A DNA stretch of 64,000 bases, taken from the NCBI RefSeq assembly GCF_055900595.2, contig NZ_CM148325.1. One strand, written 5' to 3'. The translations under genes and the position numbers were made by a program. The notes under the pieces are model-generated. The model was not told where the DNA came from, ran no database searches, and saw only the letters and a list, made by a program, of their open reading frames with translations. This document shows positions 1-64,000 of the stretch, one piece after another; within the stretch, counting starts at the first letter, position 1; each line of letters begins with the position of its first letter.

Positions 1-159
1 TGCCCGCCTAACGCCTTTAATTCCGGCACCGATTTATTATTACTGGAACCAGGAAAAACGCATCGCCTGTTTTTTAATATTCACGGGCAGCACAATTAAT
101 TTCATTAAGAAAAAAACGAGATCATTGTTTAGGGTTGTATTTACACAACAGGAAATATT

Positions 160-1035
160 ATGGACTTTTTTACGTTATTTTCGCCAGATGGGGCCATGCT
201 GGAAACAAACGTGGTATGTATCGTTATCGCGTTGATGTTTCTTTATACCTTTGTGGGGATATGCGCGGGATTTGGTGGCGGTTTAACCACCATGCCACTC
301 GTCACGTTAATGCTCCCCGTAAAAATGGCAACACCACTTTCGGTAATTGTCGGCACCGCAACCGCCTTGTACGCCACCTGGCTATCACGCAAAGAAACGG
401 ATTGGCGCTCGGCAATGGTGCTGATTATTTTCTCATTTTTGGGAATACCCGTCGGTTTATATGCGCTGTCGTATTTACCCGACCATTTTATGAAAGTGGG
501 CTTAGGTGGATTTCTTATCCTCTACTCCTTTTACAGCATGTTTATTCCTCGCTTGCCGATTTATGACCGTAACTGGATCGCCGCACCTATCGGCGCAGTA
601 GCTGGCGCATTAGGCGCGGCGTTCTCAACCAACGGGCCGCCGATGGTTATCTACGGGATGCTACGTAACTTAGGTCCGGCGGCATTTCGCGGCACACTGA
701 ACGCCTTCTTCACCGCAAACAACATCGCGGTGATCGGCGGGCTGGCGACCAGCGGAATTTTGACTGTTTCTATCTTTAAACTGGTGCTGTTTTGTATTCC
801 CACCATGATCCTCGGTTCACTGATTGGACAATATGTGCATAAACGCATTTCGGTCAAAGTGTTTCGTGTGATGGTCTTTTTATTGTTGATTGCCTCCGGT
901 TCTATGTTGATAAAAGGTGCGTTGGGAATTCCCGCTGCTGCCGCACTTCTGCCTCCGTTTACCTTGTTAGTTATACTGCAACTGGCATTTGGTAAAAAAG
1001 TGGCGGCAATCCGCCGGGCTGAAGAAAGTAAATAA
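160..1035 (+). CDS. TauE/SafE (DUF81) family membrane anion exporter, sulfite/sulfonate-exporter-like
   Basis: 291-aa hydrophobic ORF with two internal halves, each carrying a Gly-rich helix motif (AGFGGG near the N-terminus; GAVAGALGAAFSTNGPP in the second half). AGGA lies 7 nt upstream of the ATG. An internal alternative start is possible. Confidence 0.6.
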   Translation: MDFFTLFSPDGAMLETNVVCIVIALMFLYTFVGICAGFGGGLTTMPLVTLMLPVKMATPLSVIVGTATALYATWLSRKETDWRSAMVLIIFSFLGIPVGLYALSYLPDHFMKVGLGGFLILYSFYSMFIPRLPIYDRNWIAAPIGAVAGALGAAFSTNGPPMVIYGMLRNLGPAAFRGTLNAFFTANNIAVIGGLATSGILTVSIFKLVLFCIPTMILGSLIGQYVHKRISVKVFRVMVFLLLIASGSMLIKGALGIPAAAALLPPFTLLVILQLAFGKKVAAIRRAEESK

Positions 1036-1141
1036 TCATTATGCGGGTTTTAATTTATACCTTCACACATTCTTTAATTAATGAAACCTGTAATAACAGG
1101 ATGGCATGAAATATTAGTTTTATACTCTATGGAGATTATTT

Positions 1142-3178
1142 ATGGATACGCCACGCCCACAGTTATTAGATTTTCAATTTCATCAGAATAACGACAGTTT
1201 TACTCTACGTTTTCAAGACCGTCTTATTTTAATCCATAGCAAAGATAATCCTTGCTTATCGATTGGCTCAGGTATAGCGGATATCGATATGTTCCGCGGT
1301 AATTTCAGCATTAAAGATAAATTGCAGGAGAAAATTGCGCTGACCGACGCCATCGTCAGCCAGTCACCGGATGGCTGGTTAATCCATTTCTGCCGTGGTT
1401 CTGACATTAGCGCCACGCTGCATATCTCTACTGACGAACAAGGCCGTTTAGTGCTGAAACTGCAAAACGATGATCGTCACCATAACCGCATCTGGCTGCG
1501 TCTCGCCGCACAACCAGAGGACCATATCTACGGCTGCGGCGAACAATTCTCCTACTTTGATCTGCGCGGCAAACCGTTCCCGCTATGGACCAGTGAACAA
1601 GGCGTTGGTCGCAACAAACAAACCTATGTCACCTGGCAGGCCGACTGCAAAGAGAACGCGGGCGGCGACTATTACTGGACTTTCTTCCCGCAGCCTACTT
1701 TTGTCAGCACGCAGAAGTATTACTGCCATGTCGATAACAGCTGCTATATGAACTTCGACTTCAGTGCTCCGGAATACCATGAACTGGCATTGTGGGAAGA
1801 CAATGCCACCCTGCGTTTTGAATGTGCGGACACATACATCTCCCTGTTGGAAAAATTAACCGCCCTGCTGGGACGTCAGCCAGAACTGCCCGACTGGATT
1901 TATGACGGGGTAACGCTAGGTATTCAGGGCGGGACAGATGTATGCCAGAAGAAACTGGACACCATGCGTAACGCGGGCGTGAAGGTCAACGGCATCTGGG
2001 CGCAGGACTGGTCCGGGATCCGTATGACCTCTTTTGGCAAACGTGTGATGTGGAACTGGAAGTGGAACAGTGAAAACTACCCACAGTTAGATTCCCGCAT
2101 CAAGCAATGGAAAGAAGAAGGCGTGCAGTTCCTCGCCTACATCAACCCGTATGTTGCCAGCGATAAAGATCTCTGCGAAGAAGCGGCGCAACATGGCTAT
2201 CTGGCAAAAGATGCCTCTGGCGGTGACTATCTGGTGGAATTTGGGGAGTTTTACGGCGGCGTTGTCGATTTGACCAATCCTGAAGCCTATTCCTGGTTTA
2301 AAGAGGTCATCAAGAAAAACATGATCGAATTGGGCTGCGGCGGCTGGATGGCAGATTTTGGCGAATATTTGCCGACCGATACGTATCTGCATAACGGCGT
2401 TAGCGCCGAAATTATGCATAACGCCTGGCCCGCACTGTGGGCGAAATGTAACTACGAAGCCCTTGAAGAAACGGGCAAGCTTGGCGAGATCCTTTTCTTT
2501 ATGCGCGCCGGTTCTACCGGTAGCCAGAAATACTCCACCATGATGTGGGCGGGCGACCAGAACGTCGACTGGAGTCTGGACGATGGCCTGGCGTCGGTTG
2601 TTCCGGCGGCGCTCTCGCTGGCGATGACCGGGCATGGCCTGCATCACAGTGACATTGGCGGTTACACCACCCTGTTTGAGATGAAGCGCAGCAAAGAGCT
2701 GCTGCTGCGCTGGTGCGATTTCAGCGCCTTCACGCCGATGATGCGCACCCACGAAGGTAACCGTCCTGGCGACAACTGGCAGTTTGACGGCGACGCGGAA
2801 ACCATCGCCCATTTTGCCCGTATGACCACCGTCTTCACCACCCTGAAACCTTACCTCAAAGACGCCGTCGCGCAGAACGCGAAGTCCGGTCTGCCCGTTA
2901 TGCGCCCGCTGTTCCTGCATTACGAAGACGATGCACACACCTACACCCTGAAATATCAGTACCTGCTGGGCCGCGACATTCTGGTCGCTCCGGTGCACGA
3001 GCAAGGTCGCAGCGACTGGACGCTCTATCTGCCAGAGGATAACTGGGTCCACACCTGGAGCGGAGAAACCTTCCACGGCGGAGAAGTCACCGTTGAAGCG
3101 CCCATCGGCAAACCGCCGGTCTTTTATCGCGCCGACAGCGAATGGGCTGCACTGTTCGCCTCGTTAAAAAGCATCTAA
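1142..3178 (+). CDS. yihQ: Sulfoquinovosidase (GH31 alpha-glucosidase family)
   Basis: 678-aa ORF matching my recollection of E. coli YihQ in length and sequence; GGAG precedes the ATG. Confidence 0.9.
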   Translation: MDTPRPQLLDFQFHQNNDSFTLRFQDRLILIHSKDNPCLSIGSGIADIDMFRGNFSIKDKLQEKIALTDAIVSQSPDGWLIHFCRGSDISATLHISTDEQGRLVLKLQNDDRHHNRIWLRLAAQPEDHIYGCGEQFSYFDLRGKPFPLWTSEQGVGRNKQTYVTWQADCKENAGGDYYWTFFPQPTFVSTQKYYCHVDNSCYMNFDFSAPEYHELALWEDNATLRFECADTYISLLEKLTALLGRQPELPDWIYDGVTLGIQGGTDVCQKKLDTMRNAGVKVNGIWAQDWSGIRMTSFGKRVMWNWKWNSENYPQLDSRIKQWKEEGVQFLAYINPYVASDKDLCEEAAQHGYLAKDASGGDYLVEFGEFYGGVVDLTNPEAYSWFKEVIKKNMIELGCGGWMADFGEYLPTDTYLHNGVSAEIMHNAWPALWAKCNYEALEETGKLGEILFFMRAGSTGSQKYSTMMWAGDQNVDWSLDDGLASVVPAALSLAMTGHGLHHSDIGGYTTLFEMKRSKELLLRWCDFSAFTPMMRTHEGNRPGDNWQFDGDAETIAHFARMTTVFTTLKPYLKDAVAQNAKSGLPVMRPLFLHYEDDAHTYTLKYQYLLGRDILVAPVHEQGRSDWTLYLPEDNWVHTWSGETFHGGEVTVEAPIGKPPVFYRADSEWAALFASLKSI

Positions 3179-3223
3179 TCACGTCCGCCCGTGGGGAAAC
3201 TCACGGGCACAGGGAGAACAACG

Positions 3224-4609
3224 ATGAGTCACATCACAACGGAAGATCCGGCTACTTTACGCCTGCCCTTTAAAGAGAAACTCTCTTACGGTATCGGCGA
3301 TCTGGCCTCTAACATCCTGCTGGATATCGGCACGCTTTATCTTTTGAAGTTTTATACCGACGTTCTGGGGCTGCCCGGTACCTATGGCGGCATTATCTTT
3401 TTGATTTCGAAGTTCTTTACTGCGTTTACCGATATGGGTACCGGCATCATGCTCGATTCCCGACGCAAGATCGGTCCAAAAGGTAAGTTCCGTCCTTTTA
3501 TTCTGTATGCGTCATTCCCGGTCACCTTACTGGCGATCGCCAACTTTGTCGGCACACCGTTTGATGTCACCGGTAAAACGGTGATGGCCACTATCCTGTT
3601 TATGCTCTACGGGCTGTTTTTCAGCATGATGAACTGCTCTTATGGCGCAATGGTCCCCGCTATTACCAAAAACCCCAACGAACGCGCATCACTGGCGGCA
3701 TGGCGTCAGGGTGGCGCTACATTGGGCCTGCTGCTTTGTACGGTGGGATTCGTGCCGGTTATGAATCTTATCGAGGGTAATCAGCAACTTGGCTATATCT
3801 TCGCCGCCACGCTGTTTTCACTGTTCGGCCTGCTGTTTATGTGGATCTGCTATTCGGGCGTGAAAGAGCGTTATGTCGAAACGCAACCTGCAAATCCGGC
3901 GCAAAAGCCAGGCTTGTTGCAGTCTTTCCGCGCAATTGCCGGTAACCGCCCGCTGTTCATTTTGTGCATTGCTAACCTCTGTACCTTAGGGGCATTTAAC
4001 GTCAAGCTCGCCATTCAGGTCTATTACACCCAGTACGTGCTTAACGATCCCATCCTGTTGTCATATATGGGATTTTTCAGCATGGGCTGTATTTTCATCG
4101 GCGTGTTCCTGATGCCTGGTGCAGTCAGACGTTTTGGTAAGAAGAAGGTCTATATCGGCGGCCTGCTGATTTGGGTGCTGGGCGATCTGCTCAACTATTT
4201 CTTCGGCGGCGGCTCGGTCAGTTTTGTGGCGTTCTCCTGCCTGGCATTCTTCGGCTCGGCGTTTGTTAACAGCCTGAACTGGGCACTGGTTTCCGACACC
4301 GTCGAGTACGGCGAGTGGCGCACCGGCGTTCGTTCGGAAGGTACGGTCTACACCGGCTTCACCTTCTTTCGCAAAGTATCTCAGGCGCTGGCAGGTTTCT
4401 TCCCAGGCTGGATGCTGACGCAAATCGGCTATGTGCCAAACGTGGCGCAGGCTGACCATACCATCGAAGGTTTACGCCAGCTGATCTTCATCTACCCAAG
4501 CGCACTGGCGGTAGTCACCATTGTTACGATGGGTTGCTTCTACAGTCTGAACGAGAAAATGTACGTCCGCATTGTTGAAGAAATAGAAGCCCGTAAACGC
4601 ACGGCATAA
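3224..4609 (+). CDS. yihP: GPH-family sugar:cation symporter (putative DHPS/sulfoquinovose transporter)
   Basis: Start placed at internal ATG (MSHITTEDP) preceded by GGGAG; 461 aa, multi-TM, paralogous to the next gene. Confidence 0.85.
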   Translation: MSHITTEDPATLRLPFKEKLSYGIGDLASNILLDIGTLYLLKFYTDVLGLPGTYGGIIFLISKFFTAFTDMGTGIMLDSRRKIGPKGKFRPFILYASFPVTLLAIANFVGTPFDVTGKTVMATILFMLYGLFFSMMNCSYGAMVPAITKNPNERASLAAWRQGGATLGLLLCTVGFVPVMNLIEGNQQLGYIFAATLFSLFGLLFMWICYSGVKERYVETQPANPAQKPGLLQSFRAIAGNRPLFILCIANLCTLGAFNVKLAIQVYYTQYVLNDPILLSYMGFFSMGCIFIGVFLMPGAVRRFGKKKVYIGGLLIWVLGDLLNYFFGGGSVSFVAFSCLAFFGSAFVNSLNWALVSDTVEYGEWRTGVRSEGTVYTGFTFFRKVSQALAGFFPGWMLTQIGYVPNVAQADHTIEGLRQLIFIYPSALAVVTIVTMGCFYSLNEKMYVRIVEEIEARKRTA

Positions 4610-4617
4610 ATAATAAA

Positions 4618-4636
4618 CAACGCCCTGCGGGGCGTT
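4618..4636 (+). terminator. Short GC stem-loop between yihP and yihO (weak terminator/attenuator)
   Basis: aacgccctgcggggcgtt inverted repeat immediately after the yihP stop; no strong T-tract follows. Confidence 0.3.
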
Positions 4637-4649
4637 ATAAGGAGTGATT

Positions 4650-6053
4650 ATGTCTGACCATAATCCACTGACATTAAAACTGAATCTGCGGGAAAAAATC
4701 GCTTATGGCATGGGCGACGTCGGTTCGAATTTAATGCTTAGCATCGGCACTCTGTATCTCCTCAAATTTTATACCGATGAATTAGGGATGCCTGCTTACT
4801 ATGGCGGGATTATCTTTCTGGTGGCAAAATTCTTTACCGCGTTTACCGATATGCTCACCGGATTTTTACTCGACTCGCGGAAAAATATTGGGCCTAAAGG
4901 CAAATTTCGTCCCTTTATTTTATATGCAGCGGTTCCGGCGGCGTTAATTGCAACGCTCCAGTTTATCGCCACCACTTTTAGTTTGCCGATTAAAACGACG
5001 ATTGCCACCGCGCTGTTTATGATGTTTGGACTTTCATACAGTCTGATGAACTGCTCGTATGGCGCGATGATTCCAGCAATTACCAAAAACCCCAATGAGC
5101 GCGCGCAGCTTGCGGCTTACCGCCAGGGTGGTGCAACCATAGGGCTATTGATTTGTACCGTAGCATTTATTCCACTGCAGTCGCTTTTTTCTGACTCCAC
5201 TGTCGGTTATGCCTGCGCGGCACTGATGTTCTCCATTGGTGGCTTTATTTTTATGATGCTGTGCTACAGAGGCGTCAAAGAGCATTATGTGGACACGACG
5301 CCAACCGGACATAAAGCCAGTATTCTCAAATTTTTTTGCGCGATATTTCGTAATCCGCCATTGCTGGTTTTATGCATTGCTAACCTGTGTACCCTGGCGG
5401 CATTTAATATCAAACTGGCAATTCAGGTCTATTACACCCAGTATGTGCTGAATGATATTAATTTATTGTCGTGGATGGGATTCTTCAGTATGGGATGCAT
5501 CCTCATCGGCGTATTGCTGGTGCCATTAACTGTAAAATGTTTTGGTAAAAAACAGGTTTATTTAGCTGGCATGGTGCTGTGGGCGGTGGGGGATATCCTG
5601 AATTATTTCTGGGGCAGTAACTCTTTCACTTTCGTCATGTTCTCTTGTGTCGCCTTTTTTGGTACGGCCTTTGTGAACAGCCTGAACTGGGCGTTAGTTC
5701 CTGACACCGTAGATTACGGTGAATGGAAAACCGGTATTCGTGCCGAAGGTTCTGTTTATACTGGTTATACCTTCTTTCGTAAAATTTCTGCCGCACTTGC
5801 TGGCTTCTTGCCAGGCATTATGCTGACGCAAATCGGTTATGTTCCCAACATCGCGCAAAGCGATGCAACATTACAGGGTTTGCGTCAGCTCATTTTTATT
5901 TGGCCTTGTGCGCTGGCGATAATTGCTGCATTGACGATGGGATTCTTTTACACGCTCAATGAAAAACGTTTTGCGTTAATTATTGAGGACATCAACCAAC
6001 GTAAAAATAAAGAGATTGAGACAAAAGAAAAAACTGCTTCCGTAACGTTATAA
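4650..6053 (+). CDS. yihO: GPH-family sulfoquinovose transporter
   Basis: 467 aa from ATG at 4650 (MSDHNPL) with AAGGAG 6 nt upstream; the ORF track begins at an in-frame GTG at 4644. Confidence 0.85.
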   Translation: MSDHNPLTLKLNLREKIAYGMGDVGSNLMLSIGTLYLLKFYTDELGMPAYYGGIIFLVAKFFTAFTDMLTGFLLDSRKNIGPKGKFRPFILYAAVPAALIATLQFIATTFSLPIKTTIATALFMMFGLSYSLMNCSYGAMIPAITKNPNERAQLAAYRQGGATIGLLICTVAFIPLQSLFSDSTVGYACAALMFSIGGFIFMMLCYRGVKEHYVDTTPTGHKASILKFFCAIFRNPPLLVLCIANLCTLAAFNIKLAIQVYYTQYVLNDINLLSWMGFFSMGCILIGVLLVPLTVKCFGKKQVYLAGMVLWAVGDILNYFWGSNSFTFVMFSCVAFFGTAFVNSLNWALVPDTVDYGEWKTGIRAEGSVYTGYTFFRKISAALAGFLPGIMLTQIGYVPNIAQSDATLQGLRQLIFIWPCALAIIAALTMGFFYTLNEKRFALIIEDINQRKNKEIETKEKTASVTL

Positions 6054-6120
6054 ATGTCAATAGCCGCTATTTCCATCCTGATGGGTGGCGGCCCCCCTAC
6101 GTTAAAAAAATGGACTTATT

Positions 6121-6813
6121 ATGAAAAAGATTAATGCAATAATTTTATTATCTTCTCTGACCTCTGCCTCGGTATTTGCTGGCGCATACGTCGAAAACAG
6201 GGAGGCATATAATCTCGCCTCCGATCAGGGCGAGGTTATGCTACGTGTGGGTTATAACTTCGATATGGGCGCGGGTATCATGTTAACCAATACCTACAAC
6301 TTTCAGCGCGAAGATGAACTAAAACATGGATATAACGAAATTGAAGGCTGGTATCCGTTATTTAAACCAACCGATAAATTAACCATCCAGCCCGGTGGAT
6401 TAATTAATGATAAGAGCGCCGGTTCCGGTGGTGCAGTATATCTGGACGTCAACTATAAATTTGTACCATGGTTTAATCTGACAGTGCGAAATCGCTATAA
6501 CCATAATAACTACAGTTCAACAGATTTGAACGGGGAGCTGGATAATAATGACACCTATGAAATTGGTACCTACTGGAATTTCAAAATCACCGATAAATTC
6601 TCCTATACATTTGAGCCACATTATTTTATACGCGTAAATGACTTTAATAGCAGCAATGGAAAAGATCATCATTGGGAAATCACTAATACCTTCCGTTACC
6701 GTATTAATGAACACTGGCTGCCTTATTTCGAATTACGCTGGTTAGACCGCAACGTCGAGCCGTATCACCGCGAGCAAAACCAGATTCGTATCGGAACGAA
6801 GTATTTCTTCTGA
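6121..6813 (+). CDS. ompL: Outer membrane porin L
   Basis: 230-aa ORF with N-terminal signal peptide (MKKINAIILLSSLTSASVFA) and C-terminal aromatic residue typical of beta-barrel proteins. Confidence 0.85.
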   Translation: MKKINAIILLSSLTSASVFAGAYVENREAYNLASDQGEVMLRVGYNFDMGAGIMLTNTYNFQREDELKHGYNEIEGWYPLFKPTDKLTIQPGGLINDKSAGSGGAVYLDVNYKFVPWFNLTVRNRYNHNNYSSTDLNGELDNNDTYEIGTYWNFKITDKFSYTFEPHYFIRVNDFNSSNGKDHHWEITNTFRYRINEHWLPYFELRWLDRNVEPYHREQNQIRIGTKYFF

Positions 6814-7025
6814 TGTGAAAATGTAAAAAGTCGCTGATATGGACTGCCCCCCATAAAGTTGGACAGTTCAGGTTAAGCGGCTTTTTACACAGATATTCAC
6901 AATATAAATAACTCCCCATAATTATATAACCACGTTGATTATAAAATATTCCTCGTCCTCTCTATCAAAGTCATTGACTACCAGGTAAGATCTTTTCCAC
7001 CGCAACACTCACAAGGAATGAGAAA

Positions 7026-7874
7026 ATGGAAAAGAAATTTTTTATGGATTGGGATAATGAAATCCCGCAAGAAGAGTTTATTAACAATATTTTAGCCGAT
7101 GAAGACCTGCCTAAAATCCGCTCTCTGATTATTGGTCGTTGGGGGGAGTGCTGGGATGAGGAAAGTTGCCAACCAATAATCGACATGTTTGTTGAACATG
7201 CCGAACGCTTTGCTCATCTCGAATCCCTATTTATCGGCGATATGGAAAGCGAAGAGTGTGAAATTTCGTGGATAAAACAAGGGGATTATTCTCGTCTGTA
7301 TGCTGCGCTGCCGAACCTCAAAAAGCTGACAATTAAAGGTACTCAGGGCCTGGAACTGGGAGAAATCGCCCATGACAAACTGGAGCATCTGGAAATTATC
7401 TCTGGCGGTACGCCGTGTGACGTGTTCGCCTCATTGCAAAATGCCCAACTGCCTGCGTTAAAAACACTTATCGTTTATATTGGCGTTGAGAATTATGGTT
7501 TTGATGCATCGCTGGATATCGTAATGAAGCTGGCGTCGAAATCCCTCTTCCCGAGCCTGACGCATCTTGGCCTGGTGAACAGCGAAGAGCAAAACGAAAT
7601 CGTCCGCCGCGTGCTGGAAAGCGACATTCTGCCGCAACTGGAAGTGCTGGCACTCTCCTGCGGTACGCTTACCGACGAAGGTGCAGAGCATCTTCTCAAA
7701 CATGCCGATCGCCTTAGCCATCTGAAACTGCTGGATTTGTACCATCATTACCTGACAGAAGAGATGCAGAAAAAACTGCAAAAAACACTGACATGTACTC
7801 TCGAATTATCAGAAGCGCTAACGCCTGAAGTCTATGATGACGAAATTTATATGCATGCGATGTATACCGAATAA
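7026..7874 (+). CDS. Leucine-rich-repeat-like acidic cytoplasmic protein (I recall the family being labelled STM4015-like)
   Basis: 282-aa ORF with no signal peptide; repeated L-P-x-L-K-x-L / L-x-x-L-x-L segments (LPNLKKLTIKG, LEHLEIISGG, LPALKTLIVYIG, FPSLTHLGLVNS, LPQLEVLALSCG, LSHLKLLDL); AAGGA 8 nt upstream of ATG. Confidence 0.7.
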   Translation: MEKKFFMDWDNEIPQEEFINNILADEDLPKIRSLIIGRWGECWDEESCQPIIDMFVEHAERFAHLESLFIGDMESEECEISWIKQGDYSRLYAALPNLKKLTIKGTQGLELGEIAHDKLEHLEIISGGTPCDVFASLQNAQLPALKTLIVYIGVENYGFDASLDIVMKLASKSLFPSLTHLGLVNSEEQNEIVRRVLESDILPQLEVLALSCGTLTDEGAEHLLKHADRLSHLKLLDLYHHYLTEEMQKKLQKTLTCTLELSEALTPEVYDDEIYMHAMYTE

Positions 7875-7934
7875 ATGACATTTATTGGGAGAGAGTCATC
7901 TCTCCCATTATTTATCACAGAAAAGGAATTCTTC

Positions 7935-8921
7935 GTGATTACGCTAATTGGTCATCCTGAAAGCAAACGCACATTTTATTTTTGCCAGGCAGCGTCACGC
8001 TTACAGGAACATATCAACGTAGTGAGCTATGATCAAGCACTTACCCTGCTCTTAAATAAAGGCATGGTAAAAATCGATCCCCCCTTACATCAGGAAACAG
8101 ATATTCGCTTAATTAATACGGTTAGCCAAAACTATATTACTTTTTTACAAAAAATGGCTACCAGAAGGGAGATCCGTTTTATTAACTCACCAGAAGGTAT
8201 TATTCATCTTCTGGATAAACGCCACTGTAAGCAACGATTAGTCGAACACGCGATCCCGACACCGCCAATATTAGCGGATGATATCCGTAGCTACGATCAA
8301 CTGATCGCCTGTATGCGCAGCGAAAAGGTTTATCGCGTGTTTATTAAGCCGAATTTCGGATCAGGGGCCGCCGGGGTGCTGGCTTTGAGTCTACATCCCG
8401 GCGATAACCGTCAGGTGCTTTATTGCGCCATCCAGGTTGCAGGTGACAGGCTGGTGAACAGTAAACATATTATCCGCTATGAAAACAGCGGTGATATTAC
8501 GTTGATTGTGAATGCTATTTTACAACAAGACAATATTATCGAACGCTGGCTGGCAAAAGCCAGAGTGGGCAATAAAAGCTACGATTTACGCATCGTGTAC
8601 GTTAATGGTGAAATCGTCTGGCGGGTTGTCAGAACATCATCACAGCCGATCACCAATTTACATTTACAAAATGAAGCTATCCGTTTTGCCGATCTTAATT
8701 TACCCGTAGAAAAAGTAGCTGAAATTGATACGCTTTGTCTCAACGCCATGACCCTCTATCCGGACGTACACATTGCCGGGCTTGACGTATTACTCACGCA
8801 AAATTTAACACCCTATATTATCGAAATTAACGGCCAGGGCGATCTTATTTATCAGGACACCTGCGAAAAAAACAAAATTTATCAACGCCAGATTCAGGTA
8901 ATGAGAGAACATCATGTATAA
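7935..8921 (+). CDS. ATP-grasp-like protein (I recall the family being labelled STM4014-like)
   Basis: ORF 7875-8921; start placed at in-frame GTG 7935 because AAGGA lies 7 nt upstream, but the ATG at 7875 immediately after the preceding stop is an alternative. The ATP-grasp assignment is by resemblance only. Confidence 0.55.
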   Translation: MITLIGHPESKRTFYFCQAASRLQEHINVVSYDQALTLLLNKGMVKIDPPLHQETDIRLINTVSQNYITFLQKMATRREIRFINSPEGIIHLLDKRHCKQRLVEHAIPTPPILADDIRSYDQLIACMRSEKVYRVFIKPNFGSGAAGVLALSLHPGDNRQVLYCAIQVAGDRLVNSKHIIRYENSGDITLIVNAILQQDNIIERWLAKARVGNKSYDLRIVYVNGEIVWRVVRTSSQPITNLHLQNEAIRFADLNLPVEKVAEIDTLCLNAMTLYPDVHIAGLDVLLTQNLTPYIIEINGQGDLIYQDTCEKNKIYQRQIQVMREHHV

Positions 8922-9786
8922 CGTAACAGACGAAGTACCGGAAAATACCCGCACGGCAATCCATTCCTGCGATGGCGAAATCAATCTGAATGATTTAATT
9001 GCCAGGGAAGCCAATATCCTGTTTGTGGTGCTTGATTCCCTGCGTTTTGATATTGCGTTTCAGGAACAAGAGGCGGGAAATACACCAAATATTAACCGCT
9101 ATGGTCGCTGGATAAAGTGTGAAGCCGCTGGCAATTTTACCTGGCCTTCGCATCATTCGATGTTCTCTGGTTTTATGCCTAAGCCGCTGGAAGCTGCACC
9201 TGGTCATTCAATGCTCTTTTTCCCGAAAGATATTGGTTTAGGTCGTTTAGGGCCAAAAAATGCGTTCGCGTTCAGCGAAGAGACGTGGATTAAAGGGCTG
9301 GAAAACAAAGGTTACCGCACTATCTGCGTGGGTGGCGTCTCCTTTTTTAATAACCGCTCAGGGATGGGAAAAGTGTTCCCGGCGATGTTTAAAGAGAGTT
9401 ACTGGTATCCTAATTTCTCCTGCACGGTGAAAGAGAGCATGGATAATCAGCTCACCTTAATTAACAAAAAGGTGAACGCTGAACAGCCGCTGATGATGTA
9501 TATCAATATCGACACCATTCATTATCCGAATCATTTTTATATTGAAAATGCCAAACCTGGCGATACGGTAGAAACTCACGCCGCTGCCCTGCATTATATT
9601 GATGCCAGAATCGAAAAACTTTTCGATATCTTTCGGCAAACCGGGCGGGAGACGTTAGTTATTCTCTGTTCCGATCATGGCACCTGCTACGGGGAAGACG
9701 GTAAATATTTCCACAGTTTTAACCATCCGATTGTGAATACCGTACCCTATTTTCACTTTGTGTTAGACGGCAAAGACCATGAATAA
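8914..9786 (+). CDS. Alkaline-phosphatase-superfamily metallo-hydrolase (phosphodiesterase/phosphomutase/sulfatase-like core)
   Basis: 290-aa ORF with N-terminal FVVLDSLRFD motif typical of AlkP-core metal-binding enzymes; start overlaps the upstream stop by 8 nt. Confidence 0.7.
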   Translation: MYNVTDEVPENTRTAIHSCDGEINLNDLIAREANILFVVLDSLRFDIAFQEQEAGNTPNINRYGRWIKCEAAGNFTWPSHHSMFSGFMPKPLEAAPGHSMLFFPKDIGLGRLGPKNAFAFSEETWIKGLENKGYRTICVGGVSFFNNRSGMGKVFPAMFKESYWYPNFSCTVKESMDNQLTLINKKVNAEQPLMMYINIDTIHYPNHFYIENAKPGDTVETHAAALHYIDARIEKLFDIFRQTGRETLVILCSDHGTCYGEDGKYFHSFNHPIVNTVPYFHFVLDGKDHE

Positions 9787-11017
9787 TGAATCGATTTATC
9801 AGCAATATATGTACAGTTACCCGCATAAGACCGCTTATCGGGAATTAAACAATATTGCTTTTGCGGATGTGAAATCGCGTATTTACGAGCATAAAACACA
9901 TCTCTATATTCATATGCCTTTTTGCCAGAGCCGCTGCGGGTTTTGTAATCTCTTTACCTGCACGGGGGCAGACAATGCCTTTATCGACAACTACATAGAA
10001 GCAATTATTATCCAGGCCCGGCAAATGCAACTTGCGCCTGTAGACTGGGCCAGTTTTACCATTGGCGGCGGTACGCCACTACTGCTTAATACCGGGCAAC
10101 TGTCACGGTTGTTTCGCGGGGTGTTTGACGAATTACAGGTCGATGCGCAGATTTTTAAGGCAATTGAAACATCGCCTTCCGATACCACCGCCGAAAAGGT
10201 CGCGTTATTGCGCCAGCTTGCGGTAAACCGCGTCAGTATTGGCATTCAGAGTTTTAACGATCTGGAACTTGCCACATTACACCGCCGCCATAGTGCGGAA
10301 AATGCCCATCGGGCGCTGGAGCTACTGCGCAGGGGTAATTTCCCGATAATCAATATTGATATTATTTACGGTATTCCTGGTCAAACAGCCGCAAGTTTAA
10401 TGGCGTCGCTTAATCAAGCATTAGATTATCAGCCTGACGAACTGTTTCTGTACCCGCTATATAACATGCCGCGTCAGCCGGATATGTATAGCCTCTATAT
10501 TGAAGCCCGCGATCGCTTATTGCATGAAGGTTATACGCAAACGTCAATGCGCCGTTTTGTGCGGGTGAATAATGATTCGGCGGCTGAAAGTTGTGGCTTT
10601 GAAAATTCGCTGGCGCTTGGCGCGGGCGGGCGCAGTTATCTTGGCAATTTACATTACTGCACGCCGTGGTCGCAAAACCAGCCCGCATCGCGGCAAATTG
10701 TCACGGATTTTATCGCCCGGCCAGATAAGACCCAGATTCACCACGGCTATGTACTTTCACAAGCAGAAATGAAGCGGCGTTTTATTATCAAGAATCTCTT
10801 TTTCTATAAGGGGCTTTCGTTACGGGATTATCAGCACCAGTTCTTCTCTGAGGTATTAAGCGATTTTCCCCTGCTGGGCGATTTCATCAAACAAGATTAC
10901 TGCCACCAGCAGGATAATCGTATTCTGCTCACCGCGCAGGGTTTAGCGCTTTCGGACCAGCTTGGCCCGCTGTTTATCTCCCCGGAAGTTCGCAGGCTGG
11001 AGACGCATAAACGATGA
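9779..11017 (+). CDS. HemN/HemW-like radical SAM protein
   Basis: 412-aa ORF with YIHMPFCQSRCGFC (C49-x3-C53-x2-C56) radical SAM motif in HemN-like context; start overlaps the upstream stop. Confidence 0.8.
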   Translation: MNNESIYQQYMYSYPHKTAYRELNNIAFADVKSRIYEHKTHLYIHMPFCQSRCGFCNLFTCTGADNAFIDNYIEAIIIQARQMQLAPVDWASFTIGGGTPLLLNTGQLSRLFRGVFDELQVDAQIFKAIETSPSDTTAEKVALLRQLAVNRVSIGIQSFNDLELATLHRRHSAENAHRALELLRRGNFPIINIDIIYGIPGQTAASLMASLNQALDYQPDELFLYPLYNMPRQPDMYSLYIEARDRLLHEGYTQTSMRRFVRVNNDSAAESCGFENSLALGAGGRSYLGNLHYCTPWSQNQPASRQIVTDFIARPDKTQIHHGYVLSQAEMKRRFIIKNLFFYKGLSLRDYQHQFFSEVLSDFPLLGDFIKQDYCHQQDNRILLTAQGLALSDQLGPLFISPEVRRLETHKR

Positions 11018-11871
11018 CGCTCAAGCAGATCCAGACGCTGATTTATCGCGGCGAGATAAAGTCGTGTAATTATCGCTGTGGTTATTGCCCTTTTCATAAA
11101 CAAGACCGCAATGATAAACAGCAGGATGAAGTGGCATTATGGCGCATGGTTGAACATTTACCGGCGCAGGGTTCACCATTAAATGTATTTATTACGCCCT
11201 ACGGCGAAGCATTGCGTTATCGTTATTATATGGCGGCGATGGCGGAAATCAGCCGCTATTCCCATGTGCAGGCGGTGGGTATTCAGACCAACGCCTCTTT
11301 TAATTTATCCACCTTAGTCGCGACTTTTCAGCACTCTCAGGGCGATTTAGCAAAGCTGCGGCTGTGGTGTTCGTTTCATCCTTCCCAGGCAAGTAAAGAA
11401 GTTTTCCTTAAACAGTTACTGGCAATTAAGGACACGGGGATTACCTGTTCTGTGGGGGCCGTCGCCAGCGTAGCCGACTATGACGAATTACAGTGGTTAC
11501 GCGCGCATCTTCCTCCCGATATCTATTTCTGGCTAAACGCCAATGAGCGCGATAAAAGGCCCACCAGCGACGAAAGAAATAGCCAGTTTCAGTTGCTGGA
11601 CCCGCTTTATTATCTGGAAACCAGCCTCTGGCCTGCCAATGTCGAGTTTTGTCTGGGCGGCAAAAAGAGCGTGTTTATGAATGCTGATGGCGATCTCTTC
11701 GCCTGTAATATCAGCAAAATTAAGATTGGCAATTTATATCAACAGCAACTTTCATCTCCGTCTTGTATGTCCAGGCACTGTCACTGTTATCTGGCTTATC
11801 ACCTGCGTGAGGATATTCCGGCCCTCTCACAATTTGATGCTGAACGCTGCTTTCGGATCTTCTCGTTATGA
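11014..11871 (+). CDS. Small radical SAM protein with C-terminal Cys/His cluster
   Basis: 285-aa ORF; CNYRCGYC (C18-x3-C22-x2-C25) near N-terminus; C231, C251, C256, C258 near C-terminus; ATGA overlap with upstream stop. Confidence 0.75.
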   Translation: MTLKQIQTLIYRGEIKSCNYRCGYCPFHKQDRNDKQQDEVALWRMVEHLPAQGSPLNVFITPYGEALRYRYYMAAMAEISRYSHVQAVGIQTNASFNLSTLVATFQHSQGDLAKLRLWCSFHPSQASKEVFLKQLLAIKDTGITCSVGAVASVADYDELQWLRAHLPPDIYFWLNANERDKRPTSDERNSQFQLLDPLYYLETSLWPANVEFCLGGKKSVFMNADGDLFACNISKIKIGNLYQQQLSSPSCMSRHCHCYLAYHLREDIPALSQFDAERCFRIFSL

Positions 11872-12563
11872 TCTGGCGGTTAATCGCGCTCGATTTAGAC
11901 GGCACATTGCTGAACAGCAAGAAGATGATTTCCCCTGCGTCTGTTTCGGCACTGCAAAGCGCACAACAGGCAGGTGTGAAAATTATCCTCGCCACCGGAC
12001 GTTCGCACAGCGAAGCCCTGCCTTATTACCAACAATTGCAGTTAACCGAGCCGATGATTTGCTGTAACGGCAGCTATCTTTATCATCCGCGCCAGCGGCA
12101 AATATTGCGTCCGCTGGCGCTTGATATCCACAAGGTGGAAAGGCTACGACTCTGGTTTTCACAACAAATATTGCAGCCAAATATTTATACGTACGATGAT
12201 TTTGTTTTGCAGATTAGCCTGATACACCGCAAGGCTTCGTTATTGCGCCAGACAGAGGAATTTGCCCGACAAGAATTATCGCTGGCCTGTAGCTGGTCCT
12301 GGCATCATCAACTGGATATTACACAGGTGGGGTGTGAGAAAGGCAAAAGTCTGGCCTGGTATGCCCGACAGCAAAATATCGTGCTGGATGAAATCATCGC
12401 CTTTGGCGATAACGATAATGATGCGGGGATGCTGCGGATGGTAGGCAAAGGGATTGCGATGGGCAATGGCAGTTCGCTGGCAAAAGTCAGTGCTGACCGC
12501 GTTATTGGTCACAACAACACAGATGCTATTGCGGATTTTCTTGATGCGCAGGGTTTCAGATGA
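11868..12563 (+). CDS. HAD-superfamily Cof-type phosphatase
   Basis: 231-aa ORF with N-terminal ALDLDGTLL motif (HAD motif I) and GDNDND near the C-terminus; ATGA overlap with upstream stop. Confidence 0.8.
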   Translation: MIWRLIALDLDGTLLNSKKMISPASVSALQSAQQAGVKIILATGRSHSEALPYYQQLQLTEPMICCNGSYLYHPRQRQILRPLALDIHKVERLRLWFSQQILQPNIYTYDDFVLQISLIHRKASLLRQTEEFARQELSLACSWSWHHQLDITQVGCEKGKSLAWYARQQNIVLDEIIAFGDNDNDAGMLRMVGKGIAMGNGSSLAKVSADRVIGHNNTDAIADFLDAQGFR

Positions 12564-12564
12564 C

Positions 12565-12600
12565 GCCTGATGCGATGCTGACGCATCTTATCAGGCCTAC
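12565..12600. repeat. REP (repetitive extragenic palindromic) element
   Basis: gcctgatgcgatgctgacgcatcttatcaggcctac, the typical enterobacterial REP palindrome. Confidence 0.75.
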
Positions 12601-12604
12601 AAAA

Positions 12605-12637
12605 GCAAAAAACCTGCCATCGCTGGCAGGTTTTTTA
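12605..12637. terminator. Bidirectional rho-independent terminator (typA and the upstream operon)
   Basis: A-tract, cctgccatcgctggcagg hairpin, then TTTTTT, between convergent genes. Confidence 0.8.
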
Positions 12638-12653
12638 TGACTAAAAAACGAAA

Positions 12654-14477
12654 TTAATCGTCTTTCGGTGCGCGGTTGGCGCGACGACGATCGTTTTCCG
12701 TCAGGTGACGTTTACGAATACGGATAGAGGTCGGAGTCACTTCTACCAGTTCGTCATCATCGATGAACTCCAGCGCTTGTTCCAGCGTCATGCGGATAGG
12801 CGGAACCAGAACAACGGCTTCGTCAGTACCGGAAGCACGCATGTTGGTCAGTTTCTTACCGGTCAGACAGTTTACAGTCAGGTCGTTAGAACGGCTGTGA
12901 ATACCGATAATCTGACCTTCGTAAACTTCTGCACCGTGACCGAGGAACAGCTTACCGCGATCCTGCAGACCGAACAGCGCGAACGCGACCGCTTTACCCT
13001 GACCGTTAGAGATCAGTACGCCGTTCTGACGCTGACCCACTTCACCCGGACGCACGTCGTCGTAGTGGCTGAAGGTGGAGTACAACAGACCCGTACCAGA
13101 GGTCATGGTCATGAACTCAGAACGGAAGCCAATCAGACCACGGCTTGGGATCACGTAGTCGAGACGTACGCGGCCTTTACCGTCTGGATTCATGTTTTTC
13201 AGGTCGCCTTTACGTTCGCCCAGCGCCTGCATCACAGAACCCTGATGCTGTTCTTCAACGTCCAGCGTCACGTTTTCATACGGCTCTTGTTTACGACCGT
13301 CGATTTCACGGAAGATAACTTTCGGACGGGATACCGCCAGTTCGAAACCTTCACGACGCATGTTTTCGATCAGAACAGACAGGTGCAGTTCGCCACGACC
13401 AGAAACGCGGAACGCATCGGCGTCTTCAGTTTCTTCTACGCGCAGCGCAACGTTGTGTACCAGTTCTTTGTTCAGACGATCCAGAATCTGACGAGACGTT
13501 ACGAACTTACCTTCTTTACCGCAGAACGGCGAGGTGTTAACGCAGAAGAACATAGAAACGGTCGGCTCATCAACGGAGAGTGCCGGCAGCGCTTCAACGT
13601 TTTGCGTGTCGCAAACGGTGTCAGAAATGTTCAGTTCGCCCAGGCCCGTGATCGCCACGATATCGCCAGCTTCCGCCAGATCGGTTTCGATACGTTCCAG
13701 ACCGAGGTGGCCCAGCACTTTACCGACTTTCGCGTTGCGGGTTTTGCCTTCGCTATCGATGATAGTAACTTGCTGGTTCGGCTTCACTTTACCGCGCTTG
13801 ATGCGGCCAATGCCGATAACGCCAACATAGCTGTTGTAATCGAGCTGAGAAATCTGCATCTGGAACGGACCGTCAAGGTCAACGTCCGGCGCAGGAACGT
13901 GGTCAACAATTGCCTGATACAGCGGGGTCATGTCTTCCGCCATATCTTCGTGGTCCAGACCGGCGATACCGTTCAGCGCAGAAGCGTAAACGATCGGGAA
14001 GTCCAGCTGCTCGTCGGTCGCGTCGAGGTTAACGAACAGGTCGAATACCTGATCCACAACCCAGTCAGGACGCGCGCCAGGGCGGTCAACTTTGTTGATA
14101 ACAACAATTGGCTTCAGGCCGTAAGCAAACGCTTTTTTGGTTACGAAGCGCGTTTGCGGCATCGGGCCGTCAAATGCGTCAACCACCAGCAGCACTGAGT
14201 CTACCATGGACATTACACGTTCAACTTCACCACCGAAGTCGGCGTGCCCCGGGGTATCAACGATGTTGATACGGTAATCATTCCATTTGATAGCGGTGTT
14301 TTTCGCGAGGATGGTAATCCCACGCTCTTTCTCCAAATCGTTGGAGTCCATCACGCGCTCTTGGGTTTCGGCACGAGAGTCGAACGTACCGGATTGTTGG
14401 AGCAGCTTGTCTACCAGGGTGGTTTTACCATGGTCTACGTGCGCGATGATGGCGATATTACGCAATTTTTCGATCAC
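12654..14477 (-). CDS. typA: Ribosome-associated translational GTPase BipA/TypA
   Basis: 607-aa ORF with G-domain motifs ([18 protein letters not shown]). Confidence 0.95.
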
Positions 14478-14626
14478 AACTTTGCCTCAGGCATTAGAAA
14501 TAGCGCGTTATTGTACACGGATTAATCGCACTACAAAACAGGATCACAAACATCCTCCGCAAACAAGTATTGCAGAGTCCCTTTGTGATCGCTTTCACGG
14601 AGCATAAAAAGGGTTATCCAAAGGTC

Positions 14627-14720
14627 ATTGCACCAATATGGTGCTTAATGTTTCCATTGAAGCACTATATTGGTGCAATATTCACATCGTGGTGCAGCCC
14701 TTTTGCACGATGGTGCGCAT
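14627..14720 (+). promoter_or_regulatory. NtrC (NRI) enhancer binding sites upstream of glnA
   Basis: Repeated TGCACC-N5-GGTGCA-like dyads (tgcaccaatatggtgc, gcactatattggtgca, ggtgcagcccttttgcac). Confidence 0.7.
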
Positions 14721-14749
14721 GATAACGCCTTTTAGGGGCAATTTAAAAG

Positions 14750-14766
14750 TTGGCACAGTTTTCGCT
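14750..14766 (+). promoter_or_regulatory. Sigma-54 promoter glnAp2
   Basis: tTGGCACagttttCGCt matches the -24 GG / -12 GC sigma-54 consensus about 85 bp upstream of glnA. Confidence 0.8.
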
Positions 14767-14849
14767 TTATCTTTTTTACGGCGACACGGCCAAAATAATT
14801 GCAGATTTCGTTACCACGACGACCATGACCAATCCAGGAGAGTTAAAGT

Positions 14850-16259
14850 ATGTCCGCTGAACACGTACTGACGATGCTGAACGAGCACGAAGTGAAGTTT
14901 GTTGATTTGCGCTTCACCGATACCAAAGGTAAAGAACAGCACGTCACTATCCCTGCTCATCAGGTGAATGCTGAATTCTTCGAAGAAGGCAAAATGTTTG
15001 ACGGCTCCTCGATTGGCGGCTGGAAAGGCATTAACGAATCCGACATGGTGCTGATGCCAGACGCATCCACCGCAGTGATTGACCCGTTCTTCGCGGACTC
15101 TACCCTGATTATCCGTTGCGATATCCTTGAACCAGGCACCCTGCAAGGCTATGACCGTGACCCGCGTTCCATCGCGAAGCGCGCTGAAGATTACCTGCGT
15201 TCTACTGGCATTGCCGACACCGTACTGTTCGGGCCAGAACCTGAATTCTTCCTGTTCGATGACATCCGTTTCGGCGCGTCTATCTCCGGTTCTCATGTTG
15301 CCATCGACGATATCGAAGGTGCATGGAACTCCTCCACCAAATATGAAGGTGGTAACAAAGGTCACCGTCCGGCAGTGAAAGGCGGTTACTTCCCGGTTCC
15401 GCCGGTAGACTCTGCTCAGGATATCCGTTCTGAAATGTGTCTGGTGATGGAACAGATGGGACTGGTAGTTGAAGCCCATCACCACGAAGTAGCGACTGCT
15501 GGTCAGAACGAAGTGGCTACCCGCTTCAATACCATGACCAAAAAAGCTGACGAAATTCAGATCTACAAATATGTTGTGCACAACGTAGCACACCGCTTCG
15601 GTAAAACCGCGACCTTTATGCCAAAACCGATGTTCGGTGATAACGGCTCCGGTATGCACTGCCACATGTCACTGTCTAAAAACGGCGTCAACCTGTTCGC
15701 TGGCGACAAATATGCAGGTCTGTCTGAGCAGGCGTTGTACTACATTGGCGGCGTAATCAAACACGCTAAAGCAATTAACGCCCTGGCAAACCCGACCACC
15801 AACTCTTACAAGCGTCTGGTCCCGGGCTACGAAGCACCGGTAATGCTGGCTTACTCTGCGCGCAACCGTTCTGCGTCTATCCGTATTCCAGTGGTTTCTT
15901 CTCCGAAAGCACGTCGTATCGAAGTCCGTTTCCCGGACCCAGCGGCTAACCCGTACCTGTGCTTTGCTGCCCTGCTGATGGCCGGTCTTGATGGTATCAA
16001 GAACAAGATCCACCCAGGCGAAGCCATGGACAAAAACCTGTATGACCTGCCGCCAGAAGAAGCGAAAGAGATCCCACAGGTTGCAGGCTCTCTGGAAGAA
16101 GCACTGAACGAACTGGATCTGGACCGCGAGTTCCTGAAAGCCGGTGGCGTGTTCACTGACGAAGCCATTGATGCGTACATCGCTCTGCGTCGCGAAGAAA
16201 ATGACCGCGTGCGTATGACTCCGCATCCGGTAGAGTTTGAGCTGTACTACAGCGTCTAA
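14850..16259 (+). CDS. glnA: Glutamine synthetase
   Basis: 469-aa ORF recognised as E. coli GlnA. Confidence 0.95.
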
Positions 16260-16320
16260 TAGTTGAAGTTGTACTACCCGGTGCTAAGAAGGCCGGGATT
16301 TAGTTGCCGTGGAAACTTTC

Positions 16321-16346
16321 AGCCCATCTCTGCATGGGCTTTTTTC
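16321..16346 (+). terminator. glnA rho-independent terminator
   Basis: agcccatctctgcatgggct hairpin followed by TTTTTT. Confidence 0.75.
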
Positions 16347-16390
16347 TCCGTAACTTCTTTGATGCTTCGCGCTTTTTATCCGTAAAAAGC

Positions 16391-16412
16391 TATAATGCAC
16401 TAAAATGGTGCA
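16391..16412 (+). promoter_or_regulatory. glnL promoter -10 with overlapping NtrC site
   Basis: TATAAT immediately followed by gcactaaaatggtgca dyad. Confidence 0.6.
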
Positions 16413-16433
16413 ACCTGTTCAGGAGACTGCTTT

Positions 16434-17483
16434 ATGGCAACAGGCACGCAGCCCGATGCTGGGCAGATCCTCAACTCGCTGATTAACAGTATTTTGTTAA
16501 TTGATGACAACCTGGCGATCCATTACGCCAACCCCGCCGCACAACAACTGCTCGCTCAAAGCTCCCGCAAATTGTTTGGTACACCGTTACCGGAACTGTT
16601 GAGCTACTTCTCATTAAATATCGAGCTGATGCAAGAAAGTCTTGAGGCGGGGCAAGGTTTTACCGATAACGAAGTGACGCTGGTCATCGACGGGCGCTCG
16701 CATATCCTTTCTGTGACGGCCCAGCGTATGCCGGACGGCATGATCCTGCTGGAGATGGCACCGATGGATAACCAGCGCCGCTTAAGTCAGGAACAGCTAC
16801 AGCACGCCCAGCAGGTTGCTGCCCGTGATTTAGTGCGCGGCCTGGCGCATGAGATTAAAAATCCGCTTGGCGGTTTACGTGGCGCGGCCCAGTTGCTCAG
16901 CAAAGCATTACCTGACCCGTCACTGCTCGAATATACCAAAGTGATTATCGAACAGGCGGACCGGCTGCGAAATCTGGTCGACCGTCTGTTGGGGCCGCAG
17001 CTGCCTGGTACGCGCGTTACCGAAAGTATTCACAAAGTGGCTGAACGCGTGGTGACGTTGGTGTCGATGGAACTGCCGGACAACGTGCGGTTGATTCGTG
17101 ATTACGACCCCAGCCTGCCGGAACTGGCGCACGACCCGGATCAAATTGAACAGGTATTGCTGAATATTGTGCGCAATGCACTTCAGGCGCTGGGGCCGGA
17201 AGGTGGTGAAATCATTCTGCGTACCCGCACCGCGTTTCAACTGACTTTACACGGCGAGCGCTATCGGCTGGCGGCGCGGATTGATGTGGAAGATAACGGG
17301 CCAGGCATTCCGCCTCATTTGCAGGATACGCTGTTTTACCCGATGGTCAGCGGCCGCGAAGGTGGCACCGGGCTTGGCTTATCCATCGCCCGTAATTTGA
17401 TTGATCAGCATTCAGGCAAAATTGAATTTACCAGTTGGCCAGGTCATACCGAGTTCTCGGTTTACCTGCCTATCAGGAAATAA
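16434..17483 (+). CDS. glnL: Nitrogen regulation sensor histidine kinase NtrB
   Basis: 349-aa ORF with H-box ([11 protein letters not shown]) and ATPase motifs. Confidence 0.95.
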
Positions 17484-17494
17484 AGGTGACGTTT

Positions 17495-18904
17495 ATGCAA
17501 CGAGGGATAGTCTGGGTAGTCGATGACGATAGTTCCATCCGTTGGGTGCTTGAACGTGCGCTCGCTGGAGCAGGTTTAACCTGTACGACGTTTGAGAACG
17601 GCGCGGAAGTGCTGGAGGCGCTGGCGAGCAAAACACCGGATGTACTGCTGTCGGATATCCGTATGCCGGGAATGGACGGGCTTGCGCTGCTCAAGCAGAT
17701 TAAACAGCGCCATCCGATGCTTCCGGTCATCATTATGACCGCACATTCCGATCTGGATGCTGCCGTCAGCGCCTATCAACAAGGGGCGTTTGATTATCTG
17801 CCTAAACCATTTGATATCGACGAAGCCGTGGCGCTGGTTGAGCGCGCCATCAGCCATTATCAGGAACAGCAGCAACCGCGTAATGTTCAGCTTAACGGCC
17901 CGACGACCGATATCATCGGCGAAGCGCCAGCCATGCAGGACGTGTTCCGGATTATCGGTCGGCTTTCACGTTCTTCTATTAGTGTGCTGATTAACGGCGA
18001 GTCCGGTACCGGTAAAGAATTGGTCGCTCATGCCCTGCATCGCCACAGTCCGCGAGCCAAAGCGCCGTTTATCGCGCTGAATATGGCGGCTATCCCGAAG
18101 GATTTGATCGAATCAGAACTGTTCGGTCACGAGAAAGGCGCGTTTACCGGCGCGAATACCATTCGTCAGGGGCGTTTTGAACAGGCCGATGGCGGCACGT
18201 TATTCCTCGATGAAATTGGCGATATGCCGCTCGATGTACAGACGCGTTTGCTGCGCGTGCTGGCAGACGGTCAGTTTTATCGCGTTGGCGGTTATGCGCC
18301 GGTGAAAGTGGATGTGCGGATTATCGCTGCGACCCACCAGAATCTCGAACAGCGGGTACAGGAAGGCAAGTTCCGTGAGGATTTGTTCCACCGCCTGAAC
18401 GTTATCCGCGTTCATCTGCCGCCATTGCGCGAGCGTCGGGAAGATATTCCCCGTCTGGCACGCCATTTTTTACAGGTTGCCGCGCGCGAACTGGGCGTAG
18501 AAGCGAAGTTGCTGCATCCGGAAACCGAAGCCGCGCTGACGCGTCTGGCATGGCCGGGTAACGTGCGCCAGCTGGAAAACACCTGCCGCTGGCTAACGGT
18601 GATGGCCGCCGGGCAGGAAGTGTTGATTCAGGATTTGCCAGGCGAACTGTTTGAATCAACCGTAGCGGAAAGCCCTTCGCAATTACAGCCGGACAGTTGG
18701 GCAACGCTGTTAGCGCAGTGGGCAGACAGAGCGCTACGTTCCGGTCATCAAAACCTGCTTTCCGAAGCGCAGCCTGAGCTTGAGCGGACATTACTGACAA
18801 CCGCGTTGCGACATACGCAGGGGCATAAACAGGAAGCGGCGCGGCTACTCGGCTGGGGGCGTAACACACTGACGCGGAAGTTAAAAGAGCTGGGGATGGA
18901 GTGA
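17495..18904 (+). CDS. glnG: Nitrogen regulation response regulator NtrC (sigma-54 activator)
   Basis: 469 aa from the [12 protein letters not shown] start; receiver domain, AAA+ [14 protein letters not shown] motif and C-terminal HTH. The ORF track's upstream extension is rejected. Confidence 0.95.
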
Positions 18905-18940
18905 TTCACGGCTTGTGTGTAAAGATTGATTATTGAGCGC

Positions 18941-18968
18941 AAATTGCTGGTATTTTGCGCTTTACTGT
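18941..18968 (+). terminator. Possible weak terminator after glnG
   Basis: agcgcaaattgctggtattttgcgct hairpin followed by a T-containing stretch. Confidence 0.35.
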
Positions 18969-19015
18969 TCCGATAAGTTCAGTATGATCTTGCCCGGAAA
19001 ACGGGGAGAGTCATT

Positions 19016-19126
19016 ATGCTGGAATCAATAATTAATCTCGTATCGAGTGGCGCAGTTGACAGCCACACACCACAAACTGCTGTTGCTGCTGTTCTGTGTG
19101 CCGCGATGATTGGGCTGTTTAGCTGA
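19016..19126 (+). CDS. yshB: Small hydrophobic protein (36 aa), YshB-like
   Basis: ATG preceded by GGGGAGAG; MLESIINLVSSGAVDSHTPQTAVAAVLCAAMIGLFS; I recall a small ORF of this kind between glnG and hemN. Confidence 0.55.
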   Translation: MLESIINLVSSGAVDSHTPQTAVAAVLCAAMIGLFS

Positions 19127-19140
19127 AGCTCGTTGTTTAT

Positions 19141-19244
19141 GCCGGATGCGGAGAAAGTCGTAGGCCTGATAAGACGCGACCAGCGTCGCATCAGGCATCA
19201 TGCTCAGATGCCGGATGCAGCGTAAACGCCTTATCCGGCCTACA
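19141..19244. repeat. REP/BIME cluster
   Basis: Several gccggatgcg...cgcatccggc / gcctgataagacgcg...cgtcgcatcaggc palindromic units. Confidence 0.75.
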
Positions 19245-19354
19245 AAAGCAATAATTTCAACAGGTTTTCTTAACCAGCGCATCAAGCAATCTTGTTCTCA
19301 GCACATTGATGGCGCTTTCGTTTTCTACTTTGTAAACGAAGCGCCATTCACCAT

Positions 19355-20728
19355 TTAAATCACCCGTGAGAACTGCTGCATCCGCGCTTTCTGGCGCAGA
19401 TAGGTATCAAAGCACATGCAAATGTTGCGGATCAGCAGGCGACCTTTCGCCGTTACCTGAATCCCCTTCTCATCCACATCCACCAGCCCATCTTTTGCTA
19501 ACGGGGCGAGCAGCTTGAGATCTTCTGCAAAGTAGTCAGCGAAGAGCAAATCCCACTGTTGCTCAATAGGGGCGTAATCCAGACGGAAGTTGCAGATGAG
19601 CGACTTAATCACATCGCGGCGAATACAGTCATCACGCGTTAGCGCAATACCACGCCACAGCGCATTGCCTTGTTCATCCACTTGCTGATAGTACTGCTTC
19701 AACTCTTTCTGGTTCTGCGCGTAGCAGTCGCCAATCATGCTGATGGCGGAAACGCCCATCCCCAGCAGATCGGTATCGCCCTGAGTGGTGTAGCCCTGGA
19801 AGTTACGATGCAGCACGCCTTCACGCTGGGCCACCGCCAGCTCGTCATCCGGACGGGCAAAGTGATCCATACCGATAAACTGATAGCCCGATTGTGTCAG
19901 GAAGGCGATGGTTTCCTGCAGGATATCGAGTTTTTGCTGCGGACTCGGCAGGTCAGCATCTTTGATTTTACGCTGAGCAGCAAAAATGGTCGGCAAATGC
20001 GCGTAGTTAAAGACACTCAGGCGATCGGGGTTAAGTTCCGCCACGCGTTTCAGGGTAAAGGCGAAACTCTCCGGCGTTTGTTTCGGCAGGCCGTAAATCA
20101 GGTCGATGTTGGTGGAGGTAAAGCCAATCTCACGCGCATGGTTAAGCAGTGCAAAGATGAACTCTTCATCCTGCTCGCGGTTAACCAGACGTTGCACTTC
20201 TTTGTTGAAGTCCTGCACGCCCATGCTCAGGCGATTAAAGCCTTCGGCGCGTAAATGATCGAGTACATCCAGTTCGATTTCCCGCGGATCGACTTCGATC
20301 GAGATCTCCGCATCGGCATTGAACTGGAAGTTTTCGCGCAGCAGCTTCATCAGACGGCTGATTTGCGCTTTATTCAGATACGTCGGCGTTCCTCCGCCCC
20401 AGTGCAATTGGCTGACGTGACGCCCGGCGAACAGCGGTGCACGATGGACGATTTCTTGCTCCAGCGCGTCCAGATACTGATCGGCCTTGTGCTGCTGGCG
20501 AGTAACAATCTTATTGCAACCGCAGAAGTAACAAAGCTTATGGCAGAACGGGATATGTACGTAGAGAGATAATGGACGCTCAGGATAGCGCGCCACGGCT
20601 TGTAAAAACGCCTGTTCGCCGAAGTCTTCTGAAAACTCCAGCGCGGTTGGGTACGAGGTGTATCGTGGCCCGGAATAGTTATATTTCTGGATCAGGGCCA
20701 GATCCCAGTCGATTTGCTGTACAGACAT
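19355..20728 (-). CDS. hemN: Oxygen-independent coproporphyrinogen III oxidase (radical SAM)
   Basis: 457 aa from MSVQQIDW; YVHIPFCHKLCYFCGC radical SAM motif including the fourth Cys. Confidence 0.95.
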   Translation of the reverse strand: MSVQQIDWDLALIQKYNYSGPRYTSYPTALEFSEDFGEQAFLQAVARYPERPLSLYVHIPFCHKLCYFCGCNKIVTRQQHKADQYLDALEQEIVHRAPLFAGRHVSQLHWGGGTPTYLNKAQISRLMKLLRENFQFNADAEISIEVDPREIELDVLDHLRAEGFNRLSMGVQDFNKEVQRLVNREQDEEFIFALLNHAREIGFTSTNIDLIYGLPKQTPESFAFTLKRVAELNPDRLSVFNYAHLPTIFAAQRKIKDADLPSPQQKLDILQETIAFLTQSGYQFIGMDHFARPDDELAVAQREGVLHRNFQGYTTQGDTDLLGMGVSAISMIGDCYAQNQKELKQYYQQVDEQGNALWRGIALTRDDCIRRDVIKSLICNFRLDYAPIEQQWDLLFADYFAEDLKLLAPLAKDGLVDVDEKGIQVTAKGRLLIRNICMCFDTYLRQKARMQQFSRVI

Positions 20729-20916
20729 GCTCACTCCTTCCGATGGCGTCTCTGGCGGCTACGGCGTACCGGCGGATGCCCGTTTCGGGTCATCAACCGG
20801 TTGCGCAGCCACTTTTGTCGCCGCGACAACCGCTGTAGTTTAACGAATAACCACACCAGATAACATATAACCGGAAGGGTTATCAGCAGAACGGGAAGGC
20901 CCACGGCGGCAATCCG

Positions 20917-21426
20917 TTAGTTGCCCCGCAGCAGACGCATCATGTCTTCTTGCTTCTCGTCTTCTTCCTCTTCTTCGTCATCGTCATAAGAGAGGCCGAG
21001 TTTCTGCATCAACTCATCAATACGATCCAGTTTGGCATCCACCCAGGATTGCTCTTCGGCGCTCAGGGTTTCGCCTGCCTCCAGACGTTCCAGCAGCGCA
21101 TCCAGACGCTCATCCGTTTCCAGTAACTCCAACTCCGCCTGCGGTGAAAGCATAGGTTTCTCACTCTTCGGTTTGTGCTGTTTGGTGACTTTTTCAGTCA
21201 CGCCCAATGGAATAGGGGTTTTACTGCCAATACGTGGATCTTTCGGTGCGTTCTGGCCTTTGCTGCCTGACGTGGTGTTACCGCCCGCTGCGCGGCTGCC
21301 CGGCGCATGACCACGACGTTTTTTCTGACGCTTACGGTCACGAGCTTCCTGATCCAGCTCCTCGCGTGTTTTTCGACGCGCTTTTGCATGACCTTTGCTG
21401 CGTGAGTTTGAAGATGATGGTTTCAT
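20917..21426 (-). CDS. yihI: Der GTPase-activating protein YihI
   Basis: 169 aa from [19 protein letters not shown]; basic N-terminus and acidic C-terminus. The ORF track's upstream extension overlaps csrC and is rejected. Confidence 0.9.
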
Positions 21427-21492
21427 AATGGTTCGTCTTTTAGCCGTTTTATTCAGTATAGATTTGCGGCGGAATCTAACAGAAAGCAAGCA

Positions 21493-21737
21493 AAGAAAAA
21501 AGGCGACAGATTACTCTGTCGCCTTTTTTCCTGACTCATAACCCTTAACGGGTCTTACAATCCTTGCAGGCCGCCAACACACCCTGTTTTTCCATTAGCC
21601 GGAACAATCCGTGTTGATTCCATTTCCGTTTAATTACGTCTCCGGACGTTTGTCTTCCTGACAATCCTCTGTCTTCGCCTCCTGGCGCTCCTGACCCTCA
21701 TCCTGAGTCATTGTTCCTGTTAGCGTCCTCGCTCTAT
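21493..21737 (-). ncRNA. csrC: CsrC small RNA (CsrA-sequestering)
   Basis: - strand begins ATAGAGCGAGGACGCTAACAGG, carries many GGA motifs (AGGATGAGGGTCAGGAGCGCCAGGAGG...) and ends in the ggcgacagagtaatctgtcgcc hairpin plus T-tract. Confidence 0.8.
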
Positions 21738-22007
21738 GGGTGCTACTTTACGCCTTTGCTTTAAACAAACAATCAACCGCCATCAGTATTTGCACATTTT
21801 CAGAGTTTTATATAAAAGCAATTAACTGATTTATATAGCTTATTTGACATGCATCGCAGAATTTTCTCTGCTATTTCGCATAAAGACTATCGGCAATGTC
21901 TCACAAAGCGTATGGCTTTTACTTACAACGCTCACGCCGAAAAATCCGCCTTTTATTATGGTTCAGGTATAATCACCGCAAAGCTTTGACTGACGGAGAC
22001 GACCGCT

Positions 22008-22640
22008 TTGACTAATTTGAATTATCAACAGACGCATTTTGTGATGAGTGCGCCTGATATTCGCCACCTACCTTCCGATACCGGAATTGAAGTGGCTTTT
22101 GCAGGCCGTTCCAACGCAGGTAAATCCAGCGCGCTGAACACGCTGACTAACCAGAAAAGCCTGGCGCGGACCTCAAAAACCCCAGGGCGCACCCAGCTTA
22201 TCAACCTGTTTGAAGTGGCTGACGGCAAGCGTCTGGTTGACCTGCCCGGCTATGGCTACGCGGAAGTCCCGGAAGAGATGAAGCGCAAATGGCAACGCGC
22301 GCTCGGCGAGTACCTCGAAAAACGTCAGAGCCTGCAAGGCCTGGTGGTACTCATGGATATTCGCCATCCGCTGAAAGATTTGGATCAGCAGATGATTGAG
22401 TGGGCGGTAGACAGTAATATCGCCGTACTGGTGCTGCTGACCAAAGCGGACAAACTGGCAAGCGGCGCACGTAAAGCACAATTGAATATGGTGCGTGAAG
22501 CAGTGCTGGCGTTTAACGGTGATGTGCAGGTTGAAACGTTCTCTTCGCTGAAGAAGCAAGGCGTGGACAAGCTGCGGCAGAAACTGGATACCTGGTTTAG
22601 CGAGATGCAGCCTGTAAAAGAAACGCAGGACGGCGAATAA
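22008..22640 (+). CDS. engB: Ribosome biogenesis GTP-binding protein EngB/YihA
   Basis: 210-aa ORF beginning at a TTG codon (MTNLNYQQ); G-motifs GRSNAGKSS and DLPGYG. Confidence 0.9.
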
Positions 22641-22650
22641 TTTTCTTGCC

Positions 22651-22740
22651 TTAATGCTTGTGCCGGATGTGGCGTATCCGGCCCGTAAATTCAATAGATT
22701 ACACTTCTACCGTTGGCCTGATAATCAGTGCGCATCAGGC
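22651..22740. repeat. REP elements
   Basis: gccggatgtggcgtatccggcc and ggcctgataatcagtgcgcatcaggc palindromes. Confidence 0.7.
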
Positions 22741-22765
22741 ATTACGGATCTTTTCTTTCGCCCAA

Positions 22766-22874
22766 TAAAAAACGCCCCAGTCATTACTGACTGGGGCGGC
22801 TAAAATATTCAGCCAAATCCGATTACGTGAAGTAAAAGGTCTGAAAGATAGAACATCTTACCTCTGTACCCTAC
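22766..22874 (-). ncRNA. spf: Spot 42 small RNA
   Basis: - strand reads GTAGGGTACAGAGGTAAGATGTTCTATCTTTCAGACC...GCCCCAGTCAGTAATGACTGGGGCGTTTTTTA, which I recognise as Spot 42 including its terminator. Confidence 0.9.
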
Positions 22875-23021
22875 GCGACTAACTTTACTCTTTTTTGTTC
22901 AGTTCAGAAAGCATTTTTTGTAATTTTTTTTCAGTTGTTGCATAGGAATTTCTAATAGCCATCACAAAACGTGACAGCTTATGTTGCTTACTTACGAAAA
23001 AAGGGCATGTTCAGGCGAATC

Positions 23022-25808
23022 TTAGTGCGCCTGATCCCAGTTTTCGCCACTCCCCACTTCCACCAGCAACGGCACATCCAGACGGGTACAGTTTTCCATC
23101 AGTTGATGAATCTGCTTCGCGACGGCATCGACATCATCTTTATGAACTTCAAATACCAGTTCATCGTGTACCTGCATAATCATACGCACACGCGGTTGCT
23201 CAGCTTGTAACCACGCATCAACGGCAATCATCGCTCGTTTGATAATGTCGGCGGCGGTTCCCTGCATTGGCGCGTTAATGGCTGCACGTTCAGCCGCTGC
23301 ACGACGAGCACCATTGCTGGATTTGATATCCGGCAGATACAGACGGCGTCCGTCCAGCGTTTCAACGTAGCCCTGTTCTTTCGCCTGCGCACGGGTGCGC
23401 TCCATATACTCCAGCACGCCTGGGTAGCGTTCGAAGTAAAGGTCCATGTACTTCTGCGCTTCTTTACGTGGAATGTTCAATTGTCGCGCCAGACCGAAAG
23501 CACTCATGCCATAAATCAGACCAAAGTTGATCGCTTTCGCGCTACGACGTTGCTCGCTGGTGACGGTTTCCAGTGGCAAACCAAACACTTCTGCCGCCGT
23601 AGCCCGGTGGATATCTTTTCCTTCCGCGAATGCGGTCAGCAAGCCTTTGTCACGCGAGAGATGCGCCATAATGCGCAGTTCAATCTGCGAGTAGTCCGCC
23701 GAGACAATCACATAATCCTCTGGCGCAATAAACGCCTGGCGGATACGACGACCTTCTTCGTTACGCACCGGAATGTTTTGCAGGTTAGGATCGGTTGACG
23801 ATAAACGTCCCGTTGCGGTTACTGCCTGGTGATAAGAGGTATGTACACGCCCGGTTTTCGGGTTGATCATCAGCGGCAGCTTGTCGGTGTAGGTCGATTT
23901 CAGCTTCGCCAGACCACGATACTCCAGAATCACTTTTGGCAACGGATAGTCCAGCGCCAGTTCTTCCAGTACCTCTTCCGACGTTGACGGCGCACCACCC
24001 GGCGTTTTCTTCAGCGGTTTAATGCCCTGTTTTTCAAACAGAATGGTTTGTAACTGCTTGGTGGAAGAAAGGTTAAATTCTTCACCTGCAATTTCATGCG
24101 CTTTCTTTTCCAGCTCAGCCAGACGTAGAGTGAGCTCTTCAGAATGATTATGAAGCACTTTCGGATCGATCTTCACACCGTTACGTTCAATGCGTGAAAG
24201 CACCGGCACCAGCGGCATTTCGATGTTCTCGAAGACGTTCAACGGCCCTTTGTGTTTTTGCAGATCCGGCCACATTTTCAGATGCAGCTGCAAGGTGACA
24301 TCGGCATCTTCGGCTGCGTAACGTCCGGCCTCTTCGAGGGCAATCTGGTTAAAGGTCAGTTGATTTTTGCCTTTACCGGCAATCTCTTCAAAAGTGATGG
24401 TTTTGTGCTTCAACCAACGTTCCGCGAGGCTGTCCATATCGTGACGCCCGGCAACGCTATTGAGAATGTAGGATTCAAGCATGGTATCAAACGCAATCCC
24501 ACGCAGCTCAATGCCGTAATTCGCCAGAATACCGCGATCGTATTTTAGGTTTTGCCCAACCTTCAGCGCCTTTTCATCTTCCAGCAGCGGTTTTAGCAAC
24601 TCGAGTGCACGCCCGCGAGAGATTTGATCGGGCGCATCAAGATAATCATGAGCAACCGGAATATATGCCGCTACGCCTGGCTCGATAGCAAAAGAAAGCC
24701 CGACCAGGTTGGCAGAGATGTTATCGAGGCTGTCGGTTTCGGTATCAAATGCAAATACCGGCGCTTTTTCCAGCTTCGCAATCCACGCTTTCAGTATTTC
24801 TTCATCAAGGATGGTGACGTAGTTGTCATAAGAAATCACCGTTGCCGTCACTTCTGGCGCTTCGTCTGCAACACTGGTTTCCTGCGGCCTGGCTGCGGGT
24901 TTCGCCCCTTTAGCCTGTAACCATTTGCCCGCTTCGACATCAGCAGTCCAGCGTTTGAACTCATACTTTTTGAACAGCCCCAACAACTCTTCCGCCGCCG
25001 GTTGCTGCACTTCCAGTTGTTCACAGGTCAGCTCCAGTTCAACGTCGGTTTTAATCGTCGCCAGCTGGTATGAGAGATAAGCAACTTCTTTGTTTTGCTC
25101 GAGCTTCGCTGCCATTGTTTTCGCGCCACGGAAGCTCAACCCAGCAATTTTTTCTGGCTCGGCATACAGCGTATCCAGCCCGCCAAGACCTTGCAGCAAT
25201 GCCTGCGCGGTTTTTTCACCGACGCCCGGTACGCCAGGGATGTTATCAGAGGAGTCACCCATCAGCGCCAGGAAGTCGATGATCAGTTCTGGCGGCACGC
25301 CGTACTTATTCACCACCTCTTCCGGGCCGAGGATGGTATTCGTCATGGTATTGATAAGCGTAATATTTGGCGTCACCAGCTGCGCCATATCTTTATCGCC
25401 AGTGCTGATCAGCACCGGACGCCCGGCTTTTTCGGCTTCGCGCGCCAGAGTACCGATAACGTCGTCCGCTTCTACGCCAGAAACCGCCAGCAGCGGCAGT
25501 CCCATCGCTTTGACCATCGCGTGCAGAGGTCCGATTTGTGCTCGCAGATCGTCCGGCATTGGCGGGCGATGTGATTTGTAATGTTCAAACAGTTCATCAC
25601 GAAAGGTTTTTCCCTTGGCGTCAAAGACCACCGCTGCATGCGTCGGTTTATATTGCATGATTAGACTGCGCAGCATGTTGAGGACACCATACATCGCACC
25701 GGTCGGCTCGCCTGCGCTGTTAGTCAGCGGGGGAAACGCGTGATATGCGCGATAAAGATAAGATGAACCATCTACAAGGATAAGTGGATTTTGGGGGATC
25801 TGAACCAT
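23022..25808 (-). CDS. polA: DNA polymerase I
   Basis: 928-aa ORF with 5'-3' exonuclease, 3'-5' exonuclease and polymerase domains. Confidence 0.95.
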
Positions 25809-25931
25809 AATGTCCGTGCCTGTTTATCAGATTATGGGTAAAGGATGCCACAGACAGGATGAAAACATGAGTTTTTCACCGCTTTTCGTGAAAATCTTTT
25901 GTAGATCTTCTGGATCGCTCGCAAATCGTCA

Positions 25932-25940
25932 TGTGGATAA
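25932..25940 (-). promoter_or_regulatory. DnaA box upstream of polA
   Basis: + strand tgtggataa is TTATCCACA on the polA strand, about 125 bp upstream of the polA start. Confidence 0.4.
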
Positions 25941-26171
25941 CTTTGTGCATAAATTATTTACATCACTTTTAATTTATTATCATGCTTTTTACAGCATGAT
26001 GTTTGTCTTTGCTTTTCATACAGTTAAATATAAAGCCATCCCTAATAATTGTGATAATGGGATTTTTTCTAATGTGGATAGATATGAATTATTTTTCTCC
26101 TTAAGGATCATCCGTTATTTGGGGCGTTTTCTGCTAAAATCGGCGCCTTGCGCTTCTTTAGCGCACTGTCT

Positions 26172-27104
26172 ATGGCTAACCTTTTGAATAAATTCATTAT
26201 GACGAGAATACTCGCTGCGATAACCCTTTTGCTGAGTATCGTATTGACCATTTTGGTCACTATTTTTTGCTCCGTCCCGATCATCATTGCCGGGATTGTA
26301 AAACTATTGCTACCTGTGCCAGTCATTTGGCGAAAGGTTTCGCGTTTTTGTGATTTTATGATGTATTGCTGGTGTGAAAGTCTGGCGGTATTACTGCATC
26401 TGAACCCACACCTGCAATGGGAAGTTCACGGGCTGGAAGGGTTAAGTAAGAAGAACTGGTATCTGCTTATTTGTAACCACCGTAGTTGGGCAGATATTGT
26501 CGTACTGTGCGTGCTGTTTCGTAAGCACATTCCGATGAATAAATATTTCCTCAAGCAGCAGCTTGCCTGGGTGCCATTTCTTGGCCTGGCATGCTGGGCG
26601 CTGGATATGCCGTTTATGAAGCGTTATTCCCGCGCTTATTTATTACGTCATCCGGAACGACGTGGTAAAGATGTTGAAACCACCCGGCGTTCTTGTGAAA
26701 AGTTTCGCCTGCACCCCACCACCATTGTCAATTTCGTTGAAGGCTCCCGTTTCACGCAAGAAAAACATCAGCAAACCCACTCCACTTTTCAAAACTTGTT
26801 GCCACCAAAGGCGGCAGGCATTGCGATGGCGCTAAATGTACTGGGTAAACAATTCGATAAACTGCTTAATGTTACGCTGTGTTATCCGGACAATAACCGT
26901 CAGCCGTTCTTCGATATGTTAAGCGGTAAACTGACGCGAATTGTCGTACATGTGGATTTGCAGCCTATTGCCGATGAGTTACATGGCGACTACATCAATG
27001 ACAAAAGCTTTAAGCGCCATTTTCAGCAATGGCTGAACTCACTGTGGCAGGAAAAAGACCGGCTTCTGACGTCGTTGATGTCATCACAGCGGCAGGACAA
27101 GTAA
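26172..27104 (+). CDS. yihG: Membrane acyltransferase (PlsC-like)
   Basis: 310 aa from MANLLNKF; HRSWAD acyltransferase motif. Confidence 0.85.
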
Positions 27105-27144
27105 ATTTTGCTCGCCTCTGAATGAGCAGAGGCGAGTGAGTATT

Positions 27145-28575
27145 TTAATGAACAAAACGTCCGGCACGAGACATAAATTCTTCTTCGCTCATCTCCTGTC
27201 CGTTAAAAACAACTTTACCCGGTGTATAACGCAGTTGCAGCGAGGCGGTATTGTTGTCAATCGTGATTAACTGAAACATCTGACCTAATGTCATCATCCC
27301 GCTGATTTGTTTATCAGCCTGCTTTTGCGCTTTTTCCGCATCCATGCCTTCAGATAAATTAAGCTGTTTTGCGGTTTCTGTGACAACATTAAGCGGTAAC
27401 TTCACGTCAAAATTGAGCGATTTAATATCTTTGTTTGTGGATGATGAAGATTTGGCTGGGTCGGCAATACTGATATCCAGATTGGCATTTAGTTCGCCGA
27501 GTGCGTTCTTCCATCTTACCGGTTGTTTAATGGTCGGCTCACTTTTTTGTAATAACGGTAAATACTCTTTGAACAATGCAGCATTCACTTCTTGCAGAGC
27601 AACTTCATCGTTTGCTAACTCAGGGTGTGCAGCAAGCTGCTTCTGCATCGCAATGTTATACTGAATGATAAATTGGCGCACCGCTGAGGGATCAATAGAT
27701 TCCGCAATCAAGGACCACTCACCACTACCGAGTTGCTGATTCCCTTTTGTTAACTTATCAAGTTCGTAGGTCAGATTGACATTGATATAATCTTTGTCTT
27801 TAACGCGATCCAGCCTGGTTTTTGCAACGAAAGCATCGATTTGGGCAACGTCTTCTCCCTGATTGATAATGTTAATCTGATTGAATTTCGACTCGCTTTC
27901 GCCAACCGGAAATTTCTTTTCTTCTAATCGCGTCAGAGAATCAATGGTAAAACTTTTCGCCGTTACTTTGTTCAATGGCGATAATTCCAGAACAATATCT
28001 TCGACTTTGCCTTCAATATCCAGGTTAGACAATGAGCTACCATCACCATTAAAAGTAAACTGGCCTTCACCAAAAGAAAACTTTCCATATTTTGCAGGGG
28101 CAACATCTAATGTCGTGGAGAATGAGCCACCAAACGCGAATCGCAATGTCGCTTCCACAGGAGATTTATTTTTTGCGGCGATAAATAGCGGTTGTGTCAG
28201 TTCATTATCCACTAATTTCACTTTTGCCGCTGCCAGTGCGGGGATGACATTACCACGCATTAACATTGTGATGGGTAACGGACCGTGCTCAACATCCACA
28301 TCAAACGCAACTTTCTGGCCAGGTTTGATATTGAGATCAGGTGCACCGTTATCAAATGTCATTTGCATTTGAAAACGAGAATTAAAAAAGCCTTTGTCAA
28401 AATTTTTATAACTTAACGTCATATCGTAGACATGTTCACCTTTCTTTTTAGCATCGTTAAAATCTTTAATAAACTTTTCGACACCAGGCTGAATTTGCGT
28501 ACCTGTGTACCATGTGCCACCACCCCAGATTACGGCTAACGCAACAATAACACCTGTAGCTGACTTACGTATCAT
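27145..28575 (-). CDS. yihF: DUF945-family periplasmic protein
   Basis: 476 aa from MIRKSATGVIVALAV with N-terminal signal anchor. Confidence 0.85.
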   Translation of the reverse strand: MIRKSATGVIVALAVIWGGGTWYTGTQIQPGVEKFIKDFNDAKKKGEHVYDMTLSYKNFDKGFFNSRFQMQMTFDNGAPDLNIKPGQKVAFDVDVEHGPLPITMLMRGNVIPALAAAKVKLVDNELTQPLFIAAKNKSPVEATLRFAFGGSFSTTLDVAPAKYGKFSFGEGQFTFNGDGSSLSNLDIEGKVEDIVLELSPLNKVTAKSFTIDSLTRLEEKKFPVGESESKFNQINIINQGEDVAQIDAFVAKTRLDRVKDKDYINVNLTYELDKLTKGNQQLGSGEWSLIAESIDPSAVRQFIIQYNIAMQKQLAAHPELANDEVALQEVNAALFKEYLPLLQKSEPTIKQPVRWKNALGELNANLDISIADPAKSSSSTNKDIKSLNFDVKLPLNVVTETAKQLNLSEGMDAEKAQKQADKQISGMMTLGQMFQLITIDNNTASLQLRYTPGKVVFNGQEMSEEEFMSRAGRFVH

Positions 28576-28682
28576 ATAAATATTCCCTGATAAAACAGCA
28601 AAACTTTGAATATCCACTTATGCTGAAATAATGTCCAGCGGCAGGACGCATTATCAGAATGTATTTATATTTATTAAATAAT

Positions 28683-28712
28683 AAAAAAGCCCGTGAATAT
28701 TCACGGGCTTTA
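28683..28712 (-). terminator. dsbA rho-independent terminator
   Basis: gcccgtgaatattcacgggc hairpin followed by a T-tract on the - strand. Confidence 0.8.
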
Positions 28713-28728
28713 TGTAATTTACATTGAA

Positions 28729-29355
28729 TTATTTTTTCTCGGACAGATATTTCACAGTATCAGCATACTGCTGAACAAAAACATCCATATTGCTGGTATC
28801 CATACCCTGCGGATTCAGCTGATATTTACCGTTAACAAACATCGCCGGAACGCCACGCAATTGCACGTCAGCTGCAGCTTTTTCCTGCTGAGCGACCAGG
28901 GATTTCACCACGAAGCTGTTCCACGCCGCGTCGTACTCTTCACCTTTAATACCTGCGTTGATAAATACATCGCGGATATCAGATGCTGAACGAATGGTCT
29001 GGGTTTTCTGTACGCCTTCAAACAGCGGAACAGTGACTTTGTCTTCCACGCCCAGTGCCATCGCCACTGCCCATGCCTGAGTCAGATCTTTGCCCAGGTC
29101 ACCCCCCATGAAGTTGACGTGGTATTTAGTCATCTTCACGCCTTCCGGCAGTTTTTTCTTCACGTTATCAGAAATATGCAGAACTTCTTCAAACTGATAG
29201 CAGTGCGGGCAGAAGAAAGAGAAAAACTCCAGCACTTGCGGCGCGCCAGCTACCGGTTTTTCCAGGGTAGTGTACTGTTTACCATCTTCATACTGCGCCG
29301 CCGATGCGCTAAACGCTAAAACTAAACCAGCCAGCGCCAGCCAAATCTTTTTCAT
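28729..29355 (-). CDS. dsbA: Periplasmic thiol:disulfide oxidoreductase
   Basis: 208-aa ORF with signal peptide and CPHC active site. Confidence 0.95.
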
Positions 29356-29371
29356 GATCTACTCTCTCCGA

Positions 29372-30358
29372 TTAATACATAGGTGTTAATTGCAAAGGGG
29401 GTTCTTGTAGAACTTTTGCCTGTTCTATAAAAGTCGCCGTCTGTCGCAGCCAGTAATCTTCCCCGGTTAACCACGGGAAATTTTTCGGGAACGCGGGATC
29501 AGCCCAACGCCGCATTAGCCAGGCAAGATAATAAACCAAACGCATGGCGCGTAAAGGTTCAATCAGTCCGATTTCAGCGGTGTCGAACTCGCTAAATTCT
29601 TCATAAGCTTCAATAATAGTTTCCAGTTGCATCCGCTGCTCGGCTTTATCGCCATTGAGCAACATCCACAAATCCTGAATAGCCGGACCATTACGTGCAT
29701 CATCCAGATCAACAAACATTGGACCATCGCGCCAGAGGATATTCCCGGCGTGGCAGTCTCCATGTAGCCGCAGAACGGTGAAATCTTCCCGCCAGTGTGC
29801 TGTAACGGCGGCGATCAGCTCATCTGTCGCTTTCAGGAATGCCGCTTTCAACCCGGAAGGTATCAGTGTGGCGTCCTCAAACAGCTTGCGTGGCTCAATG
29901 AGATATTCATTCAGACCGATGGTCGGGCGATGGATAAAAAGCTGTTTGCGCCCCGTCTGGTGCATACGCCCTAAATAACGCCCAACAGCTTCCATCTGAT
30001 CGATATTATCAGCTTCGAACTGGCGACCACCGACGCTTGGAAAAACAGCGAAATAAAATCCCTGATGATTCAATAAAGTCTGACCGTTAAAGGCCACAGG
30101 CGCTGCGACCGGAACTTCATCGTTAACCAGCTGCAACGCAAATTGATGTTCTTCGAGGATTTGATCGGCTGTCCAACGTTCAGGGCGATAAAATTTGACG
30201 ACAAAACGTCGACGATCTTCGTCCTGAAATTGATAGACACGGTTTTCATAGCTGTTAAGCGGGGTAAGACCGGAATCCACCCGGATCCCATGCTCAAACA
30301 GAGCGTCCATGATGGTATCCGGGTGTAGTGTCTGGAAAGTAAAAGCGCTGTTGTTCAT
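29372..30358 (-). CDS. srkA: Stress-response Ser/Thr protein kinase
   Basis: 328-aa ORF matching YihE/SrkA; directly upstream of dsbA on the same strand. Confidence 0.9.
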   Translation of the reverse strand: MNNSAFTFQTLHPDTIMDALFEHGIRVDSGLTPLNSYENRVYQFQDEDRRRFVVKFYRPERWTADQILEEHQFALQLVNDEVPVAAPVAFNGQTLLNHQGFYFAVFPSVGGRQFEADNIDQMEAVGRYLGRMHQTGRKQLFIHRPTIGLNEYLIEPRKLFEDATLIPSGLKAAFLKATDELIAAVTAHWREDFTVLRLHGDCHAGNILWRDGPMFVDLDDARNGPAIQDLWMLLNGDKAEQRMQLETIIEAYEEFSEFDTAEIGLIEPLRAMRLVYYLAWLMRRWADPAFPKNFPWLTGEDYWLRQTATFIEQAKVLQEPPLQLTPMY

Positions 30359-30434
30359 CCCATCATCCGGAAAACATTACGAATGATGAAGGATATCATT
30401 TCACGATGATTTTGGTGGCACCGCTTACAAGCTT

Positions 30435-30704
30435 TTACTCTTTAATTACGCCGCGAGCGCGTAACAGCGCCGTTTTGAAATCTTCTTCATAATCTTTCTG
30501 CAAACCCGGGATCACCGCATCTTTCGCGGAATCACGCATTTTCAGGTGATAGATCAGAATGTCATCCGTCAAATCCGCCAGTTCGCCGTCAAAACCTGAC
30601 TCTTTCGCCAGTTTCTGCAAAAATTGCAGCAGGTTAAGGTCTGGCTCTTTTTGCCAGGCTGGCTGGAGGAGTTCAATAACTTCATTCAGACGTTTACATT
30701 TCAT
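30435..30704 (-). CDS. yihD: DUF1040 protein YihD
   Basis: 89 aa from [14 protein letters not shown]. Confidence 0.85.
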
Positions 30705-30773
30705 AGTAATGCTCCTTACTCTTGAGACAGACACGTTAGCAGGGTCAATCCCACAATAAAAGAGGCGATATCG

Positions 30774-31358
30774 GTGAATCTGATGACGACGATAACAGGC
30801 GTTGTGCTGGCGGGCGGTAAAGCCAGACGAATGGGCGGCGTAGATAAAGGATTGCTTGAATTAAACGGCAAACCATTATGGCAACATGTCGCTGACGCGC
30901 TTATGACGCAGCTCTCTCACGTCGTGGTTAATGCTAATCGTCATCAGGAAATCTATCAGGCAAGCGGTCTGAAAGTGATTGAAGATACACTGGCGGATTA
31001 CCCAGGCCCTCTGGCAGGAATGCTTTCAGTAATGCAGCAGGAAGCGGGGGAGTGGTTTTTGTTTTGCCCATGCGATACGCCTTACATTCCCCCTGATTTA
31101 GCTGCCCGGCTTAATCATCAGCGCAAAGATGCGCCTGTCGTGTGGGTCCACGACGGTGAACGCGATCACCCGACTATTGCTCTGGTAAACCGCGCAATTG
31201 AGCCTTTATTACTGGAATATCTGCAAGCAGGAGAACGCCGGGTAATGGCATTTATGCGTCTGGCTGGCGGTCACGCGGTCGATTTCAGCGATCATAAAGA
31301 TGCATTTGTAAACGTGAATACGCCAGAGGAGCTTGCCCGATGGCAGGAAAAACGATGA
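30774..31358 (+). CDS. mobA: Molybdenum cofactor guanylyltransferase
   Basis: 194-aa ORF with GTG start; [11 protein letters not shown] motif. Confidence 0.9.
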
Positions 31359-31858
31359 TACCGTTACTCGCCTTTGCCGCGTGGAGCGGCACTGGAAAAA
31401 CTACGCTGCTGAAAAAACTGATCCCGGCATTATGCGCCAGAGGGATCCGTCCAGGGCTGATTAAGCATACGCACCATGATATGGATGTTGATAAACCGGG
31501 CAAAGATAGCTATGAGCTGCGCAAGGCTGGCGCGGCACAAACCATCGTTGCCAGCCAGCAGCGATGGGCCTTGATGACGGAAACACCAGACGAAGAAGAG
31601 CTGGATCTACATTTTCTCGCAAGTCGAATGGATACCTCAAAGCTGGATTTGATTCTGGTCGAAGGGTTTAAGCATGAAGAGATCGCAAAGATTGTGCTGT
31701 TTCGCGATGGAGCCGGACATCGACCGGAAGAATTAGTGATAGACAGACATGTTATTGCTGTAGCCAGTGATGTGCCGCTTAATCTTGATGTCGCGTTACT
31801 GGATATTAATGATGTTGAGGGGCTGGCTGATTTTGTGGTGGAGTGGATGCAAAAGTAG
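31340..31858 (+). CDS. mobB: Molybdopterin-guanine dinucleotide biosynthesis adapter protein
   Basis: P-loop GTGKTT; start at 31340 or 31355, both overlapping the mobA end. Confidence 0.85.
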
Positions 31859-31904
31859 GCTGGATAAGATGCGCCAGCGTCGCATCCGGCATGATTTTCT
31901 GCAC

Positions 31905-31940
31905 CAATGCAAAAAGGCCATCCGTCAGGATGGCCTTTCG
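31905..31940 (-). terminator. rRNA operon terminator
   Basis: aggccatcctgacggatggcct hairpin followed by TTTTT downstream of 5S rRNA. Confidence 0.8.
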
Positions 31941-31949
31941 CTTAATTTG

Positions 31950-32070
31950 ATGCCTGGCAGTTCCCTACTCTCGCATGGGGAGACCCCACACTACCATCGG
32001 CGCTACGGCGTTTCACTTCTGAGTTCGGCATGGGGTCAGGTGGGACCACCGCGCTAAGGCCGCCAGGCAA
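31950..32070 (-). rRNA. rrfA: 5S ribosomal RNA
   Basis: Reverse complement matches E. coli 5S rRNA (TGCCTGGCGGC...GGAACTGCCAGGCAT). Confidence 0.95.
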
Positions 32071-32162
32071 ATTCTGTTTCATCAGACCGCTTCTGCGTTC
32101 TGATTTAATCTGTATCAGGCTGAAAATCTTCTCTCAATCCGCCAAAACATCTTCGGCGTTGT

Positions 32163-35067
<2,905 letters not shown>

Positions 35068-35250
35068 TCACAACCCGAAGATGTTTCTTTCGATTCATCA
35101 TCGTGTTGCGAAAATTTGAGAGACTCACGAACAACTTTCGTTGTTCAGTGTTTCAATTTTCAGCTTGATCCAGATTTTTAAAGAGCAAAACTTCGCAGTG
35201 AACCTTTGCAGGTACACTCTGAAGTATTTTTTATTTAATCACTACAGAGA

Positions 35251-35326
35251 TGGTGGAGCTATGCGGGATCGAACCGCAGACCTCCTGCGTGCAAAGCAGG
35301 CGCTCTCCCAGCTGAGCTATAGCCCC
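35251..35326 (-). tRNA. alaT: tRNA-Ala (UGC)
   Basis: Reverse complement is GGGGCTATAGCTCAGCTGGGAGAGCGCCTGCTTTGCACGCAGGAGGTCTGCGGTTCGATCCCGCATAGCTCCACCA. Confidence 0.95.
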
Positions 35327-35368
35327 ATAACATGTAGTTAAAACCTCTTCAAATTTGCGGTGCAAATT

Positions 35369-35445
<77 letters not shown>

Positions 35446-35513
35446 GTAGAGGTTTTACTGCTCATTCTCATCAGACAATCTGTGTGAGCACTGCAAAGAA
35501 CAGTTCTTTCAGG

Positions 35514-37055
<1,542 letters not shown>

Positions 37056-37236
37056 AAAAGTTTGATGCTCAAAGAATTAAACTTCGTAATGAATTACATG
37101 TTCACTCTTGAGACTTGGTATTCATTTTTCGTCTTGCGACGTTAAGAATCCGTATCTTCGAGTGCCCACACAGATTGTCTGATAAATTGTTAAAGAGCAG
37201 TGCCGCTTCGCTTTTTCTCAGCGGCGCGGGGTGTGC

Positions 37237-37264
37237 ATAATACGCTTTCCCGCTTCAGAGTCAA
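37237..37264 (-). promoter_or_regulatory. rRNA operon promoter P2
   Basis: - strand TTGACT-N17-TATTAT followed by GC-rich discriminator. Confidence 0.8.
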
Positions 37265-37354
37265 GCATTTTTTTGCTTTTCTCTGTCGAGATTCTCAGGA
37301 GAATCTCGCTGACCCGGCGGCGTGTTTGCCGTTGTTCCGTGTCAGTGGTGGCGC

Positions 37355-37382
37355 ATTATAGGGAGTTATTCCGGCCTGACAA
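37355..37382 (-). promoter_or_regulatory. rRNA operon promoter P1
   Basis: - strand TTGTCA-N16-TATAAT with an AT-rich UP-element-like stretch immediately upstream (37383-37430). Confidence 0.8.
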
Positions 37383-37431
37383 GAGGAAATTTAAAATAAT
37401 TTTCCGACCGCGCATTTTTTACTCTTTATGC

Positions 37432-37977
37432 TTATTTCAGCGTCGGTTTGTCGGTTAAATGGGCGATTTCTCGGGCGAAATTCGCCACCTGCTGCCAATC
37501 GGTATAGACAACTTCTTTGCGCGTATCCGTTTCACCGCCTGACATCTTCATAATCAGCTTGATCATAAAGCGGTCGTACCAGCGGTAACGTGGATAACGT
37601 AGCGCCCCGGCAATGACGGCACAGCGATCGGGACGCCATTGTGAACTCATCAGAAACTTCCGCGCGTAGCTGTTGGTCTGTGGAGTACGCTTCTCCGGTT
37701 TACGCGCCACCAGGTTTACGGAGTAAAAGGCGCTCGGCATCGAATTCAGCCGCGTCGCATGCTTTTTGACAAATTCCTGGAACGCAGAGTGGTAGTGACC
37801 ATAGCGAATAGAAGCACCAATGACCACGCGATCGTAGTTTTCCCACTGGGGTTCTTCAATGCGATGCACATTAGCGACATCTGCCTGGATCCCCAGTTCT
37901 TTCAGTTCCGAAGCCAGGTAGGCGGCAATCTCGCGCGTTTGTCCGTCCCTTGTTGAGAAAAGAATTAATGTTTTCAC
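37432..37977 (-). CDS. hemG: Protoporphyrinogen oxidase (flavodoxin-like)
   Basis: 181-aa [17 protein letters not shown] flavodoxin fold. Confidence 0.9.
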
Positions 37978-37988
37978 GTATTACTCCA

Positions 37989-39440
37989 TCATTCACGCCA
38001 GAAAGTCGGGGTAAAGAGCACCAGCAATGTAAAGACCTCGAGACGACCAAACAGCATATTGGCAATCAGGATCCATTTAGCCACCGGGTTCATACTGGTA
38101 AAGTTATCAGCAACCACGCCAAGCCCTGGCCCCAGGTTATTCAATGTCGCAACAACCGAGGCAAAGGCAGAAAAGTCATCCACACCCGTGGCGATAATCG
38201 CCAGCATACTGACGATAAACACCAGGGCATAAGCGGAGAAAAATCCCCAAACAGCTTCGAGGATACGTTCCGGCAGTGCGCGATTCCCCAGCTTAATGCT
38301 GTAAACGGCGTTCGGATGCACCAGTCGTTTCAGCTCACGGTTCCCCTGCTTAAACAGCAGCAGAATGCGGATCACTTTCAGGCCACCGCCCGTAGACCCG
38401 GCGCAACCGCCAATAAATGCTGAACATAAAAGCAGTACCGGCAAAAAGAGCGGCCAGCGGGCAATGCTGTCAGTCGTAAACCCGGCGGTTGTCGCCATCG
38501 ACACCACCTGGAAAAACGCCTGGTTAATTGTCATCAGCGCCGAACTATAGACATTATGAAACCACAGCACGAGGGTACAAATAACCACCAGCGTAAACTG
38601 TACGCCGATAAACATGCGAAATTCCGGATCGCGCCAATAAACCTTCAGACTACGCCCACTTAACAGCGAAAAGTGCAGACCGTAGTTACAGCCGGAGATC
38701 AGCAGGAAGATAGCAATGATAGTGTTAATAGTCGGGCTGTCGAAATAACCGATACTGGCATCATGTGTCGAGAAGCCGCCAATAGCGATAGTCGCAAAGC
38801 TATGGCCGATGGCATCAAAGGCATCCATTCCGGCAAACCACAACGCCAGCGCACAGGCGACGGTCAGCAAGACATAAATCAACCACAGGGTTTTCGCCGT
38901 TTCCGCAATTCGCGGGCGCATTTTGTTATCTTTCAGCGGGCCGGGCATTTCCGCGCGATAGAGCTGCATCCCACCCACGCCGAGGATAGGCAGTATCGCA
39001 ACCGCCAACACGATGATCCCCATCCCGCCAAACCATTGCAGCATCTGGCGATAAAAGAGGATTGCGTGAGGAAGTGTATCCAGTCCCACCAGCGTAGTGG
39101 CCCCCGTGGTAGTCAGACCGGAGAAAGATTCAAAAAACGCATCGGTAATCGTGAGGTTTGGGCTTTCCGAAAAGATAAAAGGGAGCGCACCGACGCTACC
39201 CAACACGGTCCAGAACAGCACCACTATCAGAAACCCTTCACGGGATTTCAGTTCGCCCTTTTCTTTACGGTTCGGCCACCACAGCATAGAACCAATGGCA
39301 AGGGCGACAAAAAAGGTCTGGGTAAAGGCGCGGCCCGCACCATCCCGGTAGATGAGTGCTACCAGCCCAGGGATAATCATGGTCCCTGAAAATAAGATGA
39401 CCAGTAGTCCAACAATTCGGGTAATGGCGCGAAAATGCAT
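37989..39440 (-). CDS. trkH: Trk system potassium uptake protein
   Basis: 483-aa polytopic membrane ORF. Confidence 0.9.
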   Translation of the reverse strand: MHFRAITRIVGLLVILFSGTMIIPGLVALIYRDGAGRAFTQTFFVALAIGSMLWWPNRKEKGELKSREGFLIVVLFWTVLGSVGALPFIFSESPNLTITDAFFESFSGLTTTGATTLVGLDTLPHAILFYRQMLQWFGGMGIIVLAVAILPILGVGGMQLYRAEMPGPLKDNKMRPRIAETAKTLWLIYVLLTVACALALWFAGMDAFDAIGHSFATIAIGGFSTHDASIGYFDSPTINTIIAIFLLISGCNYGLHFSLLSGRSLKVYWRDPEFRMFIGVQFTLVVICTLVLWFHNVYSSALMTINQAFFQVVSMATTAGFTTDSIARWPLFLPVLLLCSAFIGGCAGSTGGGLKVIRILLLFKQGNRELKRLVHPNAVYSIKLGNRALPERILEAVWGFFSAYALVFIVSMLAIIATGVDDFSAFASVVATLNNLGPGLGVVADNFTSMNPVAKWILIANMLFGRLEVFTLLVLFTPTFWRE

Positions 39441-39478
39441 CTCTGCCGCTTCCTTAGTTCTGCAAAATGAAGTGGGGA

Positions 39479-40096
39479 TTATTCTTCAATCGCTAACAAT
39501 TGCAATGAACCACGGCTAAAATCCGCCAGTTTTGCGGAAAATTCAGCCACTTTCGCCGCCGGAAGCGCCACCCGCAGCAGAACGAATGTCTGATAATCAC
39601 TGTTGATAATTTTGCCGCCACACTGCCCCAGCAATGCTTCAATGCCGGTTAACTGACTATATTCACATTGCAAAGTATATTCGGTTAATGGCGTCTTGCG
39701 TTGGGTCGTTAGCTGGCGCAGTGCCTGATTCACGCCGCCGCCATACGCTTTCACTAACCCACCGGTGCCCAGCAATATGCCGCCGTAGTAGCGCACCACC
39801 ACGGCGGTAATTTCCCCGACGCCGCTGCCCATAAGTTGGGCGAGCATCGGTTTACCTGCCGTTCCCGCGGGTTCCCCGTCATCAGAGAAACCCAGTTGTT
39901 GAGAATCATCCGGTGCGCCAGCTACCCACGCCACGCAATGGTGGCGGGCATCAGGGTGTTCTGCCCGCACCGATTCAACAAACGCTTTCGCCGCCTCGAC
40001 GCCATCGGTATGCGCCAACAGCGTAATGAAGCGGCTTTTTTTGATCTCTTCAACAACCGTGACCGGTGCCGCAGGAATTAACCAGCTTTCCATCAC
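39479..40096 (-). CDS. yigZ: IMPACT-family protein
   Basis: 205-aa ORF whose start overlaps the pepQ stop by 4 nt. Confidence 0.85.
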
Positions 40097-41424
40097 GCCA
40101 GTTTCAGATCCCGGGTCATGTTTTCCACGTTGTTTTCGTGGATCACCACGTTGTCTTCGATACGAATACCGCCGAACGGTTTCAGTGCTTCAATTTTCTG
40201 CCAGTTGAAGTGTTTGCTGAACTGCCCTTCACGCCACGGTGCCAGCAGCGATTCGATGAAGTAGATACCCGGTTCGATGGTTAAGACCATGCCCGGCTGG
40301 AGAATACGGGTGCAGCGCAGGTACGGATATTTTGCCGGTGCCGCGAGGTGCGTACCGCTATCATCCTGCATAAAACCGGCCACGTCATGCACCTGCAGGC
40401 CCAGCGGATGGCCGATACCGTGCGGCATAAACGGTCCGGTAAGATCATTTTCGACCATCGCCTCTTCACTCATATCGGTGATGATTTGATGTTTACGCAG
40501 CAGTTTGGCGATACGCTGATGGAACTGGATGTGGTAATCCACATAGCTGACGCCTGCTTTCATGGTGGCGATCAGCGCCAGTTGTTCATCATTTACGTCT
40601 TTCACCAGCTGTGCATAGTCGTTGTCGCTTTTTGCCGACCAGGTACGAGTCAGGTCAGCCGCATAGCCGTTATATTCGGCCCCGGCATCCAGCAGGAAGC
40701 TGCGCATCTCTTCCGGTGCCTGATGGTCGAGTTTGGTGTAATGCAGTACCGCAGCGTGTTCGTTGAGCGCCACAATGTTGCTGTAAGGCACGTCGGTATC
40801 ACGATGACCGGTCGCGGTCAGATAGGCAATGTTGATATCGAACTCGCTCATGCCAGAACGGAACGCTTCTTCTGCCGCGCGATGACCGTTGACCGCCATT
40901 TTCTGCGCTTCACGCATACAGGCCAGTTCGTACTCGGTTTTGAAGGAGCGGTAGTAATGCAGGTAGTCGATCACCCCTTTCGGGTTGATATTGCTGGCCT
41001 CAATACCCAGTTGCAGCGCACGTTCCGGCACCGGACCGATATAACCGATATTGCCGCGCGCAGCTGGCAACAGGCTACCAATGCCATCGGCTTTCGGCAA
41101 CGCAATTACTTCCACGTCCTCAGTCCAGAAGGAGGTCGGCAGTGGTTCAACGTTGTGCCAGTAATCAACCGGCAGATAAAACCACAGTTTCGGCTTGTTC
41201 ACGCCATCTACCAGCAACCAGCAGTTTGGCACCTGGGTTACCGGCACCCACGCTTTGAATTGCGGGTTCACTTTAAAAGGATAGGGATGATCGTCGAGAA
41301 AAACGTTGAACAGTTCGCCGGAGTGAATAAGTAACGCATCCAGCTTGAAGCGCGCCAGCGCATCGCGAGTCCGTTCCTGTAAGGTAGCTATATGATTTTT
41401 ATAGAGCGAGGCCAGTGATTCCAT
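40093..41424 (-). CDS. pepQ: Xaa-Pro dipeptidase (prolidase)
   Basis: 443-aa ORF with M24 metallopeptidase motifs ([13 protein letters not shown]). Confidence 0.9.
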
Positions 41425-41570
41425 TTTTTACCCTTCTGTTTTTTGACCTTAAGTCTCCGCATCTTAGCACAACGTTAATACAGAGCGTGATTTCTGCCGA
41501 GCGTGATCAGATTGGCATTTCTTTAATCTTTTATTTGCATATTTTTAACACAAAATACACACTTCGTCTC

Positions 41571-41587
41571 ATCTGGTACGACCAGAT
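41571..41587 (+). promoter_or_regulatory. FadR operator in the fadB promoter
   Basis: atctggtacgaccagat palindrome about 25 bp upstream of the fadB start. Confidence 0.75.
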
Positions 41588-41612
41588 CACCTTGCGGATT
41601 CAGGAGACTGAC

Positions 41613-43802
41613 ATGCTTTACAAAGGCGACACCCTGTACCTTGACTGGCTGGAAGATGGCATTGCCGAACTGGTATTTGATGCCCCAGGTTCAGTTAATA
41701 AACTCGACACTGCGACCGTCGCCAGCCTCGGCGAGGCCATCGGCGTGCTGGAACAGCAATCAGATTTAAAAGGGCTGCTGCTGCGTTCGAATAAAGCAGC
41801 CTTTATCGTCGGTGCTGATATCACCGAATTCTTGTCCCTGTTCCTCGTTCCTGAAGAACAGTTAAGCCAGTGGCTGCATTTTGCCAATAGCGTGTTTAAT
41901 CGCCTGGAAGATCTGCCGGTGCCGACCATTGCTGCCGTCAACGGCTATGCGCTGGGCGGTGGCTGCGAATGTGTGCTGGCGACCGATTATCGTCTGGCGA
42001 CGCCAGATCTGCGCATCGGTCTGCCGGAAACCAAACTGGGCATCATGCCGGGCTTTGGCGGTTCTGTACGTATGCCACGTATGCTCGGTGCTGATAGTGC
42101 GCTGGAAATCATTGCTGCCGGTAAAGATGTCGGCGCGGATCAGGCGCTGAAAATCGGTCTGGTGGATGGCGTAGTCAAAGCAGAAAAACTGGTTGAAGGC
42201 GCGAAGGCGATTTTACGTCAGGCCATTAACGGCGACCTCGACTGGAAAGCGAAACGTCAGCCGAAGCTGGAACCGCTAAAACTGAGCAAGATTGAAGCCA
42301 CCATGAGCTTCACCATCGCTAAAGGAATGGTCGCACAAACAGCAGGGAAACATTACCCCGCGCCCATCACCGCAGTAAAAACCATTGAAGCGGCTGCCCG
42401 TTTTGGTCGTGAAGAAGCATTAAATCTGGAAAACAAAAGTTTTGTCCCGCTGGCGCATACCAACGAAGCTCGCGCACTGGTCGGCATTTTCCTTAACGAT
42501 CAATATGTAAAAGGCAAAGCGAAGAAACTCACCAAAGACGTTGAAACCCCAAAACAGGCCGCTGTGCTGGGCGCAGGCATTATGGGCGGCGGCATTGCTT
42601 ACCAGTCTGCGTGGAAAGGCGTGCCGGTTGTCATGAAAGATATCAATGACAAGTCGTTAACCCTCGGTATGACTGAAGCCGCAAAACTGCTGAACAAGCA
42701 GCTTGAGCGCGGCAAGATCGACGGTCTGAAACTGGCTGGCGTGATCTCCACGATTCATCCAACGCTCGACTACGCCGGGTTTGACCGCGTGGATGTTGTG
42801 GTAGAAGCGGTTGTCGAAAACCCGAAAGTGAAAAAAGCCGTACTGGCAGAAACCGAGCAGAAAGTACGCCCGGATACCGTGCTGGCGTCTAACACTTCAA
42901 CCATTCCTATCAGCGAACTGGCCAACGCGCTGGAACGTCCGGAAAACTTCTGCGGGATGCACTTCTTTAACCCGGTCCACCGGATGCCGTTGGTAGAAAT
43001 AATTCGCGGCGAGAAAAGCTCCGACGAAACCATCGCGAAAGTCGTCGCCTGGGCGAGCAAGATGGGCAAAACGCCGATTGTGGTTAACGACTGCCCCGGC
43101 TTCTTTGTTAACCGCGTGCTGTTCCCCTATTTCGCCGGTTTCAGCCAGCTGCTGCGCGACGGCGCGGATTTTCGCAAGATCGACAAAGTGATGGAAAAAC
43201 AGTTCGGCTGGCCGATGGGTCCGGCATACTTGCTGGATGTCGTGGGCATTGATACCGCGCATCACGCCCAGGCAGTGATGGCAGCAGGTTTCCCGCAGCG
43301 GATGCAGAAAGATTATCGCGATGCCATCGACGCACTGTTTGATGCCAACCGTTTTGGTCAGAAGAACGGCCTTGGTTTCTGGCGTTATAAAGAAGACAGC
43401 AAAGGTAAGCCGAAGAAAGAAGAAGATGCCGCCGTTGACGACCTGCTGGCAGAAGTCAGCCAGCCGAAGCGCGATTTCAGCGAAGAAGAGATTATCGCCC
43501 GCATGATGATCCCGATGGTCAACGAAGTGGTGCGTTGTCTGGAGGAAGGCATTATCGCCACTCCGGCAGAAGCCGATATGGCACTGGTCTACGGCCTGGG
43601 CTTCCCTCCGTTCCACGGCGGCGCGTTCCGCTGGCTGGACACCCTCGGTAGCGCAAAATACCTCGATATGGCACAACAATATCAGCACCTCGGCCCGCTG
43701 TATGAAGTGCCGGAAGGTCTGCGTAATAAAGCGCGTCATAACGAACCGTACTATCCCCTGGTTGAGCCAGCCCGTCCGGTTGGCGACCTGAAAACGGCTT
43801 AA
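41613..43802 (+). CDS. fadB: Fatty acid oxidation complex alpha subunit
   Basis: 729 aa from [12 protein letters not shown] with CAGGAG upstream. The ORF track's 66-codon upstream extension is rejected. Confidence 0.95.
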
Positions 43803-44975
<1,173 letters not shown>

Positions 44976-44980
44976 CCACT

Positions 44981-45097
44981 TGCCGGATGCGGCGTAAACG
45001 CCTTATCCGGTCTACCGATCCTGCGCCCATGTGGGCCTGATAAGACGCGCAAGCGTCGCATCAGGCATCGTGTGCCGAATGCCGGATGCGACATAGA
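44981..45097. repeat. REP/BIME cluster
   Basis: Three REP-like palindromes (tgccggatgcggcgtaaacgccttatccgg; gcctgataagacgcgcaagcgtcgcatcaggc; gccggatgcgac). Confidence 0.75.
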
Positions 45098-45127
45098 TCT
45101 AAATGCCACTGTATAAAGTTTTAGTTG

Positions 45128-45155
45128 CCGTTCTTCCCGCCTGTCAGGGGCGGGT
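45128..45155 (+). terminator. fadBA terminator
   Basis: cccgcctgtcaggggcggg hairpin followed by TTTTTT. Confidence 0.75.
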
Positions 45156-45165
45156 TTTTTATATC

Positions 45166-45867
45166 TCAGATAAATGCAAACGCATCGCCAAACAGGCGAT
45201 CTTCCCGCGCATTACGCTCACTGCAAAACAGGTCACGGGCAATTTTCGCCATCTCAAAACGTCCGGCAATATAGATATCATGCTCTGCCAGCGTGCCGTG
45301 ATCCTGCAATACCGCCGTTAACACGGTGCCAGTACGCCCACGCCAACCCGCTTCCGGTTGTTCAACCACCGGCACCACTTGCAGACCAGGATGCTTCAGC
45401 GAAAGCGCCTCAAGCTCGGAGAGATCATAAAGATGCTGCTCTTCACGCCCGCCCCAGTAAATGGTGATATCACGGTTTGGGTTACGCGCCAGCGCCGTCA
45501 GCAAAATCGAGCGCGCATAAGAGAACCCGGTGCCACCCGCAATCAAAATCATCGGACGTTCTTCATCATCGCGCAGCCACGCTTCTCCGTGGGGAATATC
45601 GACCACGATTTGATGATCTTTGAGAATACGGTCCATAACGGCTTTCGCGTAAAGGTTAATTTCAGAAGCGCCAATATGCAGCTCGATGAAACCTTTTTCA
45701 TCCGGCGTCGAGGCCATTGAAAACGGACGTTTGTCGCGCTCATCCATCACTACCATCAAATACTGACCAGCACGAAAAGAAAAGGCCGCGTCTGGTACGA
45801 TTCGGACACGGTATACGGTATCCGTGATAGCTTCTACCGAGGTCACTTTACAGCTTAAGGTTGTCAT
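45166..45867 (-). CDS. fre: NAD(P)H-flavin reductase
   Basis: 233 aa from [17 protein letters not shown]; RAGQYL flavin-binding motif. Confidence 0.9.
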
Positions 45868-45912
45868 GCGCTTTCTCTGTCGGATCGATAAATAGGGCAA
45901 AACAAACGCGCA

Positions 45913-47406
45913 TCAGGCGCTTTTACCGTTGTTAAAGATGGCCAGTTCATCCCAGATGGCGTCAATATGCGCGACAACATCCGGATCTTTTTTGATGGGA
46001 CGTCCCCATTCACGCTGGGTTTCCCCTGGCCATTTATTCGTGGCATCCAGCCCCATTTTTGAACCCAGCCCGGACACAGGCGAGGCAAAATCCAGATAAT
46101 CAATAGGCGTATTTTCTACCAGAACAGTATCCCGCGCCGGGTCCATACGGGTGGTAATCGCCCAAATCACATCGTTCCAGTCGCGTGCGTTGACGTCATC
46201 ATCGCAAACGATCACAAATTTAGTGTACATAAACTGGCGTAAGAACGACCAGACGCCCATCATGACGCGCTTCGCGTGTCCGGCGTACTGTTTTTTGATC
46301 GTCACTACCGCCAGGCGATAAGAGCAGCCTTCCGGCGGCAGGTAAAAATCGACAATTTCCGGGAACTGTTTTTGCAGAATCGGCACAAACACTTCGTTCA
46401 GTGCGACACCCAGCACCGCAGGTTCATCCGGCGGACGCCCGGTATAGGTGGAATGATAAATCGCATCTTCACGCTGGGTAATATGCGTCACAGTAAATAC
46501 CGGGAAACTATCGACTTCGTTATAGTAACCGGTGTGGTCGCCATACGGCCCTTCCGGCGCCGTTTCACCTTGTTCGATATACCCTTCCAGCACAATCTCC
46601 GCACTGGCGGGCACTTCAAGGTCATTGGAGATACACTTCACCACTTCGGTCTTGGTGCCGCGCAGCAATCCGGCAAACGCATATTCTGAAAGTGTATCCG
46701 GAACGGGCGTTACCGCACCGAGAATCGTGGCGGGATCAGCACCCAGCGCCACAGAAACCGGGAAACGTTCGCCCGGATGCGCCGCGCACCACTCCTGATA
46801 ATCCAGCGCGCCGCCGCGATGCGACAGCCAACGCATAATCAGTTTGTTTTTACCAATCAGCTGCTGGCGATAAATACCCAGATTCTGCCGTTCTTTATTC
46901 GGGCCGCGCGTTACGGTCAGCCCCCAGGTAATCAGCGGCGCGGCATCTTCCGGCCAGCAGGTCATAATGGGAATGCGGTTAAGATCGACGTCATCGCCAG
47001 AGACGATTTTTTGTTGGCAGGGCGCACCACGCAGTCGCTTTGTCGGCATGTTCAATACTTGTTTAAACTGCGGCAGTTTATCAAACAGGTCGCGGAAACC
47101 TTTTGGCGGCTCCGGCTCTTTCAGAAAAGCCAATAATTTACCCACTTCACGCAGCGCCGAAACATCTTCCTGCCCCATGCCCATCGCCACGCGCTTCGGC
47201 GTACCGAACAGGTTGCAAAGCACCGGCATTGAGTACCCTTTAGGGTTTTCGAATAACAGCGCAGGCCCACCGGCACGCAAAGTGCGGTCAGCAATTTCAG
47301 TGATTTCCAGATGCGGATCCACCGGGAGCGTGATACGTTTTAGCTCACCCTGCTGTTCAAGCAGCGTCAGGAAGTCGCGTAAATCGTTATATTTCATGGC
47401 ATCCAT
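45913..47406 (-). CDS. ubiD: 4-hydroxy-3-polyprenylbenzoate decarboxylase
   Basis: 497-aa ORF. Confidence 0.9.
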
Positions 47407-47527
47407 TGTAGCCTCTTAATCTGCGCCCATTATACGGCGTTCATCTTTGCGATGCTGTAAATTTGTTAAATTAGCGTGAACTCTGACGGTATAACGCAAA
47501 CCGGGGAATATAATTAACTTAGCGTAA

Positions 47528-48840
<1,313 letters not shown>

Positions 48841-48881
48841 CCTGTACTCCATATGACAACCGCCCTGACGGGCGGTTGAAT

Positions 48882-49658
48882 TTATTCTTCAGTTTTTTCG
48901 CTTTCTGCTTCAGCGTCGTTTTCCTCTTCCCGGTTTCGACCCTTACCAACGTAAAAGCGTGAGAAGAAGACACCGATTTCAAACAGGCAGTACATCGGGA
49001 TCGCCAGCAGCGTTTGCGAGAAGACATCCGGCGGCGTCAGCAGCATCCCGACAACAAATGCGCCAACCAGCACATACGGACGTTTTTTGCGTAAGTCTTC
49101 TGGCGAGGTAATTCCCATCCAGCACAGCAACACAATTGCCACCGGCACTTCAAAGGAGACACCAAACGCCATAAACAGCGCCATAACGAAGCTTAAATAG
49201 CTGGCGATGTCGGTGGATACCTGTACCCCTTCCGGCGCGGTATTGGCAAGGAAGCCAAATGCCAGAGGAAAGACCACAAAGTAGGCGAACGCCATGCCGA
49301 TATAAAACAGCAGAGAGCTGGAAACCAGCAGCGGCACCACCAGGCGACGTTCGTGCTTATACAATGCTGGGGCGATAAACGCCCACACCTGATAGAGAAT
49401 CACCGGCGCTGATAGAATCAGCGACACCATAAAGGTTAGCTTGATCGGCGTAAAGAACGGCGAGGCCACGTCAGTGGCGATCATCGTTGAGCCTTGCGGT
49501 AACTGCTTGATCAATGGCGCGGATACCAGGTGATAGATGTCATTGGCGAAATAGACCAGACACAGGAATATCACGATCACCGCGATAATGCAGTTCAGCA
49601 GACGCTTACGCAGCTCAATCAGATGCGTGATAAGCGGTTGAGTATCTTCTACAGACAT
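48882..49658 (-). CDS. tatC: Twin-arginine translocase subunit TatC
   Basis: 258-aa polytopic ORF. Confidence 0.95.
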
Positions 49659-49660
49659 GT

Positions 49661-50176
49661 TTACGGTTTATCACTCGACGAAGGGGAAGGTGCAGCGGTT
49701 TTCGGTTCAGCGTCCGCAGCAGGTTTTACCACCGGCTCTGGCGTGGTTTCTGGCTTCTGTTCTGGCGAACTGGCCTGCGTTTGTGCAGCGGCAGGCGTTA
49801 CGCCTTCATGCGCAGCTTCATTATCTTTCACCACCGGATTATGGATGGTGTGCGCTTCATCGCTCGCCTTTTCAGGATCGTTTGCAACGTAGGAACGCTT
49901 CATCGACTCCGCGGCCTGGCGTAGTTCATCCATCGACGCTTTCAGTTCGGGCGTCAGGTTAGTGAGGCTCGCCTTTTCAACCTTTTTCAGGCTGTCCTGA
50001 AACTCCTGGAGTTTTAACTCCTGGGTCAGTTCGTTCTGCACCGTTGTCGCCAGTGAACGCAACGCGCGAATCCAGCCCGCTACCGTTTTTACCGCCACAG
50101 GCAGTCGTTGCGGCCCCAGAACGACGAGGCCGATGATGAACACCAATAGCAGTTCGCTAAAACCGATATCAAACAC
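49661..50176 (-). CDS. tatB: Twin-arginine translocase subunit TatB
   Basis: 171-aa ORF beginning [26 protein letters not shown]. Confidence 0.95.
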
Positions 50177-50179
50177 GGA

Positions 50180-50449
50180 TTACACCTGCTCTTTATCGTG
50201 GCGCTTTGCGTCTTCTGTTTTAGCCTGTTCCTGATTCGTATCCGCCTGCTTATCGGCGATAGTTTTCGCAGTAAAATCAGCATCCTGACTGGTTTTATCC
50301 TGCTTTGGTTCATCATCGCTCATTGCTTTTTTAAAGCCTTTGATCGACGCACCAAGATCGGAACCGATGGAGCCGAGCTTTTTGGTGCCAAAAAGCAGTA
50401 CAACGATGACGGCAATAATCAATAACTGCCAAATACTGATACCACCCAT
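50180..50449 (-). CDS. tatA: Twin-arginine translocase subunit TatA
   Basis: 89 aa from [25 protein letters not shown]. Confidence 0.95.
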
Positions 50450-50527
50450 ACATGTTCCTCTGTGGTAGATGATGATTAAACAAGGCCGCATTATACGTTA
50501 CACGGCCCGCCTTGAGCGATGAAAAAA

Positions 50528-52770
<2,243 letters not shown>

Positions 52771-52783
52771 TTCCGGTCTCCTG

Positions 52784-53539
52784 TCAGAACTTATAACCAC
52801 GATGCAGCGCCACAACCCCTGCCGTCAGGTTGTAATAGTCGACACTTTCGAATCCAGCATCCTGCATCATAGCTTTCAGGGTGTCCTGATCGGGATGCAT
52901 GCGGATAGATTCAGCAAGATAACGGTAGCTGTCAGCGTCGTTCGCGACCAGTGAGCCAATACGCGGCAGCACATGGAAGGAGTAAGCGTCATAGGCCTTA
53001 CTTAACGGCTCGATAATCGGCTTCGAGAACTCAAGCACCAGCAGTCGGCCGCCAGGTTTCAGAACGCGATACATTGAACGCAGAGCTTTATCTTTGTCAG
53101 TGACGTTACGCAGACCAAACGAAATGGTGATGCAATCAAAGGTGTTATCCGGGAACGGCAGCGCCTCAGCGTTCGCCTGAACATACTCAACGTTGCCAAT
53201 CACACCAATATTACGCAGCTTCTCGCGGCCCATTTTGAGCATGGATTCATTGATATCAGCAAGGACCACTTTGCCAGTTTCACCCACCAGGCGGGAGAAT
53301 TTCGCTGTCAGGTCGCCAGTACCGCCTGCCAGATCCAGCACGGTCTGCCCACGGCGTACGCCGCTGCAATCAATCGTGAAGCGTTTCCACAAACGATGTA
53401 TGCCAAAAGACATCAAATCATTCATGACATCGTATTTCGATGCCACGGAATGGAAAACGTGAGCGACCATATCCGCTTTTTGTTCCTTCGCGACGGTCTG
53501 AAAACCAAAGTGCGTCGTTTCTTGTGACTTATCCACCAT
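52784..53539 (-). CDS. ubiE: Ubiquinone/menaquinone C-methyltransferase
   Basis: 251-aa ORF with SAM-binding LDLAGGTGD. Confidence 0.95.
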
Positions 53540-53633
53540 CTCAATGCCTGCTCATCAAAAAATTGTTCCAGAAGTGTAACAGATTGGGCGTCGATGCCCT
53601 AGATTTCTACCCGGCTTAACTACCCCCAATGGG

Positions 53634-55061
53634 CTAGCGCGACTGCTGATTATATTCATCATCGCGTTGATAAGCTTCATCATTCGGCTGCTCCGGAACC
53701 GACCGCAGTCGATACTCTTCATCCTGGCTCACCGCTTGTTCAGCCAAATCCGGATTAATCTCGCGTTTAATTTCTACCCCTAAACCGCGAAACGCTTCTG
53801 CTTGCGCCAGCACATTTCCGCGACCTGAAGAGAGTTTTTTCATTGCCTGACGATAGTTGTCCTGTGCTTTGTCCAGACTTTGACCAATCGCGGACATATC
53901 ATCGACAAACAAGCGCATTTTGTCGTACAACTTGCTGGCGCGATCGGCTATTTTCTGGGCGTTACGACTTTGATGCTCATAGCGCCAGAGGTTGGCGATA
54001 GTGCGCAGCGCCACCAGCAGCGTGGTCGGGCTAACCAGCATGATATTGTTTTTCAACGCTTCGGTGATCAGCTCCGGCTGGCGGTCAAGCGCCAGTAAAA
54101 AAGCGGGTTCAACGGGAATAAACATCAGCACGTAATCCAGGGTTCGCAGCCCCGGCAGCTGTTGATAATCTTTGCGTCCCAGCAAACGGATATGGTTACG
54201 CACCGACGCGATATGTTCCTGTAGCGCGCTTTCGCGGGTGTAGTCGTCTTCTGCGTTGAAATAGCGTTCATAGGCGACCAGCGTCATTTTTGCGTCGATC
54301 ACCACAACTTTGCCCTGCGGCAGCCGCACGATGACATCCGGCTGCATCCGCGAGCGGGCGTCATTTTCGATGCTGACCTGGGTTTCATATTCATACCCTT
54401 CACGCAGACCGGAAGCCTCCAGCACACGCGTCAATACTACCTCGCCCCAGTTGCCCTGGGTTTTATTGTCGCCTTTCAGCGCACGCGTCAGGTTGATCGC
54501 TTCCTGGGCCATTTGCGCGTTGAGCTGCTGGAGATTGCGTATTTCGTGAGTCAGGGTATGGCGTTCTTGTGCTTCTTTACCGAAACTGTCCTGAACCTGA
54601 CGACGAAAACCGTCCAGTTGTTCACGTAGTGGCGACAACAGGCTGTTCAGACTCTGACGGTTTTGCTCATCAACCCGGCGATTGCTGTGCTCGAAAATAC
54701 GGTTGGCGAGGTTTTCAAACTGCTCACTGAGGCGCTGTTCGCTGTTGATCATTTGGCGAATTTTATCGTCAGCATGTTGCTGTACGGCCTCCATTCGCGT
54801 GGTGACCTCACGCAGATCCGCCTCCAGCGAGGTGTTAATGCTTTGCAGACTGCGCACTTCATTATTGAGTAACTCGCACTCAGCACGCCAATGTTCGCTT
54901 TGGGTAATTTGTTGTTTTGCCGCACTTAACTCCGCGACCATCTCTTCACGTTCAGCGAATTGCTCGGCTTTTTGCTGCGCATGCTGATAACTGGCAATCA
55001 GCCAGCCAATCGCCACGCTCACCAACGCAATAACTGCGTAAACCATGATTGAGATATCCAC
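53634..55061 (-). CDS. rmuC: DNA recombination protein RmuC
   Basis: 475 aa from a GTG start preceded by GGAGG; N-terminal TM helix and coiled coil. Confidence 0.85.
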   Translation of the reverse strand: MDISIMVYAVIALVSVAIGWLIASYQHAQQKAEQFAEREEMVAELSAAKQQITQSEHWRAECELLNNEVRSLQSINTSLEADLREVTTRMEAVQQHADDKIRQMINSEQRLSEQFENLANRIFEHSNRRVDEQNRQSLNSLLSPLREQLDGFRRQVQDSFGKEAQERHTLTHEIRNLQQLNAQMAQEAINLTRALKGDNKTQGNWGEVVLTRVLEASGLREGYEYETQVSIENDARSRMQPDVIVRLPQGKVVVIDAKMTLVAYERYFNAEDDYTRESALQEHIASVRNHIRLLGRKDYQQLPGLRTLDYVLMFIPVEPAFLLALDRQPELITEALKNNIMLVSPTTLLVALRTIANLWRYEHQSRNAQKIADRASKLYDKMRLFVDDMSAIGQSLDKAQDNYRQAMKKLSSGRGNVLAQAEAFRGLGVEIKREINPDLAEQAVSQDEEYRLRSVPEQPNDEAYQRDDEYNQQSR

Positions 55062-55179
55062 AACGCCTCCAGCCTCATTACTTACCCGCACAAAATAGAA
55101 TTGTGCTGTACAAACGTCCAGTTTGAAAGAAGTTTCCTGCGAGGCGCTACGCAAAACGATCCTTAATTTTTATTATTTT

Positions 55180-55215
55180 ATCCCACAATATGAGACGTAG
55201 TTTATATTGTGGGAT
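55180..55215. promoter_or_regulatory. Perfect 12-bp inverted repeat (candidate IclR-type operator)
   Basis: atcccacaatat (55180-55191) and atattgtgggat (55204-55215) are exact reverse complements separated by 12 bp, about 60 bp upstream of the IclR-family gene. Confidence 0.5.
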
Positions 55216-55276
55216 ATATCACCTTTTCCCCACGTCATTATGTGGAACACTTCAGCAATATCATCAGGAGAAACGT

Positions 55277-56044
55277 ATGGCAGATACCTCTTCAACCACC
55301 GCTGGCGCACAAACGTTATTACGCGGGCTGGCGGTTCTTAATGCTGTTTATAACGGCTGCCATGACCTGAAAAGTATCGGCGAGTTCACCGGCACGACCC
55401 GGAGCACAACCCATCGTTTAGTCACCGTTCTGGTGGAACAACGCTACCTGCGCCACGTCCCAACGCAGGGCTACCAACTGGGCGCCAAACTGATCGAATT
55501 CGGTGCCAGAGCACTGGAAAGCACCTCGCTGTACGAAGTTGCGCTGCCCGTTTTGCAGCGTCTGGCCCGTTACACCCTGGACACCGTGCATCTGGGGATC
55601 GTTGAAGGCGGCGAAGTGCTGTATCTGGAGAAGATCAACAGTCAGCGTGGGCTGGAAATGCGCTCACGCCCAGGCCATCGCATGCCACTGGCAATCACCG
55701 GCATCGGCAAGGCATTGATCCTCAACCGAACAGAAGAAGAGTGGCGCACGCTGTTTAAGACCTGTGGTGATGAAACAAAACTGGGCACATTTATTCAGAA
55801 CATGCGTCGTTATGCCGCCAGTGGTTTTGCTTTTGATCTGGAAGAGAACGAGCCGACTATCCGTTGCGTTGCAGCGCCGGTTTACAACGCCCGGGATGAA
55901 ATTGTGGCGGCTATTTCTGTCGCCAGTACCACTACGTATATGTCACTGGCGCGTCTGGAAGAACTGGCACCTTACGTCAAATCCTGTGCAGAAGAGATAT
56001 CCGCTGAACTGGGCTGGGGTAAGCACGTCCACAAAAATAAATAA
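55277..56044 (+). CDS. IclR-family transcriptional regulator
   Basis: 255 aa from MADTSS with CAGGAG upstream; N-terminal HTH and C-terminal effector domain. Confidence 0.85.
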   Translation: MADTSSTTAGAQTLLRGLAVLNAVYNGCHDLKSIGEFTGTTRSTTHRLVTVLVEQRYLRHVPTQGYQLGAKLIEFGARALESTSLYEVALPVLQRLARYTLDTVHLGIVEGGEVLYLEKINSQRGLEMRSRPGHRMPLAITGIGKALILNRTEEEWRTLFKTCGDETKLGTFIQNMRRYAASGFAFDLEENEPTIRCVAAPVYNARDEIVAAISVASTTTYMSLARLEELAPYVKSCAEEISAELGWGKHVHKNK

Positions 56045-56067
56045 ACCATGACTAAAGGAAACGGCTA

Positions 56068-57072
56068 ATGTCGGGAAACACCTCATTTATTGCCCTGGAC
56101 TGGGGAACGTCATCGCTTCGGGCATGGCGTTTTGGCGACTCACCCAATCCACAAGAAAAACGTGAATTCCCGTGGGGGATCATGAAATTACCCTCCCAGG
56201 CAGCAACACGTGAGGACGCTTTCCACGATACGTTTTTACGTGTCTGCGGCGACTGGCTGGCACAATCCCAATGCCCGGTTCTGGCTTGCGGCATGATCGG
56301 CAGTGCGCAAGGGTGGCAACCCGCAGCTTATTTACCTTGCCCGGTCACTCTCGAGGGTCTGGCAAAGCAGTTGACGCCTGTTATCTACCAGCAGCAGACA
56401 ATGCTGCACATCATTCCCGGCGTGATTAAAGAAGGTGAAATGCCCGAAGTGATGCGTGGCGAAGAGACACAAATCTTCGGTGCTATCTCGATGGAACCGG
56501 CCCTGCAAAACGCGATCCGCCAGGGTATGCCTGTGCTGATTGGCTTACCTGGCACACATGCGAAATGGGCGGTAGTTGAAAACAACACCATTACCGATTT
56601 CCGAACCTTTATGACAGGCGAGTTATTTGATGTTTTATCCCGCCATTCGATTCTCGGTGCCACCATGCGTTCGGGAGATGAACCGCACTGGGATGCCTTC
56701 ACCCATGGGCTGAAATCAGCACAAGAGCATCATCAGACCGGATTATTATCGACGCTGTTTTCGACCCGTTCGCGCCTGCTGACCAGTAATCTTACGCCGT
56801 CCTCGCAGGGGGATTACCTTTCAGGATTACTGATAGGCCATGAATTATGCGGTCTGGCATCCAGTTTGCTACGTGATTTACCCGCCACAACACCGATCGC
56901 CTTAATCGGTAGCGCCACTCTGAACAGCCGCTATTCACAAGCATTCAGCCACGTTTTTCCCGACAGACAGCTACACGCCATTCCTAATGCCACTGAACAG
57001 GGGTTATGGCGAATCGCCCACGCTGCCGGGCTACTCTCCACCAACGCCAGGGAATGTACTCATGCCATTTAA
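56068..57072 (+). CDS. 2-dehydro-3-deoxygalactonokinase (DgoK)-like sugar-acid kinase
   Basis: 334-aa ORF; N-terminal FIALDWGTSSLRAW resembles the DgoK family start. Confidence 0.7.
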   Translation: MSGNTSFIALDWGTSSLRAWRFGDSPNPQEKREFPWGIMKLPSQAATREDAFHDTFLRVCGDWLAQSQCPVLACGMIGSAQGWQPAAYLPCPVTLEGLAKQLTPVIYQQQTMLHIIPGVIKEGEMPEVMRGEETQIFGAISMEPALQNAIRQGMPVLIGLPGTHAKWAVVENNTITDFRTFMTGELFDVLSRHSILGATMRSGDEPHWDAFTHGLKSAQEHHQTGLLSTLFSTRSRLLTSNLTPSSQGDYLSGLLIGHELCGLASSLLRDLPATTPIALIGSATLNSRYSQAFSHVFPDRQLHAIPNATEQGLWRIAHAAGLLSTNARECTHAI

Positions 57073-57691
57073 TACGCTTTTGCAAAAAACCGGGTTAGTC
57101 GCCATTTTACGCGGCGTGAAACCGGATGAGATTGTCGCCATCGGTGAAAAGCTGTATGCCGCTGGATTTCGCCTGATTGAGATTCCCATGAACTCGCCGG
57201 AGCCGTTGCAAAGTATCAGTTTACTGCGCGACGCCCTGCCTAAGGACTGCCTGGTCGGAGCCGGAACTGTGCTTTCGGTGGAGCAAGTCGTCGCGGTTAA
57301 AGAGGCTGGAGGCCAGATTATCGTAATGCCGCATTGCGATACTGCGGTGATCCGTCGTGCCCGTGCGCTGGGTATGTATTGTGCGCCTGGCGTCGCTACG
57401 CCCACCGAAGCTTTTGCTGCCATTGAACATGGCGCCAATGCCATCAAGCTGTTCCCGGCTGAACAAATTACGCCTGAAGTCACCAAAGCCTGGCGTGCGG
57501 TTATTCCACAATCCGTTCCGATGTTACCGGTTGGCGGTATCACTCCAGACACAATGGCGCGTTATCTGAGCCACGGCGCAAACGGCTTTGGCCTCGGTTC
57601 TGCGCTATATCGCCCCGGCATGACGCCAGAGCAAGTCTATGAAAATGCAGTACTGTTTATGAACGCATGGAACAATTTAAATAGCAAATAA
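57062..57691 (+). CDS. 2-dehydro-3-deoxy-6-phosphogalactonate/KDPG-type aldolase (DgoA/Eda-like)
   Basis: 209 aa from MPFNTLLQKTGLVAILRG; start overlaps the kinase gene stop. Confidence 0.75.
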   Translation: MPFNTLLQKTGLVAILRGVKPDEIVAIGEKLYAAGFRLIEIPMNSPEPLQSISLLRDALPKDCLVGAGTVLSVEQVVAVKEAGGQIIVMPHCDTAVIRRARALGMYCAPGVATPTEAFAAIEHGANAIKLFPAEQITPEVTKAWRAVIPQSVPMLPVGGITPDTMARYLSHGANGFGLGSALYRPGMTPEQVYENAVLFMNAWNNLNSK

Positions 57692-57715
57692 CTGATAAAT
57701 AAGGATATAAAAGCA

Positions 57716-58690
57716 ATGATAAAACATCTTACCTTACCGAAAAAAATGGCTGCAATGGTACTTCTTGCCGGCGCTGCCCTCAGCACTGCGCCTGTGCAGG
57801 CGGCCTCCTGGCCAACCAAACAGATCGAGTTAGTCGTACCCTACGCGGCCGGAGGCGGTACGGATCTGGTTGCCCGTGCCTTTGCTGATGCCGCCAAAAA
57901 CCATTTGCCCGTCAGCATCGGGGTTATCAATAAACCTGGCGGTGGCGGCGCTATCGGCCTGAGTGAAATCGCCGCTGCCCGCCCTAACGGTTACAAAATG
58001 GGTTTAGGCACGGTTGAACTGACCACCCTTCCCAGTCTCGGAATGGTGCGTTTTAAAACCAGCGACTTTAAACCCATTGCCCGTCTGAATGCGGATCCGG
58101 CTGCTATCACCGTCCGTGCCGATGCACCGTGGAATAGCTATGAAGAATTTATGACTTACGCCAAAGCGAATCCCGGAAAAGTACGCATTGGTAACTCAGG
58201 CACCGGAGCAATCTGGCATCTGGCGGCAGCTGCACTGGAAGACAAAACGGGCGTGAAGTTTTCTCATGTCCCATATGACGGCGCAGCCCCTGCCATTACA
58301 GGCCTGTTAGGCGGGCATATTGAAGCGGTTTCCGTAAGCCCAGGTGAAGTTATCAATCATGTGAAAGGCGGCAAGCTGAAGACACTGGTAGTGATGGCGG
58401 ATGAACATATGAAAACCATGCCTGACGTACCGACGTTAAAAGAGAAAGGCGTTGATCTCTCCATCGGCACCTGGCGCGGCCTGATTGTGTCGCAAAAAAC
58501 GCCGCAGGATGTGGTGGATGTTCTGGCAAAGGCAGCAAAAGAGACGGCTGAAGAGCCTGCATTCCAGGATGCGCTGCAAAAGTTGAATCTCAACTATGCA
58601 TGGCTTGATGGTGCCAGCTTCCAGACCCAAATCAACGAGCAGGAAAAGTACTTTGACGAGCTGCTGACTCGCCTGGGCCTGAAAAAATAA
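57716..58690 (+). CDS. Tripartite tricarboxylate transporter substrate-binding protein (TctC/Bug family)
   Basis: 324-aa ORF with signal peptide; Bug-family-like. Confidence 0.8.
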   Translation: MIKHLTLPKKMAAMVLLAGAALSTAPVQAASWPTKQIELVVPYAAGGGTDLVARAFADAAKNHLPVSIGVINKPGGGGAIGLSEIAAARPNGYKMGLGTVELTTLPSLGMVRFKTSDFKPIARLNADPAAITVRADAPWNSYEEFMTYAKANPGKVRIGNSGTGAIWHLAAAALEDKTGVKFSHVPYDGAAPAITGLLGGHIEAVSVSPGEVINHVKGGKLKTLVVMADEHMKTMPDVPTLKEKGVDLSIGTWRGLIVSQKTPQDVVDVLAKAAKETAEEPAFQDALQKLNLNYAWLDGASFQTQINEQEKYFDELLTRLGLKK

Positions 58691-58706
58691 TCCCGAGGTA
58701 CGGTCG

Positions 58707-59213
58707 ATGAACACAAAACAGTCTGTTGCTCAACTCGCCGTACCGCACCGCAAGCGCCTTTCATCCACTGTGGTGGTGGCGCTGTTACTTTGTGTGGTTG
58801 CTGGCGCGGTGATAATTAATGCCGCTGATTTTCCAGCAACTGCCATTGAAACGGATCCCGGTGCAAGTGCCTTCCCTACTTTCTATGCCTGCGCTCTGAT
58901 TGTGCTCGCTGTCTTACTTGTGATACGCGATCTTTTGCTGGCAAAACCAGTCCCTTGCGCCAACGCACAGGAAAAACCGGCATTCAGGAAAACGGCAACA
59001 GGAATTGCGGCAACCGCGTTTTATATCGTGGCAATGAGCTACTGCGGTTATCTCATTACTACTCCTGTTTTCCTCATCGTCATTATGGCATTGATGGGCT
59101 ACAGGCGATGGGTACTCACACCGGGTATTGCGCTGCTGTTAACGGCAATCCTCTGGTTGCTGTTTGTCGAAGCGTTACAGGTGCCATTGCCTGTCGGCAC
59201 ATTTTTCGAATAA
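58707..59213 (+). CDS. Tripartite tricarboxylate transporter small membrane subunit (TctB-like)
   Basis: 168-aa ORF with four predicted TM segments, positioned between TctC-like and TctA-like genes. Confidence 0.7.
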   Translation: MNTKQSVAQLAVPHRKRLSSTVVVALLLCVVAGAVIINAADFPATAIETDPGASAFPTFYACALIVLAVLLVIRDLLLAKPVPCANAQEKPAFRKTATGIAATAFYIVAMSYCGYLITTPVFLIVIMALMGYRRWVLTPGIALLLTAILWLLFVEALQVPLPVGTFFE

Positions 59214-59225
59214 CAGGGGCCTGCA

Positions 59226-60716
59226 ATGTTTGAAAGTGAACTTTTAACTCAGGGGTTTTCGACATTACTCAGTAATCCTCAGGCGCTGCTGTTTGCCACG
59301 TTTGGAGTGATGCTGGGTATTATGATTGGCGCTCTGCCTGGCCTGACAGCGACCATGGGTGTGGCGATTTTGCTGCCTTTCACCTACGGCATGGAGCCTG
59401 TTTCTGGCTTGTTGATGATTTGCGGTGTCTTTTTTGGTGGTGTGTATGGTGGTTCTATCACCGCAATTTTGCTCAAAATTCCCGGTACGCCTGCCGCCGC
59501 TGCCACCGCCATTGACGGATATGAGCTGACGAAGCAGGGAAAAGCCGGGCTGGCGTTAAGTGCCGCCACGTTCTCTTCTTTTAGCGGTGGAACGCTCAGC
59601 ATTATCGTATTGATGTTTCTCTCTCCGGTACTTGCCAGTTGGGCGTTGAAATTTAGTGCCTCGGAGTCCTTCGCCCTGGCAACCTTCGGACTGAGCATTA
59701 TTGCCAGTATTTCCGGTGAGTCACTGATTAAAGGGCTGATTGCCGGGGTTGGCGGATTGCTTATCGCAACGATAGGCCTTGATCCAATGGGCGGTTTTCC
59801 ACGCTTTACAGGTGGATTTGTGGAGCTGATGAATGTGCCATTTATCCCGGTGATGATTGGTTTATTTGCTGCTTCAGAAGCATTCCGCTCTATGGAGCAA
59901 AACCAGCAAATTCGTCAGGGGGCGAAGGTGGCTATCGGCAGTCTGTTACTGCCCTGGCAAACACTACGCCGCATCGCATTAACCATTTTGCGCTCATCAG
60001 GATTAGGGGTTTTTATCGGCATGATCCCCGGTGCGGGGGCAGATATTGCAGCTTTTGTTGCCTATAACGAAACTCGTCGTTTCAGTAAGACGCCTGAAAA
60101 CTTTGGTAAGGGTGAGATTAAGGCGGTGGCCTCCTGTGAGGCAGGCGCGAATGGCTGCACCGGTGGCGCATTGTTACCTATGCTGACGTTGGGGATCCCA
60201 GGCGATGCGGTAACTGCCATCATGCTGGGCGCGTTAACGTTACAAGGGATGCAGCCAGGCCCACTTATGTTTACCGACCACGGCGATATGGTTTATACGC
60301 TGTTTGTCGGCATGATCTTTTGTTACTTCATGCTGCTAGTTCTTGGACTGCTCTCTTTGAAAGTCATCGGTAACGTGGTGAAGATCCCCGGCAATATTCT
60401 CACGCCGATGATCCTCGCACTTTGTGTGGTCGGGACTTATGCGCTGAACAATAGCCTGTTTGATGTTGGCATTATGCTGATTGCAGGCGTGGTGGGCTAT
60501 TTCATGCAAAAAGGGGGGTATCCGGCATCACCCGTAGTGCTGGCATTGATTATGGGGCCAATGGCGGAAAGTAATTTTCGCCGTGCGCTGTCGCTTTCTG
60601 GTGGGTCACTCGACTTTCTGTATACCCGACCGATAACCCTGGCATTGCTGACACTGGCAGCCTTTACGCTACTGACGCCAATAATACGCAAAATTATGCG
60701 CTTACGGCGTCAGTAA
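59226..60716 (+). CDS. Tripartite tricarboxylate transporter large permease (TctA-like)
   Basis: 496-aa polytopic ORF. Confidence 0.8.
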   Translation: MFESELLTQGFSTLLSNPQALLFATFGVMLGIMIGALPGLTATMGVAILLPFTYGMEPVSGLLMICGVFFGGVYGGSITAILLKIPGTPAAAATAIDGYELTKQGKAGLALSAATFSSFSGGTLSIIVLMFLSPVLASWALKFSASESFALATFGLSIIASISGESLIKGLIAGVGGLLIATIGLDPMGGFPRFTGGFVELMNVPFIPVMIGLFAASEAFRSMEQNQQIRQGAKVAIGSLLLPWQTLRRIALTILRSSGLGVFIGMIPGAGADIAAFVAYNETRRFSKTPENFGKGEIKAVASCEAGANGCTGGALLPMLTLGIPGDAVTAIMLGALTLQGMQPGPLMFTDHGDMVYTLFVGMIFCYFMLLVLGLLSLKVIGNVVKIPGNILTPMILALCVVGTYALNNSLFDVGIMLIAGVVGYFMQKGGYPASPVVLALIMGPMAESNFRRALSLSGGSLDFLYTRPITLALLTLAAFTLLTPIIRKIMRLRRQ

Positions 60717-60770
60717 TTGATATCGCTCCCCGACGTTGGGGAGTATGAGACTGATGACAAACGCTAAATT

Positions 60771-60871
60771 GCCTGATGCGCTGCGCTTATCAGGCCTACC
60801 ACAGAAATGCAATATATTGAATTTGCATGCTTTTGTAGGCCGGATAAGGCGATCACGCCGCATCCGGCATG
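60771..60871. repeat. REP elements
   Basis: gcctgatgcgctgcgcttatcaggcctac and gtaggccggataaggcgatcacgccgcatccggcatg. Confidence 0.7.
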
Positions 60872-60901
60872 AACAAAGCACACGTTAACAACAATCGGAA
60901 T

Positions 60902-60928
60902 GCTCCCCTAAGCCAGGGAGCGTTTTTT
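60902..60928 (+). terminator. Rho-independent terminator, + strand orientation
   Basis: gctccc ... gggagc hairpin followed by TTTTTT; the T-tract overlaps the udp stop codon. Confidence 0.6.
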
Positions 60929-61691
60929 ATTTCAGCAGACGACGCGCCGCTTCCACCACGATTTTCACCGCATGGCTTTCGGTTTGTTTCATCGTCTCAG
61001 CATTCGGGATCTCTTGTTGGGTACGATTGACGATAACGCCCGCCACCATACCGGCACGAAGGCCCTGGCTTGCACACATGGTCAGCAGGGTTGCAGATTC
61101 CATTTCATAGTTCATTACGCCCATCGCCTGCCACTCTTCCATAGAACCTTTAAAGTGACGAACTACGCGACCAGAGTAAGTATCGTAACGTTCCTGACCT
61201 GGGTAGAAGGTATCAGAAGAAGCCGTCACGCCAACGTGAGTCGTCGCGCCGATGGATTTCGCAGCCTCAACCAGCGCGGTCGTACATTCGAAATCAGCGA
61301 CAGCCGGGAATTCCAGCGGTGCGAAGTGCAGGCTCGCGCCATCCAGACGAACAGACGCCGTGGTAACCAGGACATCGCCAACATTAATATGCGGCTGAAT
61401 AGCGCCCGTTGTACCGATACGCAGGAAGGTGCGAATGCCCAGCTGTGCCAGCTCTTCAACTGCAATAGAGGTAGACGGGCCGCCGATACCGGTAGAGCAG
61501 ACGATAACAGGTTTACCATCCAGCTCTGCACGCCAGGTGGTGAATTCGCGGTGAGATGCCAGCTTAACCGGCTTATCCATCAGCGCGGCGATCTTTTCCA
61601 CACGATCCGGGTCGCCAGGGACGATGGCAAGCGTAGCCCCTTGTAAATCGTTTTTAGTGAGGCCGAGATGAAAAACATCAGACTTGGACAT
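60927..61691 (-). CDS. udp: Uridine phosphorylase
   Basis: 253 aa from [28 protein letters not shown]. Confidence 0.95.
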
Positions 61692-61765
61692 ATACAACTC
61701 CTCTGTGAATCGGTTTAGTCAGAAGAAGCAAAAAGACACTTTACCGAAGGGTTTAACATTTTTTC

Positions 61766-61832
61766 GTGACACTCATCACCTTGATGCAAATGCGTTGCAT
61801 AAATTTACCCAGCAAAAGTGATGCGAATCACA
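61766..61832 (-). promoter_or_regulatory. udp promoter CRP-CytR-CRP array
   Basis: Two CRP-like sites (gtgacactcatcac at 61766-61779; gtgatgcgaatcaca at 61818-61832) flank a tgcaaatgcgttgca CytR-like repeat at 61784-61799. Confidence 0.65.
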
Positions 61833-61952
61833 TAAATCACTCTTCATTCTGCATGACTGCATAAAAGATGAGCCGATTCAGGCAATGTGATTTGTTGCAT
61901 GCTGACTATAGTTAACATTGCGCAACATTTTTATAAGGGTACGGAGAATACC

Positions 61953-62768
61953 ATGGCAACAACACAACAATCTGGATTTGCACCTGCTGCATCACCTCTC
62001 GCTTCGACCATCGTTCAGACCCCGGATGACGCGATTGTAGCAGGCATCACCTCTATCCCTTCACAAGGGGATAACATGCCTGCTTACCATGCCAGACCAA
62101 AGCAGAGCGATGGCCTACTACCAGTGGTCATTGTAGTGCAGGAAATTTTTGGCGTGCATGAACATATCCGCGATATTTGTCGCCGTCTGGCGCTGGAGGG
62201 GTATCTGGCTATCGCACCTGAACTTTACTTCCGCGAAGGCGATCCGAATGATTTTGCCGATATCCCTACGCTGCTTAGCGGTCTGGTAGCAAAAGTGCCT
62301 GACTCGCAGGTGCTGGCCGATCTCGATCATGTCGCCAGTTGGGCGTCACGCAACGGCGGCGATGTTCATCGCTTAATGATCACCGGATTTTGCTGGGGTG
62401 GGCGCATCACCTGGCTGTATGCTGCGCATAATCCACAACTGAAAGCAGCGGTGGCATGGTACGGCAAATTAACCGGCGATAAGACGCTGAATTCACCGAA
62501 ACAACCTGTTGATATCGCAACCGATCTTAACGCTCCGGTTCTCGGCTTATATGGCGGCCAGGATAACAGCATTCCGCAGGAGAGCGTTGAAACCATGCGC
62601 CAGGCGCTGCGGGCTGCTAATGCGAAAGCAGAGATTATCGTCTACCCGGATGCCGGGCATGCATTCAACGCCGATTATCGCCCGAGCTATCATGCCGAAT
62701 CTGCGAAAGATGGCTGGCAGCGAATGCTGGAGTGGTTCAGGCTGTATGGTGGGAAGAAGTCGCTGTAA
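61953..62768 (+). CDS. ysgA: Dienelactone hydrolase family protein
   Basis: 271 aa from MATTQQSG with GGAG upstream. The ORF track's upstream extension is rejected. Confidence 0.8.
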
Positions 62769-62775
62769 TGAGAAA

Positions 62776-62805
62776 AGACCGGGTGGTATTACCACCCGGT
62801 TTGGA
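62776..62805. terminator. Bidirectional terminator between ysgA and metE
   Basis: accgggtggtattaccacccggt hairpin flanked by A/T-rich stretches on both sides. Confidence 0.7.
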
Positions 62806-62807
62806 TT

Positions 62808-64000
62808 TTACCCCCGACGCAAATTCTGCGCCGCCTGCACCATGTTCGCCAGTGCCGCGCGGGTTTCTGGCCAGCCGCGCGTTTTCAGACCACAGTCCGG
62901 GTTGACCCACAGACGCTCTGCCGGAATGCGTTTTGCCGCTTTCTTCAGCAGGGACTCAATCCATTCCACGCTCGGTACGTTTGGCGAGTGAATGTCATAG
63001 ACGCCAGGACCGATTTCATTCGGATAATCAAACTCTTCAAACGACTCCAGCAACTCCATGTCGGAACGCGAGGTTTCGATTGTGATGACGTCAGCATCCA
63101 GCGCCGCAATCGAATCCATGATGTCGTTGAACTCGCAGTAACACATGTGAGTGTGGATTTGCGTGTCATCTTTCGCTACGGCAGCGTTGATACGGAAAGC
63201 CTCCACGCCCCACTGAAGATAGGCATCCCAGTCGCTGCGACGCAGCGGTAAACCTTCGCGTAGCGCCGGTTCATCAATCTGGATGATGCCAATTCCAGCC
63301 GCTTCCAGATCGGCCACTTCATCACGCAGCGCCAGCGCAATTTGTTTGGCGATGGTTTCACGGCTGACATCTTCACGCGGGAACGACCAGCAGAGAATGG
63401 TCACCGGACCAGTCAGCATCCCTTTCACCGGTTTGTCGGTCAGCGATTGCGCATACTTCGCCCACTCCACAGTAATCGGTGCCGGGCGGCTAACGTCACC
63501 AATGACAATCGGTGGCTTCACGCAGCGGGAACCGTAGCTCTGTACCCAACCGTTTTGCGTAAAGACAAAGCCATCCAGGTGCTCGCCAAAGTATTCCACC
63601 ATGTCATTACGCTCGGCCTCACCATGCACCAGCACATCCAGACCCAGACGTTCCTGCTCAACAATGGCCTGCTTGATATGTTCTGCAATGCCCGTACGAT
63701 AGTTGTTGGCGTCGAGATTACCCTTTTTGAAATCCAGACGCAGGGTACGGATTTCTGTGGTTTGCGGGAAAGAGCCAATCGTGGTGGTCGGCCAGGCTGG
63801 CAGTTTAAAACGCGCACGCTGGGCTTCAGCACGCACTTCATAAACGTTCGCACGCTGACTGTCCTGGGCGGTGATCGCCGACAGACGCTTTTCTACTGCC
63901 GGATTATGTACACGAGTAGAGTGACGACGCGCCTGAATCGGAGCGCTCCACCCTGCCAGAGCTGCCGTATCACCACTGTTCAGCGCATCGCGCAGCAATG
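62808..64000 (-). CDS. metE: Cobalamin-independent methionine synthase, C-terminal part (5' end beyond window)
   Basis: - strand frame ends ...[15 protein letters not shown]; the frame stays open to the window edge. Confidence 0.9.

Follow-up and report, generated by a model that had tools for sequence, protein, structure and literature searches.

Evidence for a genuine TTG start codon in Escherichia coli yihA/engB, kept as a non-ATG start across enteric bacteria

The GTPase gene yihA/engB begins at the TTG codon at positions 22008-22010 of the DNA analysed here, the genuine and only significant start of the gene, and this codon very probably serves Shine-Dalgarno (SD)-led initiation on an open leader at a modest constitutive rate rather than as a regulatory switch. 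This DNA, called the window, is a 64,000-nucleotide stretch of contig NZ_CM148325.1 (RefSeq assembly GCF_055900595.2), and coordinates refer to it unless K-12 is named. A first-pass annotation made from the sequence alone had proposed that engB initiates at TTG 22008, and the proposal is borne out by genome annotation, published start-site profiling, published N-terminal proteomics and comparative tests. The TTG start of engB is already known, being curated in K-12 and experimentally verified in 2016. The small additions made here are a control test based on leucine codons and the reading of the non-AUG start as a derived trait kept across the enteric lineage.

Results

Identity and setting of the gene

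The coding sequence at 22008-22640 (+) is E. coli yihA/engB, lying in the polA - spf - yihA (engB) - csrC - yihI region with the orientation reversed relative to K-12. The features used in the analysis are as follows (TetRP, tetracycline-inhibited ribosome profiling).

22008..22640, + strand: coding sequence of the ribosome-biogenesis GTPase yihA/engB, 210 aa plus stop (open reading frame, TIGR03598 and 1PUI match)
22008..22010, + strand: TTG initiation codon of yihA/engB, decoded as fMet (sequence, annotation, TetRP, N-terminal peptide, conservation)
21987..21989, + strand: in-frame TGA closing the frame upstream of the start, 7 codons upstream of the TTG
22041..22046, + strand: in-frame GTG (codon 12, 22041-22043) and ATG (codon 13, 22044-22046), 33-36 nt downstream of the TTG
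21995..21998, + strand: SD core GGAG, separated from the TTG by a 9-nt spacer (-6.6 kcal/mol pairing with the 16S 3' tail; fixed distance in orthologs)
21968..21973, + strand: putative engB -10 box TATAAT, followed by a GC-rich discriminator (21974-21980); found by conservation, with the leader length deduced from it

The translated protein scored 252.2 bits against the NCBIfam model TIGR03598 (YihA/YsxC equivalog; cutoff 124.45), with EngB residues 10-193 aligned to profile positions 2-185 of 186, and residues 1-210 matched PDB 1PUI with a single visible difference, K205 in the window versus E205 in 1PUI. The GTPase motifs G1, DLPGYG and G4 (TKADK) could be read directly in the translation, and the gene order polA - spf - yihA - csrC - yihI - hemN places the gene in the same enteric context as in K-12. 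GTPase activity and binding to pre-50S particles have been described for YihA (preprint 10.64898/2026.02.15.706057). A 1.2-kb query from this locus found matches in 5,425 of 5,426 complete E. coli genomes, with eight at 100% identity among the matches listed.

Several side observations were made at this locus. Two of the 5,433 match places sit on records labelled as plasmids, which may be mislabelled replicons or misassemblies. Codon 205 (22620-22622) encodes Lys in the window and Glu in both K-12 and PDB 1PUI, within the C-terminal tail, which is not conserved. Divergent from engB lies the gene for the sRNA CsrC (Rfam match of 277.9 bits, 21484-21737, -), over which PGAP has placed a pseudo-CDS in NZ_CM128605.1 ('hypothetical protein, frameshifted; internal stop', window 21545-21711) that looks like an annotation artefact. 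On the 3' side, REP-like palindromes seen by eye only, such as GCCGGATGTGGCGTATCCGGC and GGCCTGATAATCAGTGCGCATCAGGC, occupy approximately 22655-22750 between the engB stop and spf, and could serve engB as an mRNA 3' stabiliser or terminator. The Spot 42 sRNA gene (spf) follows at 22766-22884 (-; Rfam, 122.8 bits) with its terminator at 22798-22773, and the 48-nt CDS inside it (window 22809-22856) corresponds to the dual-function small protein SpfP annotated in K-12 (b4837).

The reading frame and existing annotation agree on TTG 22008

The six codons between the upstream TGA and the TTG (CTG ACG GAG ACG ACC GCT) include no ATG, GTG or TTG, which leaves TTG 22008 as the sole start codon able to give the N-terminus MTNLNYQQ, just as the first-pass annotation had read it. 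The further remark in that annotation, that the vicinity offers no in-frame ATG or GTG, was mistaken, since the GTG at 22041 and the ATG at 22044 are both in frame only 33-36 nt downstream; a second in-frame TTG, codon 4, is at 22017. The RefSeq/PGAP yihA CDS begins at window position 22008. The curated K-12 MG1655 gene (b3865, 4050133-4050765, complement, 633 nt, NP_418301.3) begins at the same TTG, and the K-12 sequence at the start is identical (GACGGAGACGACCGCT-TTG-ACTAATTTG).

Published experiments place initiation at the TTG and not at codon 13

A competing possibility is that translation starts at ATG 22044 (codon 13), the position annotated in 2006, or at both sites to give 198-aa and 210-aa isoforms. 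The presence of ATG and GTG in frame at codons 12-13 makes such a start conceivable, the shorter 198-aa form still reaches 246 bits with TIGR03598, and in the 2006 K-12 record U00096.2 yihA (198 aa) began at this ATG, an annotation that stood until the 2014 revision moved the right end of the gene from 4048752 to 4048788 in corrected coordinates (PMC4909307 Table S3). Nakahigashi et al. (2016, DNA Res 23:193; PMC4909307) determined initiation sites genome-wide by TetRP combined with COFRADIC enrichment of N-terminal peptides. Row 57 of their Table S2 (yihA) gives TTG as a new start 36 nt upstream of the 2006 start, coinciding with the 2014 annotation. TetRP depth at the TTG was 181.2/190.3/152.7, the highest among 28 rows of that table, versus 0/0.36/0 at the 2006 ATG. 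An N-terminal yihA peptide was recovered in six samples, beginning both at the initiator Met and at residue 2, while the 2006 start yielded none (Table S4). The study thereby shows that the TTG is decoded as Met. Thus the N-terminal proteomics that the first-pass annotation had suggested as a check is already in print and agrees with the TTG start.

Other sources were consulted as well. The N-terminomics supplement of PMC13245402 (TRAINSPOTTER) has no entry for yihA, engB or TNLNYQQ, and in the EcoGene 3.0 paper yihA appears solely among uncharacterised y-genes, with nothing on its start. PDB 1PUI was rejected as evidence for the N-terminus, as it derives from a recombinant full-length construct that followed the annotation and is not independent.

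Ribosome binding and comparative tests single out the same codon

The 9-nt spacer between the GGAG and TTG 22008 falls inside the 5-10 nt range taken as the criterion for a bacterial SD. The predicted SD duplex with the 16S 3' tail at TTG 22008 has an energy of -6.6 kcal/mol, versus -0.1 to +0.4 kcal/mol at the alternative codons CTG 21990, TTG 22017, GTG 22041 and ATG 22044, the last of which therefore has no SD (+0.4 kcal/mol). Among 400 TTG triplets drawn at random from the window, only 2.5% had SD pairing as strong as that of engB, which puts the TTG start well beyond chance, and duplex energies lie between -5.9 and -7.4 kcal/mol across all 81 enteric taxa compared.

The comparative set drew on Enterobacteriaceae and Pantoea and consisted of 80 orthologous loci, the proteins being 85-99% identical among the matches listed. 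The start column of the alignment contains TTG in 74 and GTG in 7 of the 81 enteric taxa (73 and 7 in the 80 orthologous loci) and nothing else, neither ATG nor a Leu codon that is not a start codon. The seven GTG loci belong to six Enterobacter and to Silvania. As a control, 22 conserved internal Leu columns were taken from the same alignment; TTG makes up 6.5% of their codons and reaches at most 19 of 81 in any one column, and each column drifts among synonymous codons, with all six Leu codons in play. The start column is restricted to TTG and GTG while the internal Leu codons drift, showing that column 1 behaves as a start codon and not as leucine. Comparing a start column with internal Leu codons in this way is a cheap and general means of validating UUG starts by sequence alone.

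The other candidate codons behave differently. Codon 4, TTG in the window, is TGG in 41 of the 81 taxa; codon 12, GTG in the window, is GTC in 40; and codon 13, ATG in the window, is ACC in 47, so that none of the three is a conserved start across the 81 taxa. From the TTG onward, codon positions 1/2/3 are conserved at 0.94/0.93/0.75, whereas the values upstream are flat (0.50/0.56/0.50), i.e. three-base periodicity starts at the TTG and is absent before it. The distance from the upstream in-frame stop to the start, 7 codons in the window, ranges from 5 to 75 codons among orthologs, which also indicates that the stretch upstream of the TTG is not coding.

The residues added by the TTG start are themselves conserved over long distances. 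Orthologs at 43-58% identity retain the N-terminal motif, e.g. MSLSYNQATFLTSA, MKYQQAEFLTSA and MAVNYQAAQFLTSA, the segment NYQxxxFxxSA is conserved across distant EngB proteins with residues 4-14 retained in distant orthologs, and the TIGR03598 profile begins at EngB residue 10, upstream of Met13. Together these show that the 12 residues added by the TTG start are part of the ancestral protein, and that the older codon-13 start was a mis-annotation because the first 12 residues belong to this conserved N-terminal segment. With near-zero TetRP depth, no N-terminal peptide, no SD and a codon that is ACC in 47 of the 81 taxa, the codon-13 start is already refuted for standard growth conditions, and we consider any contribution from it, alone or beside the TTG, extremely improbable.

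The engB start is an example of how easily a real UUG start is overlooked, as K-12 carried the wrong codon-13 start until 2014. That error loses 12 residues, some of them within the segment conserved in distant orthologs. Automatic gene calls of near-identical EngB proteins, among the best 120 homologous proteins, range from 190 to 263 aa; mis-calls of the engB start are common in public databases, as upstream extensions as well as downstream truncations. The nearby gene yihI (20917-21489, -) presents the opposite case. Its longest ORF runs from a TTG at 21489 (190 aa) and its annotated start is the ATG at 21426 (169 aa, MKPSSS...); the upstream TTG falls inside the CsrC gene and terminator, so that a 'first TTG' rule fails at yihI.

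The leader offers no sign of regulated translation

The first-pass annotation had also suggested that the weak start codon means low or regulated translation of this essential GTPase. This claim is for the most part unsupported. A mild, constitutive down-tuning fits the evolutionary pattern described in the next section, whereas the regulatory half is disfavoured by the canonical status of UUG, the strong conserved SD and the lack of leader structure.

Conditional regulation could in principle act through discrimination by initiation factors, a structured leader or translation coupled to an upstream ORF, and each of these has some feature in its favour. UUG is weaker than AUG in reporters (10.1101/063800). 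The minimum free energy fold pairs the 5' end of the E. coli leader with GCUUU overlapping the start codon. An in-frame 46-aa ORF (21849-21989) ends 18 nt before the TTG. None of the three routes held up. Initiation factor IF3 reportedly accepts AUG, GUG and UUG alike, with its discrimination falling on codons such as the AUU of infC (Sussman, Simons and Simons 1996). The fold of the E. coli engB leader is not significant (z = -1.77, with 10 of 200 shuffled sequences folding as well), and RNAalifold on 20 genera found 0 conserved base pairs in the leader; together these leave nothing that points to regulated translation, and the idea of a structured leader or thermosensor was rejected. The 46-aa ORF was rejected as a coupled upstream ORF because codon periodicity is absent from it, its stop shifts position among orthologs, and most of it precedes the conserved -10 box. 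We therefore judge it very unlikely that the TTG makes engB translation conditionally regulated.

The promoter region suggests where regulation would act, if there is any. All 80 loci carry a putative -10 box 37-45 nt ahead of the start (TATAAT in 72, TATACT in 8), giving a probable engB leader of about 28 nt. The promoter core GTTCAGG-TATAAT (window region 21961-21980) is conserved in all 80 loci and has a weak -35, which explains why a sigma-70 consensus scan did not report an engB promoter. The 7-nt discriminator averages 83% GC versus 48% further upstream, while its sequence varies. A GC-rich discriminator is the kind of signature carried by stringent or growth-rate-controlled promoters, and engB may have such a promoter. 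If engB is regulated, this conserved element would point to transcription, through growth-rate or stringent control, rather than to translation.

A non-ATG start has been kept throughout the enteric lineage

UUG is one of three canonical start codons and is used by ~3% of E. coli genes; reporters that start with it reach 10-100% of AUG initiation (Hecht et al., 10.1101/063800). Across all E. coli genes, protein abundance does not differ according to whether a gene starts with AUG or with UUG (p = 0.755; Belinky et al. 2017, PMC5622118), and the genome-wide switch values of UUG starts in the same study are 0.0174 to AUG and 0.0142 to GUG. The canonical status of UUG, the lack of an abundance difference and the TetRP depth of yihA all speak against reading the codon as a sign of low or regulated translation. 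At the engB locus, 5,422 of the 5,426 E. coli genomes carry the 30-nt core from SD to codon 5 unchanged, and no ATG or GTG variant of the otherwise identical 61-mer was found among the 5,426. The first base of the start codon has a major allele frequency of 0.914, above that of 73 among 78 four-fold degenerate sites in engB (median 0.59). ATG is the start codon of 10 of 11 distant orthologs, and the remaining one, CP061275.1, has TTG. The retention of a non-ATG start by 81 enteric taxa and by nearly all E. coli genomes (5,422 of 5,426), versus ATG in 10 of 11 distant orthologs, fits a mild constitutive down-tuning of engB, and the pattern as a whole fits a constitutive limit on expression, not regulation.

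The distant orthologs are 50%-identity representatives, as the best 120 homologous proteins are all enteric with at least 83% identity. The direction of change from ATG to TTG is read from just 11 distant orthologs on unlabelled metagenomic contigs, and intermediate Enterobacterales such as Yersinia, Serratia and Proteus lie outside the sample. CP061275.1 is an endosymbiont-like genome of 617 kb with 23% GC, which retains the TTG start in front of the N-terminus LRSLNYQK. Its engB adjoins a 286-aa polA remnant reduced to the 5'-3' exonuclease domains, so polA and engB have stayed linked through genome reduction.

A stronger reading of the same pattern is that selection actively keeps the non-AUG start as an expression limiter, because excess EngB would be harmful and TTG to ATG changes would be purged in enterics. 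The absence of ATG from all 81 enteric taxa, where the only switches are to GTG, itself sub-optimal, would be expected under such selection and runs counter to the genome-wide UUG trend, in which switches to AUG are at least as frequent as those to GUG (PMC5622118). The conservation of the first base of the start codon over most four-fold sites, the lack of ATG or GTG variants among E. coli genomes and the TTG of the reduced CP061275.1 genome are in line with it. A cost of excess is also plausible, as YihA acts as a placeholder on early pre-50S particles, where it forms a steric block to the L1 stalk, to the central helices and to uL2 (preprint 10.64898/2026.02.15.706057). Set against this, 5 of the 78 neutral sites (~6%) are equally conserved and the taxa are not independent, making the conservation signal only suggestive; 10 of 11 distant orthologs tolerate ATG; and the strong conserved SD speaks against pressure to minimise initiation. 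We hold active selection for a limiter to be possible but doubtful. Its fullest form, in which the UUG/GUG start would be a derived, lineage-specific limiter under purifying selection in Enterobacteriaceae, Erwiniaceae and at least one reduced endosymbiont, and surplus EngB would stall large-subunit assembly, is a speculative proposal that we think rather unlikely to hold as a whole. If the limiter reading is true, replacing the TTG with ATG would bring a measurable fitness cost.

Discussion

Our preferred reading is ordinary SD-led initiation at TTG 22008 on an open leader. The conserved GGAG, 9 nt upstream of the TTG, positions the 30S subunit on a short unstructured leader, probably of ~28 nt, where initiator tRNA reads the UUG as fMet to give the 210-aa GTPase starting MTNLNYQQ. 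The UUG is probably a derived trait of the enteric lineage that replaced an AUG-type start, and its combination with a good SD may set a modest, constitutive initiation rate that suits a sub-stoichiometric assembly factor. The word modest is our inference, and the comparatively high TetRP depth of engB means that the start codon may not limit expression much. That an essential assembly GTPase has long kept a non-AUG start is a small and testable hint that its dosage matters, and opens no major question.

The closest relative is yihA/engB of K-12 itself (b3865, NP_418301.3; PDB 1PUI), the same gene with the same start codon and 210 aa, identical from the SD through codon 20. Relative to it the window has K205 for E205 and a few upstream polymorphisms, such as CACCGC in the window versus CGCCAC in K-12 after the -10 box, and the start is identical. 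Non-enteric EngB/YsxC orthologs (43-58% identity; B. subtilis YsxC, PDB 1SUL) belong to the same equivalog family and have the same N-terminal strand motif before the G1 loop. In contrast to the enteric genes, 10 of the 11 sampled start with ATG, so that UUG/GUG appears specific to the Enterobacteriaceae/Erwiniaceae lineage plus one endosymbiont-like genome.

Another useful comparison is infC, which encodes IF3 and, like engB, is an essential translation-related gene with a non-AUG start; it supplies the model for equating a weak start codon with regulated translation. The AUU start of infC is a non-canonical codon against which IF3 discriminates, and this closes a feedback loop. Unlike AUU, the UUG of engB belongs to the canonical class in which AUG, GUG and UUG are grouped (10.1101/063800), and unlike IF3, EngB is not an initiation factor, with neither feedback logic nor a conserved leader structure found for its gene. 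With a start codon that is not non-canonical and a leader without conserved structure, engB is unlike genes under infC-type regulation.

The engB start more closely resembles those of ybeZ, yliA and ftsH, which were re-annotated to UUG by TetRP (PMC4909307). At each of these genes the upstream UUG with its SD is real and a downstream ATG had been chosen earlier, and lacZ fusions in the same study showed that such UUG starts 'function efficiently'. Unlike the ybeZ-type cases, engB was outside the lacZ-fusion tests and draws its published support from TetRP and the N-terminal peptide. To the evidence in PMC4909307 the present analysis adds a cross-genus conservation test for engB.

Follow-up and report, generated by a model that had tools for sequence, protein, structure and literature searches.

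A six-gene islet between rmuC and udp of Escherichia coli encodes a tripartite tricarboxylate transporter together with a predicted sugar-acid kinase and aldolase

The analysed window (64,000 nucleotides of contig NZ_CM148325.1, assembly GCF_055900595.2) carries, between positions 55277 and 60716, six tightly packed genes, all on the + strand. They encode an IclR-family transcriptional regulator (55277-56044), a DGOK-family kinase (56068-57072), a DgoA-type aldolase (57062-57691) and the TctC (57716-58690), TctB (58707-59213) and TctA (59226-60716) components of a tripartite tricarboxylate transporter (TTT). The islet is flanked by rmuC (53634-55061) and udp (60927-61691), both on the - strand. 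The annotation was taken from a RefSeq record 100% identical to the window, and the six genes were intact in every RefSeq record inspected. The spacing is operon-like (neighbouring genes are 12-24 nt apart or overlap by 11 nt, and there is a single 215-bp upstream region), and this packing, together with the conservation described below, led us to propose that the six genes most likely form one IclR-controlled operon. In K-12 MG1655, rmuC and udp lie side by side with a gap of 140 bp and the operon is missing from this position, in agreement with a preliminary description of the region. The span given there for the inserted genes (55062-60930) is essentially right and corresponds to the whole intergenic-to-intergenic stretch, and each of its gene family assignments was upheld by profile matches. 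Alignment of the junctions with K-12 placed the islet-specific DNA at 55157-60929 (about 5.77 kb), where it replaces about 44 bp of K-12 sequence bearing the udp terminator hairpin.

Homology to the K-12 rmuC-udp spacer stops at 55156. The following islet-specific leader (55157-55276, + strand), located upstream of the regulator gene, was aligned with those of B2, E. whittamii and Klebsiella. It contains a perfect 13-bp inverted repeat, TATCCCACAATAT-N12-ATATTGTGGGATA (55179-55216), a candidate operator for the IclR regulator; the window, B2 and E. whittamii have the same arms but differ in the 12-bp spacer. The regulator itself (255 aa) comprises an N-terminal IclR-type HTH (Pfam HTH_IclR, 9e-8) and a C-terminal IclR effector domain (IclR_C, 1e-36), with PDB matches to 1mkm and to the KdgR effector domain 1ysp. 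Its start is that of RefSeq, with AGGAG 6 nt upstream, and a longer ORF beginning at 55190 probably does not represent the start that is used. The top NCBIfam matches, BhcR (140 bits, cut-off 350) and KdgR (123.5 bits, cut-off 275), were both far under their cut-offs, and the regulator was classified neither as BhcR nor as a KdgR equivalog. KdgR, which senses a 2-keto-3-deoxy acid, is among the nearest named relatives of this protein, an observation counted for 2-keto-3-deoxy-D-galactonate (KDGal) as the substrate of the islet.

The kinase (334 aa), a 2-keto-3-deoxy-galactonate-type enzyme of the "long" Burkholderiales type, matches the DGOK family over its full length (PF05035, 2e-89, model positions 1-281 of 281), as well as PDB entries 3r1x and 3t69 (E about 1e-36); none of the NCBIfam equivalog models matched it. 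It is 35% identical to K-12 DgoK and 47-49% identical to DgoK of Burkholderia, Pararobbsia and Achromobacter, and is predicted to phosphorylate KDGal with ATP. Its gene overlaps by 11 nt that of the class I aldolase (209 aa; 2-keto-3-deoxy-6-phosphogalactonate aldolase-like), which passes the DgoA subfamily model NF006600 of NCBIfam (322.9 bits, cut-off 207), whereas Eda models scored under their cut-offs. The aldolase is 46% identical to K-12 DgoA (PDB match 2v81) and retains the Schiff-base Lys129, Glu40 and Arg22, of which Lys129 and Glu40 do not vary among the aligned sequences. At the position of DgoA Val154 and Eda Thr161 it has Val (PVGGI in the window, AVGGV in DgoA, PTGGI in Eda); according to the structural literature on DgoA, this position is stereo-determining in DgoA versus Eda. 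Homology searches therefore placed the two enzymes in the DGOK and DgoA families and not in unrelated ones, and the chemistry first suggested for them, i.e. phosphorylation of a 2-keto-3-deoxy sugar acid followed by class I aldol cleavage to pyruvate and a triose phosphate, agrees with these families.

All three TTT components are encoded by adjacent genes, separated by gaps of 12-16 nt. TctC (324 aa; Pfam TctC, 3e-54) is a periplasmic solute-binding protein of the TctC/Bug family, whose N-terminus, as judged by eye, resembles a signal peptide with the AxA-type motif VQA at its end. TctB (168 aa; Pfam TctB, 2e-20) is the small membrane subunit and TctA (496 aa; Pfam TctA, 2e-151) the large permease subunit. 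On the basis of their sequences, the three proteins are predicted to form a binding-protein-dependent carboxylate transporter, presumably energised as a secondary carrier. The closest solved relative of TctC, 4x9t (E 3e-99), is in the apo form and has no assigned ligand (PMC5812351). The second-best is a Vibrio protein binding unsaturated alginate oligosaccharides (E 1e-63), which has equivalents of Gly48, Gly210, Thr252 and Arg254 of TctC. Putative pocket positions were mapped by homology onto a docking-based model of another protein. At three of them (window numbering), the six-gene type of binding protein has Tyr/Phe43, Thr(Ser)163 and Ala165, as against Ala/Thr43, Asn163 and Ser165 in dehydratase-linked relatives.

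The analysis of 5,426 complete E. coli genomes revealed tctA of the islet in 1,456 of them (about a quarter), including ST131, the E. coli type strain, BL21(DE3) and REL606; it is missing in about 73%. TTTs, described earlier as rare in Escherichia, are thus absent from K-12 but common in the species. The islet is not new as an object, being already annotated and present in the literature: a 2012 paper briefly refers to a 5-kb islet with six ORFs and no stated function. The rmuC-udp gap of E. whittamii, two Klebsiella species, Buttiauxella and Pseudocitrobacter holds the same six genes, and the position is shared by five genera. Beyond Escherichia, Klebsiella, Buttiauxella and Pseudocitrobacter, the regulator-kinase-aldolase-TctCBA unit was also found in Brenneria and a soil MAG. 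In none of these copies does the unit contain a dehydratase gene, and no reductase, isomerase or dehydratase was detected in any enterobacterial copy inspected.

Integrase and transposase genes, tRNA genes and flanking direct repeats were not found at the islet, and the GC content is 0.50-0.57 both inside it and in its flanks, with no compositional shift. Purifying selection acts on each of the six genes (dN/dS 0.01-0.25), and their synonymous divergence is similar to or below that of the flanks. Because the rmuC-udp position is shared with other genera, signs of mobility and of a compositional shift are lacking, and selection is purifying, the islet looks like an old, patchily retained locus and not a recent insertion; it does not qualify as a mobile genomic island. 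The term "accessory island", used in the preliminary description, suggests a recent insertion and needs to be qualified in this respect. Its absence from K-12 and from most complete E. coli genomes would also fit a recently acquired mobile island or a decaying remnant devoid of function, and the Brenneria copy does look degraded; nevertheless, both possibilities are very unlikely in view of the conserved position, the flank-like composition and the intact, selectively constrained genes.

Comparison with known systems revealed both similarities and differences. Like dgoRKADT of E. coli, the islet combines a DGOK kinase with a DgoA-type class I aldolase, the predicted products being pyruvate and glyceraldehyde-3-phosphate. 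However, apart from the divergence of these two enzymes from DgoK and DgoA (see above), it lacks DgoD, its regulator is of the IclR type instead of the GntR-type DgoR, and its transporter is the binding-protein-dependent TctCBA instead of the MFS symporter DgoT. It is therefore not a canonical dgo operon; a complete dgoRKADT operon is present elsewhere in the same strain. The dgo repressor responds specifically to D-galactonate (PMC12288454). The same regulator-kinase-aldolase order occurs in Burkholderiales clusters of the De Ley-Doudoroff pathway for D-galactose (Burkholderia cepacia, Pararobbsia silviterrae), with identities to the islet of 54-57% (IclR), 47-49% (DgoK) and 58-61% (DgoA), and these clusters likewise contain no dehydratase gene. 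Further genes of these clusters encode a sugar dehydrogenase, a lactonase, an aldose epimerase and a sugar ABC importer, so that their pathway begins at galactose, whereas in the islet the aldolase gene is followed by those of the TctCBA acid transporter. The KdgR/KdgT/KdgK/Eda system for 2-keto-3-deoxy-D-gluconate follows the same logic (IclR repressor, dedicated importer, kinase, class I aldolase), but it employs a PfkB kinase in place of DGOK, a transporter of another family and an Eda-type aldolase with Thr in place of Val, and its genes are scattered in E. coli, while those of the islet form a single operon.

Thus, at the pathway level, the islet very probably provides sugar-acid uptake feeding the kinase and aldolase of the lower De Ley-Doudoroff branch, and its transporter most likely takes up, with high affinity, a C6 sugar acid of the galacto configuration. 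Periplasmic TctC would bind such an acid and TctA/TctB would move it across the inner membrane, after which the kinase would add phosphate at C6 and the aldolase would cleave the phosphorylated acid to pyruvate and glyceraldehyde-3-phosphate. The IclR protein may repress the operon at the 13-bp palindrome, and binding of the acid or its phosphate would relieve the repression.

The family names TctA, TctB and TctC alone would suggest an importer of citrate or another tricarboxylate, with the kinase and aldolase as unrelated passengers. REL606, the classic strain of the long-term evolution experiment, is unable to grow aerobically on citrate, yet it carries the intact operon. Moreover, in different genera the transporter genes are always linked to those for the regulator, kinase and aldolase, relatives of TctC are encoded in sugar-acid clusters, and known TTT ligands are very diverse (PMC5812351), which makes citrate import extremely improbable. 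The characterised TTTs, i.e. TctCBA (citrate), Halomonas TctABC (galactarate/glucarate), that of Vibrio sp. C42 (unsaturated alginate oligosaccharides) and Polaromonas TctC (4X9T), have the same three-component architecture but lack the link with a DGOK kinase and a DgoA aldolase that the islet system has.

Relatives of TctC at 52-58% identity adjoin galactonate dehydratase (loci L024 and L040) or IlvD-type sugar-acid dehydratases (L023 and L038), and D-galactonate is therefore indicated for this clade. In L024 the order is LysR-dgoA-dgoD-dgoK-tctC (DgoD 672 bits, cut-off 311), and in the soil MAG (L008) a sugar lactonase follows the operon. D-galactonate could thus be the compound imported, by a high-affinity alternative to DgoT, with core DgoD producing KDGal and the islet enzymes supplementing or replacing DgoK and DgoA. 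The Burkholderiales clusters indeed use a dehydratase encoded in trans, and dgoD is present in the strain of the window and in 5,020 of the 5,426 E. coli genomes. This reading is a close rival of KDGal import, though less likely than not. D-galactonate would induce dgoRKADT and therefore leave the islet kinase and aldolase redundant, though both are under purifying selection across genera; in addition, no enterobacterial copy has gained a dehydratase, and the three putative pocket positions differ from those of the dehydratase-linked proteins.

Over D-galactonate we tentatively favour KDGal itself as the compound crossing the membrane via the islet transporter, although we would not give this reading quite an even chance. 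Possession of a separately regulated kinase and aldolase would make sense for an incoming compound that is not a dgo inducer. The operon layout, the family assignments, the purifying selection, the Val of the aldolase, the dehydratase-free unit across genera, the paralogy with dgo and the putative TctC signature positions were counted for KDGal, as was a finding attributed to Cooper (1978) that K-12 is reportedly unable to use D-2-oxo-3-deoxygalactonate unless mutated. Counted against it were the Burkholderiales clusters for galactose/galactonate catabolism, to which the kinase, aldolase and regulator are most closely related, the dehydratases beside TctC relatives, the lactonase of the soil MAG and the mapping of the signature positions onto a docking-based model instead of a ligand-bound structure; also, free KDGal is not known to be supplied naturally in the gut. 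Import of a 2-keto-3-deoxy-aldonate or related acid had already been predicted in the preliminary description. The kinase and aldolase chemistry is consistent with it, but the missing dehydratase is no proof, since the Burkholderiales IclR-DgoK-DgoA clusters also lack one and it is therefore weak evidence, and dgoRKADT is encoded elsewhere in the strain.

Another sugar acid ending as a 6-phospho-2-keto-3-deoxy-hexonate, such as a different hexonate or a 4-deoxy-5-keto-uronate derived from unsaturated uronates, would require extra enzymes encoded elsewhere. The varied sugar-acid contexts of TctC relatives, including tetronate-like clusters with PdxA-like and 2-hydroxyacid dehydrogenase genes, point in this direction, as do the residues shared with the alginate oligosaccharide-binding Vibrio protein and the low identity of the kinase to characterised E. 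coli DgoK. On balance such a substrate seems unlikely, given the full-length DGOK match, the DgoA-type aldolase with its Val, and the lack of reductase, isomerase and dehydratase genes in the enterobacterial copies.

If KDGal is the substrate, the islet might encode the first TTT dedicated to a free 2-keto-3-deoxy sugar acid, a private nutrient for B2/ExPEC, E. coli B and a few other enterobacteria but not for K-12; we put this forward with greater reserve than KDGal import as such. The compound would perhaps be cross-fed by gut microbes degrading galactans or galactonate. An operon carried by roughly one in four sequenced E. coli, pandemic ST131 among them, would gain a function, a sugar-acid ligand would be added to the poorly charted TTT family, and it could be explained why K-12 differs nutritionally from B or B2 strains. 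The gain would be incremental, because the chemistry is conventional.

Finally, a GC-rich hairpin (60726-60743) was read from the sequence directly 3' of tctA; it occurs once in the B2 type strain, where with its T-run it constitutes the terminator shared by tctA and udp. In the window, a second, terminator-like hairpin with a T-run (60897-60926) abuts the udp stop codon. Between the two hairpin copies, and outside the operon, lies a REP pair (BIME-type element, 60745-60902) composed of a REP (60771-60799), an AT-rich palindrome and an inverted REP (60835-60869), which was seen only in this lineage and is missing in ATCC 11775. This segment fits the REP consensus; on its own, it has matches of about 87% identity at several sites in each genome, and it gave sub-threshold Rfam matches to the REP-derived naRNA4 and also to ES036.

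Six ORFs, all on the + strand, occupy the space between the - strand genes rmuC and udp, and a RefSeq record, which is 100% identical across the whole query, annotates each of them. The unit (referred to here as the islet) comprises an IclR-family regulator (55277-56044; Pfam HTH_IclR and IclR_C), a 2-dehydro-3-deoxygalactonokinase (56068-57072; Pfam DGOK), a 2-dehydro-3-deoxy-6-phosphogalactonate aldolase (57062-57691; DgoA subfamily model), a Bug/TctC binding protein (57716-58690; Pfam TctC), TctB (58707-59213; Pfam TctB) and the TctA permease (59226-60716; Pfam TctA). The genes are spaced by only 12-24 nt, with an 11-nt overlap of the kinase and aldolase genes; the simplest reading is therefore that of a single transcript, which would start in the 215-bp region 5' of the regulator gene.

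The preliminary description had placed rmuC next to udp in K-12, and this was confirmed in MG1655, where the genes are separated by a 140-bp spacer. Reading the junctions against K-12 defined the islet-specific DNA as 55157-60929, in place of which K-12 carries approximately 44 bp that include the hairpin terminating udp. On its right side the islet ends at the udp stop codon. In islet-bearing Escherichia this gene ends with CTG AAA TAA (Leu-Leu-Lys-stop, 254 aa; window 60927-60932) versus CTG TAA in K-12 (Leu-Leu-stop, 253 aa), and Udp of the former is therefore one lysine longer (765 vs 762 nt). Since the additional AAA codon lies opposite the stop codon of K-12, the junction touches the gene end. 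Islet carriers of Buttiauxella and Pseudocitrobacter encode the 253-aa form.

A perfect inverted repeat with 13-bp arms (TATCCCACAATAT-N12-ATATTGTGGGATA, 55179-55216) is present 5' of the regulator gene. Alignment revealed identical arms in the window, the B2 type strain (E. coli ATCC 11775) and Escherichia whittamii, with a differing spacer; the repeat would fit the role of an operator and is a candidate for it. An alternative in-frame ORF of the regulator starts within this repeat (55190), while the RefSeq start (55277) has the motif AGGAG 6 nt upstream; the longer ORF probably just reflects the mechanical way in which ORFs were called. At the opposite end (60717-60929), we observed a BIME-type pair of REP elements (60745-60902), recognised by the REP consensus and flanked by near-copies of a terminator hairpin, CTCCCCGACGTTGGGGAG and CTCCCCTAAGCCAGGGAG. 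Rfam gave sub-threshold matches to the REP-derived naRNA4 and ES036 in this stretch. The segment 60717-60929 is covered by only 8 genomes, all of the window's lineage; the B2 type strain has one hairpin, no REP and 34 bp from tctA to udp.

Pfam and subfamily profile matches bore out all six of the initial family assignments. The regulator scores below every curated equivalog cut-off. By name it is closest to BhcR and KdgR, and among solved structures to 1mkm and 1ysp, the latter being the effector domain of KdgR. The kinase gave a full-length DGOK-family match (2e-89) and shares 35% identity with K-12 DgoK. The aldolase (46% identity to K-12 DgoA) scored 323 bits against the model of the DgoA subfamily (cut-off 207) and fell under the cut-off on all Eda models. 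Its alignment with DgoA and Eda revealed that the Schiff-base Lys129, catalytic Glu40 and Arg22 are retained, and that Val occupies the position of DgoA Val154 / Eda Thr161, a position reported in the DgoA structure work to go with a galacto rather than a gluco substrate configuration. Pfam TctC, TctB and TctA each match one of the transporter proteins, which together make up the full component set of a tripartite tricarboxylate transporter (TTT).

The islet would combine a binding-protein-dependent acid importer with the two enzymes that form the lower De Ley-Doudoroff branch, all controlled by an IclR-type regulator, and the pathway-level evidence is consistent with this; the original observation is real and its interpretation sound. 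In its mode of action the islet resembles the dgo and kdg systems. However, it does not belong to the dgo operon: DgoD, DgoT and a GntR-type DgoR are all missing, and the islet enzymes are only distantly paralogous to those of dgo. The closest described TTT systems transport citrate, galactarate/glucarate or unsaturated alginate oligosaccharides, but in none of them does the transporter come with a DGOK kinase and a DgoA aldolase. That the islet imports citrate is very unlikely: its TctCBA genes are always linked with the kinase and aldolase genes, and REL606, the textbook strain without aerobic growth on citrate, carries the operon.

We tentatively propose 2-keto-3-deoxy-D-galactonate (KDGal) as the transported compound, with somewhat less than even confidence. 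The window's strain already encodes dgoRKADT as an intact operon, and D-galactonate is the specific signal to which the repressor of that operon responds (PMC12288454). If the imported compound does not induce dgo, it would be easier to explain why another kinase-aldolase pair, with a regulator of its own, is kept under purifying selection. The presence of KdgR among the nearest named relatives of the regulator was also counted in favour of KDGal import. Wild-type K-12 reportedly cannot use KDGal, as Cooper is said to have found in 1978. A dehydratase is absent from every enterobacterial copy of the six-gene unit examined, but we downgraded this as support for KDGal, because related Burkholderiales clusters also lack one.

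The same clusters, those closest to the left half of the islet, serve galactose catabolism, and lend some weight to another reading, in which D-galactonate is imported and core DgoD acts in trans. This is possible, if on the doubtful side. It is favoured by a binding-protein relative (55% identity) in a LysR-dgoA-dgoD-dgoK-tctC cluster, whose DgoD scored 672 bits (cut-off 311), by further relatives adjoining a DgoD-like gene or IlvD-type sugar-acid dehydratases, by a sugar lactonase gene 3' of tctA in a soil proteobacterial metagenome-assembled genome (L008, 13178-14086; SMP-30/gluconolactonase family), and by the presence of dgoD in 5,020 of 5,426 E. coli genomes. Approximately 400 of these genomes gave no megablast match to dgoD. 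Another related sugar acid as the substrate seems unlikely.

Among the compared putative pocket positions of the binding proteins, just three separate the groups: proteins of the six-gene type carry Tyr/Phe43, Thr(Ser)163 and Ala165, and relatives encoded beside dehydratases Ala/Thr43, Asn163 and Ser165. This difference was likewise counted in favour of KDGal import. Eleven residues reported for Vibrio TTT-C were set aside as not discriminating between ligands; almost all are conserved clade-wide. In Variovorax and related loci (L010-L017, L023, L031, L038), the tctC homologue is directly followed by a GhrB-like 2-hydroxyacid dehydrogenase gene, which hints that the Variovorax relatives may handle a 2-keto-aldonate.

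TTT systems had been described as rare in Escherichia, a view that did not hold. The full islet (at least 80% coverage) was detected in 1,452 of 5,426 complete E. coli genomes, and a more sensitive search with tctA alone identified 1,456, nearly always with a single chromosomal copy. One genome carries a tctA just 80-90% identical to that of the window, and one match is located on a plasmid. Among the carriers are ST131, the B2 type strain ATCC 11775 and the E. coli B laboratory strains AS19, BL21(DE3) and REL606; the transporter, missing from K-12, is thus not rare in the species. In the records of ATCC 11775, AS19, BL21(DE3) and REL606, RefSeq annotates the six genes with no pseudogene flags.

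In E. whittamii, Klebsiella spallanzanii, K. indica, Buttiauxella warmboldiae and Pseudocitrobacter cyperus, the rmuC-udp gap likewise houses all six genes, in unchanged order. The soil genome L008 displays the six-gene order too, and Brenneria izadpanahii carries a copy at another locus (L045, 10111-13839). In the latter, the aldolase was called as 175 aa with its C-terminal part unaligned, TctA has 459 aa, so that both look truncated, and the gaps are wider, which suggests operon decay. The species scan with the binding protein relied on exact 8-residue words and missed Buttiauxella, Pseudocitrobacter and Brenneria, found later via the kinase, so that its negatives are valid for close relatives only. 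In high-GC comparison loci, ORFs were assigned by a third-position GC filter and tblastn mapping; greedy ORF calls, which produced spurious opposite-strand ORFs, were rejected.

Four lines of evidence speak against the islet being a recent mobile insertion. A search for mobility signals at the islet revealed no integrase, transposase, tRNA or flanking direct repeats. The GC content is equal inside and outside. Compared with the B2 allele, the islet genes show a synonymous divergence (0.07-0.23) comparable to or below that of rmuC and ubiE (0.26-0.27), and each of the six has a dN/dS in the range 0.01-0.25. Between genera, the conservation of TctC (79-87% amino-acid identity) and TctA (86-91%) is on a par with that of RmuC (79-84%), while the kinase (48-59%), aldolase (60-69%), TctB (50-59%) and regulator (65-72%) have changed faster. 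The simplest reading is that of an old locus, patchily kept and perhaps exchanged among lineages when the conserved flanks recombined. The regulator, kinase and aldolase share 54-57%, 47-49% and 58-61% identity, respectively, with trios of the same order in Burkholderia, Pararobbsia and Achromobacter, and outside Enterobacterales the binding protein has its nearest relatives in Comamonadaceae; a betaproteobacterial origin is therefore likely.

The islet is widespread, its genes already carry annotations, and it has had a brief mention in print. Full-text literature searching found no functional study of the rmuC-udp locus and a sole mention of it, one sentence of Li et al. 2012 (PMC3349570), a paper on the neighbouring tkt1 island of B2 strains, in which it figures as a 5-kb islet with six ORFs lacking an assigned function; the BL21/B-versus-K-12 comparison papers examined do not discuss it. 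Among binding proteins of solved structure the closest is Polaromonas 4X9T, which was determined in the apo form with no ligand assigned (PMC5812351). New here are the exact junctions, the presence in BL21 and REL606, the synteny in five genera, the likely betaproteobacterial ancestry, the candidate operator and two substrate hypotheses for what we file as an uncharacterised but conventional sugar-acid operon.

The flanking core genes (50528-55061 and 60927-63998) diverge more than is usual within E. coli: ubiE, rmuC, ysgA and metE are approximately 95% identical to K-12, and the first three 94-96% identical to B2 (the B2 locus used for comparison does not extend to metE). Of 5,426 complete genomes, only about 10 match ubiB-rmuC at 99% identity or above, i.e. 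human stool isolates (E200086 from Mali) and one dog isolate. By these measures the window is from a rare, deep-branching E. coli lineage. In B2 strains and E. coli B, the ysgA-metE gap holds an island, which in B2 is the 16-kb tkt1 island and in BL21 encodes a cysteine hydrolase, DUF2877, fdrA, DUF1116, arcC, a cytosine permease and a LysR gene. In the window ysgA adjoins metE (61887-62808), as in K-12, so that here the rmuC-udp islet occurs without the island that usually accompanies it.

What the first reader, a model, noticed from the sequence alone, without database searches (positions are those of the whole stretch)
55180..55215. Perfect 12-bp inverted repeat in the rmuC/IclR divergent promoter region
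atcccacaatat and atattgtgggat are exact reverse complements with a 12-bp spacer, about 60 bp upstream of the IclR-family gene start. This is a strong candidate operator for the adjacent regulator, controlling the island operon and possibly rmuC read-through.
Basis: seen in the sequence. Interest (0 to 1): 0.45.

Follow-up and report, generated by a model that had tools for sequence, protein, structure and literature searches.

The report
Tandem operator boxes of IclR regulator
The inverted repeat is real and is almost certainly the DNA site where the neighbouring IclR-type regulator binds to control its own sugar-acid operon, but it is two ordinary 17-bp binding boxes side by side rather than one long dyad, a layout already well known for this regulator family.

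Summary
Observation confirmed. TATCCCACAATAT (55179-55191) and ATATTGTGGGATA (55204-55216) are perfect 13-bp inverted arms with a 12-bp spacer, far beyond chance. The repeat lies 22 bp inside an accessory E. coli island (55157-60935: IclR regulator, KDGal kinase, KDPGal aldolase, TctCBA) carried by 1456 of 5426 complete genomes.

Comparison with orthologous loci changes the anatomy. The functional unit is a 17-bp palindromic box, ATCCCAY-W3-RTGGGAT, present twice: box 1 at 55180-55196 and box 2 at 55199-55215, centres 19 bp apart. The long repeat exists because each box has one strong half and the strong halves face outward.

A matrix built without any Escherichia site ranks box 1 first of 63,984 window positions. 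In 5 of 8 held-out genera the two best hits of the whole locus are a tandem pair 19-20 bp apart upstream of the regulator gene. This matches published IclR 'group 1' motifs and the 18-22 nt tandem spacing attributed to tetramer binding, and the same motif was predicted in 2021 for an alphaproteobacterial IclR group.

The likely mechanism is autorepression by promoter occlusion; this step is inferred. An RNA hairpin, a mobile-element end and a link to rmuC are not supported. Verdict: an ordinary new member of a known kind.

The parts
55179..55191 (.). Left arm of the perfect inverted repeat, TATCCCACAATAT
   Evidence: It is the strong (outer) half plus the centre of box 1.
55204..55216 (.). Right arm of the perfect inverted repeat, ATATTGTGGGATA
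   Evidence: It is the centre plus the strong (outer) half of box 2.
55180..55196 (.). Box 1, ATCCCAC-AAT-ATGAGAC: a 17-bp pseudo-palindromic IclR group-1-type site (core 55181-55195, centre 55188, 89 nt before the ATG)
   Evidence: Ranks 1 of 63,984 window positions with a matrix built only from non-Escherichia sites (score 19.3, next best 13.5). It matches the Vitiosangium box TCCCACAATATGGGA at 14 of 15 positions. The core is invariant across 7 Escherichia sequences except at two central positions, 55186 and 55188. It matches WTTYCRY-W3-RYGRAAW at 14 of 17 positions (consensus from PMC8222616).
55199..55215 (.). Box 2, AGTTTAT-ATT-GTGGGAT: the second 17-bp site, with a degenerate left half (core 55200-55214, centre 55207, 70 nt before the ATG)
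   Evidence: Ranks 11-17 of 63,984 and lies exactly 19 bp from box 1. The core is invariant in Escherichia. Nearly the same box (AGTTTATATTATGGGAT) is found in the enterobacterial relative whose regulator is 72% identical, and a positionally equivalent second box occurs in Phytobacter, Klebsiella, Brenneria, Bordetella, Collimonas, Vitiosangium and the MAGs.
55196..55199 (.). Hypervariable linker between the box cores (CGTA here; TGGA, TGAA, CAGA, CTGA and CTGT in relatives)
   Evidence: All four columns vary among the Escherichia sequences while both flanking cores are fixed.
55180..55208 (+). Inferred sigma-70 promoter of the island operon: -35 ATCCCA (55180-55185), 17 bp, -10 TATATT (55203-55208), with an expected start near 55215
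   Evidence: It is the only plus-strand candidate present in all Escherichia sequences examined. It matches only 8 of 12 positions and falls below the scan tool's threshold. TATATT or TATAAA sits at the same position inside box 2 in the 72% relative, Phytobacter and Klebsiella. This is an inference; the start site has not been mapped.
55160..55179 (.). A+T-rich tract (TCCTTAATTTTTATTATTTT) directly upstream of box 1; possibly an UP-like element
   Evidence: Sequence only. Several positions vary in Escherichia. Speculative.
55232..55248 (.). Possible weak third box, ACGTCATTATGTGGAAC, inside the imperfect dyad CCCCACGTCATTATGTGGAA (55228-55247)
   Evidence: Matrix score of only 4.3-6.9. Its centre is 33 bp (about three turns) from the centre of box 2. 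It is partly conserved in Escherichia. Weak evidence.
55277..56044 (+). IclR-family regulator gene (255 aa), the presumed binding protein and first gene of the operon
   Evidence: Pfam HTH_IclR (9e-08) and IclR_C (1.1e-36). PGAP names it an IclR family transcriptional regulator. Its best NCBIfam matches, BhcR and KdgR, are far below their cutoffs.
56068..60716 (+). Presumed regulated genes: 2-dehydro-3-deoxygalactonokinase (56068-57072), KDPGal aldolase (57062-57691), tctC (57716-58690), tctB (58707-59213), tctA (59226-60716)
   Evidence: Annotation of the identical locus. The aldolase passes the NCBIfam cutoff (322.9 against 207). The gaps between genes are at most 24 bp or the genes overlap. 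No further box is found inside the island.
55157..60935 (.). Accessory island between rmuC and udp. Its left junction, 55156|55157, lies 22 bp before the repeat.
   Evidence: Alignment with island-free genomes. Present in 1456 of 5426 complete E. coli genomes.

Best explanation
The repeat is the operator of the adjacent IclR-family regulator. It consists of two tandem 17-bp pseudo-palindromic boxes of the type ATCCCAY-W3-RTGGGAT: box 1 at 55180-55196 and box 2 at 55199-55215, with centres 19 bp (about two helical turns) apart. Each box would be bound by one dimer, so the pair would be occupied by a tetramer (a dimer of dimers) on one face of the DNA. The long perfect inverted repeat is a by-product: each box has one strong half (TCCCAC.. 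and ..GTGGGA) and one degenerate half, and in E. coli the strong halves face outward. The boxes overlap the most plausible promoter of the six-gene operon, with the -35 in the outer half of box 1 and the -10 TATATT in the degenerate half of box 2. The regulator therefore most likely represses its own operon by excluding RNA polymerase and is released by a sugar-acid effector, probably 2-keto-3-deoxygalactonate or a close analogue. Shown here: the anatomy, the conservation, and the co-occurrence of the boxes with the regulator gene. Inferred: the binding itself, the tetramer stoichiometry, the promoter position, the sign of regulation and the effector.
For: (1) The repeat is real and non-random. 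(2) The adjacent gene encodes an HTH_IclR + IclR_C protein. (3) An unbiased enumeration of X5-N(3-7)-rcX5 patterns in the upstream regions of 7 independent lineages gives TCCCA-N5-TGGGA as the top pattern, in 4 of 7 lineages; 0 of 1000 null sets reach 4. (4) With a matrix built without any Escherichia site, box 1 ranks 1 of 63,984 window positions and box 2 ranks 11-17, exactly 19 bp away. (5) In held-out loci (Phytobacter, Brenneria, Bordetella, a Collimonas-like contig, and an enterobacterial contig whose regulator is 72% identical), the two best hits of each ~7.8-kb locus are a tandem pair 19-20 bp apart, 45-119 nt before the regulator's start codon. (6) Within Escherichia, 2 of 30 box-core positions vary against 27 of 90 in the rest of the intergenic region (Fisher one-sided p=0.006), and all 4 linker positions vary. 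(7) Both natural arm polymorphisms (55186 C->T in 557 genomes; 55188 A->T in one strain) fall in the degenerate centre of box 1, not in the TCCCA/TGGGA pentamers. (8) The box pair follows the regulator gene into different genomic contexts. (9) The geometry matches published IclR-family rules: a group-1 motif (14 of 17 matches for each box to WTTYCRY-W3-RYGRAAW) and tandem sites with 18-22 nt between centres, seen in 94 orthologous groups and attributed to tetramer binding (PMC8222616). The same ATCCCAYAWWRTGGGAT motif in 20-nt tandem is listed there for an alphaproteobacterial group. (10) The dyad occurs once per genome and only where the island is present. (11) On repression: the only plus-strand promoter candidate conserved in all Escherichia sequences examined overlaps both boxes, and the degenerate half of box 2 keeps TATATT/TATAAA at a fixed position in four enterobacterial lineages.
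Against: No binding, footprint, transcription start or expression data exist for this locus in the sources searched. The promoter assignment is weak: 8 of 12 matches, a poor -35, below the scan tool's threshold. If the real promoter lies downstream, for example around CATTAT at 55237-55242, box 2 would be centred near -42, an activator-like position, and the IclR family does include activators (PMC8222616). Box 2 on its own scores modestly (8.6-9.1). Three held-out loci gave no clear pair (Serratia, Pseudomonas, Burkholderia), although in the first two the regulator gene does not head the operon. The effector is guessed from gene content alone. Tetramer stoichiometry is inferred from the spacing, not measured.
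Confidence: 0.8

Rival explanations
1. Same protein and same boxes, but the regulator is an activator or a dual regulator. The real promoter lies downstream of the boxes and the bound tetramer recruits RNA polymerase when the effector is present.
For: The IclR family includes activators and dual regulators (PMC8222616). No strong sigma-70 promoter is detected over the boxes. With a -10 at CATTAT (55237-55242), box 2 would be centred near -42. A weak third box lies at 55232-55248.
Against: The downstream -10 and -35 candidates are poor and not conserved in E. whittamii or Escherichia sp. E1V33. The -10-like TATATT inside box 2 is conserved across four enterobacterial lineages even though it departs from the box consensus. 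From my own knowledge, the closest characterised sugar-acid IclR regulator, KdgR, is a repressor.
Confidence: 0.15
2. One reading: one long dyad whose two 12-bp arms are the two half-sites of a single operator, separated by a 12-bp non-contacted spacer.
For: The arms are perfect and the middle of the spacer is variable.
Against: The arm centres are 25 bp apart, which does not fit a single helix-turn-helix dimer. Spacer bases 55192-55195 and 55200-55203 are invariant. Orthologs keep two self-contained palindromic boxes but no long-range repeat: Klebsiella box 1 matches the reverse complement of its box 2 at only 7 of 15 positions by my count, and the 72% relative and Phytobacter likewise lack the long repeat. 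In addition, 557 E. coli genomes carry an imperfect arm.
Confidence: 0.03
3. The repeat acts as a nucleic-acid hairpin: an RNA stem-loop in a 5' leader (stabiliser or attenuator) or a DNA cruciform, rather than a protein-binding site.
For: As RNA the plus strand folds into a 16-bp stem (three G.U pairs) with a 6-nt loop, -20.3 kcal/mol, z = -6.2. The variable positions 55196-55199 fall in that loop, and the common C->T at 55186 would still pair as a U.G wobble.
Against: No pair shows a compensatory change; 13 of 16 pairs never vary and the two outermost pairs are broken in two species. The A->T change at 55188 breaks a pair. No U-tract follows the stem and no terminator is called there. There is no Rfam match (best E about 0.45). 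Across genera the sequence TCCCA/TGGGA is conserved, not the ability to form the long stem. The only conserved promoter candidate would start transcription at the 3' end of the stem.
Confidence: 0.03
4. The repeat is a structural end of the island, such as a recombination or transposition site left by the event that inserted it, since it sits only 22 bp from the left junction.
For: It is close to the junction at 55156|55157. The island is variably present in E. coli.
Against: There is no second copy near the right junction or anywhere else in the window. No integrase or transposase is annotated in the island. The island occupies the same site, much diverged, in Klebsiella, so it is old. The box pair also occurs at unrelated loci upstream of the orthologous regulators.
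Confidence: 0.01

Closest known systems
IclR-family 'group 1' tandem operators (Suvorova & Gelfand 2021, PMC8222616)
   Same: A 17-nt odd-length palindrome with a 7-3-7 layout. Each E. coli box matches WTTYCRY-W3-RYGRAAW at 14 of 17 positions. There are two sites 19 nt apart, within the 18-22 nt range reported for 94 orthologous groups and attributed to tetramer binding. The sites lie upstream of the regulator's own gene, consistent with the usual autoregulation.
   Different: Position 3/15 of the box is C/G (TCCCA/TGGGA) where the family consensus has T/A. The site centres, at -89 and -70 from the ATG, are slightly further upstream than the main -20 to -80 zone.
The IclR orthologous group with sites at AZC_2272/2273, Cseg_2734/2735/2741/2742, Hbal_2755/2756, M446_4911/4912 and Mnod_6621/6622 (Supplementary Table 2 of PMC8222616)
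   Same: Essentially the same motif (ATCCCATATatTGGGAT, gTCCCAcAaTATGGGAT; Cseg_2741 gTtCCAcAaTATGaGAg against E. coli ATCCCACAATATGAGAC). The same 20-nt tandem arrangement, with one strong and one degenerate box, e.g. gTttCtTtaTgTGGGAT against E. coli AGTTTATATTGTGGGAT.
   Different: Those are alphaproteobacterial loci, mostly divergons. I did not test whether their regulators are orthologs of the E. coli protein, and the table as stored gives no regulon name. The E. coli island is not in the parts of their tables that I could search.
KdgR of Enterobacteria (IclR-family regulator of 2-keto-3-deoxygluconate and pectin catabolism)
   Same: An IclR-family regulator that controls a kinase, an aldolase and a transporter for a 2-keto-3-deoxy sugar acid. 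It is the second-best NCBIfam match, and the KdgR effector domain 1ysp is the second-best solved structure.
   Different: Its score of 123.5 is far below the KdgR cutoff of 275. The KdgR motif RWWGAAACGNCGTTTCAKKA (Table 1 of PMC8222616) is a different, group-2-like sequence that is absent here. KdgR controls a dispersed regulon, whereas this dyad occurs once per genome.
E. coli DgoR and the dgoRKADT operon (D-galactonate)
   Same: It regulates paralogous DgoK and DgoA functions. Orthologs of the present regulator in Bordetella, Collimonas and Vitiosangium sit next to complete dgoK-dgoA-dgoD sets.
   Different: From my own knowledge, DgoR is a GntR/FadR-family protein with an unrelated operator. 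The island lacks a dehydratase and uses a TTT transporter rather than the MFS transporter DgoT.
Predicted IclR-family 'GalR' clustered with dgoK and a TTT transporter in Salinivirga fredricksonii HL-109 (Leyn et al. 2017, PMC5507952)
   Same: The same gene combination (IclR regulator, dgoK, TTT transporter), with a predicted sugar-acid (D-galactonate) effector.
   Different: An alphaproteobacterium. I could not retrieve its motif, and orthology was not tested.

Membership tests
IclR-family operator (group 1, tandem type) | An adjacent gene encodes a protein with an N-terminal HTH_IclR domain and a C-terminal IclR effector domain | tested here: met
   Pfam PF09339 (9e-08) and PF01614 (1.1e-36). 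PDB relatives include 1mkm, KdgR, AllR, IclR and TtgV.
IclR-family operator (group 1, tandem type) | A palindromic 17-18-nt site conforming to GKTYCRY-W3-4-RYGRAMC (subgroup WTTYCRY-W3-RYGRAAW) | tested here: met
   Box 1 ATCCCAC-AAT-ATGAGAC and box 2 AGTTTAT-ATT-GTGGGAT each match at 14 of 17 positions by my count against the consensus. The strong halves deviate only at the symmetric position 3/15 (C/G in place of T/A).
IclR-family operator (group 1, tandem type) | Two sites with 18-22 nt between their centres of symmetry | tested here: met
   Centres at 55188 and 55207, 19 nt apart. Orthologs show 19-20 nt.
IclR-family operator (group 1, tandem type) | The motif is conserved upstream of orthologous regulator genes (phylogenetic footprint) | tested here: met
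   0 of 1000 null sets; rank 1 of 63,984; 5 of 8 held-out lineages; p=0.006.
IclR-family operator (group 1, tandem type) | Physical binding by the regulator, and release or modulation by an effector | not testable with these tools
   This needs EMSA or footprinting with purified protein. No such data were found in the library.
Alphaproteobacterial ATCCCAYAWWRTGGGAT group of PMC8222616 | The same binding motif in 20-nt tandem | tested here: met
   Site lists compared with the E. coli boxes.
Alphaproteobacterial ATCCCAYAWWRTGGGAT group of PMC8222616 | The regulator is an ortholog of that group's transcription factors | not tested
   Those proteins were not retrieved. The 120 best homologs listed are mostly from Enterobacterales and Burkholderiales, and none of the named ones is from those alphaproteobacterial genera.
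KdgR regulon operator | The regulator scores as KdgR and the site matches RWWGAAACGNCGTTTCAKKA | tested here: not met
   NCBIfam KdgR scores 123.5 bits against a cutoff of 275. No GAAAC..GTTTC motif is present in 55157-55276 (motif).
Intrinsic terminator or structured RNA element | A G+C-rich stem followed by a U-tract, or a match to a curated RNA family, or covariation that supports the stem | tested here: not met
   No terminator is called at the repeat. The best Rfam E-values are about 0.45, far below the gathering scores. No compensatory pairs are seen.
Terminal inverted repeat or att site of a mobile element | A matching copy at the other end of the element and a recombinase gene inside it | tested here: not met
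   There is no other copy within 1 mismatch in the window, and no integrase or transposase in the island.

The most novel reading that the evidence does not exclude
Because the strong half-sites face outward and resemble -35 hexamers (ATCCCA), while -10-like hexamers (TATATT on the plus strand, CATATT on the minus strand) lie inside, the dyad could be the symmetric core of two overlapping back-to-back promoters. A single regulator tetramer would then gate transcription both into the island operon and leftward toward rmuC, coupling expression of a DNA-recombination gene to sugar-acid availability in the 27% of E. coli that carry the island.
Probability: 0.05. Interest if true: 0.45.

Novelty: new member of a known kind. 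Interest (0 to 1): 0.22.

Why it matters
It gives a concrete, testable operator and a revised mutagenesis map (four half-sites and a phase-sensitive 2-4 bp linker) for an uncharacterised regulator. That regulator controls an accessory sugar-acid island present in BL21, ST131 (EC958) and about a quarter of complete E. coli genomes. The box consensus (ATCCCAY-W3-RTGGGAT in 19-20 bp tandem) extends a motif previously predicted only in Alphaproteobacteria to Enterobacterales, Burkholderiales-type loci and a myxobacterium. It links regulators placed next to D-galactonate/KDGal and L-rhamnonate pathway genes, which could help annotate those regulons and supply a sensor part for 2-keto-3-deoxy sugar acids. 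It does not reveal a new regulatory principle.

Tried and rejected
(1) Looking for further copies. No other copy of the arm with <=1 mismatch exists in the window. There is no second dyad in any of 5426 E. coli genomes at E<=10, so there is no dispersed regulon of near-identical sites. The matrix runner-up at 30748, upstream of mobA, matches only in its left half and lies among core-genome genes, so it is probably chance.

(2) CRP site. The orientation CCACA..TGTGG is the reverse of TGTGA-N6-TCACA, and the weak TGTGG-N6-TCAGC at 55241-55256 cannot be placed sensibly relative to any start site. Rejected by inspection.

(3) KdgR-type motif. Absent from the region.

(4) RNA hairpin. See the rival explanations.

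(5) Mobile-element end. See the rival explanations.

(6) Literature. Four searches found nothing on this E. coli island or regulator. The BL21 metabolic-model paper does not mention it. The 'GalR' motif of Leyn et al. could not be retrieved from the supplements.

(7) Predicted protein-DNA contacts. Mapping the recognition helix onto the contacts predicted in PMC8222616 was abandoned, because their HTH numbering could not be transferred reliably.

(8) Citrobacter amalonaticus, Serratia odorifera and Pseudomonas loci. In these the regulator gene is not at the head of the operon, and the likely operator region upstream of dgoK lay outside the fetched DNA, so they are uninformative.

(9) The scan tool's only promoter call, on the minus strand (ATGATA-16-CATAAT, 55264 to 55237), was noted. 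It is no more than chance would give (1 found, 1.1 expected).

Full report
**1. The observation.** Window 55180-55191 (atcccacaatat) and 55204-55215 (atattgtgggat) are exact reverse complements separated by 12 bp. The perfect match extends one base outward on each side, giving 13-bp arms at 55179-55191 and 55204-55216. The right arm ends 61 nt before the ATG (55277) of an IclR-family gene, which has an AGGAG at 55266-55270. rmuC runs the other way from 55061. Markov-1 simulations of the window give on average 0.125 perfect inverted repeats with arms >=12 and spacer <=30. The window holds five distinct ones: three that look like terminator stems, one upstream of glnA, and this one.

**2. Where it sits.** The window is Escherichia coli. 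The rmuC/IclR junction is found in 1456 of 5426 complete genomes. The remainder, including K-12 derivatives, match only up to window 55156. Alignment with island-free genomes puts the left junction at 55156|55157 and the right junction at the udp stop codon, near 60935. The 5.8-kb island encodes six proteins: the IclR-family regulator, a 2-dehydro-3-deoxygalactonokinase, a KDPGal aldolase, and a TctC/TctB/TctA tripartite transporter. The genes have gaps of at most 24 bp or overlap, and there is no recombinase. The repeat is therefore the first feature inside the island, 22 bp from its edge.

**3. Variation within Escherichia.** I compared seven sequences: this window, BL21, an APEC strain, EC958, strain SCPM-O-B-8794, Escherichia sp. 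E1V33 and E. whittamii.
- Positions 55181-55195 and 55200-55214 are invariant apart from two changes, 55186 C->T (EC958) and 55188 A->T (SCPM).
- All four positions between them (55196-55199) vary, as do 55215-55217.
- In total 2 of 30 core positions vary, against 27 of 90 in the rest of the island-side intergenic region (Fisher one-sided p=0.006).
They are not the 12-bp arms.
- Over the 44-nt dyad segment, 847 genomes carry the BL21 allele, 557 the EC958 allele with the imperfect left arm, and 16 this window's allele.
- The dyad occurs once per genome and never without the island.

**4. Orthologous loci.** A genome-collection scan with the regulator protein returned loci from other Escherichia, Klebsiella, Citrobacter, a group of proteobacterial MAGs, Sphingomonas, Bifidobacterium, Vitiosangium and others. 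Gene context supports orthology: Klebsiella spallanzanii and K. indica have the same island next to rmuC, and Vitiosangium has the regulator followed by dgoK, dgoA and dgoD. The upstream regions show a short palindrome rather than the long repeat:
- Vitiosangium: TCCCATATTGTGGGA, whose reverse complement TCCCACAATATGGGA matches E. coli 55181-55195 at 14 of 15 positions, with a second box 20 bp downstream.
- Klebsiella: TCCCATATATAGGGA, then 5 bp, then TCTTATAAATAGGGA.
- Sphingomonas: TCTCACTTTATGGGA.
- The MAGs: TCCCACATACTAATA and TACCACATAATGAGA, 19 bp apart.

An unbiased enumeration of all X5-N(3-7)-rcX5 patterns across seven independent lineages puts TCCCA-N5-TGGGA first, in 4 of 7 lineages. 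None of 1000 shuffled data sets reached 4.

**5. Two independent tests of the two-box model.**
(a) A weight matrix was built only from non-Escherichia boxes and scanned over the 64-kb window. It ranks 55180-55196 first of 63,984 positions (19.3, next best 13.5) and 55199-55215 at rank 11-17, exactly 19 bp away.
(b) Eight further lineages were fetched afterwards through protein homologs. In five of them the two best hits in the entire ~7.8-kb locus are a tandem pair just upstream of the regulator gene:
- Phytobacter: -108 and -88.
- Brenneria: -119 and -99.
- Bordetella: -76 and -56.
- A Collimonas-like contig: -65 and -45.
- An enterobacterial contig whose regulator is 72% identical: -105 and -86.

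The gene on the other side differs: ubiE, a LysR-family gene, dgoK, dgoK and rmuC respectively. The boxes therefore belong to the regulator and not to rmuC. The three loci without a clear pair are ones where the regulator gene does not head the operon (Serratia, Pseudomonas), or where the hits are weak (Burkholderia).

**6. Resulting anatomy in E. coli.** Box 1 is ATCCCAC-AAT-ATGAGAC (55180-55196, centre 55188). Box 2 is AGTTTAT-ATT-GTGGGAT (55199-55215, centre 55207). Each has one strong half (ATCCCAC, GTGGGAT) and one degenerate half. The strong halves face outward and the centres are A/T-rich, so together they read as a 13-bp perfect inverted repeat. In the 72% relative, Phytobacter and Klebsiella, box 1 is itself a good palindrome and the long-range repeat disappears while both boxes stay. 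The long repeat is a lineage-specific by-product, not the functional unit.

**7. Comparison with what is known.** Suvorova and Gelfand (PMC8222616) analysed 1340 IclR-family factors.
- They describe a main 'group 1' motif, GKTYCRY-W3-4-RYGRAMC, including a subgroup WTTYCRY-W3-RYGRAAW. They also report that factors of 94 orthologous groups bind tandem palindromes with 18-22 nt between centres, which they relate to tetramer binding with both dimers on one DNA face.
- Each E. coli box matches the subgroup consensus at 14 of 17 positions, and the spacing is 19 nt.
- Their tandem-site table already lists essentially this motif for an alphaproteobacterial group. Examples are ATCCCATATatTGGGAT with gTttCtTtaTgTGGGAT 20 nt away in Methylobacterium, gTCCCAcAaTATGGGAT in Azorhizobium, and gTtCCAcAaTATGaGAg in Caulobacter.
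- I found no description of the E. coli island, its regulator or its operator.
- The regulator has HTH_IclR and IclR_C domains. Its best NCBIfam matches, BhcR and KdgR, lie far below their cutoffs, so it is an unnamed IclR subfamily member.
- Relatives at 45-57% identity sit beside dgoK-dgoA(-dgoD) genes or beside L-rhamnonate dehydratase. The subfamily therefore appears to govern sugar-acid pathways that pass through 2-keto-3-deoxy intermediates.

**8. Mechanism.** Shown: two conserved boxes of IclR type, tied to the regulator gene. Inferred: one dimer per box, hence a tetramer on the pair. The only plus-strand sigma-70-like candidate present in all Escherichia sequences examined is ATCCCA (55180-55185), 17 bp, TATATT (55203-55208). 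It is weak, at 8 of 12 matches, and is not called by the scan tool. However, the degenerate half of box 2 keeps TATATT or TATAAA at the same position in four enterobacterial lineages although it departs from the box consensus, which suggests a second constraint such as a -10 element. On this reading the regulator occludes both promoter hexamers and represses its own six-gene operon until an effector, most plausibly 2-keto-3-deoxygalactonate given the kinase and aldolase, releases it. I put about 0.8 on 'operator of the adjacent regulator, two tandem boxes' and about 0.6 on repression by occlusion. Activation from the same boxes is the main alternative (0.15).

**9. Rivals.**
- RNA hairpin. The plus strand folds well as RNA (16-bp stem, -20.3 kcal/mol, z -6.2), and the Escherichia footprint alone cannot exclude a hairpin. 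Against it: no compensatory change is seen, one natural variant breaks a pair, no U-tract or terminator call follows, nothing in Rfam matches, and across genera it is the sequence TCCCA/TGGGA that is conserved, not the long stem.
- Mobile-element end. Excluded by the lack of a second copy, the lack of a recombinase, the island's age and the presence of the boxes at unrelated loci.
- The literal 12-N12-12 dyad. Contradicted by the invariant inner bases, the 25-bp distance between arm centres, and the orthologs.
- A role in rmuC expression. It has no support. rmuC is divergent, and its conserved upstream region (55062-55156) lies outside the island.

**10. Verdict.** It is a routine autoregulatory operator of a well-described architectural class, for a regulator that has not been studied: a new member of a known kind, and of low to modest interest.

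Noticed in passing
window 14627-14680: The only other perfect >=12-bp inverted repeat in the window that does not look like a terminator (ATTGCACCAATAT, 27-bp spacer, ATATTGGTGCAAT) lies in the typA-glnA intergenic region. From my own knowledge these are the classical tandem NtrC sites upstream of glnA, so it is another long repeat produced by two adjacent dimer sites. Already known biology.
   Followed up: partly
window 30748-30764: ATCCCACAATAAAAGAG, just upstream of the mobA start, is the second-best hit of the box matrix in the window (13.5 against 19.3). Only the left half matches, and it lies among core-genome genes (yihD, mobA), so it is probably chance.
   Followed up: partly
window 55157-60935 (junctions at 55156|55157 and ~60935): The island replaces about 45 bp of the K-12 udp-rmuC spacer, including what looks like the udp terminator hairpin. 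The right junction falls at the udp stop codon, leaving udp one codon longer (765 against 762 nt). Klebsiella carries a much-diverged version at the same site, so the presence/absence pattern in E. coli may reflect loss or replacement rather than recent gain.
   Followed up: partly
window 60770-60870: REP/BIME-like repeats (gcctgatgcgctgcgcttatcaggcctac ... taggccggataaggcg ... gcatccggca) lie between tctA and udp at the right end of the island. They are followed by a hairpin plus T-run at about 60903-60930.
   Followed up: no
window 55228-55248: A second, imperfect dyad CCCCACGTCATTATGTGGAA contains a weak box-like 17-mer (55232-55248, score 4.3-6.9). Its centre is 33 bp (about 3 turns) from box 2. 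It could be a third, low-affinity site or nothing at all.
   Followed up: partly
window 55264-55237 (minus strand): The only promoter-like site called by the scan tool in the region is on the minus strand (ATGATA-16-CATAAT). It points through the operator toward rmuC. One call is what chance alone would give (1.1 expected).
   Followed up: no
L008 3864-4651 (E. coli SCPM-O-B-8794): This strain's copy looks degraded. The regulator allele is 217 aa with a deletion of about 38 aa and 80% identity, the Shine-Dalgarno is changed from AGGAG to AGAAG, and box 1 carries the A->T change at the position equivalent to 55188.
   Followed up: no
L026 (Phytobacter massiliensis) 2456-4268: Here the island, with its box pair, lies directly next to ubiE and no rmuC gene lies between them.
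   Followed up: no
L011 2666-4810; L014 2548-5549: Regulators 45-48% identical to the E. coli protein, in proteobacterial MAGs and in Sphingomonas, are divergent from L-rhamnonate dehydratase. In Sphingomonas the regulator gene is followed by L-rhamnose 1-dehydrogenase. They carry the same box motif, which suggests one DNA specificity shared across regulators placed next to different sugar-acid pathways.
   Followed up: partly
L033, L026, L009, L015 (just downstream of box 2): A conserved ATTTGTGC motif directly follows box 2 in the 72% relative, Phytobacter and both Klebsiella species. It is absent in Escherichia, which has ATATATCACC there. Unexplained.
   Followed up: no

What the first reader, a model, noticed from the sequence alone, without database searches (positions are those of the whole stretch)
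57062..57072. Kinase and aldolase genes overlap by 11 nt
The aldolase ATG at 57062 lies inside the last codons of the kinase gene (stop at 57072), implying coupled translation of the two catabolic enzymes, as in dgoK-dgoA-type operons.
Basis: seen in the sequence. Interest (0 to 1): 0.25.

Follow-up and report, generated by a model that had tools for sequence, protein, structure and literature searches.

The report
Ordinary 11-base kinase–aldolase gene overlap
Two neighbouring sugar-acid breakdown genes in an optional E. coli operon really do overlap by 11 bases, but this is a common, already-annotated arrangement that may tie their translation together only modestly.

Summary
The kinase ORF (56068-57072) ends in TAA at 57070-57072. 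The aldolase ATG at 57062 lies 11 nt inside it, in another frame. RefSeq annotates the same coordinates. The ATG is the right start. It gives a protein matching the full KDPGal-aldolase model from its second position. It is conserved in Buttiauxella, Phytobacter and a metagenome relative. It alone has a Shine-Dalgarno-like AGGGAA (57049-57054). The alternative starts (ATG 56987, TTG 57080) have no such motif and are not conserved.

The genes are a second DgoK/DgoA-like pair (35% and 46% identical to the K-12 proteins). They sit in a six-gene accessory operon, IclR-kinase-aldolase-TctCBA, inserted between rmuC and udp in about 27% of complete E. coli genomes.

The canonical dgoK-dgoA pair overlaps by 17 nt, but at a non-homologous position. 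Across about 80 related loci the junction ranges from a 47-nt spacer to an 11-nt overlap. In Phytobacter a 1-nt indel turns the overlap into TGAATG.

Translational coupling is plausible but untested. The -11 spacing lies outside the -8..+6 range where reinitiation is efficient, and the junction RNA is unstructured.

Verdict: real, ordinary, already annotated, low interest. The dehydratase-less operon itself is the more interesting lead.

The parts
55179..55216 (.). Perfect 13-nt inverted repeat TATCCCACAATAT-N12-ATATTGTGGGATA upstream of the regulator gene. It is a putative operator of the IclR-type regulator and lies in the operon's likely promoter region.
   Evidence: Related TCCCA..ATAT / ATATTATGGGAT motifs occur at the same place in Buttiauxella (L005), L007 and L006. 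Its function is inferred, not shown.
55277..56044 (+). IclR-family transcriptional regulator, the first gene of the operon.
   Evidence: Pfam HTH_IclR plus IclR_C. It is nearest to the BhcR and KdgR models but scores below their cutoffs.
56068..57072 (+). DgoK-like 2-dehydro-3-deoxygalactonokinase (334 aa). It carries a tail of about a dozen residues (LLSTNARECTHAI) beyond the point where canonical DgoK ends.
   Evidence: Pfam DGOK at E 1.9e-89 over the full length. PDB relatives 3r1x and 3t69. It is 35% identical to K-12 DgoK. The tail is shown in the alignment.
57049..57054 (+). Shine-Dalgarno-like AGGGAA, 7 nt upstream of the aldolase ATG. It is encoded inside the kinase tail (codons Arg-Glu).
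   Evidence: The anti-SD duplex is -5.1 kcal/mol here, against +1.0 to +1.9 for the alternative starts. GGGAA or GGGGAA is conserved in E. coli alleles, Buttiauxella, L007 and Phytobacter.
57062..57072 (+). The 11-nt overlap ATGCCATTTAA. It holds the aldolase codons Met-Pro-Phe-(A)sn and the kinase codons (c)AT-GCC-ATT-TAA.
   Evidence: It is identical in four E. coli alleles. Buttiauxella and L007 have ATGCAATTTAA.
57062..57691 (+). DgoA-like 2-dehydro-3-deoxy-6-phosphogalactonate aldolase (209 aa).
   Evidence: NCBIfam NF006600 at 322.9 bits (cutoff 207), with protein residues 4-207 matching profile positions 5-208 of 210. The best PDB hit is E. coli DgoA, 2v81. It is 46% identical to K-12 DgoA.
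57716..58690 (+). TctC/Bug-family periplasmic substrate-binding protein.
   Evidence: Pfam TctC at E 2.6e-54. PGAP annotation.
58707..59213 (+). TctB small membrane subunit.
   Evidence: Pfam TctB at E 1.4e-20.
59226..60716 (+). TctA large permease subunit.
   Evidence: Pfam TctA at E 1.6e-151. dN/dS is 0.01 against the ATCC 8739 allele.
60897..60926 (+). Terminator-like hairpin (11 pairs followed by a T run) between tctA and the convergent udp gene. It is the likely end of the operon.
   Evidence: Only weak consensus matches (5-8-pair stems) were found elsewhere, none across the kinase-aldolase junction.

Best explanation
This is a genuine, ordinary same-strand gene overlap inside one transcript.

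The aldolase starts at ATG 57062. Its ribosome-binding signals (AGGGAA at 57049-57054 and the ATG) are written into a poorly conserved C-terminal tail of about a dozen residues on the kinase. The kinase frame then runs on until the first out-of-frame stop, which is supplied by the aldolase's own codons 3-4 (TTT AAT, giving TAA).

Ribosomes finishing the kinase terminate 8 nt downstream of the aldolase start codon, within the ribosome footprint. Aldolase synthesis is therefore most likely a mixture of two routes. One is SD-directed initiation on an unstructured site. The other is some reinitiation, or local ribosome hand-over, from the kinase. That amounts to partial, not obligatory, coupling.

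A plausible benefit is that the aldolase is made whenever the kinase is, so that the phosphorylated intermediate does not accumulate.

Shown here: the anatomy, the start codon, conservation, and the absence of a strong terminator or a masking hairpin. Inferred: the degree of coupling and its benefit.
For: Anatomy.

Start codon:
- The N-terminus fits the full-length family model, with protein 4-207 matching profile 5-208 of 210.
- The N-terminus aligns within one residue of 13 homologues.
- The ATG is conserved in every related locus. TTG 57080 becomes CTG in L007 and is absent in Phytobacter. ATG 56987 has no counterpart outside E. coli.
- Only ATG 57062 has an SD (-5.1 kcal/mol). This is similar to the other genes of the operon, at -5.7 to -7.4.
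- Independent gene callers (PGAP and the callers behind) choose the same start.

Operon: gaps of 12-24 nt separate the six genes. No strong terminator lies before the hairpin at 60897, and none crosses the junction.

Kinase tail: the amino acids vary (ARECTHAI, TGKIFHAI, TGETSHAI, TREL) while the GGGAA motif and ATG are kept.

Functional genes: dN/dS is 0.25 for the kinase and 0.06 for the aldolase between two E. coli alleles.

Literature: coupling by termination-reinitiation is documented for short overlaps in E. coli (PMC6728339, PMC10666635). Phase-1 overlaps (-8, -11, -14, -17) are the commoner class of longer overlaps (PMC10666635).
Against: - No experiment or ribosome-profiling data were available, so coupling is not shown.
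- The -11 spacing lies outside the -8..+6 window described as conducive to reinitiation.
- Increasing overlap lowers coupling efficiency.
- The junction RNA is less structured than 198 of 200 shuffles. The 'unmasking' route to coupling therefore has nothing to unmask, and free ribosomes could load unaided.
- The exact overlap is evolutionarily labile. Phytobacter has TGAATG through a 1-nt indel. Pseudomonas relatives mostly have 1- or 19-nt spacers. This argues that the 11 nt as such is not under strong selection.
- An SD of this strength occurs at 15% of positions inside the kinase gene.
Confidence: 0.62

Rival explanations
1. The overlap is real but functionally neutral. The aldolase is translated independently from its own SD. 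The 11-nt overlap is a by-product of frame drift, simply where the kinase frame happens to meet a stop, with no meaningful coupling.
For: - A 1-nt indel converts the -11 overlap to 0 spacing in Phytobacter without loss of either gene.
- The junction varies from +47 to -17 across the family.
- The initiation region is unstructured and has its own SD.
- The review states that coupling declines with overlap beyond -4.
Against: - The stop lies only 8 nt past the start codon, so terminating ribosomes physically cover the initiation site. Some interaction, positive or negative, is hard to avoid.
- Every variant in the enterobacterial island clade keeps the junction tight (0 or -11) and never opens a spacer.
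- The SD is only moderate.
Confidence: 0.3
2. The aldolase actually starts downstream at TTG 57080 (or GTG 57116), so the genes do not overlap.
For: TTG 57080 is in frame and lies 8 nt after the kinase stop. It would still leave the conserved AILRG strand intact. Buttiauxella also has TTG at that position.
Against: - No SD is present (+1.9 kcal/mol).
- The codon is CTG in L007 and TTA in Phytobacter.
- The protein would begin at profile position 8 of the family model, whereas the ATG start begins at position 2.
- All gene callers choose the ATG.
Confidence: 0.04
3. The aldolase starts at the upstream in-frame ATG 56987, giving an 86-nt overlap and a 25-residue N-terminal extension.
For: The aldolase frame is open from 56987 in E. 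coli.
Against: - No SD is present (+1.2 kcal/mol).
- In Buttiauxella, L007 and Phytobacter the extension is closed, or has no start codon upstream.
- No homologue carries such an extension.
- It exceeds the family model length.
Confidence: 0.02
4. The overlap is a programmed +1 frameshift site (AUU UAA U) that makes a kinase-aldolase fusion protein. The aldolase frame is +1 relative to the kinase frame.
For: The frame relationship is correct and a stop codon sits in the A site, as in prfB (sequence only). Kinase-aldolase fusion proteins exist as a family (NF041633 appears among the weaker hits).
Against: - tRNA-Ile on AUU cannot re-pair well on UUU (established knowledge, not tested here).
- The SD-like motif is 15 nt upstream of the AUU codon rather than the 3 nt seen in prfB.
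- Phytobacter has the two genes in the same frame, separated by TGA, so the feature is not conserved.
- The aldolase has its own conserved ATG and SD.
Confidence: 0.01

Closest known systems
Canonical E. coli dgoK-dgoA junction in the dgoRKADT D-galactonate operon
   Same: The two enzyme families and the gene order are the same. Both have an out-of-frame same-strand overlap of the 'phase 1' series, with the aldolase SD and ATG embedded in the kinase 3' end: 17 nt in K-12, and also in the window's matching genome.
   Different: - The proteins are only 35% (kinase) and 46% (aldolase) identical.
- The overlap lies at a different, non-homologous place. K-12 dgoA starts inside the conserved ...IAHAVAN end of DgoK. 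Here the kinase carries an extra tail of about a dozen residues and the ATG lies in that tail.
- The SD is strong in K-12 (AAGGAG) and moderate here (AGGGAA).
- The operon partners differ: IclR plus TctCBA and no dehydratase here, against GntR-type DgoR, DgoD and the MFS transporter DgoT.
Pseudomonas, Herbaspirillum and Dyella dgoK-dgoA-dgoD(-dgoT) operons
   Same: These are the closest sequence relatives of the aldolase outside the enterobacterial island (about 60% identity). The kinase-aldolase order is the same and the junctions are tight.
   Different: Most have spacers of 1 nt or 18-19 nt, with a GGAGG SD. Only a few overlap, by 4 or 8 nt. They carry the dehydratase and an MFS transporter.
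Short-overlap gene pairs coupled by termination-reinitiation (ATGA at -4, TGATG or TAATG at -1, and -8)
   Same: The pair is co-directional and on one transcript. The stop and start codons lie within one ribosome footprint.
   Different: The -11 spacing is outside the -8..+6 window shown or argued to support efficient reinitiation. Spacings outside that window are at least ten times rarer than -4 (PMC10666635). Such overlaps are enriched among subunits of heteromeric complexes. To my knowledge DgoK and DgoA are not known to form one.
KdgR regulon of E. coli (kdgT permease, kdgK kinase, eda aldolase) for 2-keto-3-deoxygluconate
   Same: [quoted passage not shown] The regulator here hits the KdgR model at E 8e-36 but below its cutoff.
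   Different: The genes here form one operon. The enzymes are of the galacto-type (DgoK/DgoA), and the transporter is a tripartite TctCBA system. The substrate is not known. The comparison rests on gene content plus my own knowledge of the Kdg regulon.

Membership tests
DgoK, 2-dehydro-3-deoxygalactonokinase (Pfam PF05035) | Full-length match to the DGOK profile above the gathering score | tested here: met
   299.8 bits against a cutoff of 25. Residues 11-316 cover profile positions 1-281 of 281.
DgoK, 2-dehydro-3-deoxygalactonokinase (Pfam PF05035) | Sequence homology to solved DgoK structures | tested here: met
   3r1x at E 1.1e-36 and 3t69 at E 2.3e-35, both nearly full length.
DgoK, 2-dehydro-3-deoxygalactonokinase (Pfam PF05035) | ATP-dependent phosphorylation of 2-dehydro-3-deoxy-D-galactonate | not testable with these tools
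   This needs an enzyme assay. At 35% identity to K-12 DgoK, substrate specificity remains open.
DgoA, KDPGal aldolase (NCBIfam NF006600; class I KDPG/KHG aldolase fold PF01081) | Score above the curated cutoff of the KDPGal-aldolase subfamily model, and better than the KDPG (Eda) models | tested here: met
   NF006600 scores 322.9 bits against a cutoff of 207. The Eda model TIGR01182 scores 134.7, below its cutoff of 156. The best PDB hit is E. coli DgoA, 2v81.
DgoA, KDPGal aldolase (NCBIfam NF006600; class I KDPG/KHG aldolase fold PF01081) | Conserved Schiff-base lysine and catalytic glutamate, and Val rather than Thr before the GG motif | tested here: met
   E40, K129 and V157 are invariant columns shared with K-12 DgoA. 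Assigning these columns to catalytic roles rests on my recollection of the DgoA structure paper and was not tested here.
Canonical dgoRKADT D-galactonate operon | D-galactonate dehydratase DgoD encoded next to dgoA | tested here: not met
   There is no DgoD homologue in the island or within 5 kb in E. coli, Buttiauxella, Phytobacter or L007. It is present in the Pseudomonas relatives. The same genome has dgoD elsewhere.
Canonical dgoRKADT D-galactonate operon | GntR-family regulator DgoR and MFS transporter DgoT | tested here: not met
   The regulator is IclR-family and the transporter is TctCBA.
Canonical dgoRKADT D-galactonate operon | dgoK immediately upstream of dgoA on the same strand with a tight junction | tested here: met
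Translationally coupled gene pair (termination-reinitiation type) | Co-directional genes on one transcript, with no terminator or promoter between them | tested here: met
   The genes overlap. The consensus scan finds no promoter or terminator across the junction, and only a weak 5-pair stem at 56800 inside the kinase. This is a prediction only. No transcript data were available.
Translationally coupled gene pair (termination-reinitiation type) | Stop-start spacing within the window shown to support efficient reinitiation (about -8 to +6 nt) | tested here: not met
   The spacing is -11. The window comes from PMC10666635. The review reports declining efficiency with longer overlaps.
Translationally coupled gene pair (termination-reinitiation type) | Downstream translation depends on translation of the upstream gene | not testable with these tools
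   This needs reporter constructs with premature stops, or ribosome profiling.
Tripartite tricarboxylate transporter (TTT) | TctC, TctB and TctA components encoded together | tested here: met
   PF03401, PF07331 and PF01970 all score far above their gathering thresholds, on three consecutive genes.

The most novel reading that the evidence does not exclude
The overlapping pair may be the enzymatic core of an uncharacterised, self-contained salvage operon for free 2-keto-3-deoxy-galactonate or a close 2-keto-3-deoxy sugar acid. It would be a galacto-type counterpart of kdgT-kdgK-eda. Uptake would be through a tripartite TctCBA system, regulated by an IclR-type, KdgR-like repressor binding the inverted repeat at 55179-55216. 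The operon is carried by about a quarter of E. coli strains and by Buttiauxella and Phytobacter at the same chromosomal site. In that setting the tight kinase-aldolase junction would be selected so that the aldolase never lags behind the kinase, avoiding build-up of the phosphorylated intermediate.
Probability: 0.3. Interest if true: 0.35.

Novelty: already known. Interest (0 to 1): 0.1.

Why it matters
For the finding itself, very little. It confirms that the public annotation of the aldolase start is sound and that the two genes are expressed from one compact junction, as in thousands of bacterial operons. It is a useful small example of how labile such junctions are. A single-base indel between the SD and the ATG switches the pair between an 11-nt overlap and a TGAATG abutment, and two paralogous kinase-aldolase pairs in one genome overlap at non-homologous positions. 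The surrounding operon is of more practical interest. It is a strain-variable, purifying-selected catabolic module with no dehydratase and a TTT-type transporter, and no paper describing it turned up in the searchable library. It could explain strain differences in sugar-acid use in the gut.

Tried and rejected
1. An ancestral 'cATGc' start context shared with K-12 dgoA. I first thought the His-Ala codons hosting the ATG were homologous in both paralogues. The alignments show that the K-12 ATG lies in the conserved IAHA motif, whereas the window's ATG lies about a dozen residues further on, in an extra tail. Rejected.

2. A hairpin masking the aldolase ribosome-binding site (the unfolding model of coupling). 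The MFE is -14.9 kcal/mol against a shuffle mean of -20.6, z = +1.9. There is no such structure.

3. Alternative starts ATG 56987, TTG 57080 and GTG 57116. Rejected on SD energy, conservation and family-model coverage.

4. A programmed +1 frameshift producing a fusion protein. Rejected on sequence grounds and lack of conservation.

5. Known structured RNAs around the operon. Rfam found none at gathering thresholds over 54900-61100.

6. Literature on this island. Searches combining TTT, DgoK, IclR, rmuC, udp and KDGal found no paper describing it.

7. My first script for kinase stop positions extended from the tblastn HSP ends and gave absurd 'overlaps' of 116-621 nt for seven loci. I recomputed with two other methods. 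Two loci (L054, L067) remain ambiguous between methods.

8. I assumed that the strain E200086 record was collinear with the window from base 1. It is offset by 52 nt and differs near 45.9 kb. Coordinates were re-derived from the window itself.

Full report
**Observation**

The sequence reads ...CCAGGGAATGTACTCATGCCATTTAATACG....
- The kinase ORF runs from 56068 to 57072 and ends in TAA at 57070-57072.
- The aldolase frame carries ATG at 57062 and runs to 57691.
- The shared stretch 57062-57072 is 11 nt, and the two genes are in different frames.
- PGAP annotation of matching E. coli genomes gives the same ends: L001 3969..4973 and 4963..5592. Searches agree.
- L001 differs from window 52100-63900 at 2 bases.

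**What the genes are**

- The upstream protein is a full-length member of Pfam DGOK (E 1.9e-89). It is related to the solved 2-oxo-3-deoxygalactonate kinases 3r1x and 3t69.
- The downstream protein exceeds the curated cutoff of the KDPGal-aldolase model NF006600 (322.9 bits against 207). It falls below the cutoff of the Eda model. Its best solved relative is E. coli DgoA, 2v81.
- They are paralogues of the canonical enzymes, not copies. Identity to K-12 DgoK is 35%, and to K-12 DgoA 46%.
- The genome that matches the window also carries the canonical dgoRKADT operon.

**Is 57062 the true start?**

Four lines of evidence agree.
1. With this start, protein residues 4-207 align to positions 5-208 of the 210-position family model. 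The N-terminus lines up within a residue of 13 homologues, including Pseudomonas, Collimonas and K-12 DgoA.
2. The ATG is conserved in all related loci. TTG 57080 is CTG in L007 and absent in Phytobacter. The upstream in-frame ATG 56987 has no counterpart outside E. coli.
3. Only ATG 57062 is preceded by an SD-like motif, AGGGAA at 57049-57054 with 7-nt spacing. Its anti-SD duplex is -5.1 kcal/mol. The alternatives give +1.0 to +1.9, and the other operon genes give -5.7 to -7.4. This motif is only moderately informative, because 15% of positions within the kinase gene score as well.
4. PGAP and the gene callers behind the metagenome and NCBI records choose the homologous start.

**Context**

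The pair sits in a six-gene, same-strand cluster:
- IclR regulator, 55277-56044
- kinase
- aldolase
- TctC, 57716-58690
- TctB, 58707-59213
- TctA, 59226-60716

Gaps between the genes are 12-24 nt. A terminator-like hairpin lies at 60897-60926. There is no predicted promoter or terminator across the kinase-aldolase junction.

Compared with K-12, homology stops at 55156 and 60929. About 5.8 kb replaces 43 bp of the udp-rmuC spacer. The cluster is present in 1,452-1,456 of 5,426 complete E. coli genomes.

Its G+C content (52.6%) is close to the host's. Its synonymous divergence from the ATCC 8739 allele (dS 0.07-0.18) resembles that of flanking udp (0.106). All six genes show purifying selection, with dN/dS of 0.01-0.25. 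The same six genes lie next to udp in Buttiauxella warmboldiae, Phytobacter massiliensis and two metagenome contigs.

**Comparison of junctions**

- K-12 dgoK and dgoA overlap by 17 nt, and so does the canonical pair in the window's matching genome.
- The two overlaps are not homologous. K-12 dgoA starts inside the conserved ...IAHAVAN end of DgoK. The island kinase continues for about a dozen more residues (…LLSTNARECTHAI), and the ATG lies in that tail.
- The tail varies in amino acids between genera (ARECTHAI, TGKIFHAI, TGETSHAI, TREL) while the GGGAA motif and ATG are kept. The tail therefore appears to be shaped more by the aldolase's translation signals than by kinase function.
- Buttiauxella and L007 keep the 11-nt overlap (ATGCAATTTAA).
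- Phytobacter has one base fewer between the SD and the ATG. This shifts the kinase frame onto a TGA that abuts the ATG (TGAATG, spacing 0), even though the TAA-containing TTTAA is still present.
- Among about 78 species-level loci recovered by the single genome scan (mostly Pseudomonas, so not independent), the junction is:
  - an 18-19-nt spacer in about 37
  - a 1-nt spacer in 28
  - 12-47-nt spacers in about 9
  - an overlap of 4 or 8 nt in only 2-4, depending on the method

All of those relatives carry dgoD, and most carry dgoT. Tightness is a family habit. The 11-nt overlap is a lineage-specific and easily changed detail.

**Is it more than chance, and does it imply coupling?**

- Overlaps are common. 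In this window 8 of roughly 38 co-directional neighbour pairs overlap, by 1, 4, 4, 4, 8, 8, 11 and 19 nt.
- In the literature, -4, -1 and -8 dominate. Spacings outside -8..+6 are at least ten times rarer than -4. Among the longer overlaps, the phase containing -8, -11, -14 and -17 is several-fold commoner (PMC10666635).
- Experiments summarised in a 2025 review show that coupling is most efficient between -4 and +3. It falls faster with increasing overlap than with increasing spacing, and vanishes by about -25 (PMC12548453).
- The junction RNA here is less structured than 198 of 200 shuffles. There is no masked ribosome-binding site to unmask, and free ribosomes could initiate.

I therefore rate partial coupling as the most likely state (about 0.6). 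This would be some reinitiation or hand-over by ribosomes that terminate 8 nt past the start, on top of SD-directed initiation. A neutral, uncoupled overlap is the main rival (about 0.3). Neither can be decided with these tools.

**Known or new**

The overlap, the start codon and the product names are all in RefSeq. The phenomenon is textbook. I file it as already known and of low interest.

The operon around it is less ordinary. It lacks a dehydratase, uses a TctCBA transporter and has a KdgR-like IclR regulator, preceded by a perfect 13-nt inverted repeat at 55179-55216 that is conserved in outline in other genera. By gene content it looks like a salvage route for a free 2-keto-3-deoxy sugar acid such as KDGal. 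That would be analogous to kdgT-kdgK-eda, an analogy drawn from my own knowledge.

KDGal arises in galactose, galacturonate and red-algal sugar catabolism. A review reports that E. coli can consume L-KDGal when transport is induced (PMC11219438). A TTT system specific for uronate oligosaccharides has also been described (PMC13390454). I found no paper on this E. coli island. This reading is a hypothesis and has not been tested.

Noticed in passing
window 55157-60928: The kinase-aldolase pair belongs to a 5.8-kb accessory insertion (IclR-DgoK-like-DgoA-like-TctC-TctB-TctA) between rmuC and udp. It is absent from K-12 and present in about 27% of complete E. coli genomes. It sits at the same site in Buttiauxella and next to udp in Phytobacter. 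It has no dehydratase gene, and its substrate is unknown.
   Followed up: partly
window 55179-55216: A perfect 13-nt inverted repeat, TATCCCACAATAT-N12-ATATTGTGGGATA, lies about 60 nt upstream of the IclR gene. Similar TCCCA...ATAT / ATATTATGGGAT motifs occur in the orthologous spacers of other genera. It is probably the regulator's operator.
   Followed up: partly
window 60717-60926: The 210-nt spacer between tctA and udp contains REP/BIME-like palindromic units (for example GCCTGATGCGCTGCGCTTATCAGGCCTAC and GCCGGATAAGGCG...CGCCGCATCCGGC). The ATCC 8739 allele has only a 33-nt gap there.
   Followed up: no
window 56900-57250: The window carries a minority allele of the island. Only 18 of 1,456 carrier genomes are at least 99% identical across the junction, and 1,437 are 95-99% identical (mostly about 96%). 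One copy is recorded on a plasmid.
   Followed up: no
window 7026-12563: A second accessory cluster lies between ompL and typA. It has six same-strand genes annotated as the STM4015, STM4014, STM4013, STM4012 and STM4011 families (including two radical-SAM proteins) plus a HAD hydrolase. They are chained by 8-, 8-, 4- and 4-nt overlaps. The STM4015-family ORF is intact here but frameshifted in strain E200086.
   Followed up: no
window 45875-45912 (fre-ubiD junction): The window and the otherwise near-identical strain E200086 differ by an indel of about 50 nt here. In E200086 fre and ubiD are annotated as overlapping by 4 nt. In the window they are separated.
   Followed up: no
protein P0002 (ENA contig, 763 nt): This aldolase homologue has a Pseudomonas-like first half and an E. 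coli-island-like second half. It is probably a chimeric metagenome assembly rather than a natural recombinant.
   Followed up: no
E. coli collection: About 400 of the 5,426 complete E. coli genomes lack a near-identical canonical dgoK-dgoA-dgoD stretch. Whether these overlap with the island carriers could not be tabulated with the tools.
   Followed up: no

Follow-up and report, generated by a model that had tools for sequence, protein, structure and literature searches.

Between udp and rmuC, APEC O1 carries an islet of ~5 kb with six ORFs, the functions of which were not given (PMC3349570). We analysed a stretch of 64,000 nucleotides (contig NZ_CM148325.1 of RefSeq assembly GCF_055900595.2), called the window in the following, which resembles APEC O1 in the locus, the flanking genes and the gene number, its islet being 5772 bp long with six genes. 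The APEC O1 account does not describe the junctions of the islet or a terminator (PMC3349570), and a description of the islet terminator was not found in our literature search either. ETEC4085 and APEC O1-type strains have another island (the tkt1 region) on the ysgA side of this locus; it is absent from the window, where, unlike in APEC O1, ysgA is directly followed by metE.

Another point of reference is the native udp terminator of K-12 (AAGGCCGACGCGTTCGGCCTT TTGTATTTTT). The hairpin at the right end of the islet, which we call hp2, is like it a G+C-rich stem-loop of comparable stability with a U-run directly after it, and it is located past the last gene of an operon. In contrast to the K-12 terminator hp2 faces against udp, its U-tract overlaps the last codon and the stop codon of the convergent gene, and the two sequences are unrelated. 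With the bidirectional terminators described for convergent gene pairs (bioRxiv 10.1101/2022.10.23.513370) it shares the arrangement of a single stem-loop between convergent genes, the spacer being 33 nt long in most islet strains, but it does not show their symmetric upstream A-tract and downstream U-tract, as the upstream flank is AUCGGAAU and the U-tail is present on the plus strand only. BIME/REP sequences in 3' untranslated regions are also comparable, since a REP, an IHF-like core and a further REP fill most of the tctA-udp spacer of the window; unlike these, hp2 lies outside the repeated element and contains no REP sequence. The hairpin is probably an ordinary transcription-stop feature in an islet already known from APEC O1, and no new mechanism is implied.

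The genes of the islet, which concern transport and sugar acids, were assigned from the RefSeq annotation of strain Z0117EC0005 (99.98% over 11 kb) and from Pfam matches, all of them above the gathering cut-off. Encoded on the plus strand are an IclR regulator (55277-56044), a DgoK-like kinase (2-dehydro-3-deoxygalactonokinase-like, 56068-57072), a KDPGal-type aldolase (DgoA-like, 57062-57691), a TctC/Bug binding protein (57716-58690), TctB (58707-59213) and TctA (59226-60716). These six genes (55277..60716) are co-directional and overlap or are at most 25 nt apart, and no strict terminator, as defined below, was found between them. On the left the islet is flanked by rmuC (53634..55061, minus strand) with a conserved upstream region reaching to 55156, and on the right by udp (60927..61691, minus strand). 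The break points of a BLAST comparison with K-12, at window positions 55156 and 60929, delimit 5772 bp of islet-specific DNA (55157..60928) that is absent from K-12, where ~43-47 bp are found instead. Judged by these limits the hairpin is part of the islet-specific DNA. It is located at the 3' end of the co-directional six-gene cluster ending with tctA, in agreement with the preliminary description, according to which it is oriented to stop the transporter operon. We also observed a perfect 12-bp inverted repeat, ATCCCACAATAT…ATATTGTGGGAT (55180-55215), immediately 5' of the IclR gene at the islet's left end. This repeat is probably the IclR operator/promoter region; related palindromes (ATCCCATATATAGGGAT) occur at the matching position in Klebsiella and Buttiauxella.

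The stem-loop hp2 (60902..60921, plus strand) is formed by the arms GCTCCC (60902-60907) and GGGAGC (60916-60921), which pair perfectly over 6 bp, five of them G-C, and enclose the 8-nt loop CTAAGCCA. It is followed by the U-tract GTTTTTTATTT (60922..60932, plus strand) with a T-run at 60923-60928, the whole of 60902-60932 reading GCTCCC CTAAGCCA GGGAGC G TTTTTT A TTT. In the RNA the tail 3' of the stem is GUUUUUUAUUU, with 9 U per 11 nt. The core hairpin by itself has a folding energy of -10.0 kcal/mol, and with its flanks the plus-strand RNA reaches -15.6 kcal/mol (z = -3.8, with 0/200 shuffles as stable), the MFE fold stretching the hairpin to 60897-60926 via A-U and G-U pairs. A consensus terminator scan flagged the site on the plus strand and not on the minus strand, and by a Kingsford-type score the U-tail reaches 5.64 on the plus strand vs 2.49 on the minus strand, which fails. 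Scan, fold and tail scores are thus in line with the earlier claim that the hairpin and its T-tract read as an intrinsic terminator in the plus-strand direction alone. As a loose terminator scan of the window gave no excess over shuffles (14 sites vs 10.1 +/- 2.8), we applied a strict definition (a fully paired stem of ≥6 bp, ≥4 of these pairs being G-C; 3-8 nt in the loop; Kingsford-type tail score ≥3.9). With this definition 13 terminator-like sites were found in the 64-kb window vs 1.7 +/- 1.2 in Markov shuffles, and hp2 has the top plus-strand tail score among them. The site combines a stable G+C-rich stem-loop in the RNA, a U-rich tract directly 3' of the stem on the plus strand and a location 3' of the last gene of the unit in the same orientation, as expected for an intrinsic terminator. 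A search of Rfam families for hp2 gave only sub-threshold REP-derived matches and a chance match to a Phe leader (E = 0.22), and membership in such a family was therefore rejected.

From its anatomy, its position, the rarity of such sites, its association with the islet, its conservation, the analogous case in Klebsiella spallanzanii and the displacement of the native udp terminator, we conclude with a probability of about 0.8 that hp2 and its U-tract stop the rightward transcripts of the islet operon as a Rho-independent terminator of the conventional kind. RNA polymerase moving past tctA would transcribe GCUCCC-loop-GGGAGC and then GUUUUUUAUUU, and the hairpin would form in the exit channel with a weak rU:dA hybrid in the active site. 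The transcript would then be released just before, or a few nt into, the 3' end of udp, and termination at this point would spare udp antisense transcription from the islet. The literature search found no mapping of transcript 3' ends for strains with the islet.

To see how widespread this arrangement is, we used a survey set of 5426 complete E. coli genomes. The hairpin-free K-12 junction is present in 3969 of them and the islet with hairpin and T-tract against udp in 1456, which includes every islet-bearing genome (1456/1456). Together the two arrangements account for 5425/5426 genomes, showing that E. coli is cleanly dimorphic at this locus. Most islet-bearing genomes (1439/1456) possess a short allele with a tctA-udp spacer of 33 nt and a single hairpin (CGCTCCCC GAAGTT GGGGAGCG TTTTTT(T)ATTT; -16.5 kcal/mol) that starts 8 nt past the tctA stop and is directly followed by CGTTTTTT(T)ATTT. 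A long allele with two hairpins and a BIME-like element is found in the other 17/1456, the window strain included, and here the distance between the tctA stop and hp2 is 186 nt in the window. In the sampled islet strains the complementarity of the stem and a T6 or T7 run are kept, and the U-tract varies between T6 and T7 or by a G -> T change, always outside the udp reading frame. Counted against the terminator reading is that hp2 of the window is the weakest variant, with a 6-bp stem, an 8-nt loop and -10.0 vs -14 to -16.5 kcal/mol in the others. In the short allele the hairpin is so close to the tctA stop that a terminating ribosome could interfere with its folding, which also counts against this reading. 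The hairpin had been presented as the terminator of the islet; this can be maintained for the copy with the T-tract, but that copy is the second of two in 17 genomes, whereas 1439 genomes have a single hairpin. In the udp-ysgA region the identity of the window strain is 96.2% with K-12 as well as with ETEC4085, vs 97.5% between these two, and 94.3% with E. whittamii. Possibly the 17 long-allele genomes represent a divergent lineage of E. coli; alternatively, recombination may have affected the region.

The 3' end of udp reads CTGCTG AAA TAA in the window vs CTGCTG TAA in K-12. Positions 60930-60932, read in reverse complement, give its last sense codon AAA (Lys254), and 60927-60929, inside the T-rich tail of hp2, give its stop codon TAA; this overlap of the T-tract with the udp stop had been noticed correctly before. 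In K-12, 140 nt are found between udp and rmuC, and the udp TAA is directly followed by TTCTCTTCTCCTGTCTG AAGGCCGACGCGTTCGGCCTT TTGTATTTTT, an intrinsic terminator in udp orientation with a sequence unrelated to that of the window hairpin. An identical hairpin was sought in K-12 and is absent, and the different, udp-oriented terminator found there is conserved exactly in Salmonella enterica and Citrobacter, where udp, ~140 nt and rmuC follow one another and the stem AAAGGCCGACGCGTTCGGCCTTT is the same as in K-12, with the U-tract on the udp strand in all of them. Because Salmonella and Citrobacter share the udp-rmuC spacing and the exact K-12 stem, the islet-free arrangement with its udp-oriented terminator is ancient. 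That the hairpin belongs to a conserved 3' end of udp itself was ruled out, as K-12, Salmonella and Citrobacter have a different terminator.

Compared with K-12, the islet allele has replaced the native udp stop codon and the native terminator (~47 bp). As the 47 bp holding both are missing, udp ends with AAA TAA and Udp gains a C-terminal Lys, resulting in 254 aa in islet strains (…RRLLK) vs 253 aa in K-12. Read on the udp strand, the U-tract is an A-run (AAA TAA AAAA), and this now supplies both Lys254 and the stop. The proposed insertion of the island abutting udp can thus be retained in so far as the hairpin is located in islet-specific DNA, but not as a simple addition next to an intact gene end, since the ~47 bp with the native stop and terminator were replaced and Udp was extended by the Lys. 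This one-codon extension of udp was not found described in our literature search. A Udp of 254 aa was observed in islet-bearing E. coli and in E. whittamii, and one of 253 aa in K-12, Salmonella, Citrobacter and Klebsiella. When compared with TTTTTTATTACAG in K. spallanzanii, the sequence TTTTTTATTTCAG at the E. coli junction looks as if TAA had become AAA and the following in-frame TAA of the A-run had taken over as the stop.

With the native udp terminator missing from the window, the hairpin might possibly serve both convergent genes, as a bidirectional terminator or, for the udp transcripts too, as a 3' stabilising stem-loop or a site of RNAP collision, although we regard this as doubtful. 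It is the first stable structure past the udp stop, with -13.6 kcal/mol on the udp strand here and -17.4 in the short allele. According to published work, a stem-loop between convergent genes sets the site of head-on RNAP collisions by which both transcripts are terminated (bioRxiv 10.1101/2022.10.23.513370), and the presence of REPs between such genes is reported to go along with a higher expression of both (bioRxiv 10.64898/2026.03.23.713779). The udp strand, however, has no U-tract after the hairpin, its tail AUUCCGAUUGUUGUU scoring 2.49 and the corresponding GAUAUCAGUUAUUG of the short allele 1.99 vs 4.57 for the native K-12 udp terminator. In addition, hp2 was left unflagged on the minus strand, and three other sites of the window are symmetric bidirectional whereas hp2 is not.

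In the window a proximal copy of the hairpin, hp1 (60725..60744, plus strand; GCTCCCC GACGT TGGGGAG; -13.5 kcal/mol), is located 8 nt past the tctA stop. It has no T-tract because the BIME-like element adjoins it directly. This repeated element of 158 bp (60744..60901) separates hp1 from hp2 and consists of a REP (60771-60799), an AT-rich, IHF-site-like core (~60806-60828), which we take to correspond to the IHF site of BIME-1/RIP elements, and an inverted REP (60835-60869). Other E. coli copies with ~86-88% identity include those at fdhE-yiiF, rpn-yjiR and cycA, and Rfam gave sub-threshold matches to the REP-derived naRNA4 and ES036 at 60792-60874. That hp2 itself is a REP was rejected, as the homology to the copies at fdhE-yiiF, rpn-yjiR and cycA stops at 60901 and the Rfam matches do not extend beyond the region just given. 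The RefSeq record of MG1655 has no repeat features naming the 158-bp element, and a metagenome scan with a 16-mer of the element gave almost exclusively chance matches, with 1 real copy in 120 stretches. As hp2 alone keeps the U-tract, this distal copy would be the effective terminator in the window strain.

In MFDS1022581 (NZ_CP169399.1) hp2 is an exact copy of hp1, and the element is flanked by the 19-bp direct repeat GCTCCCCGACGTTGGGGAG. In the window hp2 differs from hp1 by five clustered substitutions (GACGTTG -> TAAGCCA) in the loop and the last stem pair (60908-60915), by which one base pair is lost, while the arms are otherwise identical. Such clustering points to gene conversion or a templated change more than to point mutations that arose one by one. 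E. whittamii possesses the BIME-like element without hp2 and without a T-tract, and its udp ends with AAA TGA. A whole terminator hairpin exactly duplicated around a BIME-like element is the most unusual feature in the neighbourhood, and it looks like a target-site duplication or like the result of a deletion between repeats; flanking duplications were not seen at the element copies of fdhE-yiiF, rpn-yjiR and cycA. From the exact 19-bp repeat in MFDS1022581 and the single hairpin at the same site in 1439 genomes one could derive that the two copies are the footprint of the arrival of the element, namely of a structure-targeted insertion in which the extruded hairpin was cut at both bases and filled in, but we consider this quite improbable. 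If true, terminator hairpins would be a preferred landing site, and the repeat would represent a target-duplication signature for REP/BIME mobility. To our knowledge such a signature has not been recognised so far, and target duplications at BIMEs were not found reported in the literature search.

The exact direct repeat of the hairpin around the element in MFDS1022581 would also fit a different explanation, in which hp2 is mainly a structural by-product with little termination of its own, being a hp1 duplicated or converted during entry of the element or a rearrangement, and in which the REPs or Rho act instead. The weakening of hp2 in the window by the cluster of loop changes and the lost base pair agrees with this, as do the case of E. 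whittamii, which manages without hp2, and the report of REP325 as a partly Rho-dependent terminator. We nevertheless find it unlikely, as the U-tract is kept or even lengthened to T7 in 5/5 window-type alleles read, the stem is still perfectly complementary in the alleles read, and hairpin and U-tract are kept together in 1439 genomes that do not have the BIME-like element.

The presence of two copies also allows an attenuator-like switch to be imagined, in which the 3' arm of hp1 (GGGGAG) pairs with the 5' arm of hp2 (CUCCCC) and blocks the terminator, leading to conditional read-through antisense to udp. The arms of both hairpins are identical, in the MFE fold computed for the entire spacer they pair across the element and not locally, and the tctA stop is located 8 nt upstream of hp1. 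Yet ~157 nt with two stable REP hairpins separate the arms, local hairpins are favoured when the RNA folds during transcription, and the arrangement, a trivial outcome of duplication, occurs in only 17/5426 genomes. There is no leader peptide or other sensing feature, and we regard such a switch as very improbable; the same applies to its being set by a ribosome at the tctA stop or by IHF on the BIME-like element.

In order to compare the terminator and the islet with those of other genera, species-representative genomes were scanned on the basis of TctA. The six-gene cluster was found between rmuC and udp in E. whittamii, Buttiauxella warmboldiae, Klebsiella spallanzanii and K. indica. That of Phytobacter massiliensis adjoins udp, with no rmuC found in the flank covered, and in Brenneria roseae the cluster is located elsewhere in the genome. 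The left islet junction after …CTACGCAAA is at the same place in E. coli, E. whittamii and K. spallanzanii and at roughly the E. coli place in K. indica and Buttiauxella. As the cluster occupies this locus in several genera and its left junction is shared, it is not a recent insertion into E. coli, and the presence/absence polymorphism is old or has been moved by recombination in the conserved flanks. The islet proteins of E. coli and Klebsiella are 86% (TctA), ~80% (TctC), ~65% (IclR), 58% (DgoA-like), 50% (TctB) and 48% (DgoK-like) identical, and the flanking proteins 95-97% (Udp) and 82% (RmuC); the islet alleles appear to be older or faster-evolving than the flanks.

The hairpins following tctA are unrelated in sequence between the genera. 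In K. spallanzanii GCCCCGG…CCGGGGC TTTTTTATTA CAGCAG forms a plus-strand terminator with a T-tract overlapping the udp stop, and this is, beyond E. coli, the only case of a plus-strand T-tract after tctA in the genera compared. The likeness suggests that the function has been kept while the sequence drifted. In Phytobacter and Buttiauxella the U-rich side of the hairpin faces udp, and the tctA-udp junction of K. indica shows a clear terminator on neither strand. A plus-strand U-tract after tctA was thus not found in Buttiauxella, Phytobacter and K. indica despite the same gene order, and this was counted against the terminator reading, as was the loss of the U-tract copy in E. whittamii. Concerning a terminator travelling with the cluster, the Brenneria copy was found to have an unrelated hairpin without a U-tract. 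For the idea of the preliminary description that the island was inserted with its own terminator, the hairpins of Brenneria and the other genera, being unrelated, give no support, and it may be kept as a possibility only. In the genomes compared, a plus-strand terminator at the tctA-udp junction is recurrent, but neither universal nor indispensable.

In ~27% of the complete E. coli genomes the 3' end of udp is altered: the protein is one Lys longer, the native terminator is gone, and the end of a convergent operon lies at a distance of 33 nt. Antisense RNA would arise if transcription from either side read through the tctA-udp junction. Knowledge of this arrangement is of value for annotation and for strain-to-strain differences in expression. 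Moreover, three natural alleles, one with a single hairpin and U-tract, one with two hairpins split by the BIME-like element and one with the element and without a U-tract (E. whittamii), offer a ready comparison for the protection of a convergent housekeeping gene by an intrinsic terminator.

Other terminator-like sites were also seen in the window. Symmetric hairpins with U-tails on both strands are located at 12612-12631, 21503-21522 and 28689-28708 and look like textbook bidirectional terminators, in contrast to the one-sided hp2. The sequence ACCGGGTGGTAATACCACCCGGT at 62778-62800, on which ysgA (plus strand) and metE (minus strand) converge, has a terminator-like score on both strands and is a candidate for a bidirectional terminator.
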